A DNA stretch of 62,934 nucleotides, filler included, from Sluysia triapertura (lineage: Eukaryota): the NCBI GenBank assembly GCA_046118255.1. It is 5 parts of 5 records of this genome, joined end to end, with 100 filler letters (N's around TTAATTAATTAA, not from the genome) between each part and the next. Parts side by side here need not be neighbours in the genome. Positions count along the whole stretch, not along the records: positions 12,668 to 25,191 come from JBJNIA010101545.1; 4 more parts are not named here. One strand, given 5' to 3'. The translations under genes were made by a program, and so were the position numbers. Below the pieces are notes generated by a model, which saw nothing but the letters and a program-made list of their open reading frames with translations, did no database searches and was not told where the DNA came from. This document shows, in pieces, positions 1-62,934 of the stretch. The stretch's first letter is position 1, and the number at the start of each line of letters is the position of its first letter.

Positions 1-76
1 TCCCTTCATACCATTTAAATCAATAAAAAAACCTAATATTTAGAAATGGGACTCTTATTTTCGGACAGAGGGAGTA
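1..76. mobile_element. Stowaway/mariner-like MITE, right end (left end probably just before window start)
   Basis: Ends ...TTTCGGACAGAGGGAG-TA; the reverse complement TA-CTCCCTCTGTCCGAAA resembles the Stowaway/mariner TIR (CTCCCTCCGT) with a TA target site. The window starts with TCCCTTC, like a degenerate left TIR. Confidence 0.55.
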
Positions 77-3000
77 CTATATTACTTGATTGGTATGCTA
101 GATAGAATCTGAAAATTAATAATTAAATTCCTTAAATAAAATGGCTGTAAATTCTTTAACTTTGGTGGATATAAAATTTATCAAAATAATTTTACATCGA
201 AGTAACATTTTACAATTTTTTCTAAATTAGAGATTGATCAATTTAGAATCATACTTAGCTGAAGTGTTACTTCTAAATATGAAATATGATATTCATTCTA
301 TTTGTTTCTAAAATAATAACATTTATTTGGTCTAAAATTCAATTCAGCAATGATGTAGTAATTCGTAAATTATAAAAGAAGTCATAAATCACTAAGTAAA
401 GTAAAATTATAATAAAAAATAATAAGTAACTTTGTTCAACTTTATATTTTTGATCTCTATATCATTATAAATATTCGATCATCTGTGGTACACCAAGATT
501 CGATCCAATTCATTCTAAATAATAAGAAACTGACTGAAACACATTTTATAAATGCAATAAAGAAAAATATCCTTTTTTGGTTAGATTTCCGTAAAGTTAG
601 TGACGAAAAGTTGTAGTCAATACGACCGTTAAATCTATTAATAGCTTTATTATACAAGTAGCGTATAATAAAGGTCTTTTTCGAAAAGATAATAACAGTA
701 TCTACTACTGCAATAAGATCATATTTTATTAAGTTTTAATAAGTTATAAAATATCTCCAGCGATTGGATTTTTATTGAGTTCTTATTAAAGTGGATATGA
801 ATTCATTTGTTGGACCTATTTTCTTTGTGTTTGAGTTTATTTTGTGATGCAAAGCATTACTAAGTGTATCCGAATATTAAGATAAGTCTAGAATTTGCGA
901 CAGAGCACAAATGTTTTGAAATAATTAATAATTAATAATTTCTGTACTCGAACTAGTTAATTAATTGAAATATTTTAGACGAATCGAATAAATAAATATA
1001 TATAGTTCTACTATAAATACATCTGTCAGTATCACTAACAATTTATTTTCATTATAATAAATTATTCATAAATTAAAACTGATAAATCGATCTTTCAAAT
1101 TTTGAAACAATTTATTATACTCACTTTTATACAGCAGACAAATACTAGAAACGTTCATTGGTAAGTTCTTAATTCATTACTTTTGTTAATAAAACTTCAC
1201 TTATTTATTTAACAATTATAAATTTTAATTTTAATCGGGTTCCTCTGTAGGTTACGATTTACAACATGAAGAGGACGTAACTACAGAACTTACTATAAAC
1301 TACGAAAATAAGATTTTCCCTACTCTTGGTAATTAAAACTATAATTAGTTTGTCAATAACTTATTTTTTCTTTCCGACGATACGTTTAAGGTCTCTTATG
1401 CTATTTATTAACTAACACTTTTATTAATCCTTCTTCTTTTAAAATTTTAAAATCTTTAATTTAATTGGATTTTTTCCTATACTTTTTAAAATTTCTTTAT
1501 TATCTAGAAATTTATTAAATCTTTAGTTATTTAAATTTTTTCTTTTAATGCTATCTAAACATAAAAATGAATTAACAGGAAGGATTTATTCAATAAAGAA
1601 TGATACACTTGTAAATGTATGTATATATAATATAAATATACAATTGAAAATAGCGAATAAATATAATTCTTTATTTTATTTCGAATTTTAAATTATTTTA
1701 ATTATTTAGCAATATTTTAACGCTAGTTAATCAAAGAGCAGAAAACTTACTGAAATTATTAGCTTATGTGAACCGATAGAGAGATAAAATAATATCTTCT
1801 TAAACGCTCGACAAACGATAACTTCCAGTACGCTAAAATTAAGCACGAGAATCACTGTTGTACACTAAGCAATACTGTGATGAATTATAAAGTTAAAACT
1901 TTCCTTTTATAGCTGGATGAATTGTCATATGATCACACGTAAAATACTCCGCGAAATTATAAGATTTATAAAATATGAAAACTACATGAAAACTGCACTG
2001 TTTTTAAAGTATTGTTTTAGATTTTTCAATAAAGATAAAATCTGCCATTAAATTGATAATAAAATAATAATCAATTCGAAATAAATTACAGATTATTCAT
2101 TATTTACACTTTTTATTGAACTAATAAAATAAAATAATAAATAAATTTTCTAAAATAATTAATAAAATAAATTATTATGAACATTTATTATTAAAAATAC
2201 TAATTATTTTACAAAAACTAAAAATTCTAAAAATTATTTATGAAATTGTGTAATTAAAAATAAAATTAAACAATTATTTTATTTTTACACTTTTATCATA
2301 AATCTACTTAATTGTTACAGTACAAGTTTTTACATTTTTAAAATATTTTAAAAATTAATCGATAAAATGACTTATTAAAATCATTTTAGAAATCATTACT
2401 TGGTGCATGTACATTTACATTAATTCACGAAAGATATTTAGGTGTGGATTTTTCAATTCCTTTTATTGATGAATCAAATGCAGCTATGCTTTTATTTCCT
2501 GAAGAAACTTCTAAACTATGGGTTGTTTTCAGGTTATCATTTCGTATTTGATTTTAAAAATATTTTATTATATTTTACTAATATTTTTTACTGATGATAA
2601 TAATAAGTAATAATGAAATAATGATTTTCAAAATTTAATATTGTAATGACTCATTATCATTAGAGTAAACTTTGAATTTTGTAATGTTAATGTCACTAAT
2701 AAACTTGGAATTTTATAATATTAATAAACCTTTACTTTGAATATTTATTATTTTTCTAGCTTGGTAATCAATTTTAGTTTTGAATTTTGTAATATTTGTC
2801 AATTTTATTTTCTGAAAGTAATAATTCAAATGTATGAATTTTTATTAAAATTTTAATTATTTTGAAAAAATTTCTTAAAATAATTGTACTATAATTTTGA
2901 TTATTTTGAGAAAATTATTAAAATAAATTAAGGTCACTAACTTTCAATATATGTTTAAACATTTAAATACAAAAACAAGTAGATAAACAAGGAATTCACA

Positions 3001-3129
3001 AGTTAATATCACATGTATTTTATCAAAGTTTTATAAATCTCTTAATCGAAAAGTTTCGGCGGTGGTTATAAATTAACAATTTTCTGGATCCAAAAAACTA
3101 TTTTTAGTGACGTTAATTTAATTTTATTA

Positions 3130-3679
3130 CGTACGATAATTATTATTATCATTAGTAATATAAACGTAACATTATTTTTTAAATCTTGAGATCATATAAT
3201 CATCTACAGTAAAATATAATTTTTAAAATCTTAAATCGTTAAATCAACTAACTGAGAAAACAGTTAGTTTATGCAACTTAATTATGGGTTATTTATTCAT
3301 TTTATTTTATTTATTAATTGCTTCACTAATTTATATAGCTTTAAATTATATTAAACTATTACATTCAATTGATTTCAAAAAACTAGAATTTAATTCTAGG
3401 AAGTAAAATCTTTTCAACGATTCCGTATAAAGGAATCCATGCAAAATTAATAACTAATTTCTATTCTTTATTTAATTTTGAATTTGTAACTTAAATTATT
3501 AAGATTTTTAACGTAGCAAAGATATAAAATTCACCTCCAGATAGAAGAACTTTATTGACATATTTTCTCCAAAAACTTATCTTGCAAAAATGCAACAGCT
3601 GGTCCTAGCAGGTAAGTCCAATGCGTTGGTGAACTCACATATTTAACTTACTTTATTCTATTTGCATACTTTTCTCACA
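3130..3679 (+). mobile_element. Solo LTR related to the LTR of retroelement 1
   Basis: 3370-3679 aligns by eye to the reverse complement of 24575-24850 (CTAGAATTTAATTCTAG; CCTAGCAGGTAAGT; CGTTGGTG.ACTCACAT; TTTTCTCACA end). Left boundary approximate. Confidence 0.75.
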
Positions 3680-4462
3680 TTACCAAACTTGTCTGGATTT
3701 AATATTTCCTAATTAATTTTCTAATTAAAAAGTGAATTTATCTTTTGATCACTTAAATTGTAATTTAAATTGATAAGTGATTTCTAAATATATGTATTCT
3801 TAAATTAATTTTTCCATCTACATTTCCATCTTCTTCGACATTATCTACATTTTCGTACGTATTTTCTTTGTCTTCATTGCTTATTTTGTATGTCTAAAAA
3901 ATTTAAAGAAAATAACAATTCTTATTTTTATTTCCATTTTTGGCCTTGCTCACCATCATCGAAAAATCAATTTAATAAAAAAATCAAAATTACTTTTATA
4001 TATTTTTGATTTCTGAAATATTTTCTTTGTCGACGACTTTCCAAAAATTAAATTATTTCCTATATGTTTATATGCATTCATTTCTTCTGCCACTTCACAC
4101 TAAATAATAATTATATTGAGTACTATTAAATGATAAAATAGCATCTTTCCATAATACATGATTTTGTAACTTTCAACTTAACAAATAATAATTTATCATT
4201 AAGATCAAGATAATCAGTTTCTGATGTTTATATTTTAAATTATGTATCACCATCATCATTATTTGTTCTGTTGATGAATAAATCTCTTCGAAAGCTGTAT
4301 TTTGTAAAACAAAAATATATAATTTAGTTTTTACACAACTCATTATTTATTATTAAATATGGTTCGTTCATTTTTCGTTTATAGTTTTAACAACTTTTAC
4401 ATGTTTCTTACTCGTTTCTTACTCAAAAGTAATATAAATAAAAATATATTTGTATGATGCAG

Positions 4463-4464
<2 letters not shown>

Positions 4465-4517
<53 letters not shown>
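4465..4517. repeat. (AAT)n microsatellite
   Basis: Perfect AAT run. Confidence 0.95.
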
Positions 4518-4518
<1 letters not shown>

Positions 4519-4616
4519 GATCCAAACACATACTATGTATGTAAAGCAGTTAAAGTTATAGATTGCTAATAGTTGTTACTAAAAAGAATATAAACAAATT
4601 AGAATGTTTAATGATG

Positions 4617-4802
4617 ATGAATAATGTATGATATAAATAATGTAAGATATCAATAATGTATGATAAAGATAATGTAAGATATCAATAATGTAAGATATAG
4701 ATAATGTAAGATATCAATAATGTATGATATATATGATGTAAGATATCAATAATGTAAGATATAGATAATGTAAGATATGAATAATGTAAAATATGAATAA
4801 TG
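4617..4802. repeat. 16-bp minisatellite (AATAATGTAAGATATC variants)
   Basis: About 11 tandem units of (A/G)ATAATGTA(A/T)GATAT(C/A/G). Confidence 0.9.
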
Positions 4803-7526
4803 TTTAGGGGATTTAGTTTATGAAATATTAACTTTATCGGACGCCGATCTAGTAATGTTTGGAATGTTACGAATTTAACAATGTTTGTATATAAACTATT
4901 GAATTTAGTTTAGAAAACTTTGTTGGTTAATAAATCTTTTAATCTTGACGTCAAATTTTATATAAACTTTATTCGTATTATTGATTCTAAATTCGTTATA
5001 AATAATACATTTAAAACCTTTACATAGTTTAATGATAATCAAGTTACAGAAATAAATTAACAAGACATTAACAACTATAAATTTTGTATTTATATTAATA
5101 TTAGGACAAAAAGTGTAAATTTTATTACTATATTTCATCTAACTAAAAATGAGAATTTAAGTTATGTAAAAAGTCAACAAAAGAAAAATTTACATTGTTG
5201 AGATACTGCACAACTCGTGAATTCCGCGCCAATATGTCTTGATCTTGAAACCATGAGTAATCGGTGAACTCAATTTTATTAGAATTCACTTCTATTTTAT
5301 TTTTGAATAAAGAAAATTCTAACAGAGTAAAAACCTTTATTATATCACATTTTGATAATCTTAGCATACGCTCTGTAAAAATATTACACAATTCGCTAGT
5401 AGTGAAATCATTGTTTTCTCCACTATTATTCTTACAAATAATCGTACAAACGTTTGTACAATCATCACTAATAACATTATCTTAATCAGTAATTTTATTC
5501 ACTTTATCTTTTTTAGATGTTTTATAGATAATATTTATTTTATAATTCAAAACATTTGATAAATCTAATAATTTGAGAATAACTATGAAAATTCTAACAA
5601 TTAATATAAAAATAAATTCAAAAAATGATGTTATCGTTAGCAGGATAGATAAGGCAAAGTCGCTACGAACATTTATTTCATCTTTCATATCTAATACAAA
5701 ATAGGATAAGTGACCACAAAACGTTGTTGTTGATTTATTATAAAAAGTCGTAAGATAGCTGAATGAAAATGTAACATGTAGTAGAACATTATCTTGAGCT
5801 ACGAATTTTAAATTATATTTACTATGAACAGTCATATAAATGTTAAGTGAAATGACCATATTCTCTTTATCACAACTGTAGCGTTTTGAAAAATCAATTG
5901 AGATGATCATAAATTTATCAGCATTATTCGTTTGACTTAATGTAGTATTACTCTTTTTCTTTTAGCATATCGTCTAAACGTAATTGAGAATCGAAAATAT
6001 AATATATTTCATTAAAACGTTAGCTCTCAGCAGCTGAACTAGTTCTTTAAAAAATAATAAACCCTTACTATATGTATACATTGGATCCAATGGCCATTCT
6101 AAAACTGAAACTATGTATTCTGAATTACATGCGCAAATTAAATAATATCGTTCTATGACATATTTGAGTTTTGCATATAATTTACTAATTATTAAACTAA
6201 TTAATAATTTAATAATTATTATTTGTTGCTATTCTCAGTTGATGCTGGAGAAGACTTTAATAAGACATCAGATATTTGATAAGTAGAATCAGATTTTGTT
6301 TCGTATAAATTTTTAATATCATTTACTGATTGACGAAGTGATACAATTAGTTCTATGTCAGAACCAAGTTAAGAGTTTTATTGTGATTCTTTATTCATTT
6401 TTACTTGCAAGTTTCGTATAATTTCTATAGCATAAAATATTTGTAATTGTGAAATTTTGACGGAGTAATTTACTTTTACAAAATTTTTTTGCAATTAAAT
6501 TTTATTTTTGTATCAGATGACCATTGATTTGTCATCCAACCAGAATTGTTTACACGAAAGGAGAATGATTATTATTCTGGTTGGATGGCCAATAAGAGTG
6601 AACCACTTGCACTGAAAATCAATAAACCAACCACCATCAGTAGTGACATTAATTAAAATGTATTGAAATGAATTAGCTACTGATAGTAGTAGTTACTGAT
6701 TTATTTAAATTAAAAATTGTGTTAATTAAAAAATGAAAATAATAATGGTGATAATAATAATAATAATAACGAAAGTGTTATTATTATTAACCCAAAAGCA
6801 TAAAATTCTACATTTCTTTGTATAACATGATCTTGCTTTGAATGCTTTAAATTTCTTACATATTTTAATAAATTTAAATGTATTTAAACTAAAGATCTTT
6901 ACGTATTTGTTGTTTTGAATGGGTTTTACGAATATAATTGACGTTTTCTGATATGGTAGCAGTTCTTCTGTTATGCAGTAAAATGTAGAACGTTAGAGTG
7001 AATTTCTGGATGATGACTAATGTTTTTGACTGATAGCGACATTTGAACATTGGGAGGTTGTGAAAAACAGATACATTGAGAAGAATGTGGTTTAGTGAAT
7101 GTAAAAGAAATAAATTATAGTACAACTCTTAGTATATTTGAAATGTTATTGTGCAATGTTAATGACATGATTTGTTTTCTTGCTGTTTTTAAGTGGTATT
7201 ATATTTTGTGCTGTTAATGGTTATGTGATGACAAATGATGAATTTAAAATGTTGTAATTGATTCGAAGGTGTCTAGTGGATAATTTCTAATGAGGTTGAA
7301 GTTTGATTGTTGTGAATATCCAGTAATATATTTTTGATGGATCTGTTGGTGTAAATTAGTGATATTGGATGTAAATGTGATTTCTATGTTAAGAAATTGT
7401 GAATGTGACTTGATTCTGGCAGATGAACTGTTTTATGAATGTAGAGGAGATGTATATATGAATATTAAAGTGTTAAATAATTAGTTTATTTTTAAAATGT
7501 AATAATAGTGAAGGTTAACCACCACA
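4800..7526 (-). mobile_element. Cargo-carrying TG...CA element, copy A (left end unresolved)
   Basis: Minus-strand start TGTGGTGGTTAAC at 7526; about 0.9 kb C/A-skewed segment homologous to 41800-42500; inverted repeat at 6533-6587; decayed ORFs at 4905-6180. Confidence 0.6.
4905..6180 (-). pseudogene. Disrupted unknown protein, homolog of ORF 46833-48137
   Basis: DPMYTYSKGLLFFK (about 6050-6090) vs TNPVISCNEGMLFFQ; INNTNKVYIKFDVKIK vs VNNLTKGYTPFDHDIK; split by stops into ORFs 5482-5910, 5143-5391 and 4905-5138. Confidence 0.55.
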
Positions 7527-8039
7527 TAAATTTTTAGTAATTCTCTTACTTTGAGAATAATTATTATTTCCTCGAAAAATTAAAATCAATAGCAACACAT
7601 TAATTTACTGTTAAACAAAAATCAAAGTAAAATTTATTATTGTTATTAATCTCCACTAAACAATAGTAAAAATAACTAAAAATGACAAAATTAATAATAG
7701 TGTTTATAATAATATTAAGGAAACTACAATCTAACCAAATAAACCAGGAGTGATGCAAGAGATACTAAAAATAAAATATCTAGAAAGTTAATAATAATGA
7801 TGCTGCTTAAATATTTTTAGATAACTTAACCAAGAGTAACCACAATTAAATATTATAACAAATATTTTGTGCAGAGATACTTTCTAAAACTTAACAGTAA
7901 TATCTAAAGTAAAAATATTAAACAGTTTTTAAAAAATAAATAGTGTATGGTGTCTCCCTCATAACTAGTTTAGAAATTGCTAAAAATCAAATTTAATATT
8001 TTACAAAAAATTGTGTTGGGTGTCTCCCACCAAATTAAC

Positions 8040-9130
8040 TTTAAAATCCCTTAAAAACAGGTAAAATAGTAATGATAATAATAATCACGTTAACAATATT
8101 AAAATAATAAATGAAAATAACAAAATTATAAAATGTCCCTAACAAGAGCATGGATCTTCTTAATGCTGCAAATCTTTTTGTGTCTTGTGAATGTGTTGTA
8201 AAAATTAAAAATTTGTATTTACACTCTTTCATCATCCAAAAATCCCAAGTCTCACAATCAATCACTCTTTCACATAAATTATTCAAACCTCTTTGAGAAT
8301 CAAACCGACAATAACAACTTCTACAATTATATCGTACAATTATATCAAACTTCATTAGGTACAAAACATAGAAATTTGATTTATTATCAACCATCATTTC
8401 CTTTTACTCTACTCAATCTATTTTACTTAAATTACTTCTCGCATTAAAATAACAATCAATAATATTATTAACATACATAAAAATAAAGAAACTAATTTCA
8501 CTTTTTAGAATTTAATTGATTTTCGATTTTTCAAACCCAGTTTTCTAATGAAAAATGTTCTAATGAAATTGTTCTTATTCTCAAACAAACTATTTACAAA
8601 CATTTCGAACTCATTTATAGATTCTCCTCGTTCGTAGCAATCGTCGCATATTCCATTGATTACATTTGCATCACTCTACGCATAAAAAATTCAACATTCC
8701 ATAAGTAAAAATTAATTAAAATTTGCCTTTGCTCAGTATTAAGGCTTTCCTTGTCATGAACTCGGTCAAACCATACGTTCATCGAAAAATGTTTTCAAAA
8801 CAAGTACATACAGTTTCAAATTTAACGTGGCATTCCGCATTCACAAGTTATTCACAAAAACGTAATTTTTCTTAATTAAGTTAATTACGATTTTAATTAA
8901 TTAATCTATTTTTAGATTTAATTTTATTTTATGTTTCAAGGTTTTATTGAGGTTCCAAGGTTATTTAGTAATTTATAAGGTACTCAGGAGGCTCTAGATG
9001 TTGTCACCTTCACATCTTTGATTCCTTTTCTACTTCTTTATGTTAATTATTACCATATTAAACTTATCTTTATTATTTTAAACAAAAATTTTATTTTTCA
9101 AACATTTTAAAGATTTTGTCCACTTTTATA
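8040..9130 (+). repeat. Copy of 2-kb solo-LTR-like family X
   Basis: Shares CATGGATCTTC, TTCTTAATTAAGTTAATTA.GATTTTAATTAAT and TGATTCCTTTT.TACTT blocks with 36705-38160 and 51326-53325. Confidence 0.8.
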
Positions 9131-9162
9131 CTATTAATCTTAATAATTGTTTTCACTTAGTT

Positions 9163-9237
9163 TTTACAGGTACGCCATTAGTAAGTTGCATACTGTAAAC
9201 GGAGTCAGAATAATAATTTAATTTGCTGCGAGTTAGA
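9163..9237 (+). repeat. About 75-bp dispersed repeat (possible DNA transposon terminus), copy 1
   Basis: TTTTTACAGGTACGCCATTAGTAAGT...ATACTGTAAACGGA.TCAGAATAATAATTTA also occurs at 33837-33912. Confidence 0.75.
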
Positions 9238-12199
9238 CTCTTCTATTAAGCACATGTTATATTCTTATAATTTTATTGTTTACACTTTTTATTATCATGA
9301 ACTAGTTAAATTTTGTTTTTGCGCAGGATAGATCTGTAAAGTAATAATAAAAATAATTTTTATATTTTTAACATAATATTTGTGTGTAATAATTTTTATC
9401 TGTCAAGTAATAATAACGATATTTAAATACTTGTTTTTAGAAAAGAATTAATTATTGCATTTAGATTATTTTTGTTTAAAATATTTATTTTTAGATTACT
9501 TTATGGATAATTTTCGGAAGATTTAATTAGTTTATGAAAAAATTATAATGTAACGAACTTTTGAAAGATAATCCTTTTAAAAAGAGTATTAAAAACAGGA
9601 TTTGTAATAAAATCGTACTACAACGATGACAAAGAACAAGAGAAAAAACACGGGCAGATATAATTTGGATTTCTGAGGTCATTTTATCAATCAACTGTCA
9701 CTTACAGCGTCTATTATTACTATTTGATATCAAAAAATCAGAAGACATTTTCGAAAAACAATTCTTTCCACGAATACGTAAGATTATTTTGTTATGTTTC
9801 ATCCCTTTTTAATGGAAGGACTAATACATTAAAATCATACAAATTTAAGGCTATTTTAATCGTAGCTTTAAACTATTAATGAAATCATCATTTGGTATTA
9901 AGAAAAATTTATCAAGTATTATTTTATTATTATAACATTTTCTTGCTGTATTTTTATAATTGTATCTATTGTAACTTTATAGATTTACATATTTGAGTTT
10001 ATTGGAGAAATTATAATATAATACGAGTTGATCCCACATTTTGTAAATTAAACCTTAAAGCTTTGAAAGAGGAATAACTTTTCCTCTTTCATTTGTTACG
10101 CAAAAATCCTATAGACCATCTTTTCTTATGGAATATAAATCGACTTTCATAGGTGAACTTATCCTCAGATAAACTATTTTGTTAAGTGTTTACAATTAAA
10201 ATAGCTAGTAGAGGCTGAAAGATAAAGCTGAATTTACATTTGGAATTTATAAATATTCAAACAGAAAAACTTGCAGATTAAAACATCACAAAAATAATTT
10301 TATTGTGCTCGTAAGTAATACAGAAGTAAATTTATTTTAATAAAAACATTGACTTTAAGCTCAATCCAATTTAAATACGGGGTGGGAGTTGAAATAAACT
10401 CTCTACATTCGACAAAATTAGGCATTCAGATTGAAATAAAGATGAGTCAAAGTTTGAAATTTAATTATTTCAAAGTAGCAAGTGATAACTTATGTTACAA
10501 AGTAAAGTTTAATAACGACTTCTTTTCAAACATAAGATCATGCTTAGTTAATGCTTAATATTAAAAAAATAGGAGAGTCCTTTGCGTTGTACATGTACGT
10601 ATTGATAGAGTTTTGCCTTCACACATTAAGTATTCCTAAATTACACCAAGCATGTTCTCATCAATGTATGAAAATAATGAAATATAATGACAATTACTTC
10701 ATAAGAAAAACCGACATTATTCATCTTATGAAACTATTAAGTAATATACATAAGGCACATTCAAATTCAATAATTACCAAATTTCATTCCTAAAATGTTT
10801 ATCAACTACACAAAAATGCCTAATTTTAAATTACTAAAATTATTCAGAGTAAGATTACCTCCAAAAAATGTTTAATTAATTTACTAAGTAGTTCATGTTA
10901 TTCCAGTTTTATTATAATGTGACTAATTATATTTTTTGTATTTTAATCACTTACTACTTAAATTAGTAACTTACTAAAAATAAAGCAAAATAAAGGCGCA
11001 GCATAATCTGTAAAATATTCAAGGATAATACAAAAAAGTAAATTAATCACTTTTTGAATAACCTTATTCAACTTTAACTCCAGCACTACAATAATTACAT
11101 GTTTATGTATAAATATAAAAATAGCTTCTGTAATAAAAATTTTTTATTCTTTTGCAATATTGTAAACAAAATTTGGTGTCGCCGTAGCAGCGATAATATA
11201 TTTATATTTGGCTGTGACTGGTTGCTAAGGGCTAAACATGCTGACTAAAGAAACGAAGTATTTTGTTTTTGCTTAGTGACTTAATTGAATCAACATTTCA
11301 AAAATTAATTAGATTTAATTCGTGAATTTATAAATTTGTAAATTTAACTTTATGTGATTAAATGTAAAATTCTCTTTGCTTCTCTTTATTTATCTTTTAT
11401 ATAGAATTTTGAGTGTGTCTAAATATTGTTTAATATTTCATAAATCTTGTACGTACTTGAAAAATTTTTGTCTTCTATTACAAACTTAAACGTTTGATAA
11501 AATATTCTAAACTGATAGGTTAATGCTATCGCGTTGTATTAAACTTAACTGGAGGTATGAATTATTATACTCGTCCTCGTTGTTCAGGATAGAAGTGCTC
11601 AATAATAACTTTTTAACTCTTCAAATATTAATTTATTCTAAATTTTATTAAATCCTTCGGTAATTACTTATTCCTTGTTTAATTGTTTTAATATGATTAA
11701 CGAGCTCTAATATCAACCCCTTTAATTAACTAAAAGCTAAAACATGCGCGACAAATATTTAGCTCAAGTAAAATTTAAAAATATGTAATTCTACTAAATC
11801 AAGGTAGTTAAGGTTATTAATTTTATTAAACTTGTTAATTATTACAAACATAATCAATATACTTATATTACTAAATTTTATGAATTCTTAATCTTAATTT
11901 ATTACTTTAACATTAGCTAAATAATTAAAAGTAAAACACAAAATGTTAAAAATTTAGTATTAAGTTATAGGGTTATTCATTTTTATATTAACTAATATTC
12001 ATTTTTATATCAATAGAGTTAAAAAAATGTTTCAAAAATTAAATCAGACTTAGCTAAAAAATGAATTCTGTTCAATGTAAATATGTAAGTTAAAAGTATT
12101 AAAACTGTGAGTATCTTAAACATTTAAATAGTTTTCTACTGGTTTGTATGAATTTTATTAAAGATGTGCAGTTTTAAAACTTTCAAAGATAAAAACATA

Positions 12200-12567
12200 T
12201 TCATCTAAAAATATGAGATTTTCATCAACAATTCTTGAAATTTCATTTAAATAAATTTTTCTTTGATTTATCCTTTCAATGTATTTCTTTCAATTGGTAC
12301 CAATGTCAATTTTTTCTACTGAATCCCTTTTTTTAGTTTTTTTACAAATAGTAGGTTGGGAAATATTTAAATTTTCTAAACCAATGACCTTTTCTTTGAT
12401 TTCATTTTGTGTGATTGAATTGTCCATTGAAACCATGTTATATATGGCTTGATTGCATTATTGATCGCATTTTTGCGTAGACATGTAATTTTTCTTTTTT
12501 CGTTAGAAGTTGTAAAAATCTTTCCACTTTCATGATCTTTTATGATTCTCCAGACTGCCTGGCGACT
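12200..12567 (-). pseudogene. IS630/Tc1-superfamily transposase fragment (HTH to first catalytic D)
   Basis: Manual translation with frameshifts: SRQAVWRIIK...ITQNEIKEK...ISQPTICK..KKKGFSRKKLTLVPIERN...ENLIFLDE; truncated by the gap. Confidence 0.75.
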
Positions 12568-12667
12568 NNNNNNNNNNNNNNNNNNNNNNNNNNNNNNNNN
12601 NNNNNNNNNNNTTAATTAATTAANNNNNNNNNNNNNNNNNNNNNNNNNNNNNNNNNNNNNNNNNNNN
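12568..12667. other. Assembly gap/linker N44-TTAATTAATTAA-N44
   Basis: Identical 100-nt linker with six-frame stops occurs four times. Confidence 0.98.
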
Positions 12668-13028
12668 CAGTATACTAACTATTGAAATTATTAAGGTTTA
12701 AACTGATCAAGATAATAATAGTGGGTTTAATATTTAACAAGTTTTAAAGACGCAACAGTATACTTAATGATTTTATGTCGTATTTATCCTTAGTAGTTGA
12801 CTTACTTAATTGTATCTCCAGAAATTTATTTATGATCGGAATCCTTAAATCATATGTCCTAATGTTAGGCCAGAAATCTAATGTATCTCCCGTTTCAATT
12901 TATCGTAAAATAAATAGCACTTGGTAGGTTGGTAAATGAAATAATTTGATACTTGAATATTGTATAAGTCATAGGCAATATTAATTGTATTACTTACTAA
13001 CGGATTTTCTATATGAACAATATCACCA

Positions 13029-13469
13029 TCATAATGATAAATAGTCGGTGGTTATTGATGTTTTTAGAGTTGTAGAAAATCCTCGAAAAGCAAGTGGTTT
13101 AGTCAGAATTTTGTGTTTCTGTGCCAATATCAATTTTGAGTTATGTTTCATTTTATATTCGAATTCCAAAATGAGTGTAACTTGAAATAATTGATACTCA
13201 AATAAGTCTTCACATGATATTATCCAGTAAAAAACGTGTCGATTAATGTGAAAGTCGTTTTGACACCAACTTTGAAGACAAAATTTCATAGTAACATTAA
13301 CTATTTTTGCACTGCTTAGATTGATAGTAGCATAAATATCCTTTTGACCTGATTCTAGAGTAATTCGAGGTTGGTTATTCTTTGATATCCTATCATATGA
13401 GTATTTTTTGGTAACGCTTGCATATCCGAAATATATGTTAAACAGATACAAGCCACTAAAGTAGATCAT
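13029..13469 (-). CDS. Putative secreted/membrane accessory protein, unknown function
   Basis: 146 aa ORF with hydrophobic signal-like N-terminus (MIYFSGLYLFNIYFGYA), several Cys and N-glycosylation sequons; overlaps the stop of the upstream ORF. Confidence 0.4.
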   Translation of the reverse strand: MIYFSGLYLFNIYFGYASVTKKYSYDRISKNNQPRITLESGQKDIYATINLSSAKIVNVTMKFCLQSWCQNDFHINRHVFYWIISCEDLFEYQLFQVTLILEFEYKMKHNSKLILAQKHKILTKPLAFRGFSTTLKTSITTDYLSL

Positions 13470-14085
13470 AAATTCGTTAGTTGCATTCCGTTAAACGCAA
13501 ATGTATAATATCCTTCTATATCATTTTCGTATGTAAGGGAAGGTGATAGTAGTATCCCTAGTGGTGGATTAAAGTCAAATTGATGTGATGTAGTATAATG
13601 ATCATCAATGTCCTTATGAGATGATATATTCGAAAAAGAACATTTATTCATGATGAATTTTGCGATTAAAACAAATATAAAAATTAATGCAATTACTATC
13701 ATTATCGTTAATATGTAATCATTTCTAAACATGTCAAATATTGTCGGGGTGTTTTTTGTACCTCTTAAAGCAAAATGTAAACGTTCGATTTTCTTAGATG
13801 ACAAATAAATTCGTGCTATGATGTATCGTTCCTCATTAGCTAGAAAGTCCGAATATATTGTGTATGGATTTACTAAAGTATTCATACGATATTCGGAAAT
13901 AATCCAAGTGCTAAAATTGATTCGAGCCGGACGTAGACATGATAATTGAATTCGAATATTACTATACAATAACTTAACTTTCAAATCTGCATCTTAGTTA
14001 TAAAATTCGAAACACTCAAATTTGTAATGTTGACTGTTACATTGTGCAACTGAAATTATCGTTAACAATACTATGGGTAATAAAT
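13466..14085 (-). pseudogene. Putative type I membrane accessory protein (paralog 2)
   Basis: Signal-like LLPIVLLTIISVAQC upstream (one in-frame stop), then CLRPARINFSTW...EERYII...LHFALRG domain and TM segment YILTIMIVIALIFIFVLIAKF. Confidence 0.55.
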
Positions 14086-14906
14086 TATGTTTAATCTTAT
14101 GAGTTCTCGAAAGATTACTATATGCAATAACATTCACTATAGTCCCTATATTACAGCGAATAATGTCAGCATAATAAATAATCCATTTACTAGTTTTTCG
14201 GTCTGTTTTTCTAATGATACTTTCCTAAATGCAGCTGTATTAAATGTTGAATTATACAGTTCGTTTTTAAATCTAATTTCCCATTGTTAAGTGAATATTA
14301 ATGTGTCATATGACTGAATGACTGAATTGATTACCCACATTGATTTTATTGACTTTTATTACAAATTGATCACACATATGGTATTGATTTTATTTTTTGA
14401 TTTTTATTACAAAATTTTATGATTTTTGAAATAATTATTTATTCAAATTTTATCTAGGTAAGACTTTATTATATTGTTTATAATTTTTGCATGTGGTGTT
14501 GACATGGTACAAGATTCTGAATGAAAATAATACAGATAAAAAAATGAAATGATACATGAAAATATATAAAACAATACGTTAGTTTAATTTTTATATTAAA
14601 TTTTTTTAATTTTAGTTACAATATCTTATATGAATTTAGGAATAAAAAGAATTCTTAACTATGATTTTTCTTAATAAATGGATTAATTGTTTTGATCTTT
14701 TTGTATAATCCTGCTCTTTTATAGAGGCGTCTTATTTGACGATGACGTCTATTATGCTTCTGGGACTTTGACAACCCAGAAGGATAGTTAACAGGTGGTA
14801 TCTCTATTAAATGTTTTTTTACGTTTTTCCTTAAGGTATTATGGGTACGTGATTACTACTTCTTGCATTTCAATGCAGTGATCCAGTAAATATGATGGAA
14901 TTTTCT

Positions 14907-15116
14907 CTAAAGTATATAAATGTTGGAATTTCCCCTTATAAAAATGTGGATTTCCTCTACAAGTGTCCTACACAATGGGCAGTTCATATATTCTGTAGTA
15001 GTAAAATGGAAAAGATTGATTATACATTTGAAATGAAATTTATGAGAACAAGGATGTGCTTTTATGTAATGTTTATGTATAGAGTGTTGGCATATTGGAC
15101 ATCGATGGAAATACAT
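14907..15116 (-). CDS. RING-H2 (C3H2C3) zinc finger protein, putative E3 ubiquitin ligase
   Basis: CPIC-x13-CSHKFHFKC-x14-CPLC; polypyrimidine acceptor TTTTATCTTCTTTTTCAG lies 3 nt before the ATG. Confidence 0.85.
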   Translation of the reverse strand: MYFHRCPICQHSIHKHYIKAHPCSHKFHFKCIINLFHFTTTEYMNCPLCRTLVEEIHIFIRGNSNIYIL

Positions 15117-15389
15117 TGTCTGAAAAAGAAGATAAAAACATAATAAGGTAATAATATTTTAAAGTTAATTAGTTAATTAATTAACATAATAAATTATGAT
15201 CCTAATTTATGTACACGCTAAAAACTACGAGAGATATTAAACATTATTTATGTAAAGTTAGGTGACCGGTTGGACAGAAATAAAACCGTCAACATCGATC
15301 ACTCGTAACTTTTCTATATATATTGTTTAATCCTATACTTTAATTGTATGTGTCAATCTACGAGGTATTCCTATATACTTTTTATGGCT

Positions 15390-15725
15390 TCAGTCGATTC
15401 TTTAATTCCCTGTGTAGCGAAGTGAAGCTGCTTAATAATTTTAGCCTGATGTTGGATGAATATTATTATATATCTATCTTCTGATAATAAATAGTCTTTA
15501 CAAATTGTTACTGGGTATTCCGTGTTTGGTAAGACATGTATTTGTAATTCTCATATACTAAAATTGAGTCTTGCTGGGTTGATACATATATAATGTGCCT
15601 TAATATTCTTAGTTACCATAATTTGAACTTCTGTGTCGAAATTATAAAAATCCAAGTATTATGATTTGTAAATTCTCTGTGATATCCGTAATTGATATCA
15701 ATGTTAGTAAGGTGAGTAGCATCAT
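15390..15725 (-). pseudogene. Disrupted paralog 1 of the membrane accessory protein
   Basis: Manual translation MMLLTLLTLISIT...CINPARLNFSI*...NTEYPVTICKDYLLSEDRYIIIFIQHQAKIIKQLHFATQG aligns with ORF 13466-13984. Confidence 0.7.
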
Positions 15726-15814
15726 ACCCTATTATTAAATCTTATAATCCTGTTACAAGTAATAGTAATAAATAGTGAACAGCATGTAGATTATGATAAA
15801 GATTAGAAGCGCAA

Positions 15815-16312
15815 TTATAAAACATTTTGTATTTCTAACTTTTTCTTACTTACATCCTTACTTATTTTCTTACTTATATTCTTATTTAATTCGGTAGTAG
15901 TATTCGTGACTCGGTTCGTTGTAGTGGGTAATATTGTACTTACTGTTTTATTTATATACTTTTTCTTAAAAATGTTCATGAAATCTATTGTTACTGACGC
16001 CATTATCGTGGTGTATTGAATAGAGTGCTCACATTTGAAAATATCATGTATCACAGAAGGTTTCTTTATTATTAATGGCTCAAAATATATGCAATACATA
16101 TCAAAATTATAATCAGGAATCTCGTTTTTGTTATCAATTTCAGCGGTCCAAAAACTAATGAATGTATTTGAAGGAAAGAGGTTTTGTTTAATATTGGTGT
16201 AGCTTGTTAAATTTACTGAATAATTCGTCATCATAGTTGTCAATTGAAATAGAAATAGCATAAAAGTTATTATATAAAGATATTTATTATTTGCGATTGT
16301 TCTTATAAACAT
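15815..16312 (-). CDS. Putative membrane-anchored/secreted glycoprotein, unknown function
   Basis: 165 aa; hydrophobic N-terminal segment, multiple NxS/T sequons, Thr-rich stalk; hydrophobic TM-like stretch just downstream of the stop. Confidence 0.45.
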   Translation of the reverse strand: MFIRTIANNKYLYIITFMLFLFQLTTMMTNYSVNLTSYTNIKQNLFPSNTFISFWTAEIDNKNEIPDYNFDMYCIYFEPLIIKKPSVIHDIFKCEHSIQYTTIMASVTIDFMNIFKKKYINKTVSTILPTTTNRVTNTTTELNKNISKKISKDVSKKKLEIQNVL

Positions 16313-16529
16313 TATACTGCTATCACTATTGCTAATACTAATACTATTATCAGTATTATTATTATCATTATTATTATCTGATCCGATACCTGAAGTTCAA
16401 GAAACCGTGGTATCCCACCAATCGAGATTTTCCTAATTTGGCGTTGGTGATGGTGGTAATACTTGATTTAATGGAGCAATTTGATAATTTTGCGGTTGTA
16501 CTGCGGTACTGTTCTTGGCATCGGAGGTA

Positions 16530-16865
16530 AAACTAATTGTGCCTAGAGATATTTTAAGAAATCCTAATCTTCCGTGTATTACTATATTTTCTAATTTACT
16601 TAATGCATCCATTCCTAATATAATATCTTATGGGCATCTTTCCCAAACTAGTATTGTTTTAAATAGATCTACATCTAAGATTGTTAGTTGACATTGTAAT
16701 AGAATATGTGAGCCGTCTAGTGCAAATAATTGTATTCCTGCTTGTTTTAACATTAACTTCTAAAGCATTCAGTACATTATAATTAATAATAGTATTATTC
16801 GAACCTGTATCTATGACTGCTAGTACCCATCTCTGATTGAACTTAATAATCTGAACTAGATGGTT
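16530..16865 (-). pseudogene. Retropepsin-type aspartic protease (frameshifted), 3' of integrase
   Basis: Manual translation IKFNQRWVLAVIDTGSNNTII (DTG at about 16803-16811) ... CP*DIILGMDALSKL (about 16590-16630): both the catalytic and the C-terminal ILG.D motifs are present. Confidence 0.88.
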
Positions 16866-17950
16866 TGTATGTTAAAAGAAGAAGTTACACTTTTTGTAAC
16901 TTTCCTATCTCTTAAATTATATTCATTATTATGTGCCAATTTGCATCGATTTACATGCACGACAAAAGTTTCTGCATTCACATAATTAGGTTTATTTATA
17001 TATAAATTAGTGGAAGTTGTTTTCATCACTTCATAAAGTCCTTTAAATGGTTTGTGTAGTTTTGGAGAATATCCTGGTTTCGCTATTGGATAGTCTACCA
17101 ATACTTTATCTGATTTGCTTTTTGTCATAATTATCTTTATAAATTTCCTGAGTGTAATGTATTTGTAATCCAGCGCGTTTCCATATCTTGTAAATTCTCT
17201 CTCATAATAATAACATATTCAGGAGTTTCCATGTATTGAGATGAAGGTGGAATCCAGTCTAAATCTATTGGCATGTTTGAGTGTCTGCCGTACATAAGAT
17301 AGAATGGTGTAAAATTAGTAGCAGGATGTACTGAGCTTCCATACGCAAATAAGCATGGTGATATATATAAATTTCAATCTTTCTGTCTTTCGTTTACATA
17401 TGATTGTAGCATATTTATTAATATTCTATTAAATCTTTTTACCAATCCATCGGTCTGTGGCTGATACGATGATGTATATATTTTTAAAATCTTAAATATA
17501 TTTGCAACAGATATTATCGCATCACTAGTAAAATTGGTTCCCTGGTCAGTTAATAATTTTTTTGGAGTTGCGTATCTATATATATTACTTTTTCTACTAA
17601 TATTTGAGCTACAGTTTAAGCTTTTTGATTAGGTATTGGATATGTTTCTGGTCATTTTGTTAAATAATCAGCGAATATTATTATATATTTATTTCCATTT
17701 ATTGTTTCTGGCAATGGTCCCATTATATCCATTGCGGTGAATTCCGTTTAAAATAGTGGTATTGGCATAGGTCTTAATGATACAACATATAGCGCAATTC
17801 TTACACCATTCTTTAATATCTTCTTCCATTCTATCCCAATAATATTTATTTTTAATTCTTGATAATGTTTTTCTTGTTGATAAGTGTCCGCCTAATTATC
17901 CATCATGGTAGTGAATTAATAGTGGTGTTATTAAAGATTTTGGTACAATT
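16856..17950 (-). pseudogene. Integrase (HHCC, DDE core, GPY/F-like C-terminus)
   Basis: HYHDG*LGGHL...WCKNCAIC; AMDIMGPLP; LLTDQGTNF; YQPQTDGLV; TPFYLMYGR; KPFKGLYEV; stops and frameshifts present. Confidence 0.93.
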
Positions 17951-19550
17951 GTTTTCCATTCATCCTTTGAATCTCTAAAGTGTAATATACCATCTGTTAT
18001 TGATAACTTTTTAGCTTGATCTTCATTTAATAATCCCCTCACCATTGCTTCAAAAGCATATGACATTTCTTCATCTTCTCTTTGAAGTTTTATTATTTCT
18101 TTTGGCTCTTCAGATTTTCCCGAAGTTGGCATTATTTGAATAAAATTTATATTTTCTTTTTCATCATGATTTGTTAATTTTATATTTCCATCTTCATCAG
18201 TATTTGTTAATCTTGACATACAATCCGCTCCATTGTTCATTGAAAGTGGTTTATATATTATTTGTAAATCAAATTCTGCTAGCTTTGTGAACAATCTATT
18301 TAATCTACTAACTTCATCTCTATGATTGTATAAATATGTTAATGGTTTATGATCCGTATATAAAAGCACTTTCCGTCCCAATAAATAGTGTCTGAATAAT
18401 TTGCGTGCATAGACAATTGCTAAACATTCTTTTTTAATTGTTGAATAATTTAATTCAGCTTTATTTAGTCTCCTACTTGTATATGCTATTTTTTATATGC
18501 TAAATTTTATATGCTAAATTTTCTTTATTCCTTTGTCCCAGAATCGCTCCTATTGCAAAGTTACTAGCATCTGTTGTTAGTTTAAATGGTTTATTCATAT
18601 CTGGAAATATTAATACTGGTGCGGTTGTTAATCTTTTCTTTAATTCCATAAACGCTTTTGTTTGTTCTTCAGTCCATTTAAATGTTACATTCTTTTGTGT
18701 TAGCATCCTTAGTGGTCTAGCTATCTTCGCAAAATCTTTCACAAATCTTCTATAATAATTGGCTAATCCTAGAAAACTTTTAACTTTCTTAACATTATCT
18801 GGTGGTGGATATTTAACAACTTTTTCTATACTTTTAGGATTTGGTTTTATATCTGTGTGTGAAACTTTGTGTCCTAAAAAGTCAACTTGTTCTTCTGCCC
18901 ATACACATTTAGTCGGTTTAATCTTCAGTCTTGCTACTTCAAGTCTTTTGAGTGTATTATCTATATCTACAACGGAGTATCAAAATCCTTAGAAAAAATT
19001 ATTATGTCATCAATGTAAACCATTACATTCTTACAACCGGACAGTACGAAATTCATACATCTTTGAAATGTTGCCAGTGCACCTGTTAATCCAAACGGCA
19101 TTTTTTCACATTCATATAATTCATCTCCCACGAAAATGCTGTTTTTTGTTTATCTTTTTCGGCTATCTCGATTTGCCAATAACCACTCTGCAAATATTTA
19201 GCATTTTCTAGTTTATCTAACATTTAATCAATTCTTGGTAATGGAAATACATCTTTTCTTGTAATTTTGTTCAATTCTCTGAAGTCGATACAAAATCTCA
19301 TAGCTGTATCTTTTTTCTTAACTAGTAATACTGGTGACGAGAATGGAGAAAAGCTTGGTATAATTACTCCGGCCTTTTTCATTGTATCTATTTGATTTTT
19401 CATCTCTTGTTGATTGCATAATGGAATTCTGTAAGGCTTCTTTCTAATTACTTTATCTTCTATTAATGGAATTTCATGTTTCTTTATGACGGAATTTCCA
19501 ATATCATATTTATTTCTTGCAATTGCCCAAGGATATCTGTACATAATTTT
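17950..19550 (-). pseudogene. Reverse transcriptase and RNase H (Ty3/gypsy type)
   Basis: [48 protein letters not shown] (about 19003-19020), TTDASNFAIGAIL, LYTDHKPL, ADCMSR. Confidence 0.95.
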
Positions 19551-21035
19551 ATATAATGTCGTGCCAAGCTGCTTGAATATCTTCATTAGAATAGATTCCT
19601 GATTTTGGAATGTTCTTTGTAGTAGAAAATTTTAATTTTGTTTTTAATTCTGTTAAACCTATAATTTCCCGTGTTTTAACTTGACTTCGATGTGGTAGAG
19701 ATATCCAAAGATTATCATCGATTTTATATTCTGGAGCCATTACATTAGAGCAGTGTAGTGTTTTCGGTTTAAGTCTATTAGCTGGAATAATAATTCTCGT
19801 AACTGGTTCTAAATAAGTATTTATATATTACCGGTAATTCATTAGTACATTCGCTTTCTTGTCTAATTTGTACTTTCACTTCTCCCATCAACCTACCAAA
19901 TACTCCTTCTTCTGGGTTAGTTATTGCTACAGCTAATTTAGTTCTCAATATTTCTTTATTTAATTGACACTCTATCGCTATCATGGCTTGATAAACTTTT
20001 TCTAGTGACATCAGTCCTAAATGACAATAAAATTCAATTTTGTTATTAAAATACGTGTTTAATTGTAGATTCTTTGTATCTAATCCTTTTTTAACTTGTA
20101 ATATTGTCTTTTCTGATAGATATATTCCTTGATAGTTTGTTTCTATGATTTCTTGTCCACATCGAACTACTAGTTTTTTTGATAAAAAATTTTTCCATCT
20201 TCTTTCTTATTTGCCATTAGAATTGTTGGAGTTTCAATTTCATGAAGTCTTTTCCTTTCAGGTATATCTAAATTATCTTTATAAATTTGCTTTTTATTTA
20301 TTTCTTCTACTGCTAATTCATCTTCATTTTGATACATAAATCCCGAAATTAAATTAAACTTAATTTGTTTTAAGAATATTAATGAGCAGTGATATTTTTC
20401 CAATTCATATATTAGTATTGATTCACCAGAGTCACAACTTGTTTGATCGCTCCTGCAAAATGGTCTAGACATCATAGTACCTTTTTCTAAATTAAAACTT
20501 TCGTTAAAACATTTTAAACTTACTACATGTGTTTCTTGAGCTACTACGTTGTGATAAATCTTTCCTTCATATTCTATTGATCCTCTTTCGCAAGTACTGT
20601 CGATTAATACATCACCAGATGTTCTAATTTTGTAAATTATTTTCTCGTTATTTTTAATTCTTAATTTATCTCCTTTGTTTAAGCTTATGTATCCAGTTCC
20701 AAATGTATCATGACAATTGTTCGGCGATATTTTAAAGGTTTTAATATGTTCGATATATCGATAATTGAAGAGTGACTGTGATGTCCACAATACCATATTA
20801 CTGCAGATCTTTTAACTAAACATTCTCTAACTAATGTCGTAATAGATTTCCTTCTTGATAAACATTTAATACTTTCATATCTTTTATTTTGACTCTATTT
20901 GGTCTTGATTCAGGAAAATCTTCGGTATCTTATAAAGAGAACTTTCTTCCAATTTGGGGTTGGCTACAATCAAAAGCTTTTAGCATTAGTTTTATTAAAT
21001 CCGAATAATGCCAATAAAACAATTAAAAATAACAT
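19550..21035 (-). pseudogene. env-like viral fusion glycoprotein, chuvirus/Jingchuvirales-like; C-terminally truncated
   Basis: Signal peptide MLFLIVLLALFGF, KAFDC..., [65 protein letters not shown]: motif series I recall from chuviral-type glycoproteins. Confidence 0.75.
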
Positions 21036-21080
21036 ATTATTTATTGAAGTTACAAATTGAATGATCCATTTGTACTTCCC

Positions 21081-21126
<46 letters not shown>
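21081..21126. repeat. (TTA)n microsatellite
   Basis: Perfect run; explains the poly-Leu ORF 21057-21293. Confidence 0.95.
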
Positions 21127-21127
<1 letters not shown>

Positions 21128-21223
21128 TAGTCGGGTTATCGTGTTAAGTGGTTCATTTAAAATATTCTTTAAGTCCTTTATAATATTTTTCCATCCTCCT
21201 AAGTTTTCAATTAGAGTACCTAA

Positions 21224-23100
21224 TTACTTATCAGTAAAGTTTATAACCTTGTCTATTTTTTCTTTAGTTAAGAGTGTCGCTTTATTACATTGAAATATTA
21301 TGTAAGCCATTATTATTTTAAGTCTATCTCTATTGATTCCAGCATTAATTTGTTTGTTTAATATATTTTTATATTGACCATTATCTATAAAGTCACTTAA
21401 ATCCGTATTCTTATATTTTTCTTCCATAACTTTAATTATCTTGATTAATGCAGCTTTGTATTCCTTTAATTCAGGTAAAAGTGTTTTATACTTATCAAAG
21501 TTAGAAAATTTATTAGATAATAATGCGTAAATTATAGTTTTCGTACTTAAGGTTTATTCTATATTCTTGTAAGTAATTTTGGTTAAATCAATAGGTTTTC
21601 TATGTATTGGGGTTGGTATTACTGTTTCATCATCATTATCCTTAATTTTTCTAGGTCTACCTGGTTTTCTTTTAAAAGTGTTTGTTTCTTTATCTTCAGT
21701 TTCAATATGTGGATTTTTATTTAAATCTCTTACGTAATCGGGTTTATCTTCAGTATAATCATCATTGTCATTGATTATATCTATAATTTTACTTTCATTA
21801 ACTTTATTATTATTTTTATCATAATTGTCTTCCATTAATTCTCGTAGTAATGAACGTGGAGTTCTATCTAAATCAACATCGTTGTCATCATTTATTAATT
21901 CATCCAATTTTCTTAGATCATCGGAAGGCTTAGTGTGCGCCATTATAACTGCGGAAGTCATTGATGCTTCCTCATGGTTTCCATTCATTGATGGATAACC
22001 GTAAACATTTATATAATCATTAAGTAATAGTTTTCTGTCATAAAAATATAAATCAACATCATTAATATTAGAGCCATTTGACTTGAGTAATTCTATAATA
22101 TCTTTAGTAATTGAAGTAACGGGAAGTTCCATATAATATTCAAAGAGTTATTAATAATTATACTTATTCTCATTAGTTCTTTAGGGATATGTTTTCTTTC
22201 TTTTTGTCCTAATTTTCTTAATAATTTTCTTGCCTTAATCTTATATAAACTATCTTCTTTACCTAAAATAGCTAATACTAATTTTATATCATGTCCATTT
22301 TGTATACTTAATTCCGATTTTAATAAATCATTTAGATTTTCATTTAAGTCTTTGCCATGTGTTATATTAGATAAAAATTCTTCAACTTTTTGATTAACTT
22401 CTTTAGTTTCTGGGGTATTTATTTTATCATTAGCAGTTATTATTATTGATTCCGTCTCTTCTATTTCCATATCTTCTGTTGTATTTCTTCATAATCTGTT
22501 TTATTAAATATATTTTCTACTTCTTGGTCATCACTAAGTTCATTATTTGGTTGTTTTTCTTCTTGATTTGATTCTTCTTCGGTTGAACTTGATTCTATAT
22601 TTGATTTTTCCTCTATTGGAATCGATTCTGTATTTGATTCTTCTTCTATTTCATCATTACTTTCTACTGACTTATCTAAATTTGGTTTCTTCATCTTTCC
22701 TTCCCATTTGTCAATTAATTCTTGAATACTTTTATCTTCATTTGATATTACTTCTTTTATCTATTTTATTTGTTCATACTTTCCTCTGAAGGTTGTTCTA
22801 ATAATTCTCGAATTTTAACCTGAATTGGTTGGATGGTTAATCTATTTTCTTCTTTTTCTCGTTGTTCTCTTCTTTGTTTATCTTTTTGAAATTTTAAATA
22901 TCTATCATACATATAACTCATAAAAATTTCGTTTTCTTGTTTATTTTTAAATCTATTTTTTTCACAATCCAATCCAGTGATATAGAATACTCGTAACATT
23001 GCATTCTTTTCTTCATCTGAAATTAATTTAAGATATTTATCATCTTCTTCATCACTACTCGTCTCCCTTCTTCTTGGTTGTCTTCTGCTTCTGTTATCTT
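21224..23100 (-). pseudogene. Long acidic/charged ORF2 or gag extension with AT-hook
   Basis: Contiguous frameshifted ORFs 22766-22999, 22461-22694, 22093-22470, 21554-22132 and 21224-21427; E/D/K-rich; KRKPGRPRK at about 21650-21675. Confidence 0.6.
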
Positions 23101-24091
23101 CTGATTAACTTCCTACAATCTCTTGCATAATGTCCTTTCTTATTACAGTTGTCACAGATTAATTCTCCATCGATATTTGTTTGAGTCTTATTATTATTTT
23201 CATATCTTGTTGGACTTTTACTTCTATTCCTATTGAAACTAGAACTTGGTGGCCATCTCGGTGCTGGTCTCTGTTCATAATTAGAAGCAGCATAATTACT
23301 TGCTCTATTATTTTGGAATCCTCTATTATTATTATTTCCTTTATAATTGTTTGAGCTACCCCTGTAATTGTTTGAATTACCTCAAAAATTTCTGTAATTA
23401 GCATTGCCTCTATAATTATTTGAATTTCAATTATTATTATTGCCTCTACGTGGGCTATTATGTCGGTCCTGACTGTAGTTACCATCATTATATTCTTCAT
23501 AATTTCGTGAGTTAGATTTATTATCATTATAATTATTTCTTGTTAATTTCGGGATTTTGTCTCCCTTTTCTTCATTGTCGCTTATGTAATCAATATTATT
23601 CTTATTTTTTTATGCATAATTGAGAGTTCAATGCTCCTTAATATTTTAATTACTTCTTTAAAAGGTTTTCCTTCTATTAAGTTAACATAAGTTATTAATT
23701 CAGGTCGTAATCCAGTTTTTAATTTATCTTTCAATGTTAATTCTCTGTTACCATCTGGAATTTTGGCTCTAGCAACAAGGCTTTTAAGAGCGCAAGCACA
23801 TTCATATACAGATTCATTAGGTTTTTGTACTTTAGTATTGAGCATTTTTGCATAATATTTACCCATATCATCAAGGGCTATCTCTTCTGTAAATGTATTA
23901 ACGAATTCGTTCAATGTTTGTTTATTATTATCACTTATTTCTTTTATTTTCTCGGCTTCATTCCAGCCGTTAGCTTCTGCTATACTTTCGTATTCAAGTA
24001 AGAAATCTCAGAGATCTTCTTCTGCTCCGTCAACTTTTTTCATTTCAAGTAAAGACATTATTGGATGCATTTCTCTGTCTAATTGTGCCAT
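23100..24091 (-). pseudogene. gag (capsid-like plus CCHC zinc knuckle)
   Basis: MAQLD...DFLLEYESIAEANGW; KVQKPNESVYE...LKTGLRPEL; CDNCNKKGHYARDC at about 23115-23157. Confidence 0.9.
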
Positions 24092-24548
24092 ATATTCTTT
24101 AAATTCATTAGGTAAAACCATATAATTCCTTAATTTTGATCTGTAATCTTCTGAAAAAACAATTTGCTTATCTATTTTTCTTAAAGTTTACTAAATCTAT
24201 CAATAATCAACTTAGGGAGTAATAATTTTACATAAATTTATCTTAGTCTTAATACAATTATTCCAAAAATGCTTAATTCTTAATTTTAATTCTCAAATTA
24301 ATCTCTACTTAAATAATAATCCTTAAATTCTTCTTAACTACTTAATTCTTATATGAGTTATTGCAAAATTCCTTTAAATTAGTTAATTCGCCTTAAATTC
24401 TTCTTAATTCCTCTAAAAATCTTATTTCTTTCTTATATTATTTCGATACTGGTCCTCAAATTCAATTCTATAGCAAAATTCTTCTTAATCAGAATTCCTA
24501 AAAATCTTATATCTTATACTTATTTATGTTATTTATATTGTTGCAATT

Positions 24549-24564
24549 GCTCGTCTGAGCACCA
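24549..24564 (-). promoter_or_regulatory. Putative primer binding site TGGTGCTCAGACGAGC
   Basis: TGG-starting GC-rich tract 10 nt downstream of the LTR end (...CTCACA) and upstream of gag. Confidence 0.7.
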
Positions 24565-24574
24565 GTTTATTCTA

Positions 24575-25191
24575 TGTGAGAAAAGTGAAGCAAATAGAAT
24601 AGAATATAAGTATGTGAGTCCACCAACGTGCTGTACTTACCTGCTAGGGCCAGACGTTGGATTTCTTATAAGTGTCAAAGAAAAATTTAGTTTTTTCGTT
24701 AATGTCTCTTGTCTGAAGGTAGATATTTTAAAGATTTTAATTTGAGTTATTAAATAATTTGAGTTAGTTATATATTTTACGAATGATTTCCTTGTATGGA
24801 ATCAATAAATGAAAATTTACTTTCTAGAATTAAATTCTAGATTTTTTGAAAACTGTAAATACTGGTATTTTAATAGATTCTATAACTATTCAAGTTGAAA
24901 AGATCTTAATACGAAAAATTCCTTTATTATGCACAAAAATGTAAAAATTATACAAATACAGTTGATAATAATGATAAAAAAATTTACTTTAATTAACTAT
25001 TGTTAGTCAATTATCCTTAATTCAAGTTTATACATAATTTATGCATTGCGTTTATGCATTGCGGACAAATGGTTGGTAATTAGTCTATGTAAATATTATA
25101 AAATAATTAATATGATTATGTTGGGGTAAAAGGCCTAAAAAGTTCCAAGTAGTATAATTGAATATATTGAAAATGAAATTGTTAGACGGGG
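24575..25191 (-). repeat. 5' LTR of retroelement 1 (distal end uncertain)
   Basis: Ends in CA next to the PBS; homologous to the solo copy at 3130-3679; contains CAG|GTAAGT at 24635-24643. Confidence 0.75.
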
Positions 25192-25291
25192 NNNNNNNNN
25201 NNNNNNNNNNNNNNNNNNNNNNNNNNNNNNNNNNNTTAATTAATTAANNNNNNNNNNNNNNNNNNNNNNNNNNNNNNNNNNNNNNNNNNNN
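25192..25291. other. Assembly gap/linker
   Basis: N44-TTAATTAATTAA-N44. Confidence 0.98.
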
Positions 25292-27249
25292 GTGTTCGTA
25301 CTGCGTGCTAGCAAGCTAATTAAACAAATAAATATTACAAATCTGCTACTTACCATAGAAAATTAAGGCAAGTCTTATATTAAAAATAAAAAAAATATTG
25401 TGATACCATCTTTATTCTCTATGAAAATTTTTGTTGATACTTCCCTCTCCTTCAGAGTTGTCCCGCTTTGCCCATCTAAAAATCTGGTCACTTTAAAAAA
25501 GGTAATTACTGGGTGATAATAAATTATACCAAAATTATCGTTGAAATTTAATTATTAAAATTTTTAAGCTTATAACCGACTTAAAAAGATAAATAATTAC
25601 TTATACCTTCTGTTCGATTTCTTCCTAAAAATCAACAATTATGAAAAATTGTATTATGATAGGGTCCGTCTGTATATTGCGATTTATGTCTGGACGAGGA
25701 CGCAATTACAGATATATTAGCAAAACTAATTTAACGCTTTCTTAAAAATCAAAGAAAGGGTCACTAAATTTTTCTTTTAATCAACATTATCTTTAGGAAA
25801 TTAACTAATCTCTCAAATGCTTTAGTTTAATCTAGATTAATCACTTTAGTTCAATCTATCAATTAAACTTCTCTTTAAATTCTTTAAATTAATTTAACTT
25901 AATCTATAAAATTTGATTCAGTATATTCTTTAAACTCAAATTCTTACGTTATTAATTTTTCAATTAATTAATAAGAAAATACACAATAAACGAAATTTTA
26001 TTAAGGAAATAGTAATTTTCACAAAGGAATATAACAAATATAACAATACAAGATAAGTAATTTAAAAATAAAGAGATTTATTTTGATTTTAAGAAATAAT
26101 TAAGCCAGGTTTGATACTTGGCCTGAATAAAATGATTTTACGTAAAATATTAATGCATAAGTTATTTTTGCATATCCTAACAATTATCAACTCAAGTGAT
26201 TGAACAAAGATAATTTCCAAAATGTTATCCAAAAATTTATAGCGACATTATCCAAATTATCGTATAATTATATTAATCCTTTGTACGATCCTATAATAAT
26301 CAAATAGTTCCTTTAACCAATGCGTTATCCAAATTAAATCGATTCTTTGTCCAAATAATATATTAAATCTTTCTCTCGAACGTATTCCTGCGGAACTCTT
26401 TTAAACATTTTCGTTGTGTATCTTTAAAATAACTTCTTTTATATGATTTTAACAATTATTTTTATTATTTTGTAAGTATAATTATATTATTTTGTAAACA
26501 TAAAAACTACATAAAATAAATATAAAATTCTTTTTTTTATTCTATCATAAAATTTTATCTGAATAATTTTTAAATTAATTTTTTACAAAACCAAATATTA
26601 ATTTTATTTACAAATTTTTTATTTAAATTCAAATAAATTTTTTCATTTTTTATCAATTAATCTTTACAAAAATTATTTACAAAAACTAAATATTAATTTT
26701 ATTTGCAAAGTTACAAATACAAAATTATTTACATTTCCAATTATCTAACACTAGCGATCACATTTTTGCTAAACATTTAGACATAAACTATAAGAAAGCT
26801 GCTCAATACTTTAAAACTGATTAAATTTTGTAGGGATATTTTTTATTATTACTGTTGACCCAGATTTTTGGTTAAAAATGGTTATTAACATTTTGCTTGT
26901 TGTGAATATTATATTGTGTTAATTGATTGTGCAAAGACATTGATTTATACCTGATAATTTGTATTTATTCTGTGATTATTAAGAGTATATTGTGATTAAA
27001 GAATAACGAATAACTTGTAATTATTAAAAATACATCGAAATTTCAGACTAATTTAATTTTGTTATTGAATCATTGTTAATAATTTTAAATAAAGAGTTAA
27101 CAAAAAATATTTTCAATAATAGAAAATTATTTTATTTAAATCTAAAAGAAATAATTTCAACACTAATAAACCGACAACATTGTGTTTTTTTAAATACAAG
27201 TTTGTTTTTGAGATTTGGCTGGAATTATTCACCCATTTTCCTGTACGAA

Positions 27250-27310
<61 letters not shown>
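27250..27310. repeat. (TAT)n microsatellite
   Basis: Perfect run; explains the poly-Tyr ORF. Confidence 0.95.
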
Positions 27311-27311
<1 letters not shown>

Positions 27312-30300
27312 TTCTATTCGTGAAGAATTCTCAGTTAATAATTTAAGCATTAAACTTTGCATTATTTATTCGCCCACTATAAAGTCTAAACCACAACTGA
27401 AGAACCTTTAGTCTTTAAGTTCCATTTCCATTTATAAATGCAACCTATTTGACGATTTGACTTATGAATAAAGTGAACAAAAATAATAATTATAAATGAA
27501 TATGTTTCGTTTTTATTTTATTTAATTTTACTTTATTCATGAAACTAGAAAAATTCTTCAATTCTCAACAAAAAACTAAACGAAAAAAATATCTATGCTT
27601 AAAATAAATTATACAACTATAACATATATTTTAGCTTAATAATCACTGCATGCAGCATGAGAAAATCATATGCGATTTAATGGTAAAAATGTAAAATTAT
27701 TAAACGCCCTGATTGCAATAAAACGCAAAAAAGTAGTTTTTCGTCATGAAAAAGTTTCTCATTCCTGGTTTAGATCTCACCCAATTATTACACATTTTGT
27801 TATTTGTTAAAAATATATGAGTAGAAAAAATTGAAATCTTTGAAAAATAAACCAATAAATACGATGTTTTTGAATAATAAACAGCTAGAATTATTTTAAA
27901 GTATTTTAAAATTTATCCGTACATTGAGAAATGTGTGTGGTTGCAAATGAAAACTATGTATTATAAATTATATAAATATAATATTTAGCCAATGTCTTAC
28001 TAAATGAATATCACTGGTTTTGTCAACTATGTATATCAAATTTTTCAATTTAAAAATAAGTTAATATTGCATTTAAATATATATTTTCTTACAAAAGAAC
28101 TAAATATTTGTATATATTGTTTTAATGACTGCTTGTATGAAACACAAAAGATGTACAATATAATTTCTAGTTTATATTCCCAAAAATAAGATAATTAATT
28201 ATTTTTCTTGTAACTTATTGTAAATTAAGTTAATTTGCAATATTTCTCAACTTACGGTGTTTTTATTACATATCTCCAAGTTAATAGCAAAAAATATGAA
28301 TTATTTGTATTCCAAAATTATAAAATTTTACATCTAAACTTGTAATATTAATTGCTAGGTTTTTGTTTTATCGATTTTGTTAATCAATATTATATATTAT
28401 TTCACTTTTGATTTTTTTAATGTTGTTTTTTTAAAATTCAACCTTTTCTTTTTTGGCAAGCATTTTATTAAAAAATTTTACTGCTGTAAATATTTAATAC
28501 AGATGTATAATATAAACAAATTATACTTCATGTTTGTAACGGGTAATGGAAAGTTAAAATAATATTATGTTAACATGTATTTTGTTTACGAATTTATAGT
28601 TATGCACTAAACTCGAATTTTCTATTGTTTTATATATTATTAGGTTATCTATTATGAAATATCTGCTTTGTTTTTGCGTTATTCTTTCATTGAAAAATTT
28701 TGATTTAATAAATTTGTTTCTTTATATTAAAATAGTTTATTTATTTATCTTCCAAATAACCCTAAAAGTAGGCTACTCATTGATTGTTTTGCTAGTTAAA
28801 AAAACTTGACTGAATAGAGTTTTACTAAGAATTAAAATGTTAACTTATTGCTGCATATGCTGTCAGAAACATAAATAAAACTCTTCAGCAGAAGAATTTA
28901 AAAGAGGTGACCTAAGATTGAAATTAAAAATCAATGAATTATAATAAAAATGAATTATAATAAACTTTTACAAAAGTTAAATTTCAATCTTTCGATATTA
29001 ATTTAAACATAAAAGGTAATACTTCTGATACTGTTCGTTAGGGTTGCTACTTGGTCGATTTTGTTAAGTGAGCTTCCAGATAAACAAAATACTTCTTCAG
29101 AAAAATTCAATGATTAATGGTATTCTAATTTGTGTTAGTTATGTCAGTAGGAGGTTATATGGTTTGGTTGAGTTAATAATATAAAAATTTTTGTAATTAA
29201 GAATTTTATCTTTTAAATTAACCATGAAAATTTTAATTTGAAGATCTATTAATTTAAATTTAACACTGTCAGATAATTTTAAGTTTAAAACTAAGATATA
29301 AAAAGGTGTATACATCAAATTGTATATATTTTTACGAAAATTAAAATTGACAGAAAAGTTGTAATTATTGAGCGAGCTGCTTTTCGGATACAGATATGTT
29401 GTATCATCCTAAAATAAGAAAAATCAAAGTTAGTTAATACGTAAGTGTAAAAATTCATAATTATTTTAATATTTTTGTTCTTTAAATCTTTATGGAATTG
29501 CGTCACATCACCAACTTCATAGTATGGTATTTATAAGGTTTTGTATTCGCTCAACATGATCATGGAATATGTAAATGTGTAAAAATTTTAGTTTTATAGT
29601 TTATATTTTAAAAATTCTAAAATATTGTAAGAATTATTAAAATTGCGATTATTTAAAAACTACTAATAATAATTAAATTAAAATTAATAATTAATTATAC
29701 CAAAAGTAACCTAAAAAGAATTTAAACGAATGTTCGAGAATAGAAAGTTGTTTTTGTGGTGGCCAACCCAATATTTTAAAATTTTATTTTTTTAATAATA
29801 TACAACAAAATTACACTTCAGAACATCTCACAATACCTTCAAATACTCGAAACATGAAATTTTATATCATCCAAATTATACCCAACTTTAAAAAAATTAA
29901 TTGAAATATTTTAAATTTAATTCAACACACTTCACATAAAATCACATTCCATAACACTTTAACTATTTTACATCTAAACTTCTGTACATTTTATTTTCTC
30001 TACTTCCACTAAAACCTTATCCTAACCTGCTCAAAACATCCCTATTTCATGCTTCATAACATAAAAGTACATACACTTTCAGAATAATAATAGACATCAA
30101 AAAAATTAATAATAAACATTTTACTCATGGTCCTATAACAGCATAACCATAATCACATTTGTTTACATCTTACAATTACTTTTAAAAGGCATCAAAATCG
30201 TCGTCATATTTTATTTCCTTCAGACTCATCAAAATCACTTTATAGCTTAAAACATTTTTTATACACAATATATGAACATCCAAACCAAATAGAGTCAAAA

Positions 30301-30529
30301 CCATTAATACACATTAGATTTTATTCACTACATTTTTAAGTCACAATCTTCCAACACCCAAACTCTTCTTTCACTTAAAAAATTAAAGAATATGTAAAAA
30401 TTTCTTTTAAAACATTCATTCATTACACCCAAATTTTATTGTAAATGTAAAAGCACAATTTAAAACATTATAAACTCACAACCTTTTAACATTCAACTTC
30501 TATGACAATTACAATATTAAAGATATCTC

Positions 30530-30594
30530 AATAAGAAAAAGAAATAACAGAATAAGAAAAAGAAATAACAGAATAAGAAAAAGAAATAACAGAA
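30530..30594. repeat. 21-bp tandem repeat x3
   Basis: AATAAGAAAAAGAAATAACAG x3. Confidence 0.9.
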
Positions 30595-30651
30595 AGTTTA
30601 TGTTAAACATAAATGATTTATGTCTTTTTTATCATTTGATTTTGATTACTA

Positions 30652-30698
<47 letters not shown>

Positions 30699-31231
30699 GC
30701 TATTAGGACCATTTTTATTAGTACTATCTCATTCACTTTATTATCTTTGTTGTTATTACTAATTATTGTCATTTTGTCGCTGTGGTCATTAGTTTTTGCA
30801 TCAAACACATCCTAGTAACTGCCAGAGATTGACAGTTAATTAAACAAAGTAGTATCAATAGTATTTACTATCAACCACTGAGAGCTGGATATCGTTATTA
30901 CTAATTCTGTGCTTTCATTGGTTGTCCAACCAGAATTAACATCGCTATCTTGTCTCTCTTTCTGGCTGAACAACCAATGATGGTTGCCCAGTTAACATTA
31001 CAACTGTCTTGAAGATTAACTTTTATTGGCAATCTAATTTTAGAATAATTATGATAGGCACGGTTATTTAAAAATCTACATAATAAAGAGTATAATTAAC
31101 AACACAATTACCAGTATTATTTGTATTAACTATTCATGCTATATTGTTGATTTATAATCTCTAAAAAGATATAACGTTGACATAAAATTATCAACACTTT
31201 CAAAAATTGTACAATATTAGGTAATTAGTAG

Positions 31232-32539
31232 ATGCCTGATTATACTGAATATTATGAAACAGGAAAAGATTATTATTTTTACGATGATTATAAAGCTGAT
31301 GAACCTAAAATATATACTAAATTCTTACTTTATGAAGAACTGCATACTACAAATATGGAAATAATGTTAAATAAAGTTATAGAAGAATTGACACTAAGAT
31401 TAATGTTTCATTTACTATTGTTAAAATATTATTTATATCATATAATTCATCATTAGATAAAATTTGTCTAGACATATCTAGTAATCCTTACAACGTTTTG
31501 TTCAAAACTCATATGTTTCCTAATTATATCAAATCTGATTTTATATGTCGAAAAATACAAACTAATATACTATGTCTTACCTATCCGTCATATTTGAATA
31601 AGATCCACAATACTTTGGAAGTATTACCTACGAACAATATGGATAATTCAAAATGGCTGAAAAAGAATCAATTCCAACAACATGTCATTCCAAGCTTGAT
31701 TTTCCACAAAGATGTCATTAGTCCATTTGAAGCCTATTGCGGAAAAACTGTCACTTACCATGTTCAAATTATGCAGCATGCTTTATATACATAAAGATTA
31801 TGATTATTACAATTAATTCGATAAAGCAAGAATGTTGCAGATTACTGAAGAAAAATTTAGAGATGACTGTTCGAATTACTGAACTTAGAGATTTTGATGT
31901 CGACACGGCTGCAGCAATTCCTATTCGAATATTGATGTTGCTACAACATAAGAATGTATTTAGACAAAAATTTTATTATATTCAACTTTTAGCGTTAGAT
32001 CAAGCTGATAAAACGATAAGTTATCAAATAATTCGAAACATCGATAAAGTTATAAGAATTCTACCATCCGAATCAAACAGTAAGAATAAAAACAATGATA
32101 AAAAGAATTTTAAAAAGTCACAAATAATGCACCTTGCAGAATCAAGAAATACACGACATGCAGAAAATGTGTTTACAAATTTAAAATTTAATAAACCAAA
32201 AACCGTTGATTTTTATCAGTCTAGAATTGGCTTTAGTTCATCGAGTTTGAATATATGTTGCAAAACGGTCTTTGTCCATATGCAACAATCAATGATGAAA
32301 GATGCATAAGATTTGGTTTAGGGTGTAAATATTTACATTCCATCAATGAATTAGAAGACATAGATGTCTACCAAACAGTCCGAAATGCTCACTACATTAG
32401 GATAGCCCACTTAATTGCAAATGTTAGTAATAAAGCTGATGAGAATACAACCAACTGTCCTACAATGCAACGTTCAGATACAAAATCTACGAACAACGAG
32501 AAAGTAATAATTAATTATACTTCCTTGATGATATTTTAA
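31232..32539 (+). pseudogene. Frameshifted cargo gene with a CCCH-like zinc finger
   Basis: Four consecutive overlapping same-strand ORFs; GLCPY...RCIRFGLGCKYLHSINEL resembles C3H1 fingers. Confidence 0.45.
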
Positions 32540-33836
32540 TTAGGTATTTCTATTTAGTGAAAAATGGTGGTTCTCAAAAATTATGGTATATTCTGAAGCT
32601 AACAAGGATGAACAGTTCTAAATTAATTAGTATAAATAAAATTAAATCTTTAATGTTATTTCTTTGTAATTTGTTGTACTTTAAAATAATTTTCTTTAGT
32701 AATTTTAACGTTTGCCAACATAATAAAGTTATACTAGCAAATTATGGTAAAATAAATAAGTTATTAAAGATAGTTATTGAATTGAATAAGGTAATAATCT
32801 TTAAACCAACACAGTTTTATTAAAGTAATTTTTAAATATGGCTTTATGTAAAGAAACGCAGATAAAGAAAGACGCCATTAGAATTTGGTATGACTTTGTT
32901 AAAGATTCGCCACTGTTTATTGGTTACTTATTGGTAATTCATTCGTCACTAGAAAAATCATCAGTACATCTATTCTCGGTCATTTTAAAACTCCAGTAAT
33001 TCATTTCATTCGTCAAACATCCAACGATGAGAGGGTTACAATTCAATTTTCAGTTAGCCAAACGATCAGATTATTTGGGAAAAAGAACAATCCTATATCT
33101 CGAGCATTCTTTTGATTAATTGAATTGTACGTTTATTGTGTATAGTTTGCATACTCAATTTAAGTTAAAATATATACTTAAAATACTAAATTTTCGGTTG
33201 GTCATTAAGGCCAATCACATAATTACTCTAAATTTTAAATTCATCGCTTTTTAGTTGGCCCTTAAGGTCACTTACAAAATCCGTATCAATCCGTATTATA
33301 ATTCAATTGATTATCATTATTATACGTGTTGTTATTTAAATTAAAGTATTTGCATTATATTTTATAAACATATTGTTATCCTATTTTAATTTTATTTATT
33401 AAATTTTTTGTTGTGGTATAGTAAAACTTAGATAGTGTTGAATATTAGTTTATTATAATTTTACTATCAAATTTGTAACATAATTGTAGTTTACCTTATG
33501 TATATTGCAGAAAATTTTAGATTAGATAAATTATTCATAAGAAGCACTTTGATTATAGTATAAGTTTATTAATTTTTTAGAATGCCTCAAAAATCTAACG
33601 ATTAGTATAACAAGACTTAATAAAGAGTTAAAGAAAAAAGAGTAATACGTTTCTATACTAATATTGTTAACTTTATTTTCACATAGACTTAAATATTACA
33701 TATTAAAGCGTTGGTCGTGATTATTTTTTAAGCTCTTTAGTATCAGTTGACATAATCAACGATTTTGCCCAATATTGTTAAATTAAGGCAAAACGTATCT
33801 TTTATACGATTAATCTTAATAAGTGTTTTCACGTGA

Positions 33837-33912
33837 TTTTTACAGGTACGCCATTAGTAAGTCGTATACTGTAAACGGACTCAGAATAATAATTTATTTT
33901 GCTGTAAGTTAG
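33837..33912 (+). repeat. About 75-bp dispersed repeat, copy 2
   Basis: Near-identical to 9163-9237. Confidence 0.75.
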
Positions 33913-35619
33913 TTTTTTTGTATTATTATTGTTATTATTATTACTATTATTACTATTAATATTATTATTATTGTTATTGTTATTATCATTATTATTATTT
34001 GCAGTGAACAAACTTTCCATGGAAAATAATCAATAATTTTTCATATTTTAGATATATTTTAATAATTAAAATTTATAATGTTTTATCAATAATTAGGTAA
34101 TAATTTAAATCTTAAAAGTTATAAAAATATTAATAATGTATGAAGATAATACGCCACAAAATTGTGGATTTATCTCATAATTAGATATATTTCAACCAAT
34201 CAAATTATCAAATTTATCAGAAACATCAGAATAGAAATGAAATAAGGTATTTGTATTTCAAATTATGGATAAATTATTATTTATGACATAACTATACAAA
34301 AACTGTATCAATACAAATCGAATAAAATAACAGAATGATTGATCAACAAGTCTATCTTTATCAATTTTCCAAAAATGAAGGTACTAGGAAATTCTAGAAT
34401 TATATTCGTTTTTGATTGTCTGCTGGCTATATATATATATTTGCTGCATATATACAAACACAATTTATATTGTGGCGATTAAAATATAAATAGATTGTTT
34501 TTATGCTTATTTAGAATTAGCTTCCATACTCTTATCGTGAATTCTCTGTGATAATGGACTTACTCACTAAAGGGCCAGCACATAGATTTGCAGCTTAAGA
34601 ATAGAGAAAAGACTGAAGGTATATATGTATATTCAAAAATCCTCTTAAACTTGTTTCATTATTTTATTACAGAAATATAAACACACTAAATTTTATTTAT
34701 TTGATAAGTTATTATACACAAATTAATCAACTAAAAATATAGTGCAAATTCAAAAATTGTCAATTGAATTACTCAAAACTATCTATTATTTTTAATAATA
34801 ACAAAATGTCAATAAATTATTATATAAATCAATAAAATTGTTATAATGCAATGTTCAATATAAAGTTAGGTGAGTACAATGTTAAAAAACGATGCTTAAA
34901 AAAATTATAATATGTAAACTTAATGTTTATACTTTTATCTAAATCAAAGGATTAACGATCTATACAATTTGTTAATATTAATTCAATATTAATATTAATA
35001 TTTTAAAAACTAATGTATCAGTAAAAAAGTTACTGATTTTGTAATGTTATTTTACTTATATTTTATGTTAATAATTAAAATAGACTTATTACAATAAAAC
35101 TAACGATTTACAAAGTATTAAATTAGTTTCAACAAATCGTAATTGAAATATTAATTATCCTCTATGATTAACCGTAAATCTTCAATCAAATGATTAAAAT
35201 TTTCTTAACCAATTTATAAAATTACTATCAGAGTTATACCAATTTTCTAAAATTACTATCAAAATAAAACTTGTATTTATACTTTGTTGTTACTAAGCAG
35301 TGTAAATAGTAGTGGTAGATTTAAAGAATATTGTTATTTTATTTATACAATAATAATAATAAATAAATATTTTTAAATAATAATTTTATAAATATTTTTA
35401 AATATTCTATGGTAATTTCAATTATAATAAAATAATACCATTAATTTTATTGATTTCACTTATAATAATAATAATATGATATAATACCTTTAATTTTAAT
35501 AATAAAAGCAAACTGTTTAATAATAATAATAATAATAAAAAACTGTATCTTTACAATATTATAACAAATTAACAATACTATTTAATACTATTTTATTTAT
35601 TTAATAAATAAAATACTTA

Positions 35620-36100
35620 TAGGTTCCAATTTTAGTACACTTTTAATTTCTATATTGCATTTAATTAAATAAATTTCGCTTCAAAATTATAAGACACATT
35701 ATACAAACTTTTTATTTAAGAGACTACACGTATTGTATAAAATTAGTATTGTATTGATGTTTTCGTCATGAATTTTTATTTCAATCTTTTCCCAAGCATT
35801 CATTATTGTATTTTTAACTCAGATATATTATTATACTGTTTTCCTTGACTGTACACCTTAAAGGATAATTGAGACCATAAATTTCCTATTTGAGTGAGGT
35901 CACTATAATACTTTTAATCCATCTACTTATAAGTGTAGTTTTAGATCTATGGCAAAGATGACGTTGATATTTTCTGGAAGTTTGATACTTTTTTATCAAA
36001 TCATAATACTTATCACCATTAAGAGTTGATGGAACCACATGTAAAGCTAGCTTTTTATCATAAATTATGGCACCCCGTACCATAACTGATCCTCCACCAC
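35620..36100 (-). pseudogene. Tc1/mariner transposase C-terminal fragment
   Basis: GGGSVMVRGAI...LNGDKYYDLI..., then ENLWSQL..KVYSQGKQYNNISELKNTIMNAWEKI after a frameshift; truncated by the gap. Confidence 0.85.
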
Positions 36101-36200
36101 NNNNNNNNNNNNNNNNNNNNNNNNNNNNNNNNNNNNNNNNNNNNTTAATTAATTAANNNNNNNNNNNNNNNNNNNNNNNNNNNNNNNNNNNNNNNNNNNN
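36101..36200. other. Assembly gap/linker
   Basis: N44-TTAATTAATTAA-N44. Confidence 0.98.
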
Positions 36201-36704
36201 GAACCATTTTACAAACATTTTGAGTTCACTTATGGATTCTCCTTTTTCATAGCAATCATCTCATATTCCATTCATCTAACTTTCGAATGCGGAATTCTAC
36301 GTTAAATTTGAAACTGTATTTTTTCGAAAATACCTTTCAATGAAGGTATGGTTCGACCAAGTTCATGCAAGGAAAGCCTTAATATTCAGCAAAGTCAAAT
36401 TTTAATTATGGAATGTTGAATTTTTTATACTTAGAATGATGCAAATGTAATGAATTGAATGTAAGATGATTGGTTTGGATGAAGAGAATCTCTAGAAGTA
36501 AGTTTTAATTGTCAGACATTTTCACAAAGAAATTGGGTGTGAAAATTGAAAATCAATTAGATTCTGAAAACTAAAATTATATTTTTTATGTATGTTAACA
36601 ATAATAATGATTATTATATTAATGTGAGAATTAATTTAAGTAAAAGTCGATTGAGTAGAATAAGAGAAAATGACAGCTGATTATAAATCAAATTTTTGTG
36701 TTTT
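36201..36704 (-). repeat. Inverted partial copy of family X
   Basis: Reverse complement of 8360-8840 (e.g. GTTCATG.CAAGGAAAGCCTTAATA). Confidence 0.8.
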
Positions 36705-38160
36705 TGTGCGTCTTTATAATTATTAGTAACAGTAAATCAATATCAGTTTAATTTGCTTAAATAGAAGCGCAATAATTTTAATATTCAGTATATAAAGTAT
36801 GAACTATCACAAATTTTCTAATTTTACTAAGGATATTTATTCAACCCAAAAAATTAAGCTCTTTATTCAAATTAATAACAATAACTCAATAATATAATAA
36901 TTACAAAATCAAAAGGAAGTCATTATTATGAGTTTCTGCTTTTTCTAAATGTCTAAATTTCAAAATTAACAATAATATTTATGACAATATTAAGAGCCAG
37001 AGGTAACGCAACCTAAGAAAAAATTAACTATTATCACGCTTATCAAATATAAATTTCCAAAAACAATACAAAAACAAAAACCGTTTCAATAAAACCGCCC
37101 CAAAAATAAATTTTTCATTATTAAAATATTAAAATTATATAATAAATTCAAAATTTACTTAAAGCATGGATCTTCATCATTTTCATTACAAATTGTTCTT
37201 TTTAAGTAAAATTTTTAAGTGTTCCTGTTCATATTTTTAATCATCCATTCATTCCCAAATATAGAATTAAACATTCTCTCACTGCAACATTCTTTGAAAA
37301 TTAATCCGACAATAATAACTTTGACAGCTGCATGGTACAGATTGTCAAACTTAAGAAACTGATTTATGATTATCTCTTATTTTTATTATTCTAAAACAAA
37401 CCACTCAAATTTGACTTTGCTCAATATTAAGGCTTTCTTTGCATGAACTTTGTCAAACCATACCTACATCGAAAGGTCTTTTCAAAAGAAATACATATAC
37501 ATTTTCAAATACATATAGAGCATTCAAAAGTTATTCACAAAAGCGTACTTTTTCTTAATTAAGTTAATTAAGATTTTAATTAATTAATCTACTTTTAGAC
37601 TTAATCTTATTTTATGTTTAAAGGTTTTTATTGAGGTTCTAAAGTTATTTAGTAATTTATAAGGCATTCGGGAGGCCCTAGATATTTTCACTTTCACCTC
37701 TCTGATTCCTTTTTCTACTTTTTCATTTTAATTATTACCATACTTAATTTATTCTTAATACCAATAACAATAATTTTAATTCTCAAATATTTTTAAAGAT
37801 TTTAAATACTTTATAAGGTGATTTGAAGATCTCAGATGCTTATAAAGGTTTCAAGAATACTTAATGGTTCGTAAAGTCTTGGATGATCTCAAAGTTCACA
37901 TATTGAAAAGTGTCCCAATACCTTTAAAGGTCTATTAGTGTATTTTAAACTTCATAAGGTCTCAATCTCTTATATAGGTGTTTGGAATTCTAAGGTATTC
38001 TTTAGCTGTTAACATTATTATAGATGTTTTCATTTTCATGATTCTTATTCCAAAAATGTTTACAATGTTCAATCCATCACTTTGAATCAGTTCTCCACTC
38101 ACTTTATATTTCTATATGTTTATCACTCATCTCCTGATCCACAGGTGAGCAATTCCAACA
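36705..38160 (+). mobile_element. Family X solo-LTR-like copy
   Basis: Starts TGTGCGTC (homologous to the TGTTGCATC start at 51326), ends CAG|GTGAGCAATTCCAACA; shared core blocks. Confidence 0.7.
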
Positions 38161-39733
38161 TTATTATGTTACGTAAGAATTGTACGCTTTCTTACAAGTA
38201 TTCCTTTTCTTTATCAATAAATATGTATTTTTAAATACTATTCTTTCTTAAATGTTTTTTGCTTTTGTTTATTGCTTTACTCCTTTTAGTTCAATTTCTT
38301 AATCGTTCTACCTTTAAGTTTTACACATAAATCGAATATATCTGTATTTTCCGAATCTTCTCCGTAGACAGTGTTCAAAAGTTTAATCTTATAAGTATAT
38401 TTCTTTTAACTTTTCTCTATTTTAGTTATTGTATTACTTTAGACTCGTTTTTCTTACTGGAATAATTTGATTTATATGAGTTTTCTCATTATCTTTGTAA
38501 TTAAGTCAAATGCGAAATTCCTTTTATATATTTTTGTCTTGAATATTTACAGCTAAATCTTTCAAATAAATCTTTCAAATAAAAATTAACGAGAAGGTTA
38601 AACTTTATTATGGACAAATAGACAGATTTCTTAATTATTGAACAAGTTACAAATAAAATAAAAGAATTATAATAATACGAAAGTTTAAACTTACACTTAA
38701 AAAATAATTCTGAAGGTTAGCTCGCTTAATAGTTACGACTTAAATCCGCAAAGAAGGCGCTCCACTAGGATTTTTATAAAAGAATTTATAACACGTCAAA
38801 TTTCAAAAGTTGTCACGAAGCTTATAAATAATTAATCGTCGTTTGTGAGAACTTAATCGCGAATACTTTAACTGATTACTAATTTTAAGTGAACATGTTA
38901 CGGTCTGACAAACTGTATTAGAATTTAAATATTAAGTCAGCCTGTTACGGTCTGATAAATGCGTCAAAAGTTTAAAGAAATTATCCACTATATATTCACT
39001 TTAATCTATAACTTAATTAATTTAACACAAAAAATTTAAAACTATAATATAATAGCAATAATTAGTTTAAGGGACTTAGCCTCTTAGTACTTAAAATTTT
39101 TAGGAAGATTTTAACCTAACTGTTTTACGATCTAGGAAGATTAATAAAGCTTAAGTATATTTTATTTTCTGCAAATTAATAACAGAAATAAAAAAAATTA
39201 TTTTAAATAATCTTAATTGGTTTTTGGCATTTACTGCATCATCATCATTAAAGATTAATCTGTAATTTTTACTATTAATTTAGCTGTACAAAATTTATTG
39301 CTATTTAAATCTTTAAAGAACGAAGATATAATCAAATGATTCATAAGTCGTGATACTACATAAAGACTCTTTCAGTAAAATTCGCCTAAAAAAACCTACT
39401 GATACGCCACCTTAAGCACAAATCGTAAATTGTTGGTAAATATGTATTGTTGAATATAGATTGTATCTTACAATTGTTGGGATTGGTGAAGGATGAGGGT
39501 GGATATTAGGGTCAAAACTAAGGATAACAAAATAAATTTAACATTATTAAAGAATTAAGATGAGGCATTGTGATGAACTGAAATGGTAGCATAAGCATAT
39601 AAACTATTTAAATCGAAATAAAATAATTAGAAATACGAAGAAATAACCATTTGCAGGGTTTTATTTGTTAAAATATTGAAGTACATTTTTTAATTAACTT
39701 AATTAATTTAATGATTAAAGTGAAGAGGGAAAA

Positions 39734-39975
39734 ATTCAGCAGGTAAGTTGTTGTTGAATTTGTTATCGTTATAAAGTACAAATTCAACATGAAAATCTTT
39801 AATTTAAAAAAATATTACTTCGTCTTTAATAAGTTTTACAAATAGTACTTTTAAATTTTTGTTTACTATTTCATTATCTTTAATCGTATTATCATCAAAT
39901 TCAGCAGGTAAGTTGTTGTTGAATTTGTTCTCGTTATAAAGTACAAATTCAACATAAAAACCTTTAATTTGAAAA
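39734..39975 (+). repeat. About 78-bp direct duplication (39734-39810 and 39897-39975)
   Basis: AAATTCAGCAGGTAAGTTGTTGTTGAATTTGTT.TCGTTATAAAGTACAAATTCAACAT occurs twice. Confidence 0.9.
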
Positions 39976-39977
39976 AG

Positions 39978-40397
39978 TTAGTCTTTTTGTTGTTTATGTG
40001 AAGATGTTGGATCAAAAAAATAAGTTTTTATTAACAAGTTTTTAAAAAATATACCCGCAATACCATGAACTTCTTCGCGTTTAATTTCCACATCGTCTGT
40101 TGGTACAGTAGTATGAGTAAGTCGTACTGGATCATAAACCGCTTGTGAAATGTGTACTCGACCAGGCTGAACTGACGGTTCCATTGTATTAGCAATTATG
40201 ACATCGTTTGGGTAAGCATCAATTCTGAATCGTACTTTACCGATAATGGCACGATTAACACGACCAGTATGAATACTGACACGCATATTAACATTTGGTA
40301 ACTTGTGAAGCAAGAATGACATGTTAAATGCTTTATTGTACTGTATTTTTGATCTAACATTTAGCAGAGCAATTTCACCTTTAAAACTGGTTTCCAT
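39978..40397 (-). pseudogene. Class III adenylyl/guanylyl cyclase catalytic domain fragment
   Basis: NMRVSIHTGRV..AIIG..RFRIDAYPNDVIIANTMEPSVQPGRVHISQ; N-terminal half missing. Confidence 0.85.
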
Positions 40398-40399
40398 AT

Positions 40400-54499: not shown

Positions 54500-57341
54500 A
54501 GCTCTAACAGTTATAACCCAGCCACTGTCTGACCAAAAGTTAAAAATGTTCCCCATATCATTTTCATTTCATATCGTTTTCCAAATAACCCGCTGATAAT
54601 AACCTTTCATAATTTGGTTTGTCGCCTGCATCTCCTATGGAAGTTTCTACTATTTCAGTCAAAATTCTGTTATAAATATTTTCTAGCATCATCCATAGCT
54701 TTTTTATCATATAGATTACTCTTCATTAAATCCTGAATGCAATCAAAGTGTAGGTTGTTTTGTAAATTTGTAATTTCTAGATTTCTCGGTGGCGATTTGG
54801 GTATCAATGATGGAACGACGACCCATGTTGTCTCTGATAATTTATATGCTGGAGCAAATAAAGGTGAACATTTAATTTTAAATGCTTTTGATATAACCAG
54901 TAGTAATAATCTTGTAACCTGTTCCATATAAATAACTTCATTTTTATAAATAACTGGTTATTATGAGTACATTCGTTAGTACAATTAAGATAAACATAAA
55001 CTTTTTTACAAGCGAAAGTTTGTAATAATTCATCCATTAGTCTACTAAAAATTATTTTACCTAATTGAATCTGGAGTGGCCATACTAAGATTAGTCACAA
55101 TCAGTGTCATTTTTGTATGTATTATTTCACAGTTTAGTTTACAATCATTAATAATTATTTCTCTATAAAGATCTTCTATTTGCCTTAATTGATGATGATA
55201 TGAAAAGTCCGCTTTATTGTTAAAATAAATTAACATCCTTATGCAACAAATGAAAATTAGACTGCTTTCCTTTACTTTTAATTACAAATATTTTATCATA
55301 ATTAATAATGTAAACTAACGGACCGCATTTTTTAATCTTACATTATCTTATTAACCTAATCTCAATTAACACAACTTGTGTATTTGTTTCTACTAATGTT
55401 TCTTCTTTATATTTTAAATTTTTACATTATTATCATTATTCATAATGTTGATGTTGATATTATTTTTGTTTTGAATGTATTTGTTGAATCACACTGAATA
55501 TATTTATTGATTTTTTATAGTATGAAATATTTATTTGTTGATTTTCAATATTAATTCGGTTTGGATTTATAATTGGAAAATTATAATTTTATGTGAGTAA
55601 TTTATTTTTATTATTAACAGAAATTATAAAATTAAAAAATTATTGTTAAACTGAATTTATAAAATCAGAGAATTAATAGAAATTTTAAAATTAAAATATA
55701 TTAAACAGTATCTAATTGCAGAATTTATAAAAATTAAAATTTCAATAATAATTTGTTTTAAAGAACCGTCCAAGGTCAAACTTAAATTAATATATAAAGA
55801 TGACATTTTCGTATAAAACTACTTAACTTTTAATTTGAACAAAACAATTTTTAATTGTATCTTTCAAAAAATTCGTGGAGCTGACCATTGGACGTTACTT
55901 ATAGAGAAATAACATTGCAATTAATTATTCGTTAGTTTGTTTTTGATAAGTTAGTACCTTTAAGTGTGCACCGTAAAATCAATGTAAATTATCTATATAC
56001 ATTTGCAGAACCATTTACAATTTCTTTCGTAAAATAATTACTAAAATTGCTTTTTTATATTATTGCATGATCTTTCAGTATTTTAATATTTACCTTTTGC
56101 GTTATATTATAAACTTTCGTATTAAAGTTTTATTGTTAATAACGAATTTCATTATCAGTTCTGTTTAAAATAATTGTAAGTAAATTTTACAATTTTAAAA
56201 TATTAAAATCTGTACTTATAGCATATTTCACCGATATTTATCGGAAAGTGTAAATTCACTTAATATAAATCCTATTTAAAAGGATTTTCGTAAAATACCA
56301 ATTATTAAATAACCTTTTCTCAGATTAATTTTAGATGAAGATTAATTTACATTTAATTTAAATATAATTAATTTAAGATTAATAATATTTAAAGGATTCT
56401 TGTAAAATCACAGTTTATTAACCCTCATTAAGAGAGATAGTCAATTATTCCATTAAACTTTAATGAAATACATTAACTTACTAAGAACCAAGGAATAAAT
56501 TTGACTACGAAGCTTATAAATCTAATAAACAAATTTATTGACCTCCTATAGTTATCTTGTTTTAAGATACGTTGGTGAACTCACATTCACATCTTTATTC
56601 TGAGAAAAATAAAATAAAAACCTCGCAATAACATCATGAGCAGATGAAAATATTTTTCCTTTAATTGTATCAATAATGACTGTTTTAAGGTAAACTAGAC
56701 TACATTCACGATTTCCAAATCAAAAACAATAGTATATTTTCCACCGAAACTTGTTTTTAGTTCTAATTTGCAAAATGATCTTTCTAGCATAGCTTTTGTA
56801 TTCGGGTCAAATGCTACTTCAGTATTCTTAATTTCAGTAGTGTAAGTATCAATAACTAATGCTTTTCGAATCTTATTATGACAAAATTTTCCACATTCGC
56901 GGGTATCTTCATACAACAAACTTCCTACTACAAATATTTCTTCTTATACTGTAATACCTGGTTTTGCTTTCAGAATTATTTTAGAGTCCATTTTACTTCA
57001 TGAGTGTGAAAAGCATTATAACAATTTTTTAGTGTAATTTCAAGATATTCTTCTATTATAGACTATTTAATCAATGAAATATGGCTATTATATCAACACC
57101 ATCTAATATATCTCTTTCTAGAGACTGCACATTCATATGCTTTAATATAAATATATCCTCTTTCTTAATAAATATGATAAATCTGATCGTATTGTTTAAT
57201 AAATTTATTTGGATATGCATCAGGACATTTTTCTACATCCATTAATGAAAATTTTGCTCCGAGTGTTGTATTTTCACAATCAAATGCCTTAATAGATTGT
57301 GCAACAGGCAATACTAAAATTGTCATAAAATGTGCCAACAT
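54500..57341 (-). pseudogene. Chuvirus-like fusion glycoprotein of element 2 (interrupted at 55446-56633)
   Basis: MLAHFMTILVLPVAQSIKAFDCENTTLGAKFSLMDVEKCP; ECAVSRKRYIRWC*YNSHIS; DCKLNCEII; CKKVYVYLNCTNEC; KCSPLFAPAYKLSETTW; SNLYDKKAMDDAR; WGTFLTFGQTVAG. Confidence 0.78.
55446..56633 (+). mobile_element. Solo-LTR-like insertion in the glycoprotein gene
   Basis: TGTTG...ATAACA termini; flanks TCATAA/TCATGA; contains CGTTGGTGAACTCACAT, also found in the solo LTR at about 3624. Confidence 0.6.
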
Positions 57342-58209
57342 TGTATTCGTCTCTTATAACCGTTGGTTCAATTTTGACATTTTTATCTATGTTTTATATT
57401 ATTGTCAATACCGTTTAAATTGGCATCAACTTTACTTTCCGCTTTGACAATACTAATATTTTTTTGAAAACCACTTGATTTTACGTTAGATATATTATTT
57501 ATCTGATTGTGCTTAGTAACCACACTCAATTATATTTTCATTGTCATTAATATAATCATTTTTTAATACTAATATTATATCACTATTTAATAAGTTGAAT
57601 AACGTAAGAGTAAGAGAAATTAATTCTTTATCTTAATTCTTTATTTATTGGAACCTCTACCGCATGATTATTATCTTCATATGAAAGTATAAGAGGTAAT
57701 GTTGTCTTATTTTTATTCAACCAATATCTTTCTACTTCAAGTAAACGTTATGAATGTAAACAGTACGATTTAGAAAAATTCACGTTATTCTGTAAAAATT
57801 ATTCACTATTACTTATAGCATCAATTGGTACTATGTTTAGATACTCGAATGTGTCTCCAATATTCGTGTGCTTATTATTAATTAATTCAGTAATAACTTT
57901 AACGTCATCAATATTCTCGATATGTACTTCATCATTAATTACTTCTTGTTCTTTTTCATTCTGATTAATGTAATCAGAAGATAATACAAAACGATTGCGC
58001 TAGTCAATCTTGTCATCTTGAGGTACTTCCTCCTTTAAAATTTTCTTTTGTAATTTTAAAGTCATTTCCTCTATTACTTATTTTAAATTTCTATTTTCTT
58101 CATTAATTGAATCCACTTGGATACACAATACTTGAGAAACTTGACTTTTACCACGTTTTTGATTATTTTTGTTTCCTGAATTACTTCTGCTTCTATCTTT
58201 ATTAGCACG

Positions 58210-59014
58210 TAAATTTCGACACCAAAAATTATATTTATTATGGCCTGTCTTATTTCAAATTGTACATGATTCACTTGTAAATCGTACTTCATTTTGTTGC
58301 CTTAGACTATTATGCTGATTTCGCCTGTTATATCTAATAAACTGTGTATTCTGTCGAAAAAATTTTAACATTTATATCATTGTTAAAATGTATATAATCA
58401 GAAAAATTATTATACTTAAAATTACTACGATTGTTAGAAAATTTATTCATTTGTCCATCTATATTTGTTCGAATTATAGGTTCAATAGCCATCACATTGG
58501 ACTGGAGCGAAATTCCTGTTACACTCTCTATATTTGAATTGATCATCTAAATTAGTTAAATCTAATATCAAAAGTTGTGTCATTATTGGTTTCTTACATA
58601 CATCAATACATTTTTCAGTAATTAACTCATTTTTCTGCTAATGAGTAAAATGGGATATGCCTTATTTGCTAATCGTTTTAAGTCAAATAAAAATTGTGTG
58701 ACGGTTTCTTTACTATTTTGTATCTTGTTTCGAAAGTTTTTAAAATTAACTAATTTAGAGTCTCTAAGAAAAATTGACTTCTAAATTTTTTCAAGCATTT
58801 TTATTTTCGTCCTAGATATTTAAGTAAGCCTCAATCGATTTTCCTTTTAAATAGGGTGAAAAGTCTACATTGAGCATCCTCATCCCAGCCAAAGTTGATA
58901 TTGATTCATAAAATTTGTTAAAGCTTCTGGATTACCGTCGAAAGATTCCAATAGAAGAACGAAAGATCTCATAGATTCAGTATTCATTTCCTTTTTAATT
59001 CCAGTCTGTTGCAT
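58210..59014 (-). pseudogene. gag of element 2
   Basis: ESFDGNPE..F...GW; RNKIQNSKETVTQF..DLKRLANKAYP; degenerate knuckle CTI*NKTGHNKYNF at about 58225-58270. Confidence 0.8.
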
Positions 59015-59086
59015 AAAATTTTAAATCTTAAATTATAAACTTATTTATTGTTTAAAAATAAATCTATATAATAATAATGAAACTTT

Positions 59087-59099
59087 GCTAGTGGCACCA
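59087..59099 (-). promoter_or_regulatory. Putative PBS TGGTGCCACTAGC
   Basis: TGG tract 7 nt after the LTR end CACAACA, upstream of gag. Confidence 0.7.
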
Positions 59100-59106
59100 A
59101 AATTTA

Positions 59107-59749
59107 TGTTGTGTTTTTATCTTTTTAATATTCTTCAAATTTTAAAAGACAATTAAATGATTTTCAATCTCATTATATTACAATAATATCACAGTATATA
59201 TTACAATAAAAATCAAATAATTAATTATTCAATAAAATAAAATACAATGATAATACTCAATCTCAGAGGTTACACAACACAAATAAATGTTAGTAACCAG
59301 AAAACAATAAAAGCTTAAGACTCGACTAACCTCAAATAAGTTGGCTCTTTTAATAAAATTTAGTCCTATTTCTAAAGAATTTTAAGATTCAATCAGCGTT
59401 TGCCACTACTGTGTTGAATTAGCCTTCTTACAGCAAAATTAGAATAATTTTCTTTTGTTCTCTTTTGTGTGTAAGATAGAAAAATATGGTTCTTTATATA
59501 TTGTTTGGATAATTTCTAGAAAGTCGGGAATTCAACTTAATAAATGTGCATGTCGACAAGGCACGCTTACTTCTTAGAGTCTGTTTTATAATGACCAATT
59601 TTATTAATCAAATTTGAACATAAATTTCCGTCGAATATCTAGAAATTATCCAAAGATAACGAGTTTTGTGGAAAACAAACTCTTATCTTTTAAAAATAAT
59701 AACATTAAAATTTAATATCATAGTTAGAATAATTCTTATCAATATAACA
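59107..59749 (-). repeat. 5' LTR of element 2
   Basis: Minus strand TGTTATA...CACAACA adjacent to the PBS; distal boundary inferred. Confidence 0.6.
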
Positions 59750-60239
59750 ATATATTAACTTAAATTGAATGTAAATCTTACCAAATATAAAACTTGTTTT
59801 CAATAATAACTTTTGATATAATACGAAACACGTTAACGGTACGTAACGCGTCAATATCAATAACATATTTAGAATGATATCTTAATGAGAATTAATTTGA
59901 TATAATTTATTACGTATGCTCATTATAAGACATAGACATTTCACTTTATAATAAAGAAAATTAATTAAAAGTAATGATTTTGCATTACGTGTTTCACACT
60001 GTCTTAGTTTTCATAACATTGATATATTTCACGATTGTGTTTTATTATGTGATACCCGACTCTATGAAAACATCATAAGAAAAGTTATCGATTAAAAATG
60101 GTTATCAAACAATTCTAATTAAATTAATTAATTAATATTCTTATAAATTTTTTGTAAAATTTTATAAAATATTGATCTCTTTACCTTGAAGCTGCAATAT
60201 TCTTTCAGTCATTGTATTTTCTGACAACCCCAATAGTTT

Positions 60240-60730
60240 TATGTTGTAATATTTTTATGATGTAAAAATTTTAAGTTTTTCCTTTTATACTTTCTCATCA
60301 TCCAATCAATCCTAAGTTTCGCAATCAACACTGTCTCACACAAATCATCAAAACCTATTTCAGAATTAGACCGACAACTACATGTTATGGTCTGTAAAAC
60401 TTTATTAGATACAAAACACAAAAAATGGATTTACGATTATATTCTACTCTGCTCGATCAATTTTTACTTAAATTACTTCCCACATCAAAATAACAATCAC
60501 CAATATTACTACCATGCATAAAAATAATGAATTTAATTTTAGTTTTTATAATTCAATTGAGTTTTGATTTTTCTCAAGCTTCCGTAAGGTCGCAATACCC
60601 TACATATGTCTTTGAAACTTCAAAGTATTCCTCAGTTTTCAACATAATTCTAACTTTAACATTAATTACAATGCTCAATCTATCACTTCATATCAATTAA
60701 TTCCTCACTTTATGGTTCCAGATAACTCTT
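60240..60730 (+). repeat. Internally deleted family X copy
   Basis: Aligns to 8190-8530 (TCATCATCCAA, CACA.AAAT.AT.AAACCT, ACCGACAA). Confidence 0.7.
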
Positions 60731-62245
60731 ACTGATTTACAGTTGATCAATAGCAACATTATGACTTCTTACTACATTTCTTAAACTCATTCCGTATTTT
60801 CATAACTAATTTACCGTTACCTTCAAAATATTTATTCGTATTATTTATATTAATTTTTTTATTAATTGTACTGACGTTTGGAAAATAGATATTAGTTAAC
60901 TTCAGTTTGCTATTTTGTTGACAATTAAATACGTCGAGCTTTGCCTTGTAAATCGTACATTATAAGCGAACTGTATATACGCTTTTTAGTATAAGTTAAA
61001 ACGTAGCAATTTCGATATATTTATATTATAACTTTGCTGTTAAATTATTTGGAAGTCGTGACCATGTGATTTTGTTGGAACTATTATAATTTGTGAATTT
61101 TGCATAAATTATTCAAGATTTTTAATCTTTTCTAAGATTAATAATAGTATTTATACCATTAAAAATATAATTCATTTTCATTAATACACTTTTGGCTATT
61201 TGGGTAATTTCAACTTAGTATAGTATAAGAGAAATAGGTGAAATAAATTTCATTTGATTTGAACTGAATATTTTTTAAGTGTCTCATGGATTTAATTATA
61301 AATCCATTTACAATAACTGAAAAGAACGGTATTCTTATAGAGCATAAGAAAATTCATCCGTTTTAAACAGCGTGGACATTAGAAAAGAACAGATTATTGG
61401 CCGTATCGGTTAAGAGAGAGATTAAGATCTAAGAAATATAACTTCCTACATTTCTTTATCTTTTTTAAGAAAGTCCTTTAGACATGTAACTCATAAAAAT
61501 ATAAAACATACACTATAGACACACCATAAACAGATATCATTATTTCTAAGTAGAACACTTGCATTTATAATTCTATGTATTTTATTCCATTACATTCGCT
61601 TTGCTAGTTAATATTCGTTCATTTTTGTTATAGTTAGTATTCACTTTTTAATGAATTTCTCATGCTTCATTGCTATTTGCGTTTGATTCGAGATATTTTC
61701 TGGAAACTAATTACATGTGATGAATTCGTGCCTTCATCTTCATGTTTGTTTACTAGTTTCTGATTTCTACCTTGTTATTTAAAGGTATTTGTGAAGATAC
61801 TTTTGGAGTTTAGAAATTTTAGATAAAGTAAGTGCAATACAATTTTATTTAAAATGTTTTTATTTTAAAATCATTTTTAACAATATTATGTGGTTCATAT
61901 AATATAATTAAATTTTATTCTAAAATATAATTAAATATTCGTATGTATTCTTATTTATGCTTGAATAGTGATGAATTTGTAAAATTCTTTAAATAAATAT
62001 TTAAATCATAAAATAAACTCAAGATGAAATTATTTGAATTACTTATAAATTTGTATTTATACATACATAAAATTAAATGTATGTATAAAACTATCCTTTT
62101 TTGATGTAATAATAAAACAATAAAGTGCTTAATTTATTTTGTGTGAATATTACTATAACTTTGTGAATAATCAATAAAAACAACAATTTATTACTTTATT
62201 TAATCAATAAATAATTTCATATTATTTTAAAACGTTATATTAAGA

Positions 62246-62722
62246 ATGAATTTATCTCATTTTGACAAGAATTGTATTGAATCTTTGAAAAATTTCTATA
62301 TTTGGCCAATTACGGGAATTAAATCAGTTATTCAAAATGATCAGTGTATGATAACAAACAGTAATTCATTTAAATTAAACCTATACGGTTATAAAATGGG
62401 GCTGCAAGCAAAATTTGAAAATGACTTTATGGGTATATATTTAATCTTATTACCAAGTAAATATGATAAATTATTAATGTGGCCGTTTGATAAAGAGATT
62501 AAAGTATCGCTTTTGAATCAAGTGAAACCAAATGAAAACGAAGAAGTCATTATATCTCCAAAATCAATATCAAATGGTAAACATCATTGGAGAAAACCGT
62601 CAAAAATCGATGATCATAAAGGATATGGTATAAAAAATGCGTTTCCATTAAGTTTGTTAGAAAAAAATTCGAATTTCTTACGAAATGATATGATCTACTT
62701 AAAAGTTGAAATAAACGAATAA
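62246..62722 (+). CDS. TRAF-type MATH domain protein (possibly terminal exon)
   Basis: YIWPITG...GYKMGL...MGIYLILLPSKYDKLLMWPF...VSLLNQ...GYG....FLRNDMIYLKVEI*; intact frame ending at the domain end, as in TRAFs. Confidence 0.9.
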   Translation: MNLSHFDKNCIESLKNFYIWPITGIKSVIQNDQCMITNSNSFKLNLYGYKMGLQAKFENDFMGIYLILLPSKYDKLLMWPFDKEIKVSLLNQVKPNENEEVIISPKSISNGKHHWRKPSKIDDHKGYGIKNAFPLSLLEKNSNFLRNDMIYLKVEINE

Positions 62723-62934
62723 ACAATTATAAAACTATTTAATTCACTTAAAAATGAGATTGAATCTTAATTTTCAGAAATAAATTTTAATTTAATTTTA
62801 TTTTTTTCTGTTACATTACCTTTATTAACTATTTTAACAAAGTTTTTTGAGCATAATATTAATTTAATGAATATTTAAGTTATTTAATTTGACAAAATTT
62901 AAGAACCTCTATGTTGACAAAATACGTGACTGAC

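Follow-up and report, generated by a model that had tools for sequence, protein, structure and literature searches.

A two-layered 3' region, probably a pol tail and small genes, in a decayed Burro-like Ty3/gypsy element of Sluysia triapertura

The window analysed here is a stretch of 62,934 nucleotides of Sluysia triapertura DNA (GCA_046118255.1) that joins five parts with filler, one of which, JBJNIA010101545.1 (12668-25191), is a decayed minus-strand Ty3/gypsy element. On that strand a partial 5' LTR is followed by a primer site, gag, a gB-type env, RT-RNase H-integrase (RT-RH-IN), a protease and then a 3.8-kb region of ORFs. The features are:

24565..25191, minus strand: partial 5' LTR, cut by the contig end; resembles a second copy at about 3230-3690, the similarity stopping at the same point
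24635..24643, minus strand: candidate splice donor near the LTR end (consensus-like CAG/GTAAGT, the sole AG/GTAAG site in the contig)
24547..24564, minus strand: primer-binding-site-like sequence beginning TGG, read from sequence
23097..24187, minus strand: broken gag region with a CCHC knuckle (Pfam zf-CCHC, 25 bits, cut-off 20.8)
21122..21553, minus strand: helical domain preceding env, with a BH2-like GGW motif; no Pfam or significant PDB match
19567..21035, minus strand: broken gB-type env (Monjiviricetes fusion glycoprotein, Pfam PF24664, in three pieces, E 1.5e-6, 8e-12 and 2.3e-9)
16859..19556, minus strand: broken RT, RNase H and integrase (Pfam RT_RNaseH, Integrase_H2C2 and a weak rve)
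16436..16871, minus strand: aspartic protease 3' of integrase, spread over two frames (Pfam gag-asp_proteas, E 4.6e-4)
15753..16435, minus strand: ORF A, with linker, hydrophobic leader, ectodomain of about 100 aa, Thr-rich stalk and a TM in another frame (from frame and architecture)
15374..15725, minus strand: ORF B, a broken paralogue of ORF D with a hydrophobic start (36/91 residues identical to D)
15117..15175, minus strand: candidate splice-acceptor-like site with a branch-point-like motif, 3 nt ahead of the RING ATG (simple score)
14907..15116, minus strand: RING-H2 ORF of 69 aa (Pfam zf-RING_2, PF13639, 32.5 bits, cut-off 27.3)
14655..14852, minus strand: Arg/Lys-rich piece in the RING frame, past three stops; no family match
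14100..14516, minus strand: ORF C, with an acceptor-like site and an ATG at 14505, the frame then heavily broken; no family match for the pieces scanned
13466..14086, minus strand: ORF D, with signal segment, ectodomain of about 105 aa, TM and a cytoplasmic tail ending T-N-L (hydropathy and translation)
13029..13469, minus strand: ORF E, 146 aa, uninterrupted, predicted all-beta; no Atlas or Pfam match
12747..13032, minus strand: ORF F, broken pieces (translation)

In the 5' part, the donor-like site falls in a 14-nt block identical between both LTR copies, and the primer-binding-site-like sequence is missing after the second copy; tRNA and Rfam scans of the window were empty. The capsid part of gag has no Pfam match. 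As a two-sequence profile, the domain preceding env gave Bcl-2/Bcl-xL matches no better than E 1, spanning some 20 residues. The copy is dead, its env being broken and cut short before its TM. The env match to relatives stops at 19567 and the RT match begins at 19556, the two being joined directly at an internal deletion of this copy. With at least one such deletion already present, a second, hidden junction is possible. Judged by eye, the env motifs are far closer to two Schmidtea mediterranea rows than to the bryozoan, cnidarian and insect rows among those consulted in the supplement of PMC13524379. Together with a GC content of 24%, this likeness makes a flatworm the probable source, and a dugesiid planarian, as for Burro, a candidate host.

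RT, RNase H and integrase follow in gypsy-type order (Pfam), the named matches being gypsy-type pol proteins, and are 35-42% identical to the relatives P0010-P0020. These 11 closest pol relatives and the window element form a clade (FastTree support of 0.998 for the RH-IN grouping, 23 sequences; P0021 left out, outgroups being 11 of the 109 other hits listed), in which the window element is sister to all the others and not to the members with a post-integrase protease. The Pfam match of the protease falls below the curated cut-off; the DTG motif is present, the sequence matches the post-integrase protease of P0012 (iE 5e-5), and tblastn with P0010 and P0012 crosses the IN-PR junction. An assembly artefact was rejected as the origin of this order, since three relatives have integrase and protease in one ORF. 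No protease was seen upstream of RT here, where env joins RT across the deletion; four of the 11 relatives have an upstream protease, and the three whose protease lies downstream lack part of the N-terminus. Beyond integrase, a protease motif occurs in 3/11 clade members versus 1/109 other hits listed, and a TM in 9/11 versus 0/109. In 9/11 relatives pol continues in frame into a membrane-anchored tail. That of P0018, the one tested, matches Atlas clusters of fibronectin type III (score 0.95; best family hits 10/10 in agreement). P0012 has 1,129 aa beyond integrase, with several hydrophobic segments, and ankyrin repeats after its protease. A GTDB scan yielded two loci from 59 candidates, both short (4.7 and 1.9 kb); one of these, the DNA of P0011 (locus L001), runs past one stop into the TM and stops just after it, and so is silent on what follows the tail.

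The initial annotation read the 3.8 kb after the protease as an accessory gene region, to be doubted if other copies had an LTR or PPT straight after the protease. At the protein level this is not what the relatives have: in the three of 11 with a post-integrase protease the ORF continues, with a membrane-anchored tail in two of them, which supports membership in the element for the first part of the region, ORF A. Because ORF A shares its frame with the C-terminal end of integrase and the C-half of the protease (with two intervening stops), it is probably the C-terminal tail of pol and not a separate accessory gene. Its architecture is that of the relatives' tails, the TM being in a different frame and assigned by eye. 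No sequence match between ORF A and these tails was found by phmmer, tail-domain profile or hhalign; nor was any significant for D or E, and B reached 3% probability (profile of 18 slices including three false ones; hhalign with 15 slices, those three dropped).

ORF B begins about 30 nt beyond the TM of ORF A and is 40% identical to ORF D (pairwise E 1e-18; hhalign 98%). The RING finger was correctly recognised from the start: the Pfam match exceeds its cut-off, eight ligands with C3H2C3 spacing can be read from the sequence, and the best PDB match is 1chc, an equine herpesvirus RING (E 2.6e-5). This ORF is likely an E3 ubiquitin ligase, of which the Arg/Lys-rich piece may be the tail. ORF C is doubtful as a gene. 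ORF D has one internal stop and no start codon ahead of its signal segment, its stop overlaps the start of ORF E (ATGA), and ORF F could be a gene of its own that begins at a second ATGA, or else a frameshifted continuation of E. Several signal-peptide/TM proteins had been proposed; of these only ORF D passes on hydropathy (signal segment 2.32, TM 3.61), and the N-terminal stretches of A and E fall below the hydropathy threshold and are hydrophobic by eye only. Outside the window, none of 41 candidates was a homologue of ORF D at E 1 (5.8 billion proteins), and the B/D profile had no matches among 1.84 billion proteins. The best Atlas score for ORF E, 0.76, is not usable. AlphaFold models of D and E (pLDDT 38 and 41) are both too poor, and two Foldseek runs with the low-confidence model of E gave no E below 0.001 (best 0.011, to beta-sandwiches). 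The fibronectin type III likeness of A, B, D and E lies in motifs seen by eye, with no significant profile match.

The ORFs share one strand, as the initial annotation had it: ATG-ORFs of 165, 146 and 139 aa lie on the element strand, the longest antisense one having 83 aa. Three ORFs of at least 120 aa were reached in 0/500 dinucleotide shuffles (one such ORF in 4/500), and more than one long ORF in 0/74 overlapping windows of the same length from other contigs. Chance ORFs are rejected on lengths beyond the shuffle expectation. The packing described as tight comes to about 86% (3241/3768 nt, by hand-drawn blocks) owing to a 146-nt gap with 16% GC, and most of the ORFs are interrupted by stops or frameshifts. 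The reported lack of an intervening LTR stands, the 5' LTR piece scoring at shuffle level against all four blocks of 16900-12668 (the closest block was reached by 3/60 shuffles; the positive control scored 247.5, its shuffles at most 101). On the same scores a 3' LTR within the region is rejected, and no purine run of at least 11 was found there. The GC content of the region (0.277) is close to that of gag-pol (0.283), other contigs having 0.240. AT skew, +0.14 to +0.39 across gag-pol, drops to between 0 and +0.12 in the region, where GC skew becomes mostly negative. That B to F are neighbouring host genes or chance ORFs lying outside the element is very improbable: the contig does lack a 3' LTR, and hosts commonly encode RING and beta-sandwich membrane proteins, but the ORFs are longer than chance allows, have no introns, lie packed on a single strand, are decayed in the way pol is and have element-like GC, and no B/D homologues were found.

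The genes beyond ORF A look separately expressed, because acceptor-like sites precede start codons and D and E overlap at ATGA. The acceptor-like site of the RING ORF is the most pyrimidine-rich of the 321 YAG sites in the contig. With thresholds chosen after the sites had been seen, an acceptor followed by an ATG within 15 nt occurs three times, once within the RING ORF, and no shuffle of 500 reaches three, whereas acceptor-like sites alone are not enriched (58/500 shuffles reach three). ATGA closes two of the three long accessory ORFs versus none of 12 other long ORF pieces. It is improbable that the entire region was once a single giant pol polyprotein, like the Burro domains, from which decay carved apparent small ORFs. 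Start codons where the domains of B, RING and E begin, the AT-rich gap and acceptor-like sites that divide the blocks, an ORF D that ends in a TM and tail like a finished protein, and the absence of a Pfam RING from all 11 relatives argue against it, although Burro ORF1 measures 4,873-5,140 aa with accessory ORFs that may be subdomains (PMC6431247), P0012 continues for 1,129 aa past integrase, and pol is cut here by many stops and frameshifts.

We infer the membership of B, RING, C, D, E and F in the element from composition, strand, decay and LTR absence. No second copy linking B-F to pol was found in the window, and a second element (about 58.5-50.7 kb) loses similarity beyond the integrase zinc finger and hence offers no linkage test. 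Neither a 3' LTR nor a PPT was found up to the end of the contig, a partial 5' LTR and primer-binding-site-like sequence being present; the size of at least 12.5 kb first given applies only if the entire contig belongs to the element. Alternatively, only ORF A would belong, and B-F would be another AT-rich intronless block, a large DNA virus fragment or the cargo of another element, brought next to it when a deletion took out the 3' LTR. Tight packing, ATGA overlaps and small membrane proteins fit DNA viruses, as does the herpesvirus-like best RING match; the skews shift after pol, the copy already has one deletion, the relatives' tails end with a TM and cytoplasmic tail, and the window holds another same-strand ORF cluster, with no family assigned (6228-4905). 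However, neither a junction nor an LTR remnant or GC step is visible, B starts directly past the TM of A, B and D are unmatched among the proteins searched, and the poor model of E has no significant viral fold match; we regard a foreign block as unlikely.

The preferred reading, with a probability of about 0.68, is that these 3.8 kb represent internal sequence from the 3' side of a dead, Burro-like Ty3/gypsy element of the GAG-ENV-POL kind and have two layers, a pol tail and small genes. In the first, pol would have continued past integrase into the protease and, beyond that, into ORF A as a type I membrane protein, a layout present in relatives as unbroken ORFs. The internal hydrophobic segment would direct the tail to the ER, signal peptidase and the element protease would cut it free from RT-IN, and it would then be displayed on the cell or particle surface. 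In the second layer B, RING, D, E and possibly C and F would be separate small genes, read from subgenomic RNAs made by splicing the LTR-end donor to pre-ATG acceptors or by host trans-splicing, with ORF E translated by stop-start reinitiation after D.

By its sequence the element is Burro-like and is filed as such, not as Burro; its closest known kind appears to be planarian Burro-like elements and GAG-ENV-POL errantiviruses. Burro/GYPSM1 are giant gypsy elements (>30 kb) of dugesiid planarians, with accessory ORFs, ankyrin repeats and RING-related motifs, and decayed copies are reported from Dugesia japonica (PMC6431247). Shared features are a CCHC Gag, a long spacer, a mononegavirus-like env between gag and pol, extra regulatory domains and accessory ORFs (PMC6431247). 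Ankyrin repeats occur in the close relative P0012 but in none of the window pieces scanned, and Pfam found no BIR, MATH/TRAF, ankyrin, dUTPase or SUMO-like domains among 29 contig pieces. Burro has a BCL2-like domain directly before env, where only the BH2-like motif is seen here (E 1 or worse), and the order PR-RT-RH-IN, unlike the post-integrase protease found here (PMC6431247); it exceeds 30 kb with a single ORF1 near 5,000 aa, compared with at least 12.5 kb, incomplete and internally deleted. Section 7 of PMC6431247 makes no mention of a post-integrase protease, of a membrane tail resembling fibronectin or of small membrane proteins clustered at the 3' end. The GAG-ENV-POL errantiviruses with HSV/gB-type env of Platyhelminthes group C1a have the same order of genes and type of env, with an intact env with TM and multicopy ORFs, unlike the copy here (PMC13524379). 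That study annotated gag, env and pol; its available part gives no tRNA site or LTR coordinates for any of six S. mediterranea elements, so their 3' regions are undescribed there. No published description of the pol tail or the 3' cluster was found in a search that did not extend to the primary Burro paper, Repbase entries, Jurka 2007 and Sacco 2022, which may describe some features.

In complex vertebrate retroviruses, accessory genes are expressed from multiply spliced RNAs. The likeness to their accessory regions first suggested holds for a set of small genes that lie on one strand past the core genes, towards the 3' end, and were probably expressed by splicing, but not for the overall layout, since the env (PF24664) sits between gag and pol as in Burro-like elements; with a Ty3/gypsy pol and a class III gB-type env before it, the likeness would be a functional analogy at most. 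Foamy-like fish ERVs reach 17 kb (cited in PMC6431247). Bdelloid LTR retrotransposons are also invertebrate gypsy elements with captured 3' ORFs, some with a TM and typically from spliced messages, but carry one extra ORF3 each (env, GDSL, DEDDy or a small TM protein) and, in the available part of PMC5408684, no mention of RING, compared with several genes and a pol-fused tail here.

Herpesvirus gB-type fusogens require partner glycoproteins. By analogy, the most likely roles would be those of beta-sandwich proteins on the surface that either aid attachment by the gB-type fusogen or serve as receptor decoys, and of a RING-H2 ubiquitin ligase clearing a host restriction factor. A more speculative proposal, which we hold only tentatively, is that an as yet undescribed clade of env-carrying invertebrate gypsy elements independently evolved a herpesvirus-like multi-glycoprotein entry and host-control kit. 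It would comprise an ORF1 gB-type fusogen, a second glycoprotein (fibronectin-like repeats, PDZ-binding-type tail) fused to the pol end and preceded there by a protease of its own, and a 3' cluster, expressed by splicing and coupled reinitiation, in which duplicated surface proteins accompany an ICP0-like ubiquitin ligase. The case is a dead single copy, and planarians were already known to have giant elements with additional domains. How envelope-bearing retrotransposons spread between cells outside Drosophila is an open question (PMC13524379). A pol-fused membrane protein present throughout the clade is a concrete candidate partner for a gB-type fusogen, and a RING ligase with duplicated surface proteins would point to host defences beyond piRNA.

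Of the five contigs that N-spacers join in the window, the one at 12668-25191 reads as one decayed retroelement on the minus strand, with stops and frameshifts in all parts. It begins with the following features:

start of the element in the contig, minus strand: 5' LTR, of which 627 nt are present
24564, minus strand: primer-site-like sequence adjoining the 5' LTR

These are followed by gag with a CCHC knuckle, a long spacer, a gB-type fusion glycoprotein (PF24664), RT, RNase H, integrase and an aspartic protease. The spacer carries an AT-hook-like motif at 21690-21650 (-). Similarity of env to its relatives stops at 19567, short of the transmembrane segment (TM), and RT similarity starts at 19556, indicating that an internal segment was lost from this copy. 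By eye, env resembles the rows for Schmidtea mediterranea in the PMC13524379 supplement; this and the low GC (0.24 in the other contigs) suggest a planarian host.

Searching with RH-IN returned 553 matches, of which the best 120 were listed. In a midpoint-rooted tree of 23 sequences, the best 11 (P0010-P0020) and the window sequence make up one clade (support 0.998), and in all 11 the ORF continues in frame past the integrase. A TM follows the integrase in nine of these, compared with 0 of the 109 other matches listed, and in the DNA of the tenth member (P0011) it is reached beyond one stop. A protease motif follows the integrase in 3/11, compared with 1/109. The usual tail order is a hydrophobic segment, beta-rich repeats, stalk, TM and cytoplasmic end; the single tail submitted to the Atlas matched fibronectin type III clusters. 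The terminus is T-x-V/L, a class I PDZ-binding pattern, in seven of the 11, and one member (P0012) also carries ankyrin repeats. Judged from these sequences, the clade-wide membrane tail on pol is the best-supported new point. Two bacterial MAG records, JBOFCV010000293.1 (the DNA of P0011) and JAYSWT010000083.1, contain pol of this animal-type clade, most likely as contamination, which explains why P0011 is labelled Turicibacter. A further relative, P0002, has env and then two to three protease-like domains in frame, and P0017 has two after the integrase; protease duplication seems common in their clade.

In the window's element, the C-terminus of integrase, the C-terminal half of the protease and the first ORF behind it (ORF A) have one reading frame in common, and ORF A shows the leader-domain-stalk-TM order of the relatives' tails, with the TM frameshifted. 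Together with the post-integrase protease of relatives, this makes the position of the protease a trait of the family, and the simplest reading of ORF A is as the tail of pol, rather than an accessory gene as the initial annotation had proposed. However, ORF A could not be shown to resemble the relatives' tails in sequence, and the window sequence is no nearer to members with a post-integrase protease than to other clade members, both of which count against this reading. The ORFs that follow (B, RING, C, D, E and F) are a probable complex-retrovirus-like cluster behind the pol tail, known from one dead copy.

The region (16435-12668, minus strand) is a real feature. The small same-strand ORFs reported after the protease were borne out: sense ATG-ORFs of 165, 146 and 139 aa lie here, while three ORFs of at least 120 aa occurred in 0/500 shuffles and more than one in 0/74 windows from other contigs. 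Host genes or chance would be a very improbable source of B-F. These ORFs have the strand and decay of the element, and GC is 0.277 compared with 0.283 in gag-pol; strand skews are weaker than in gag-pol, and the window holds no second copy supporting the cluster. An origin of B-F as a foreign block is unlikely. The proposed absence of an intervening LTR also held, as comparison with the 5' LTR piece detects no copy between 16435 and 12668 but does detect a control, a diverged second LTR copy at 3230-3690 (+) without a primer site behind it (a solo or 3' LTR). Purine runs in the region all stay below 11.

The predicted RING finger was confirmed: a RING-H2 ORF at 15116 scores above the Pfam cut-off and has the RING ligands, and its closest solved structure is a herpesvirus RING (E 2.6e-5). 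Several signal-peptide/TM proteins had been claimed, of which only ORF D reaches the signal and TM hydropathy threshold, the hydrophobic starts of A and E being visible by eye only. ORFs B and D, the latter ending in T-N-L, are paralogues (36/91 identical), a relationship absent from the earlier description. No B/D homologues were found in protein sets of 5.8 billion and 1.84 billion, and none of ORF E in the Atlas; for ORFs A, C and F, the comparison covered Pfam and the window only. Predicted models of D and E both have pLDDT <42, and with the E model Foldseek gave only non-significant beta-sandwich matches.

Several signals would fit separate expression of the downstream genes. Of 321 YAG sites, the one richest in pyrimidines is 3 nt 5' of the RING ATG and has a branch-point-like motif, and similar acceptor-like sites precede the ATGs at 14505 and 15725, although thresholds were set after the sites had been seen and such sites by themselves are not enriched (58/500 shuffles). 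The single consensus donor-like site is close to the end of the LTR, and the second LTR copy keeps it within a retained 14-nt block. Flatworms also trans-splice (PMC8629364, PMC12582326), which would use the same acceptors as cis-splicing. ORFs D and E overlap as ATGA, an end found in 2/3 long accessory ORFs compared with 0/12 other long pieces. Membership of the region in one giant polyprotein is quite doubtful. Beyond the layout, frames, clade-wide tail, RING ligands and B/D paralogy, which are directly observed, the pol tail would be inserted into the membrane by its signal and released proteolytically, and the remaining genes would be expressed by splicing and coupled reinitiation. The membrane proteins may act as attachment or decoy proteins alongside the gB-type fusogen, and the RING protein as an E3 ligase against a host factor. 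This reading as a whole is given a probability of about 0.7.

In Burro elements (giant gypsy elements of planarians), env is described between gag and pol; they also carry accessory ORFs and additional regulatory domains, and decayed copies are reported in Dugesia japonica (PMC6431247). GAG-ENV-POL elements whose env is of the gB type have been catalogued from flatworms, nematodes and bryozoans (PMC13524379), and rotifer elements have extra 3' ORFs (PMC5408684). Passages of PMC8532177 and PMC11410931 add nothing further on structure. In literature searches, with the primary Burro paper, its supplements and Repbase outside the comparison, no description was found for these elements of a protease behind the integrase, a fibronectin-like tail on pol or a 3' cluster that includes a RING gene. 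A Bcl-2-like domain, as would be expected in Burro, has at most a non-significant match here, and no other Burro domain turned up among the contig pieces scanned with Pfam; the element is therefore termed Burro-like, not Burro. A MATH/TRAF domain, also present in Burro elements, exceeds the Pfam cut-off at 62231-62719 (+) and may belong to a host gene.

A second gag-env-pol element of the same kind lies at ~58500-50700 (-), more decayed and interrupted by other sequence; no protease was recognised between its env and RT, and similarity ends after the integrase zinc finger. At 6228-4905 (-), a tight same-strand cluster of ORFs (159, 112 and 77 aa, the longest with a TM-like segment) without a Pfam match adjoins a 16-bp tandem array (4620-4803) and may be cargo of another element. 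A 444-codon frame at 48167-46836 (-) encodes an mRNA cap guanine-N7 methyltransferase domain and contains a 69-bp tandem duplication, and adjacent frames at 41179-39981 (-) encode Ig-like domains, then an adenylate/guanylate cyclase domain. A dispersed repeat family, probably a DNA transposon, occurs in direct and inverted copies at 8400-9100, 36200-37800, 52300-52950 and 60400-60570, one copy lying inside the second gag-env-pol element.

Follow-up and report, generated by a model that had tools for sequence, protein, structure and literature searches.

A broken RING-H2/basic-tail gene as probable cargo 3' of integrase in a flatworm GAG-ENV-POL element

Does a short RING-H2 reading frame inside a retroelement region of the flatworm Sluysia triapertura belong to the retroelement, and, if so, what might it do there? 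The frame lies in a stretch of 62,934 nucleotides assembled from five records of one genome (hereafter, the window). The original prediction had read it as an intact, stand-alone protein of 69 amino acids. On balance, we favor a different reading: that what looks like a whole frame is only the first half of a broken gene for ~150 residues, with a RING-H2 domain and a basic tail; that this gene is cargo of a flatworm GAG-ENV-POL element of the Ty3/gypsy type; and that its working copies would encode a ligase directed against host silencing or restriction.

The region around the frame holds the parts of an env-bearing element. A gag with a CCHC knuckle, a gB-type env, and the order RT, RNase H, integrase are found on one strand (Table 1). 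The piece that carries them (12668-25191) ends at N gaps on both sides (12568-12667 and 25192-25291), and the coding span is ~11.5 kb, with 4.2 kb of extra genes 3' of integrase. The env was recognized by Pfam family PF24664 (Monjiviricetes_fusion) in four pieces, covering profile positions 57-487 of 653 (E 8e-12 to 8e-6). The spacer between gag and env matched no Pfam family at E 0.1 when three frames were read with X at stops. A search with the window RT returned five matches (54-62% over half of the query), with no flatworm RT among them.

The element may have an unusual protease arrangement. A protease-like segment (gag-asp_proteas, E 4.6e-4, under the curated cut-off) follows integrase on the minus strand at 16436-16871 rather than preceding RT. 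No protease was found between env and RT; env ends at profile position 487 and adjoins RT. A deletion at this junction may have removed the canonical protease from the window copy. In Ty3/gypsy, either a moved protease or an additional one would be out of the ordinary.

Table 1. Features of the element piece, in window coordinates.
Feature	Position	Strand	Evidence
Putative 5' LTR, 3' part, cut by N gap 25192-25291	24575..25191	-	
Candidate splice donor CAG/GTAAGT in LTR-like repeat, intron start 24640	24635..24643	-	
Primer-binding-site-like stretch starting TGG, 10 nt past LTR-like end	24550..24564	-	
gag, broken; CCHC knuckle near 23156-23109	23097..24187	-	Pfam zf-CCHC E 1.8e-5; ORF pieces
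Acidic low-complexity coding spacer between gag and env, broken	21050..23104	-	
env, class III/gB-like fusion glycoprotein, broken, C-terminal part missing	19552..20894	-	
pol: RT, RNase H, integrase, broken	16859..19478	-	Pfam RVT_1, RT_RNaseH, Integrase_H2C2, rve
Aspartic-protease-like segment 3' of integrase, broken	16436..16871	-	DTG, ILGMD motifs in translation
Accessory membrane/secreted-type ORF A, broken; one hydrophobic run	15374..16396	-	
Splice acceptor: pyrimidine tract + CAG	15120..15139	-	Top acceptor score
RING gene 5' half (the 69-aa ORF): RING-H2 domain and start of beta-hairpin	14907..15116	-	
RING gene 3' part: Arg/Lys-rich tail ending ..NPFIKKNHS, then stop	14655..14852	-	Homologue-only profile iE 5.3e-6
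Accessory ORF B, broken: signal-like run, ectodomain, transmembrane run, further units; reaches N gap at 12667	12744..14224	-	

The frame encodes a RING-H2 domain. It runs on the minus strand from an ATG at 15116 to a stop at 14909-14907 (69 codons), with the ligand spacing C-x2-C...C-x-H-x2-H-x2-C...C-x2-C and eight ligands in the order C,C,C,H,H,C,C,C, that is, C3H2C3. Pfam zf-RING_2 matches it at E 7.3e-8 (33 bits against a cut-off of 27.3). The pattern occurs in one stop-free segment of the whole window and in 0 of 200 shuffles built from 2-base blocks. The C3H2C3 motif was correctly predicted, as was a strong splice acceptor 3 nt before the ATG: its AG lies at 15121-15120, followed by ACA and then ATG, and 15 of the 17 upstream bases are pyrimidines. 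Among 1296 minus-strand YAG sites, none scores higher, and only two (the acceptor itself and one other) reach this score.

The gene extends beyond the 69-codon frame. A HMMER scan with the RING ORF retrieved 84 proteins at E <=0.001, mostly generic RINGs; 20 sequences of this set were read, and 91 proteins were aligned to the window by tblastn. In two proteins, P0003 (157 aa) and P0012 (141 aa), the RING end is followed by a basic tail that matches window 14852-14655. The tblastn alignments extend from 15116 to 14658 for P0003 (E 1.8e-24) and from 15104 to 14664 for P0012 (E 2.0e-15), each crossing in-frame stops at 14909-14907 and 14858-14853. A three-row profile search found 4 of 113 candidates at E 1e-4, two of them query rows and two new: P0092 (154 aa) and P0093, which is short at its N-terminus. 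These four homologues span 116-157 aa at pairwise identities of 34-77%. Homologues begin at a Met shortly before the RING. All eight zinc ligands are kept in the three full-length ones (P0003, P0012, and P0092), and at 29-40% identity homologues retain ligands, tail, and length.

The tail is recognizable in its own right. When restricted to the four homologues, a profile detects the window tail by itself (14813-14661, iE 5.3e-6) and no second RING/tail copy in the window, the next best match having iE 0.88. The last 45 residues contain 14 K/R and 0 D/E in the window and 14-16 K/R and 0-1 D/E in the four homologues. Outside the RING, conservation is highest in the tail motif Q..RR.RQ.. and NPF.K. 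Among proteins of 37-121 aa, a word-based search with the 69-aa ORF gave no candidate; the true homologues are longer. Alignments of two further proteins, P0019 and P0070, likewise reach the tail region; these are two-RING proteins (327-376 aa), and we excluded them because the RING drives their matches. We show by alignment that a RING-H2/basic-tail family exists, of which the window holds a broken copy. Since homologue alignments run past the ORF stop across in-frame stops and breaks, the 69-aa ORF cannot be called intact; nor does it stand as a protein by itself, being the 5' half of a broken gene of ~150 codons.

Decay of the RING gene matches that of pol. In 8 of 9 runs, frame-aware alignment with three homologues puts breaks near 14938-14956 and 14820-14847; the remaining run gives three in-frame stops in place of breaks. 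Given these placements, the final 10-15 of the 69 codons are probably an out-of-frame run-on. The gene has 2-3 breaks in 459 nt against 2.8 expected at the pol rate (14 breaks over 2320 aligned nt), and the 177-nt RING core has a 0.34 chance of being break-free at that rate. We therefore reject selective preservation of this RING copy. With the gene as decayed as pol, the open frame of 69 codons is, by this reckoning, chance, and the window copy is likely dead, as dead as the element around it.

The RING gene is very probably cargo of the element. ORF A directly follows the protease-like segment. Its last unit (15619-15395) has a paralogue in ORF B (13972-13748), and the two lie on either side of the RING gene (tblastx 37% over 75 aa, E 9e-12; blastp 42% over 52 aa, E 1e-10). 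Paralogous units on both sides imply a single accessory array that includes both flanks; neither ORF matched a Pfam family above cut-off. The RING gene is on the gag-env-pol strand, 250 nt past ORF A, and the first open piece of ORF B follows ~430 nt later, with an AT-rich non-coding spacer on either side. No long inverted or direct repeat brackets it within 14000-15900; on this ground, a nested DNA transposon carrying the gene was rejected. In run X1 (0.31 of the words), 36,541 of 6,252,256 contigs fell on 12668-25191 and 30 of 30 bins were covered. Summed depth was 4,503 and 4,948 in the two RING-gene bins and 7,242-245,879 in the other 28, a sum that represents no copy number and is read solely as many contigs, not one locus. 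Single contigs listed from this run had depths of 17-39, and no listed row lay inside the RING gene. The strand, the paralogous flanks, the lack of bracketing repeats, the pol-like decay, and the many-contig cover all argue for cargo, and the original placement of the frame within the element thus stands.

The same evidence bears on a host origin. A RING core without stops would suit a host gene that still works, be it a single-copy RING gene with this frame as one exon or a domesticated gene with all 69 codons intact. Such a host gene is nonetheless extremely improbable, as the gene is broken downstream of the RING and a core free of breaks is unsurprising at the pol rate. A single-copy host exon, which the original prediction had held to be fatal to its reading, is contradicted by the flanking paralogues, by the many-contig cover, and by the Met just before the RING. 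The 84 hits include no named host orthologue, and the best single-domain hits are generic RINGs at 30-50%.

A passenger gene deserves more weight. The two RING-gene bins have the lowest depth of all 30, so that only one subfamily may carry the gene, or it may have been inserted later. In that case the gene, useless to the element, could have been captured from the host or a DNA virus, or could belong to a separate nested repeat, and would occur in one subfamily; the AT-rich spacers on both sides would agree with this, and large DNA viruses commonly encode short proteins with the RING at the N-terminus. We nevertheless regard a useless passenger as quite improbable. Retention of ligands, tail, and length at 29-40% identity implies long purifying selection, element-type paralogous units flank the gene, an acceptor sits 3 nt before its ATG, and bracketing repeats are lacking.

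Other contigs did not yield a further locus of this kind. Among viral contigs, scans with env (13 stretches) and with the RING alignment (308) confirmed none. Among metagenome contigs, scans with the RING alignment (600) and with env (409) likewise gave none. The RING/tail homologues sit on short contigs (616-2374 nt). Separately, ten run X1 contigs depart from the window sequence at 16550, hinting at subfamilies that differ 3' of the protease-like segment.

Signals for a spliced accessory mRNA are present at both ends. The putative LTR has a diverged, solo-like twin at about 3373-3690 on the plus strand, and the similarity ends at ~24574 with ...TCTCACA. Self-comparison found no 3' LTR partner in the window (the piece is cut at the 12568-12667 gap), and it is for this reason that we only infer its identity as an LTR. 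The end of similarity and the TGG stretch would be as expected for an LTR end and a primer site; no tRNA gene was found in the window. AG/GTAAGT occurs once on the minus strand of the window (24640) and three times on the plus strand, and 14 bases surrounding this donor are identical in the second LTR-like copy. Thus, as sequence signals, a donor in the LTR-like repeat and an acceptor before the ATG are both in place. Joining donor 24640 to acceptor 15120 is predicted to yield a short mRNA in which the RING start is the first ATG encountered downstream. We propose such splicing because 9.5 kb and several long ORFs separate the RING gene from the promoter, and a subgenomic accessory mRNA made in this way seems a reasonably good prediction. 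The predicted start of P0092, ..FIQ/M before the RING, resembles ..FQT/M in the window, which could be a weak hint of an acceptor at the same place. A cluster of AATAAA at 14470-14350 was discounted as evidence, the DNA being too AT-rich.

The acceptor would serve another route equally well. Flatworms trans-splice, and an acceptor just before the ATG suits spliced-leader trans-splicing as much as cis-splicing. The gene would still be element cargo, with its mRNA made by trans-splicing or from an internal promoter. We consider this unlikely; against it, both LTR-like copies preserve a perfect donor, which precedes the primer-binding-site-like stretch.

The family retains the hallmarks of a ubiquitin ligase. 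In P0003 numbering, an Ile between the first two Cys (I8), a Pro after the seventh ligand (P47), and an Arg after the eighth (R50) are invariant in P0003, P0012, and the window, and P47 and R50 in 5 of 5 rows. We take these to be the E2-contact and linchpin Arg positions of RING ligases. Since these E2-binding hallmarks are kept in the family, its unbroken members are likely to be E3 ligases. A model of P0003 has a RING at pLDDT 80-89 over residues 1-60, strands at 55-69, a low-confidence linker, and a helix at 119-144; its mean pLDDT is 66 and its pTM 0.45 from a five-row alignment, and the fold is that of the homologue, not of the window protein. The model superposes on RING E3s at 1.2-2.9 A over ~50 residues in most listed rows. 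The Lys/Arg-rich tail suggests nuclear targeting and nucleic-acid binding.

Fold and profile matches do not identify a relative. Foldseek against the PDB gave a best E of 0.007 and 0 matches at E 0.001. The BFVD search gave 16 matches at E 0.001, with ICP0 proteins first and the RING portion alone covered. The best match of the sequence profile in the PDB was an equine herpesvirus (EHV-1) RING (E 5e-5), among 37 generic RINGs. These viral and PDB matches are generic, and kinship is not implied. The window gene resembles viral RING E3s (the ICP0 family, baculovirus PE38/CG30, iridovirus, and giant-virus proteins) in having a small or N-terminal RING in a selfish genome; however, the matches are RING-limited, with query TM-scores <0.4 and identities of 12-31%, so that the likeness is one of functional analogy. 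The ICP0 RING is C3HC4, whereas the window RING is C3H2C3.

How might a working copy act? Its RING would likely engage an E2~ubiquitin conjugate. The basic helix might then take the protein to the nucleus and to nucleic acid, where host proteins on element RNA or chromatin would be ubiquitinated, a tentative step modeled on the manner of herpesvirus ICP0. The targets could be host silencing or restriction proteins, an assignment about which we are slightly doubtful. The gene may have an anti-silencing role, which is a guess.

The main rival is a role in RNA export like that of CERV or Rev. Here too the gene would be element cargo, but its Arg-rich helix would bind unspliced RNA and its RING would recruit or modify export or splicing factors. 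With a donor and acceptor this strong, unspliced element RNA needs an export route, and CERV is a spliced nuclear Cys-loop protein needed for Cer1 gRNA export (PMC10309623). The tail motif, best conserved outside the RING, could serve such binding. Still, our searches found no sequence or fold link to CERV or Rev, and the predicted E2-binding surface favors ubiquitin transfer. We therefore judge an RNA-handling regulator rather unlikely, and keep to a ligase against host defense as the preferred reading.

The element resembles known flatworm errantiviruses in its core. The gag-env-pol order has been described for errantiviruses of Nematoda, Bryozoa, and Platyhelminthes (PMC13524379). Like S. 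mediterranea errantivirus 1-6, with env class C1a, the window element is gag-env-pol with a gB-type env, and its env motifs EC..KR......CG..SH.S, FC.....SC..GESIL, TP..LM, and CGQ....TNY.GIY.S match the six C1a env rows by eye (PMC13524379); on the strength of these motifs a planarian host is likely. For those six elements, no LTR/PBS call was made within 3 kb of the ORFs (PMC13524379), an absence that fits a long 3' region, although other causes are possible. The annotation in that source comprises gag, env, and pol alone, in contrast to the 4.2 kb of extra genes described here, and "RING" and "accessory" have 0 occurrences in its main text (PMC13524379).

A RING gene in a planarian Gypsy element is already known. 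Burro planarian elements have env between gag and pol and carry apoptosis/ubiquitination cargo, including MATH (PMC6431247). Burro1 is reported to encode B-IAP, with a RING plus BIR, which is anti-apoptotic and has a host-level effect (PMC13465017, citing Lee et al. 2026). The window element is, like Burro1/GYPSM1, a Gypsy element (here of a probable planarian) with a mononegavirus-like env and a ubiquitin-related RING cargo (PMC6431247, PMC13465017). However, unlike B-IAP, the window gene has an N-terminal RING-H2, a basic tail, and no BIR, and lies 3' of pol. No BIR family was found by Pfam in the window pieces or in the four homologues, and identity with B-IAP is rejected on the missing BIR and the other RING type. 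No Pfam hit to MATH, BIR, BCL2, ankyrin, or dUTPase was found in 12668-25191, a negative that is weakened by decay and by the probable env/RT deletion. Burro elements, as far as described, have an internal region of up to 25 kb, with those domains in ORF1 and a protease before RT, while the window element has ~11.5 kb and a protease-like segment after integrase. The claim that a RING is non-standard in Ty3/gypsy is overstated: a RING occurs in Burro1 B-IAP (PMC13465017), though the type found here differs. We conclude that, with RING in planarian Gypsy already known, the RING-H2/basic-tail gene 3' of pol is a different type.

Extra genes in other Gypsy-like elements offer looser parallels. CERV of the C. 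elegans element Cer1 is likewise an accessory Gypsy protein that is spliced, nuclear, and in possession of a Cys-rich site, properties predicted for the protein here (PMC10309623). It differs in being 517 aa long with H/M/G domains and sequence shared with Gag, and has no RING-H2 (PMC10309623); no similarity to the window protein was detected. Bdelloid LTR retrotransposons resemble the window element in carrying family-specific extra ORFs 3' of pol (ORF3), including small membrane proteins, but the ORF3 types are different: GDSL, DEDDy, coiled-coil, and TM (PMC5408684). "RING" and "ubiquitin" occur 0 times in the accessible text of PMC5408684, and "RING" 0 times in that of PMC8532177. Our literature search found no description of such a gene, with RING-H2 and basic tail, placed 3' of pol; an annotation may exist in subscription papers, in Repbase, or in the supplements to Grohme 2018 and Lee 2026, which lay beyond its scope.

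A bolder reading reaches beyond the single gene. Flatworm GAG-ENV-POL errantiviruses might be complex, retrovirus-like elements, with a spliced 3' accessory region, a nuclear RING-H2 ligase for ICP0-like counter-defense against piRNA or chromatin silencing, a membrane-protein array, and a post-integrase protease; we hold this to be doubtful. Dedicated counter-defense genes are known in few LTR retrotransposons, and planarians serve as a model of how PIWI restrains transposons in stem cells. If true, a second, unrelated RING gene, in the unannotated 3' region of another planarian env-bearing family, would mean that ubiquitin ligases have been recruited repeatedly, and it would offer a precise RNA junction and a knock-down target. 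What matters is the RING/tail family rather than this locus, where the copy is in all likelihood a dead relic.

Other parts of the window contain further elements and genes. A second env-RT-RH-IN element with the same order lies on the minus strand at about 50788-57293; it is more decayed, with another repeat inserted at ~51400-53300, and the homologue profile found no RING homologue near it. A dispersed repeat family (72-90% identity, both orientations) occurs at 8194-9236, 36202-38062, 52136-53236, and 60258-60576. Past the gap, short frames at 12290-12567 (-) resemble, by eye, the beginning of a Tc1/IS630-type transposase, but no such Pfam family was found there at E 0.1. A guanylate/adenylate cyclase fragment lies at 39978-40430 (-; E 2e-12) and a MATH-domain ORF at 62231-62722 (+; E 5.5e-18). 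Downstream of the second element, on the same strand and beyond an N gap, a 444-codon open frame at 46833-48167 (-) encodes an mRNA cap guanine-N7 methyltransferase (PF03291, E 3e-16). This ORF could be element cargo, and it carries an exact 69-nt tandem duplication.

Follow-up and report, generated by a model that had tools for sequence, protein, structure and literature searches.

A retropepsin behind the integrase of a decayed Burro/GYPSM1-like Ty3/gypsy retroelement and in part of its clade

The standard description of LTR retroelements and retroviruses gives them a single protease for all polyprotein processing. The domain order is PR-RT-RH-INT in Ty3/gypsy elements (protease, PR; reverse transcriptase, RT; RNase H, RH; integrase, INT) and PR-INT-RT-RH in both Ty1/copia and Gmr1-like elements, the Gmr1-like order also being seen here in loci such as L013 and L017. 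Burro/GYPSM1, a giant Ty3/gypsy element of dugesiid planarians, has one huge ORF that contains gag, CCHC knuckles, ubiquitin/SUMO-like and Bcl-2-like domains, a mononegavirus-like env in frame between gag and pol, and PR, RT, RH, IN and ankyrin repeats (PMC6431247). These domains recur in the copy described here or in its relatives. The available text of that study names only one Burro/GYPSM1 protease, upstream of RT, and mentions neither a membrane protein nor a protease behind the integrase. It gives polyprotein sizes of 4,873-5,140 aa, compared with single open frames of about 2,600-4,100 aa in the intact relatives, where LTRs were not seen and the MATH and BIR domains of Burro/GYPSM1 (PMC6431247) were not found. 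Burro/GYPSM1 elements are giant, with over 20 kb of internal sequence and 5-kb LTRs, and the match to them is one of layout, no named Burro sequence being among the search matches.

GAG-ENV-POL errantiviruses with an HSV/gB-type env are known from Platyhelminthes, Bryozoa and Nematoda and share with this clade an env between gag and pol and a Chuviridae-like fusogen (PMC13524379). Their available description mentions a protease once, for the standard Pol, and only chromodomains behind the integrase (PMC13524379). The accessible parts of four further studies (PMC12440569, PMC11410931, PMC8532177, PMC10561763) hold nothing bearing on extra proteases, and no report of a post-integrase or multiplied protease was found in the text of the literature searched. 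What appears to be new here is a Burro-like clade with multiple retropepsins, one of them often behind the integrase; the core layout was already known.

A broken element with a protease behind its integrase

The window (the whole stretch of DNA analyzed, 62,934 nt from Sluysia triapertura) consists of five contigs joined by N spacers (12568-12667, 25192-25291, 36101-36200, 48792-48891). The host element, a decayed Burro/GYPSM1-like Ty3/gypsy retroelement, lies on the minus strand of a 12.5-kb contig (12669-25191) that ends short of any second LTR. All of its genes are broken, and their order from 5' to 3' is gag, Bcl-2-like domain, chuvirus-type env, RT, RH, INT, PR and membrane-protein-like ORFs. 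The features of this element, and a second element on another contig, are as follows:

23097..24150, minus: gag with CCHC zinc knuckle (zf-CCHC, E 1.8e-5)
21173..21493, minus: weak Bcl-2-like domain between gag and env (relatives' profile, iE 0.003)
19552..21044, minus: Chuvirus/Monjiviricetes-type (gB-like) env (PF24664, E 8e-12 to 8e-6)
19551..19567, minus: deletion junction, env ectodomain against RT (alignment to six intact relatives)
18970..19560, minus: RT and last helix of the pre-RT linker (RVT_1, E 1.7e-8; tblastn to 19556-19583)
17896..18979, minus: end of RT, RNase H and linker (Pfam RT_RNaseH, E 1.3e-23)
17140..17895, minus: fragmented H2C2 zinc finger and catalytic core of the integrase (Integrase_H2C2, E 2e-14; rve, E 0.004; tblastn)
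16860..17218, minus: C-terminal part of the integrase with NRC and a YxLR motif at its end; the protease is one frameshift away
16550..16860, minus: retropepsin 3' of integrase (DTG at 16811, GMD at 16615; pre-RT-like sequence)
15815..16396, minus: ORF 3' of the protease (by hydropathy, signal-like hydrophobic stretch at 16273)
14907..15158, minus: RING finger ORF piece (Pfam zf-RING_2, E 1e-7)
13469..15637, minus: twice-repeated module of no assigned family (copies 15637-15395 and from 13993, 40% identical)
50780..58900, minus: another element of this clade, more decayed and on a different contig (env, RT, split RH, H2C2)

The RT-RH-INT order, the gypsy-type RNase H and the H2C2/rve integrase place the element within the Ty3/gypsy group (Metaviridae). 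The capsid part of gag was assigned from its position and by eye, and gag of this copy gave no Pfam gag match. The acidic region 5' of env contains the Bcl-2-like domain, weak but in the place expected of the Burro/GYPSM1-like type: a five-row profile that includes 21173..21493 matches Bcl-xL (E 0.0036) and all 60 matches listed belong to the Bcl-2 family, whereas this stretch alone yielded no Bcl-2 protein by single-sequence search and no Pfam match. A ubiquitin/SUMO-like domain was found in the second element (57602-57507) and in 12 out of 17 relatives, but not in this copy. The env, mononegavirus-like and located between gag and pol as in Burro/GYPSM1 (in frame in the relatives), covers profile positions 57-487 of 653 in four frame pieces (PF24664 match 20894-19552), with a signal-like hydrophobic stretch at 21044 by hydropathy.

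Downstream of the protease, homology of the ORF at 15815..16396 to the C-terminal membrane proteins of the relatives was not detected, and the second copy of the repeated module has a membrane segment (13705) as well as a signal-like stretch (14083). By position, 16396-13469 is the region that corresponds to the relatives' C-terminal membrane-protein segments. Upstream of gag, the leader region (24574-24851) has a 78-82% identical inverted copy at 3373-3680 on another contig, and this repeat is a possible LTR or leader.

The retropepsin behind the integrase is a real feature of a broken copy. The initial annotation had read AVIDTGS...DIILGMDAL as a retropepsin, and minus-strand translation recovers both motifs, in different frames (DTG starting at 16811, GMD at 16615) and with a stop codon near 16630 immediately ahead of DIILG. 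The spacings of 131 nt from the integrase NRC to DTG and of 196 nt from DTG to GMD reveal two frameshifts, the first close to where integrase and protease meet and the second within the protease (near 16750); the protease does follow the integrase C-terminus as annotated, but not by the single frameshift proposed. The two motifs of a clan A2-like retropepsin, D[ST]G and hydrophobic-hydrophobic-G-x-D, are 65 codons apart including the frameshift (about 70 aa in most relatives), and the distance from NRC to D[ST]G is 43.7 codons, compared with 46-75 aa in 13 relatives. The N-terminal half matches Pfam gag-asp_proteas at E 4.6e-4 and, being half a domain, falls short of the curated cut-off. The six-frame profile scan that the initial annotation had suggested was run on the whole window with a protease profile built from relatives only; it detected both halves in order (17.3 and 18.0 bits) and no other match above -3 bits, the best domain in 25 shuffled windows reaching 5.3 bits. 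On this contig no protease-like D[ST]G is present between gag and env, in agreement with the initial annotation, or between env and RT; of the other two D[ST]G strings, one belongs to env and one to a frame over RNase H that is riddled with stops.

This copy has no protease ahead of RT, where its slot is deleted, as had been suspected from the appearance of the env/RT junction. Alignment to six intact relatives breaks off near 19567 for env and starts again near 19556 for RT, with 436-804 aa missing (an estimated 1.3-2.4 kb), including the end of env, the membrane anchor, the pre-RT protease slot and the linker. Run X1 carries this repeat family, and in a comparison of 36,539 contigs with the window the eight longest pieces (8 of about 2,490) end at or below 19559 or start at 19551-19562; none of these eight bridges the junction with 31 letters on both sides. 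Loose letters before 19551 were found in 16 contigs (6 of 244 loose ends listed), and the summed depth, which was not used as copy number, dips at the 19551 junction. Because the junction is a deletion, this copy cannot reveal what its family has before RT; its usual pre-RT protease was likely lost along with the junction.

A profile search of the second element (58900-50780) gave no protease. Compared with the relative P0208, this element lacks about 900 nt from env anchor to RT, and one copy of a dispersed repeat family (8396-9111, 36208-37796, 52272-52957, 60437-60573) occupies the gap that splits its RNase H. Elsewhere in the window, an Ig-like ORF overlaps a guanylate cyclase-like ORF (39978-41179, minus), and an mRNA guanine-N7 methyltransferase domain is repeated in an ORF at 46833-48167 (minus; Pfam E 3e-16, two stretches). 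Such cargo is known from Burro elements. Upstream of the second element lies a MATH/TRAF domain ORF (62231-62722, plus, E 5.5e-18); MATH is named as Burro cargo in the available text of PMC6431247.

Protease number and position in intact relatives

The relatives come from metagenome contigs. A search with the RNase H-integrase frame gave 553 matches, and among the best 120 of these a leading group of 11 was set off from the rest at 341-245 bits; three of these top matches have a protease behind the integrase in the same frame. A cluster mate is a complete 3,735-aa gag-env-PR-PR-RT-RH-INT polyprotein, and 16 of the 120 listed among its 295 long matches were taken, namely those that aligned over 99-100% of the query region with ≥53% identity. 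Further members (P0247, P0248, P0250, P0256 and P0272) came from a profile search that covered 1.84 billion representatives. A word-based search with the integrase-end and protease frame gave no match, which is weak evidence, and the viral collection contained no relative by the integrase-protease alignment and only distant gypsy elements by the clade alignment. Clade members P0002/L003 and P0208 sit in bacterial metagenome-assembled genomes and are probably mis-binned animal DNA.

Excluding P0004 (contained in P0126), the cluster mates of P0001 and three integrase-less proteins, the clade comprises 29 proteins with integrase. A protease directly behind the integrase, within one open frame, is present in 13 of these and missing from the other 16. 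All clade proteins that span env to RT (16/16) carry one or two proteases before RT, including all eight full-length relatives that have a 3' protease, and full-length polyproteins of the clade contain up to three proteases. The order in the relatives is gag, accessory domains, signal peptide, env, membrane anchor, one or two proteases, RT, RH, INT, zero to three proteases and, usually, a signal-like segment, an ectodomain and a membrane segment. The canonical Ty3/gypsy PR-RT-RH-INT core is thus kept in intact relatives, with extra proteases added before and after it. As a control, 164 of 385 proteins had an integrase C-terminal match and 15 had a protease ≤150 aa behind it, all of them in this clade. 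Among 64 loci, a protease lies directly behind the integrase only in L001 and L002 (metagenome DNA), in the order pre-RT protease, RT, RH, INT, protease, degenerate protease, ankyrins and membrane protein; in L008 a protease is located 2.2 kb downstream of the integrase.

The D[ST]G motif is retained in 13 out of 13 post-integrase proteases despite a median pairwise identity of 28%. Between L001 and L002 the post-integrase protease shows dN 0.30 and dS 1.19 (rough values, near saturation), and the extra proteases evolve much faster than RT (dN 0.30 vs 0.047). The closest solved structures to this L001/L002 protease are Ddi1 and ASPRV1 (E 2.7e-6 and 7e-4), which share the D[ST]G and hydrophobic-G-x-D motifs with it; these are cellular single-domain proteases, whereas the L001/L002 proteases are repeated modules in a retroelement polyprotein.

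Retropepsins also occur in tandem, with four in a row in P0250 (1560-2212), three in P0256 (1060-1548) and two in P0272; those of P0250 and P0256 follow env in ORFs that end before any RT. In L001 (3337-4020), L002 (3750-4430) and P0190 (1053-1289) an active protease is followed by about 35 aa, a degenerate copy and then ankyrin repeats. The degenerate copy lacks the catalytic Asp and is still constrained (dN 0.43, dS 2.5, rough values). Such active-plus-inactive pairs could fold as putative single-chain, pepsin-like dimers, a question on which an AlphaFold model of the L002 pair (3 rows; pLDDT 44, pTM 0.34) is uninformative.

In most relatives the region behind the integrase consists of a signal-like segment, a cysteine-bearing ectodomain and a membrane segment. 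By pairwise search these C-terminal regions are of several unrelated types; Ig-domain Pfam entries match the C-termini of P0226 and P0231, and an Atlas search linked the P0001 tail to one unnamed cluster at 0.76, which serves as a lead only. Downstream of the L001 and L002 polyproteins lies an RNase T-type (DEDD) exonuclease ORF (8592-9923, Pfam E 6.5e-9, and 9043-10374, E 1.5e-11), preceded by an ORF that has no Pfam match and looks alike by eye.

Origin of the protease behind the integrase

The RNase H-integrase tree (40 rows, 448 columns) places this copy within the clade (99/98), as a long branch that splits off early, and the patchy distribution of the 3' protease requires five gains or losses; no intact member of this copy's own family was among the sequences found. 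The protease tree (51 rows, 113 columns) has a branch (97/82) with all 27 accessory proteases, whether post-env or post-integrase, on one side, which suggests that they arose by one old duplication followed by shuffling. In the protease phylogeny, a check raised by the initial annotation, the protease of this copy has a long branch and pairs with a pre-RT protease (93/96), yet its placement in the accessory group is not rejected by the AU test (p 0.37). A leave-group-out profile test assigned all 18 pre-RT proteases, and none of 24 others, to the pre-RT class; this copy's 3' protease scores as pre-RT with a margin of +14.4 bits (top margin among the others -0.3) in a comparison where class sizes differ and decay may bias its score. 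Since a canonical-type sequence here occupies the relatives' slot and has no pre-RT linker behind it, the protease is either an independent canonical duplicate in the same slot, an atypical accessory protease or a moved canonical one.

The anatomy of the clade suggests that the retropepsin at 16860-16550 is probably an extra protease and not a sign of a new domain order, the usual pre-RT protease having likely been lost with the junction. The initial annotation had left a choice between a novel order and a second protease; inspection of protease position and number in intact members, as it had advised, favors the second for the clade, because all eight full-length relatives with a 3' protease and all 16 proteins that span env to RT keep the pre-RT one. 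Several observations count against the extra-protease reading: by profile score the protease of this copy falls outside the accessory type seen in the relatives, this copy is a long early branch for which no intact family member was seen, the ORF behind its protease has no homology to the relatives' tails, and the second element of the window is likewise without a pre-RT protease, though other parts of it were lost too.

The same observations bear on a relocation of the canonical protease itself to a position behind the integrase, which would give this lineage a single-protease gag-env-RT-RH-INT-PR layout. The RT-RH-INT-PR order could still apply to this lineage because its 3' protease scores as the canonical type; it also groups with canonical proteases and retains their C-terminal pattern after GMD, and neither this copy nor the second element has another protease. 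However, the pre-RT protease is kept in every full-length relative, the slot that would have to be empty is deleted here, the dUTPase-like linker typical after pre-RT proteases has no match behind the 3' protease, and the AU test does not separate this protease from the accessory group. Relocation is therefore considered unlikely.

A rearrangement in this one copy, or an assembly error, that placed a pre-RT piece behind the integrase would likewise account for a canonical-type sequence next to a deleted pre-RT slot. Ten run X1 contigs have loose letters before 16550, where the protease homology ends, and so some similar proteases continue differently. Against this, a chance landing in the same slot, with nearly the same spacing as in 13 intact relatives and with a signal-like stretch following as it does in them, is unlikely, and this explanation is judged very improbable. 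The chance that the protease belongs to a separate nested element is negligible: no evidence in its support was found and no second gag, RT or terminal repeat surrounds the protease. A nested element, or an absence of the protease from other copies, was what the initial annotation had thought could overturn it; instead, the open frames of intact relatives hold the same in-frame arrangement at the same distance from the integrase, which rules the nested element out.

Possible roles of the extra proteases

In the relatives, extra proteases are always located at borders adjoining membrane segments, or in tandem there. Because the enzyme block lies between the env anchor and a second signal-like segment, we infer that this part of the polyprotein is tethered to the membrane at both ends, with the extra proteases at those borders. 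A 3' protease with putative activity would act as a homodimer with two catalytic Asp residues. A hydrophobic, beta-strand-like motif is visible by eye ahead of the post-integrase proteases, after the integrase YxLR motif, and the 3' protease might cut at a hydrophobic site between YxLR and itself, a proposal held with slightly more doubt than confidence. A cut behind YxLR would free the integrase from the downstream signal anchor. The 3' protease would be a helper at most and not essential, given the 16 of 29 clade members without it; as these still carry a membrane protein behind the integrase, the pre-RT protease can presumably make the cut between integrase and membrane protein too.

The extra proteases may alternatively be cargo with a putative function against host proteins (e.g., in apoptosis or ubiquitin pathways) and not against the polyprotein. 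This would parallel the Bcl-2, ubiquitin-like, ankyrin and RING cargo of these elements, and it fits with proteases that vary in number and place, evolve faster than RT, are patchy on the tree (five changes) and include constrained copies without the catalytic Asp. Their constant location beside membrane segments speaks against it, and a host-directed role, though a genuine alternative, is regarded as rather unlikely. It concerns function only and is compatible with the anatomy of an extra protease.

Division of labor among several proteases of one polyprotein is a strategy better known from RNA viruses, and the origin of two-lobed pepsins from paired retropepsin-like units is an existing hypothesis. 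The envelope-carrying gypsy clade described here keeps two or three proteases in place of the single one usually described, and an accessory protease subfamily appears to move between the env and integrase sides of Pol under purifying selection, which suggests a labor division among retropepsins in a membrane-threaded single polyprotein. The natural tandem retropepsin pairs are relevant to the origin of the two-lobed pepsins, and classifiers based on domain order would mis-annotate elements of this clade. If the canonical protease was in fact relocated, this lineage would have an RT-RH-INT-PR Pol order absent from the literature searched, within a clade that has up to four retropepsins per polyprotein.

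Follow-up and report, generated by a model that had tools for sequence, protein, structure and literature searches.

A glycoprotein gene lying between gag and pol raises two questions: whether it belongs to the retroelement around it, and whether its place next to the reverse transcriptase (RT) is the design of a lineage or an accident of one copy. At such a locus in Sluysia triapertura (GCA_046118255.1), an earlier note made from the sequence had proposed an undescribed, potentially infectious Ty3/gypsy family with a chuvirus-like class III fusogen. We analyzed the whole stretch of 62,934 nucleotides, referred to as the window. Very probably, the locus is a dead, internally deleted Ty3/gypsy copy with the order gag-glycoprotein-pol. 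Its glycoprotein is a predicted gB-type class III fusogen, and its likely place is within the flatworm GAG-ENV-POL (Burro-related) errantivirus group.

Organization of the element

The window consists of five joined contigs, with 100-nt gaps at 12568-12667, 25192-25291, 36101-36200, and 48792-48891 and a 12-nt linker in the middle of the gaps. A minus-strand retroelement of the Ty3/gypsy type (element 1), about 12 kb long, nearly fills the contig at 12668-25191 and has no N gap inside. From 5' to 3', its order is an LTR-like end, a TGG site, gag, a CCHC knuckle, an accessory region, env, RT, RNase H, integrase, a protease, and the 3' ORFs (Table 1). The GC content is about 25%. As stated in the earlier note, a glycoprotein with a putative signal peptide lies after gag and before RT, on the same strand and in one contig; the four motifs cited for it were recovered on the minus strand within 19550-21035, in different frames.

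Table 1. Features of the window, with positions counted along the whole stretch
Feature	Position	Strand	Evidence
Solo copy of the LTR-like sequence	3373..3680	+	match to 24575..24851
LTR-like 5' end, tentative, may reach further	24575..24851	-	78-82% identity to the inverted copy at 3373-3680
Primer-binding-site-like sequence, begins TGG	24553..24564	-	seen in sequence
gag capsid-like region, broken	23585..24187	-	N-terminal gag of P0082, E 2e-6; L002, pairwise E 2e-5
N/R/G-rich linker and CCHC zinc knuckle	23097..23381	-	PF00098, E 1.8e-5
Accessory region ("ORF2"), charged, with AT-hook-like KRKPGRPRK motif	21557..23096	-	sequence
Putative Bcl-2-like (BH1/BH2) remnant, directly before env	21152..21370	-	L001 at the same position, 36% over 59 aa, pairwise E 5e-7
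env: signal-like stretch and predicted gB-type class III ectodomain, frameshifted, C-terminally truncated	19567..21056	-	PF24664; relatives
Junction of the internal deletion, with loss of the env stalk end, TM anchor, protease(s), and dUTPase-like region	19556..19567	-	tblastn of intact relatives jumps here
RT and RNase H, broken	17899..19556	-	PF00078, PF17917, PF17919; RT tree
Integrase: H2C2 zinc finger, core, C-terminal module; broken	16901..17895	-	PF17921, E 2e-14; PF00665; collinear with P0110
Aspartic protease after integrase, broken	16580..16850	-	PF13975, E 5e-4
3' ORF: hydrophobic leader, Thr-rich stretch, TM-like end	15756..16396	-	sequence, hydropathy
RING finger ORF	14910..15158	-	PF13639, E 1e-7
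Second signal-peptide/TM ORF	13469..14224	-	TM at 13717-13661
Further 3' ORF	13032..13490	-	no Pfam match; missed by profile of relatives' tails
Second, more decayed element, gag-X-env-RT-RH-IN start, split by two insertions	50764..59020	-	PF24664, E 3e-9 and 7.5e-4; RT, RH, IN matches

RT, RNase H, and integrase follow each other in the order of Ty3/gypsy (Metaviridae) elements, with an H2C2 integrase, and gag with a CCHC knuckle lies upstream of pol. A profile of the relatives had Ty3-G Gag-Pol as its best PDB sequence match (E 1e-44). Pao families were absent from the Pfam set of the window element and its relatives, and the pol set was gypsy-type, so the element is not BEL/Pao. The earlier placement in a Ty3/gypsy lineage with gag-env-pol order was thus borne out by the Pfam set, by collinear relatives, and by an RT tree that groups the element with env carriers (see below). 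At the 5' end, the LTR-like similarity stops just ahead of the primer-binding-site-like sequence, for which no matching tRNA was found in the window. A 3' LTR partner was sought in 12670-16400, close to the gap ending at 12667, and was not found, nor was a target-site duplication.

In a Pfam scan of element 1 covering 28 ORF pieces, no gag family matched. About 2 kb of accessory sequence is present, and an AT-hook-like motif of a similar kind precedes env in four relatives (P0074, P0078, P0079, and P0107). A ubiquitin-like domain suspected by eye in element 1 was unsupported, with a score reached by 70 of 150 shuffles and no Pfam match; a ubiquitin-like profile does match element 2, described below (iE 3e-5), and the metagenome locus L002 has a weak Pfam ubiquitin match. 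For the Bcl-2-like piece, the score was reached by 0 of 150 shuffles, yet the HH probability was 2.6%, and on its own the piece had no match among Bcl-2 entries of Pfam, PDB, and Atlas. The same region of the relative P0075 matched Pfam Bcl-2 (E 0.001) and Bcl-xL (E 0.01). That a Bcl-2-like remnant precedes env is supported only transitively, via L001 and P0075.

The second element is collinear with P0080 and falls in the same RT clade as element 1. It has no protease between env and RT; the gap there is about 350 nt of AT-rich filler, with a breakpoint different from that of element 1. It is split by insertions at 51370-53330 and about 55410-56640, the first being a repetitive sequence also present near 8400-9100, 36200-37800, and 60400. 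About 3 kb beyond its gag end lies a TRAF/MATH domain frame (62231-62719, plus strand, E 5e-18); Burro elements have been reported with MATH.

Elsewhere in the window, an Ig-like frame followed by an adenylate/guanylate cyclase frame was seen at 39981-41179 (minus strand). The adenylate cyclase exon, the single host-type gene compared, gave two matches, the named one being from a tapeworm (51%). Taken together with the GC content and the likeness, judged by eye, of env to Schmidtea rows, this points to a flatworm host, probably a planarian. At 46836-48167 (minus strand), a 444-aa stop-free frame with an internal duplicated peptide matched mRNA cap guanine-N7 methyltransferase (E 3e-16). A tandem array with a 16-nt period occupies 4585-4835. 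Two short frames beside N gaps, at 35889-36152 and 12379-12600 (minus strand), resemble Tc1/mariner transposase.

The glycoprotein and its relatives

Four of the 28 pieces scanned, all from the env region, matched PF24664 (Monjiviricetes_fusion) collinearly, at profile positions 57-95 (E 8e-6), 99-207 (E 1.5e-6), 269-404 (E 8e-12), and 409-487 (E 2e-9) of 653. The last quarter of the profile is missing from the window env. A hydrophobic signal-like stretch was found at 21056-21000, in a frame that differs from that of the mature env start. It flanks the ectodomain on one side, and the TM segment on the other side falls in the deleted part; both flanks are seen in relatives. A word-index search with the env piece at 20173-20811 retained 0 of 2421 candidates.

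The relative P0075 is collinear with the window env (E 3e-75), in which 12 of the 14 aligned cysteines of P0075 are kept. We therefore describe the fold from an AlphaFold2 model of this intact relative, not of the window protein, built on an 18-row alignment (pLDDT 70.8, pTM 0.46). The N-terminal half of the model is rich in beta structure; a central helix spans 48 residues, and a TM helix lies at the C terminus. When it was used in Foldseek, chuvirus and related mononegavirus glycoproteins ranked first (Tacheng tick virus 4, E 4e-40), and herpesvirus gB ranked first among solved structures (E 4e-14, TM about 0.3); TM-scores across the structural matches were 0.3-0.5. The chuvirus-like class III fusogen of the earlier note thus held up, and both chuvirus glycoproteins and herpesvirus gB were matched with P0075 in place of the repaired window protein. 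Because the fold was modelled on P0075, with which the window env is collinear, the assignment of the latter to gB-type class III fusogens is a prediction carried over by homology. The mosquito protein P0104 is 22% identical to P0075.

An HMMER search of 1.84 billion proteins with one unbroken env piece (E<=1e-3) gave 35 relatives, and PF24664 was found in 14 of the 15 scanned. Env and RT occurred in the same protein in seven database proteins (1251-4844 aa) and two metagenome loci (ORFs of 3426 and 3703 aa). All nine (P0074, P0080, P0083, P0100, P0101, P0107, P0110, L001, and L002) run in one ORF from env through at least one protease to RT, with one to five protease domains in between; because these relatives were found with env as the query, the count of nine out of nine is partly ascertainment and describes a layout rather than a frequency among RT relatives. 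The single frame of the relatives contains gag, accessory domains, a leader, the env ectodomain, a TM segment, proteases, RT, RNase H, integrase, and often a tail made of a leader, an ectodomain, and a TM segment. Gag or CCHC was found in the env and RT frame in P0101 and L002 and in frame with env in P0079, P0082, and P0091. P0080 (HBK71150.1) is filed as a Flavobacteriaceae MAG protein and is likely animal DNA in a bacterial bin.

Phylogenies of the separate domains were then compared; named Burro and Smed sequences are not among their rows. For the RT C terminus (74 rows, coverage filtered from 76 matches and 2 window pieces), the tree grouped both window elements with the env carriers P0074, P0080, P0083, P0107, and P0110 and with P0108 (98/94), a placement that speaks against an independent insertion of env. 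The tree of the RT N terminus, made by a quick method, agreed with only 82% support. In the RNase H tree (82 rows, 96 columns), the element had no clear placement, its long branch lying outside the env clade. Among the 25 rows of the env tree, the window env was placed with the envs of polyproteins, apart from the free virus-like glycoproteins P0103-P0106 (100% SH-aLRT).

These layouts suggest how an intact member of the family might work. The ribosome would make one polyprotein, whose internal signal sequence would direct env to the ER lumen, and signal peptidase could free Gag and the accessory domains. The TM segment of env would stop the transfer, returning protease and Pol to the cytosol, and the element's own proteases would cut them free there. 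Env trimers might then cover capsids as they bud, so that enveloped particles could pass from cell to cell.

Proteases, 3' ORFs, and the env/RT junction

The protease after the integrase is the sole protease-profile match among 1770 window pieces, and its score was reached by 0 of 60 shuffles. Among 30 domains compared with it, the pre-RT proteases of P0080, P0083, and P0110 gave the highest scores. A protease at a similar spacing was present in two of the seven relatives extending past the integrase (P0074 and P0107). P0107 (4844 aa) contains seven protease domains in one ORF; in this polyprotein, P0079, and P0074, the number of aspartic protease domains ranges from 3 to 7, and ankyrin and C2H2 zinc fingers are also present. 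No paper describing extra or post-integrase proteases was found, and figures and Repbase entries may already show such domains.

P0074, P0080, P0107, and P0110 end in a leader-ectodomain-TM tail, a layout shared by the window ORF directly after the protease (Table 1). No significant sequence match was found between the window 3' ORFs and the post-integrase tails of the relatives. One window 3' ORF of this layout ends in T-N-L, and two of the four tails of the relatives end in T-x-V; we take both to fit the class I PDZ-binding pattern. A decayed paralogue of the second signal-peptide/TM ORF was found at 15374-15658 (40% identity, E 1e-16). In L001 (10617-12104) and L002 (12085-13470), a separate downstream ORF matches DEDDh/RNase_T exonuclease (E 1e-5 and 1e-3, respectively). 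One speculative reading, which we regard as possible though rather doubtful, is that the lineage repeatedly duplicated its aspartic protease and kept one behind the integrase, before the second signal-peptide/TM protein, the extra proteases acting as specialized cutters to free Pol from a polyprotein with a membrane tether at each end. If true, LTR retroelements would have a processing scheme not described before, together with a second surface protein of a receptor-like kind.

The env homology stops at 19567, and the RT homology begins at 19556. Between these points, the relatives have about 405 (P0083), 440 (P0080), 640 (P0110), 730 (P0074), or 1725 (P0107) residues, an interval that includes the TM anchor and proteases. 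Env adjoins RT in the window because a deletion took the env anchor, the protease(s), and a dUTPase-like region, which are present at this place in all nine intact relatives. The earlier description of the glycoprotein as lying directly before RT is thus accurate for this copy, but the adjacency is a product of the deletion, since relatives carry the intervening residues. In the public run X1, 36,541 contigs fell on the element at 80-100% identity, across all 30 bins, and none spanned the whole element; the RING ORF was covered like the rest, at a lower depth. At the join, the summed depth falls, loose ends of 10 contigs lie at 19551 and of 2 contigs at 19555, and none of the 8 longest X1 pieces listed bridges it. 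As junction evidence this is weak, with loose ends at 109 places, an uneven depth, and a run that is possibly the window's own source; the pattern fits, weakly, a copy-specific deletion.

Three other accounts of the locus were weighed. The closest competitor, itself quite unlikely, is a distinct subfamily with the true order gag-env-RT-RH-IN-PR, in which the protease moved behind the integrase and env stands next to RT by design. The only protease of the window does lie after the integrase and resembles pre-RT proteases most, and element 2 likewise lacks one between env and RT. However, the env is cut before the TM anchor that a working gene needs, every one of the nine intact relatives keeps a protease between env and RT, and the post-integrase protease of P0074 and P0107 is additional, not a replacement. 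The gap in element 2 is filler with another breakpoint, and the loose X1 ends and the unbridged join also count, weakly, against this account. It is still less probable that collapsed high-copy repeats were assembled into a chimera, so that the junction and the 3' ORFs did not come from one molecule. The scaffold is fragmented with N gaps and no X1 contig spans the element, but both sides of the join are collinear with intact relatives; because of this collinearity, a chimera would leave the family assignment unchanged.

Least probable of all is the independent insertion, into an env-less gypsy copy, of an env fragment or of an endogenous glycoprotein gene like that of chuviruses. The abrupt env/RT join would suit such an event, and PF24664 was found in 0 of 71 proteins retrieved with the RNase H piece, a set of 348-2000 aa that excludes most such polyproteins. 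Against it, env and RT are nearest to the same polyproteins, and L001 carries a match to the putative Bcl-2-like remnant in the corresponding place before env. Because of the placement in the RT and env trees and the same order in the second element, an independent insertion is unlikely, and env appears to be native to the lineage.

In the favored reading, a deletion would have fused the env ectodomain to RT in a copy of a gag-env-pol element, while frameshifts and stops built up. Comparison with P0110 showed 4 frame changes and 1 stop in env and 7 frame changes and 6 stops in pol; the copy lacks an intact set of gag, env, and pol ORFs. A membrane-anchored env cannot be made from this copy, which makes no functional env or pol. 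With its frameshifts, its stops, and an env without an anchor, the copy is not infectious, and the suggestion of a potentially infectious element fails for it.

Comparison with known elements

An env between gag and pol is already on record. According to the available text of PMC6431247, the env of the planarian Burro/GYPSM1 follows BCL2 and precedes protease in one frame, is described there as the first example of an env gene located between gag and pol, and matches arthropod and fish mononegavirus glycoproteins; decayed Burro fragments occur in Dugesia japonica. That article (Arkhipova & Yushenova 2019) cites Grohme 2018 and Jurka 2007 for Burro-1/GYPSM1 and Burro-2 to -4. BURRO1 is abundant and up-regulated on smedwi-2 RNAi, as far as the accessible part of PMC8532177 goes. 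In the portion available of Chary & Hayashi (eLife 2026, PMC13524379), GAG-ENV-POL elements of the HSV/gB type are reported in Nematoda, Bryozoa, and Platyhelminthes, with six Schmidtea families, and do not form one clade. The family is therefore not undescribed, as had been claimed, these two sources (PMC6431247 and PMC13524379) having published the arrangement. The gag-env-pol layout with a gB-type env is already published for flatworm elements, and the window copy adds a dead member.

The window copy itself matters little, being a further dead representative of a flatworm-type family that is high-copy and already published. The family is of real interest for its membrane-spanning gag-env-pol polyprotein with a class III fusogen. 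What the window contributes are hints of extra proteases and of membrane proteins at the 3' end, for which the intact relatives are better material. Nematode NERVs (reportedly Sacco et al. 2022) are said to have env before pol in a metavirus. They share this arrangement with the window element; their hosts are nematodes, whereas the host gene compared here points to a flatworm.

With Smed_errantivirus_1-6 (C1a type), as presented in the available text of PMC13524379, the window element has in common the gag-env-pol order, a Ty3/gypsy pol, a gB-type env, and membership in a multi-copy family, whereas the window copy is broken and deleted. Env lies between gag and pol in both window elements, as in the GAG-ENV-POL HSV/gB errantiviruses, and the gB-type class III fold is predicted through the P0075 model. 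By eye only, the Schmidtea C1a env rows seen and the window env are alike in the domain I-II motifs and in an insertion before the last domain-II cysteine. Figures aside, the main text of that paper, in its available part, names protease once and does not mention proteases after the integrase, RING, or membrane ORFs at the 3' end. The mosquito BEL/Pao elements with a chuvirus-like glycoprotein (Dezordi et al. 2020, cited in the same available text) have an env of the same broad family, but the window pol is Ty3/gypsy and the window env stands apart from P0103-P0106. Burro elements, as far as the available text of PMC6431247 describes them, are alike in the accessory domains and in an env that resembles mononegavirus glycoproteins. 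In Burro this env stands in frame between a BCL2-like domain and protease, and the Bcl-2-like remnant of the window would be the counterpart of the former. They differ in having more than 25 kb of internal sequence, in contrast to about 12 kb for the window element, in which no MATH, BIR, ankyrin, or Smc Pfam matches and one CCHC knuckle were found (28 pieces). Because of its size and the absence of these four domains, the window element is a smaller relative and not one of Burro-1 to -4.
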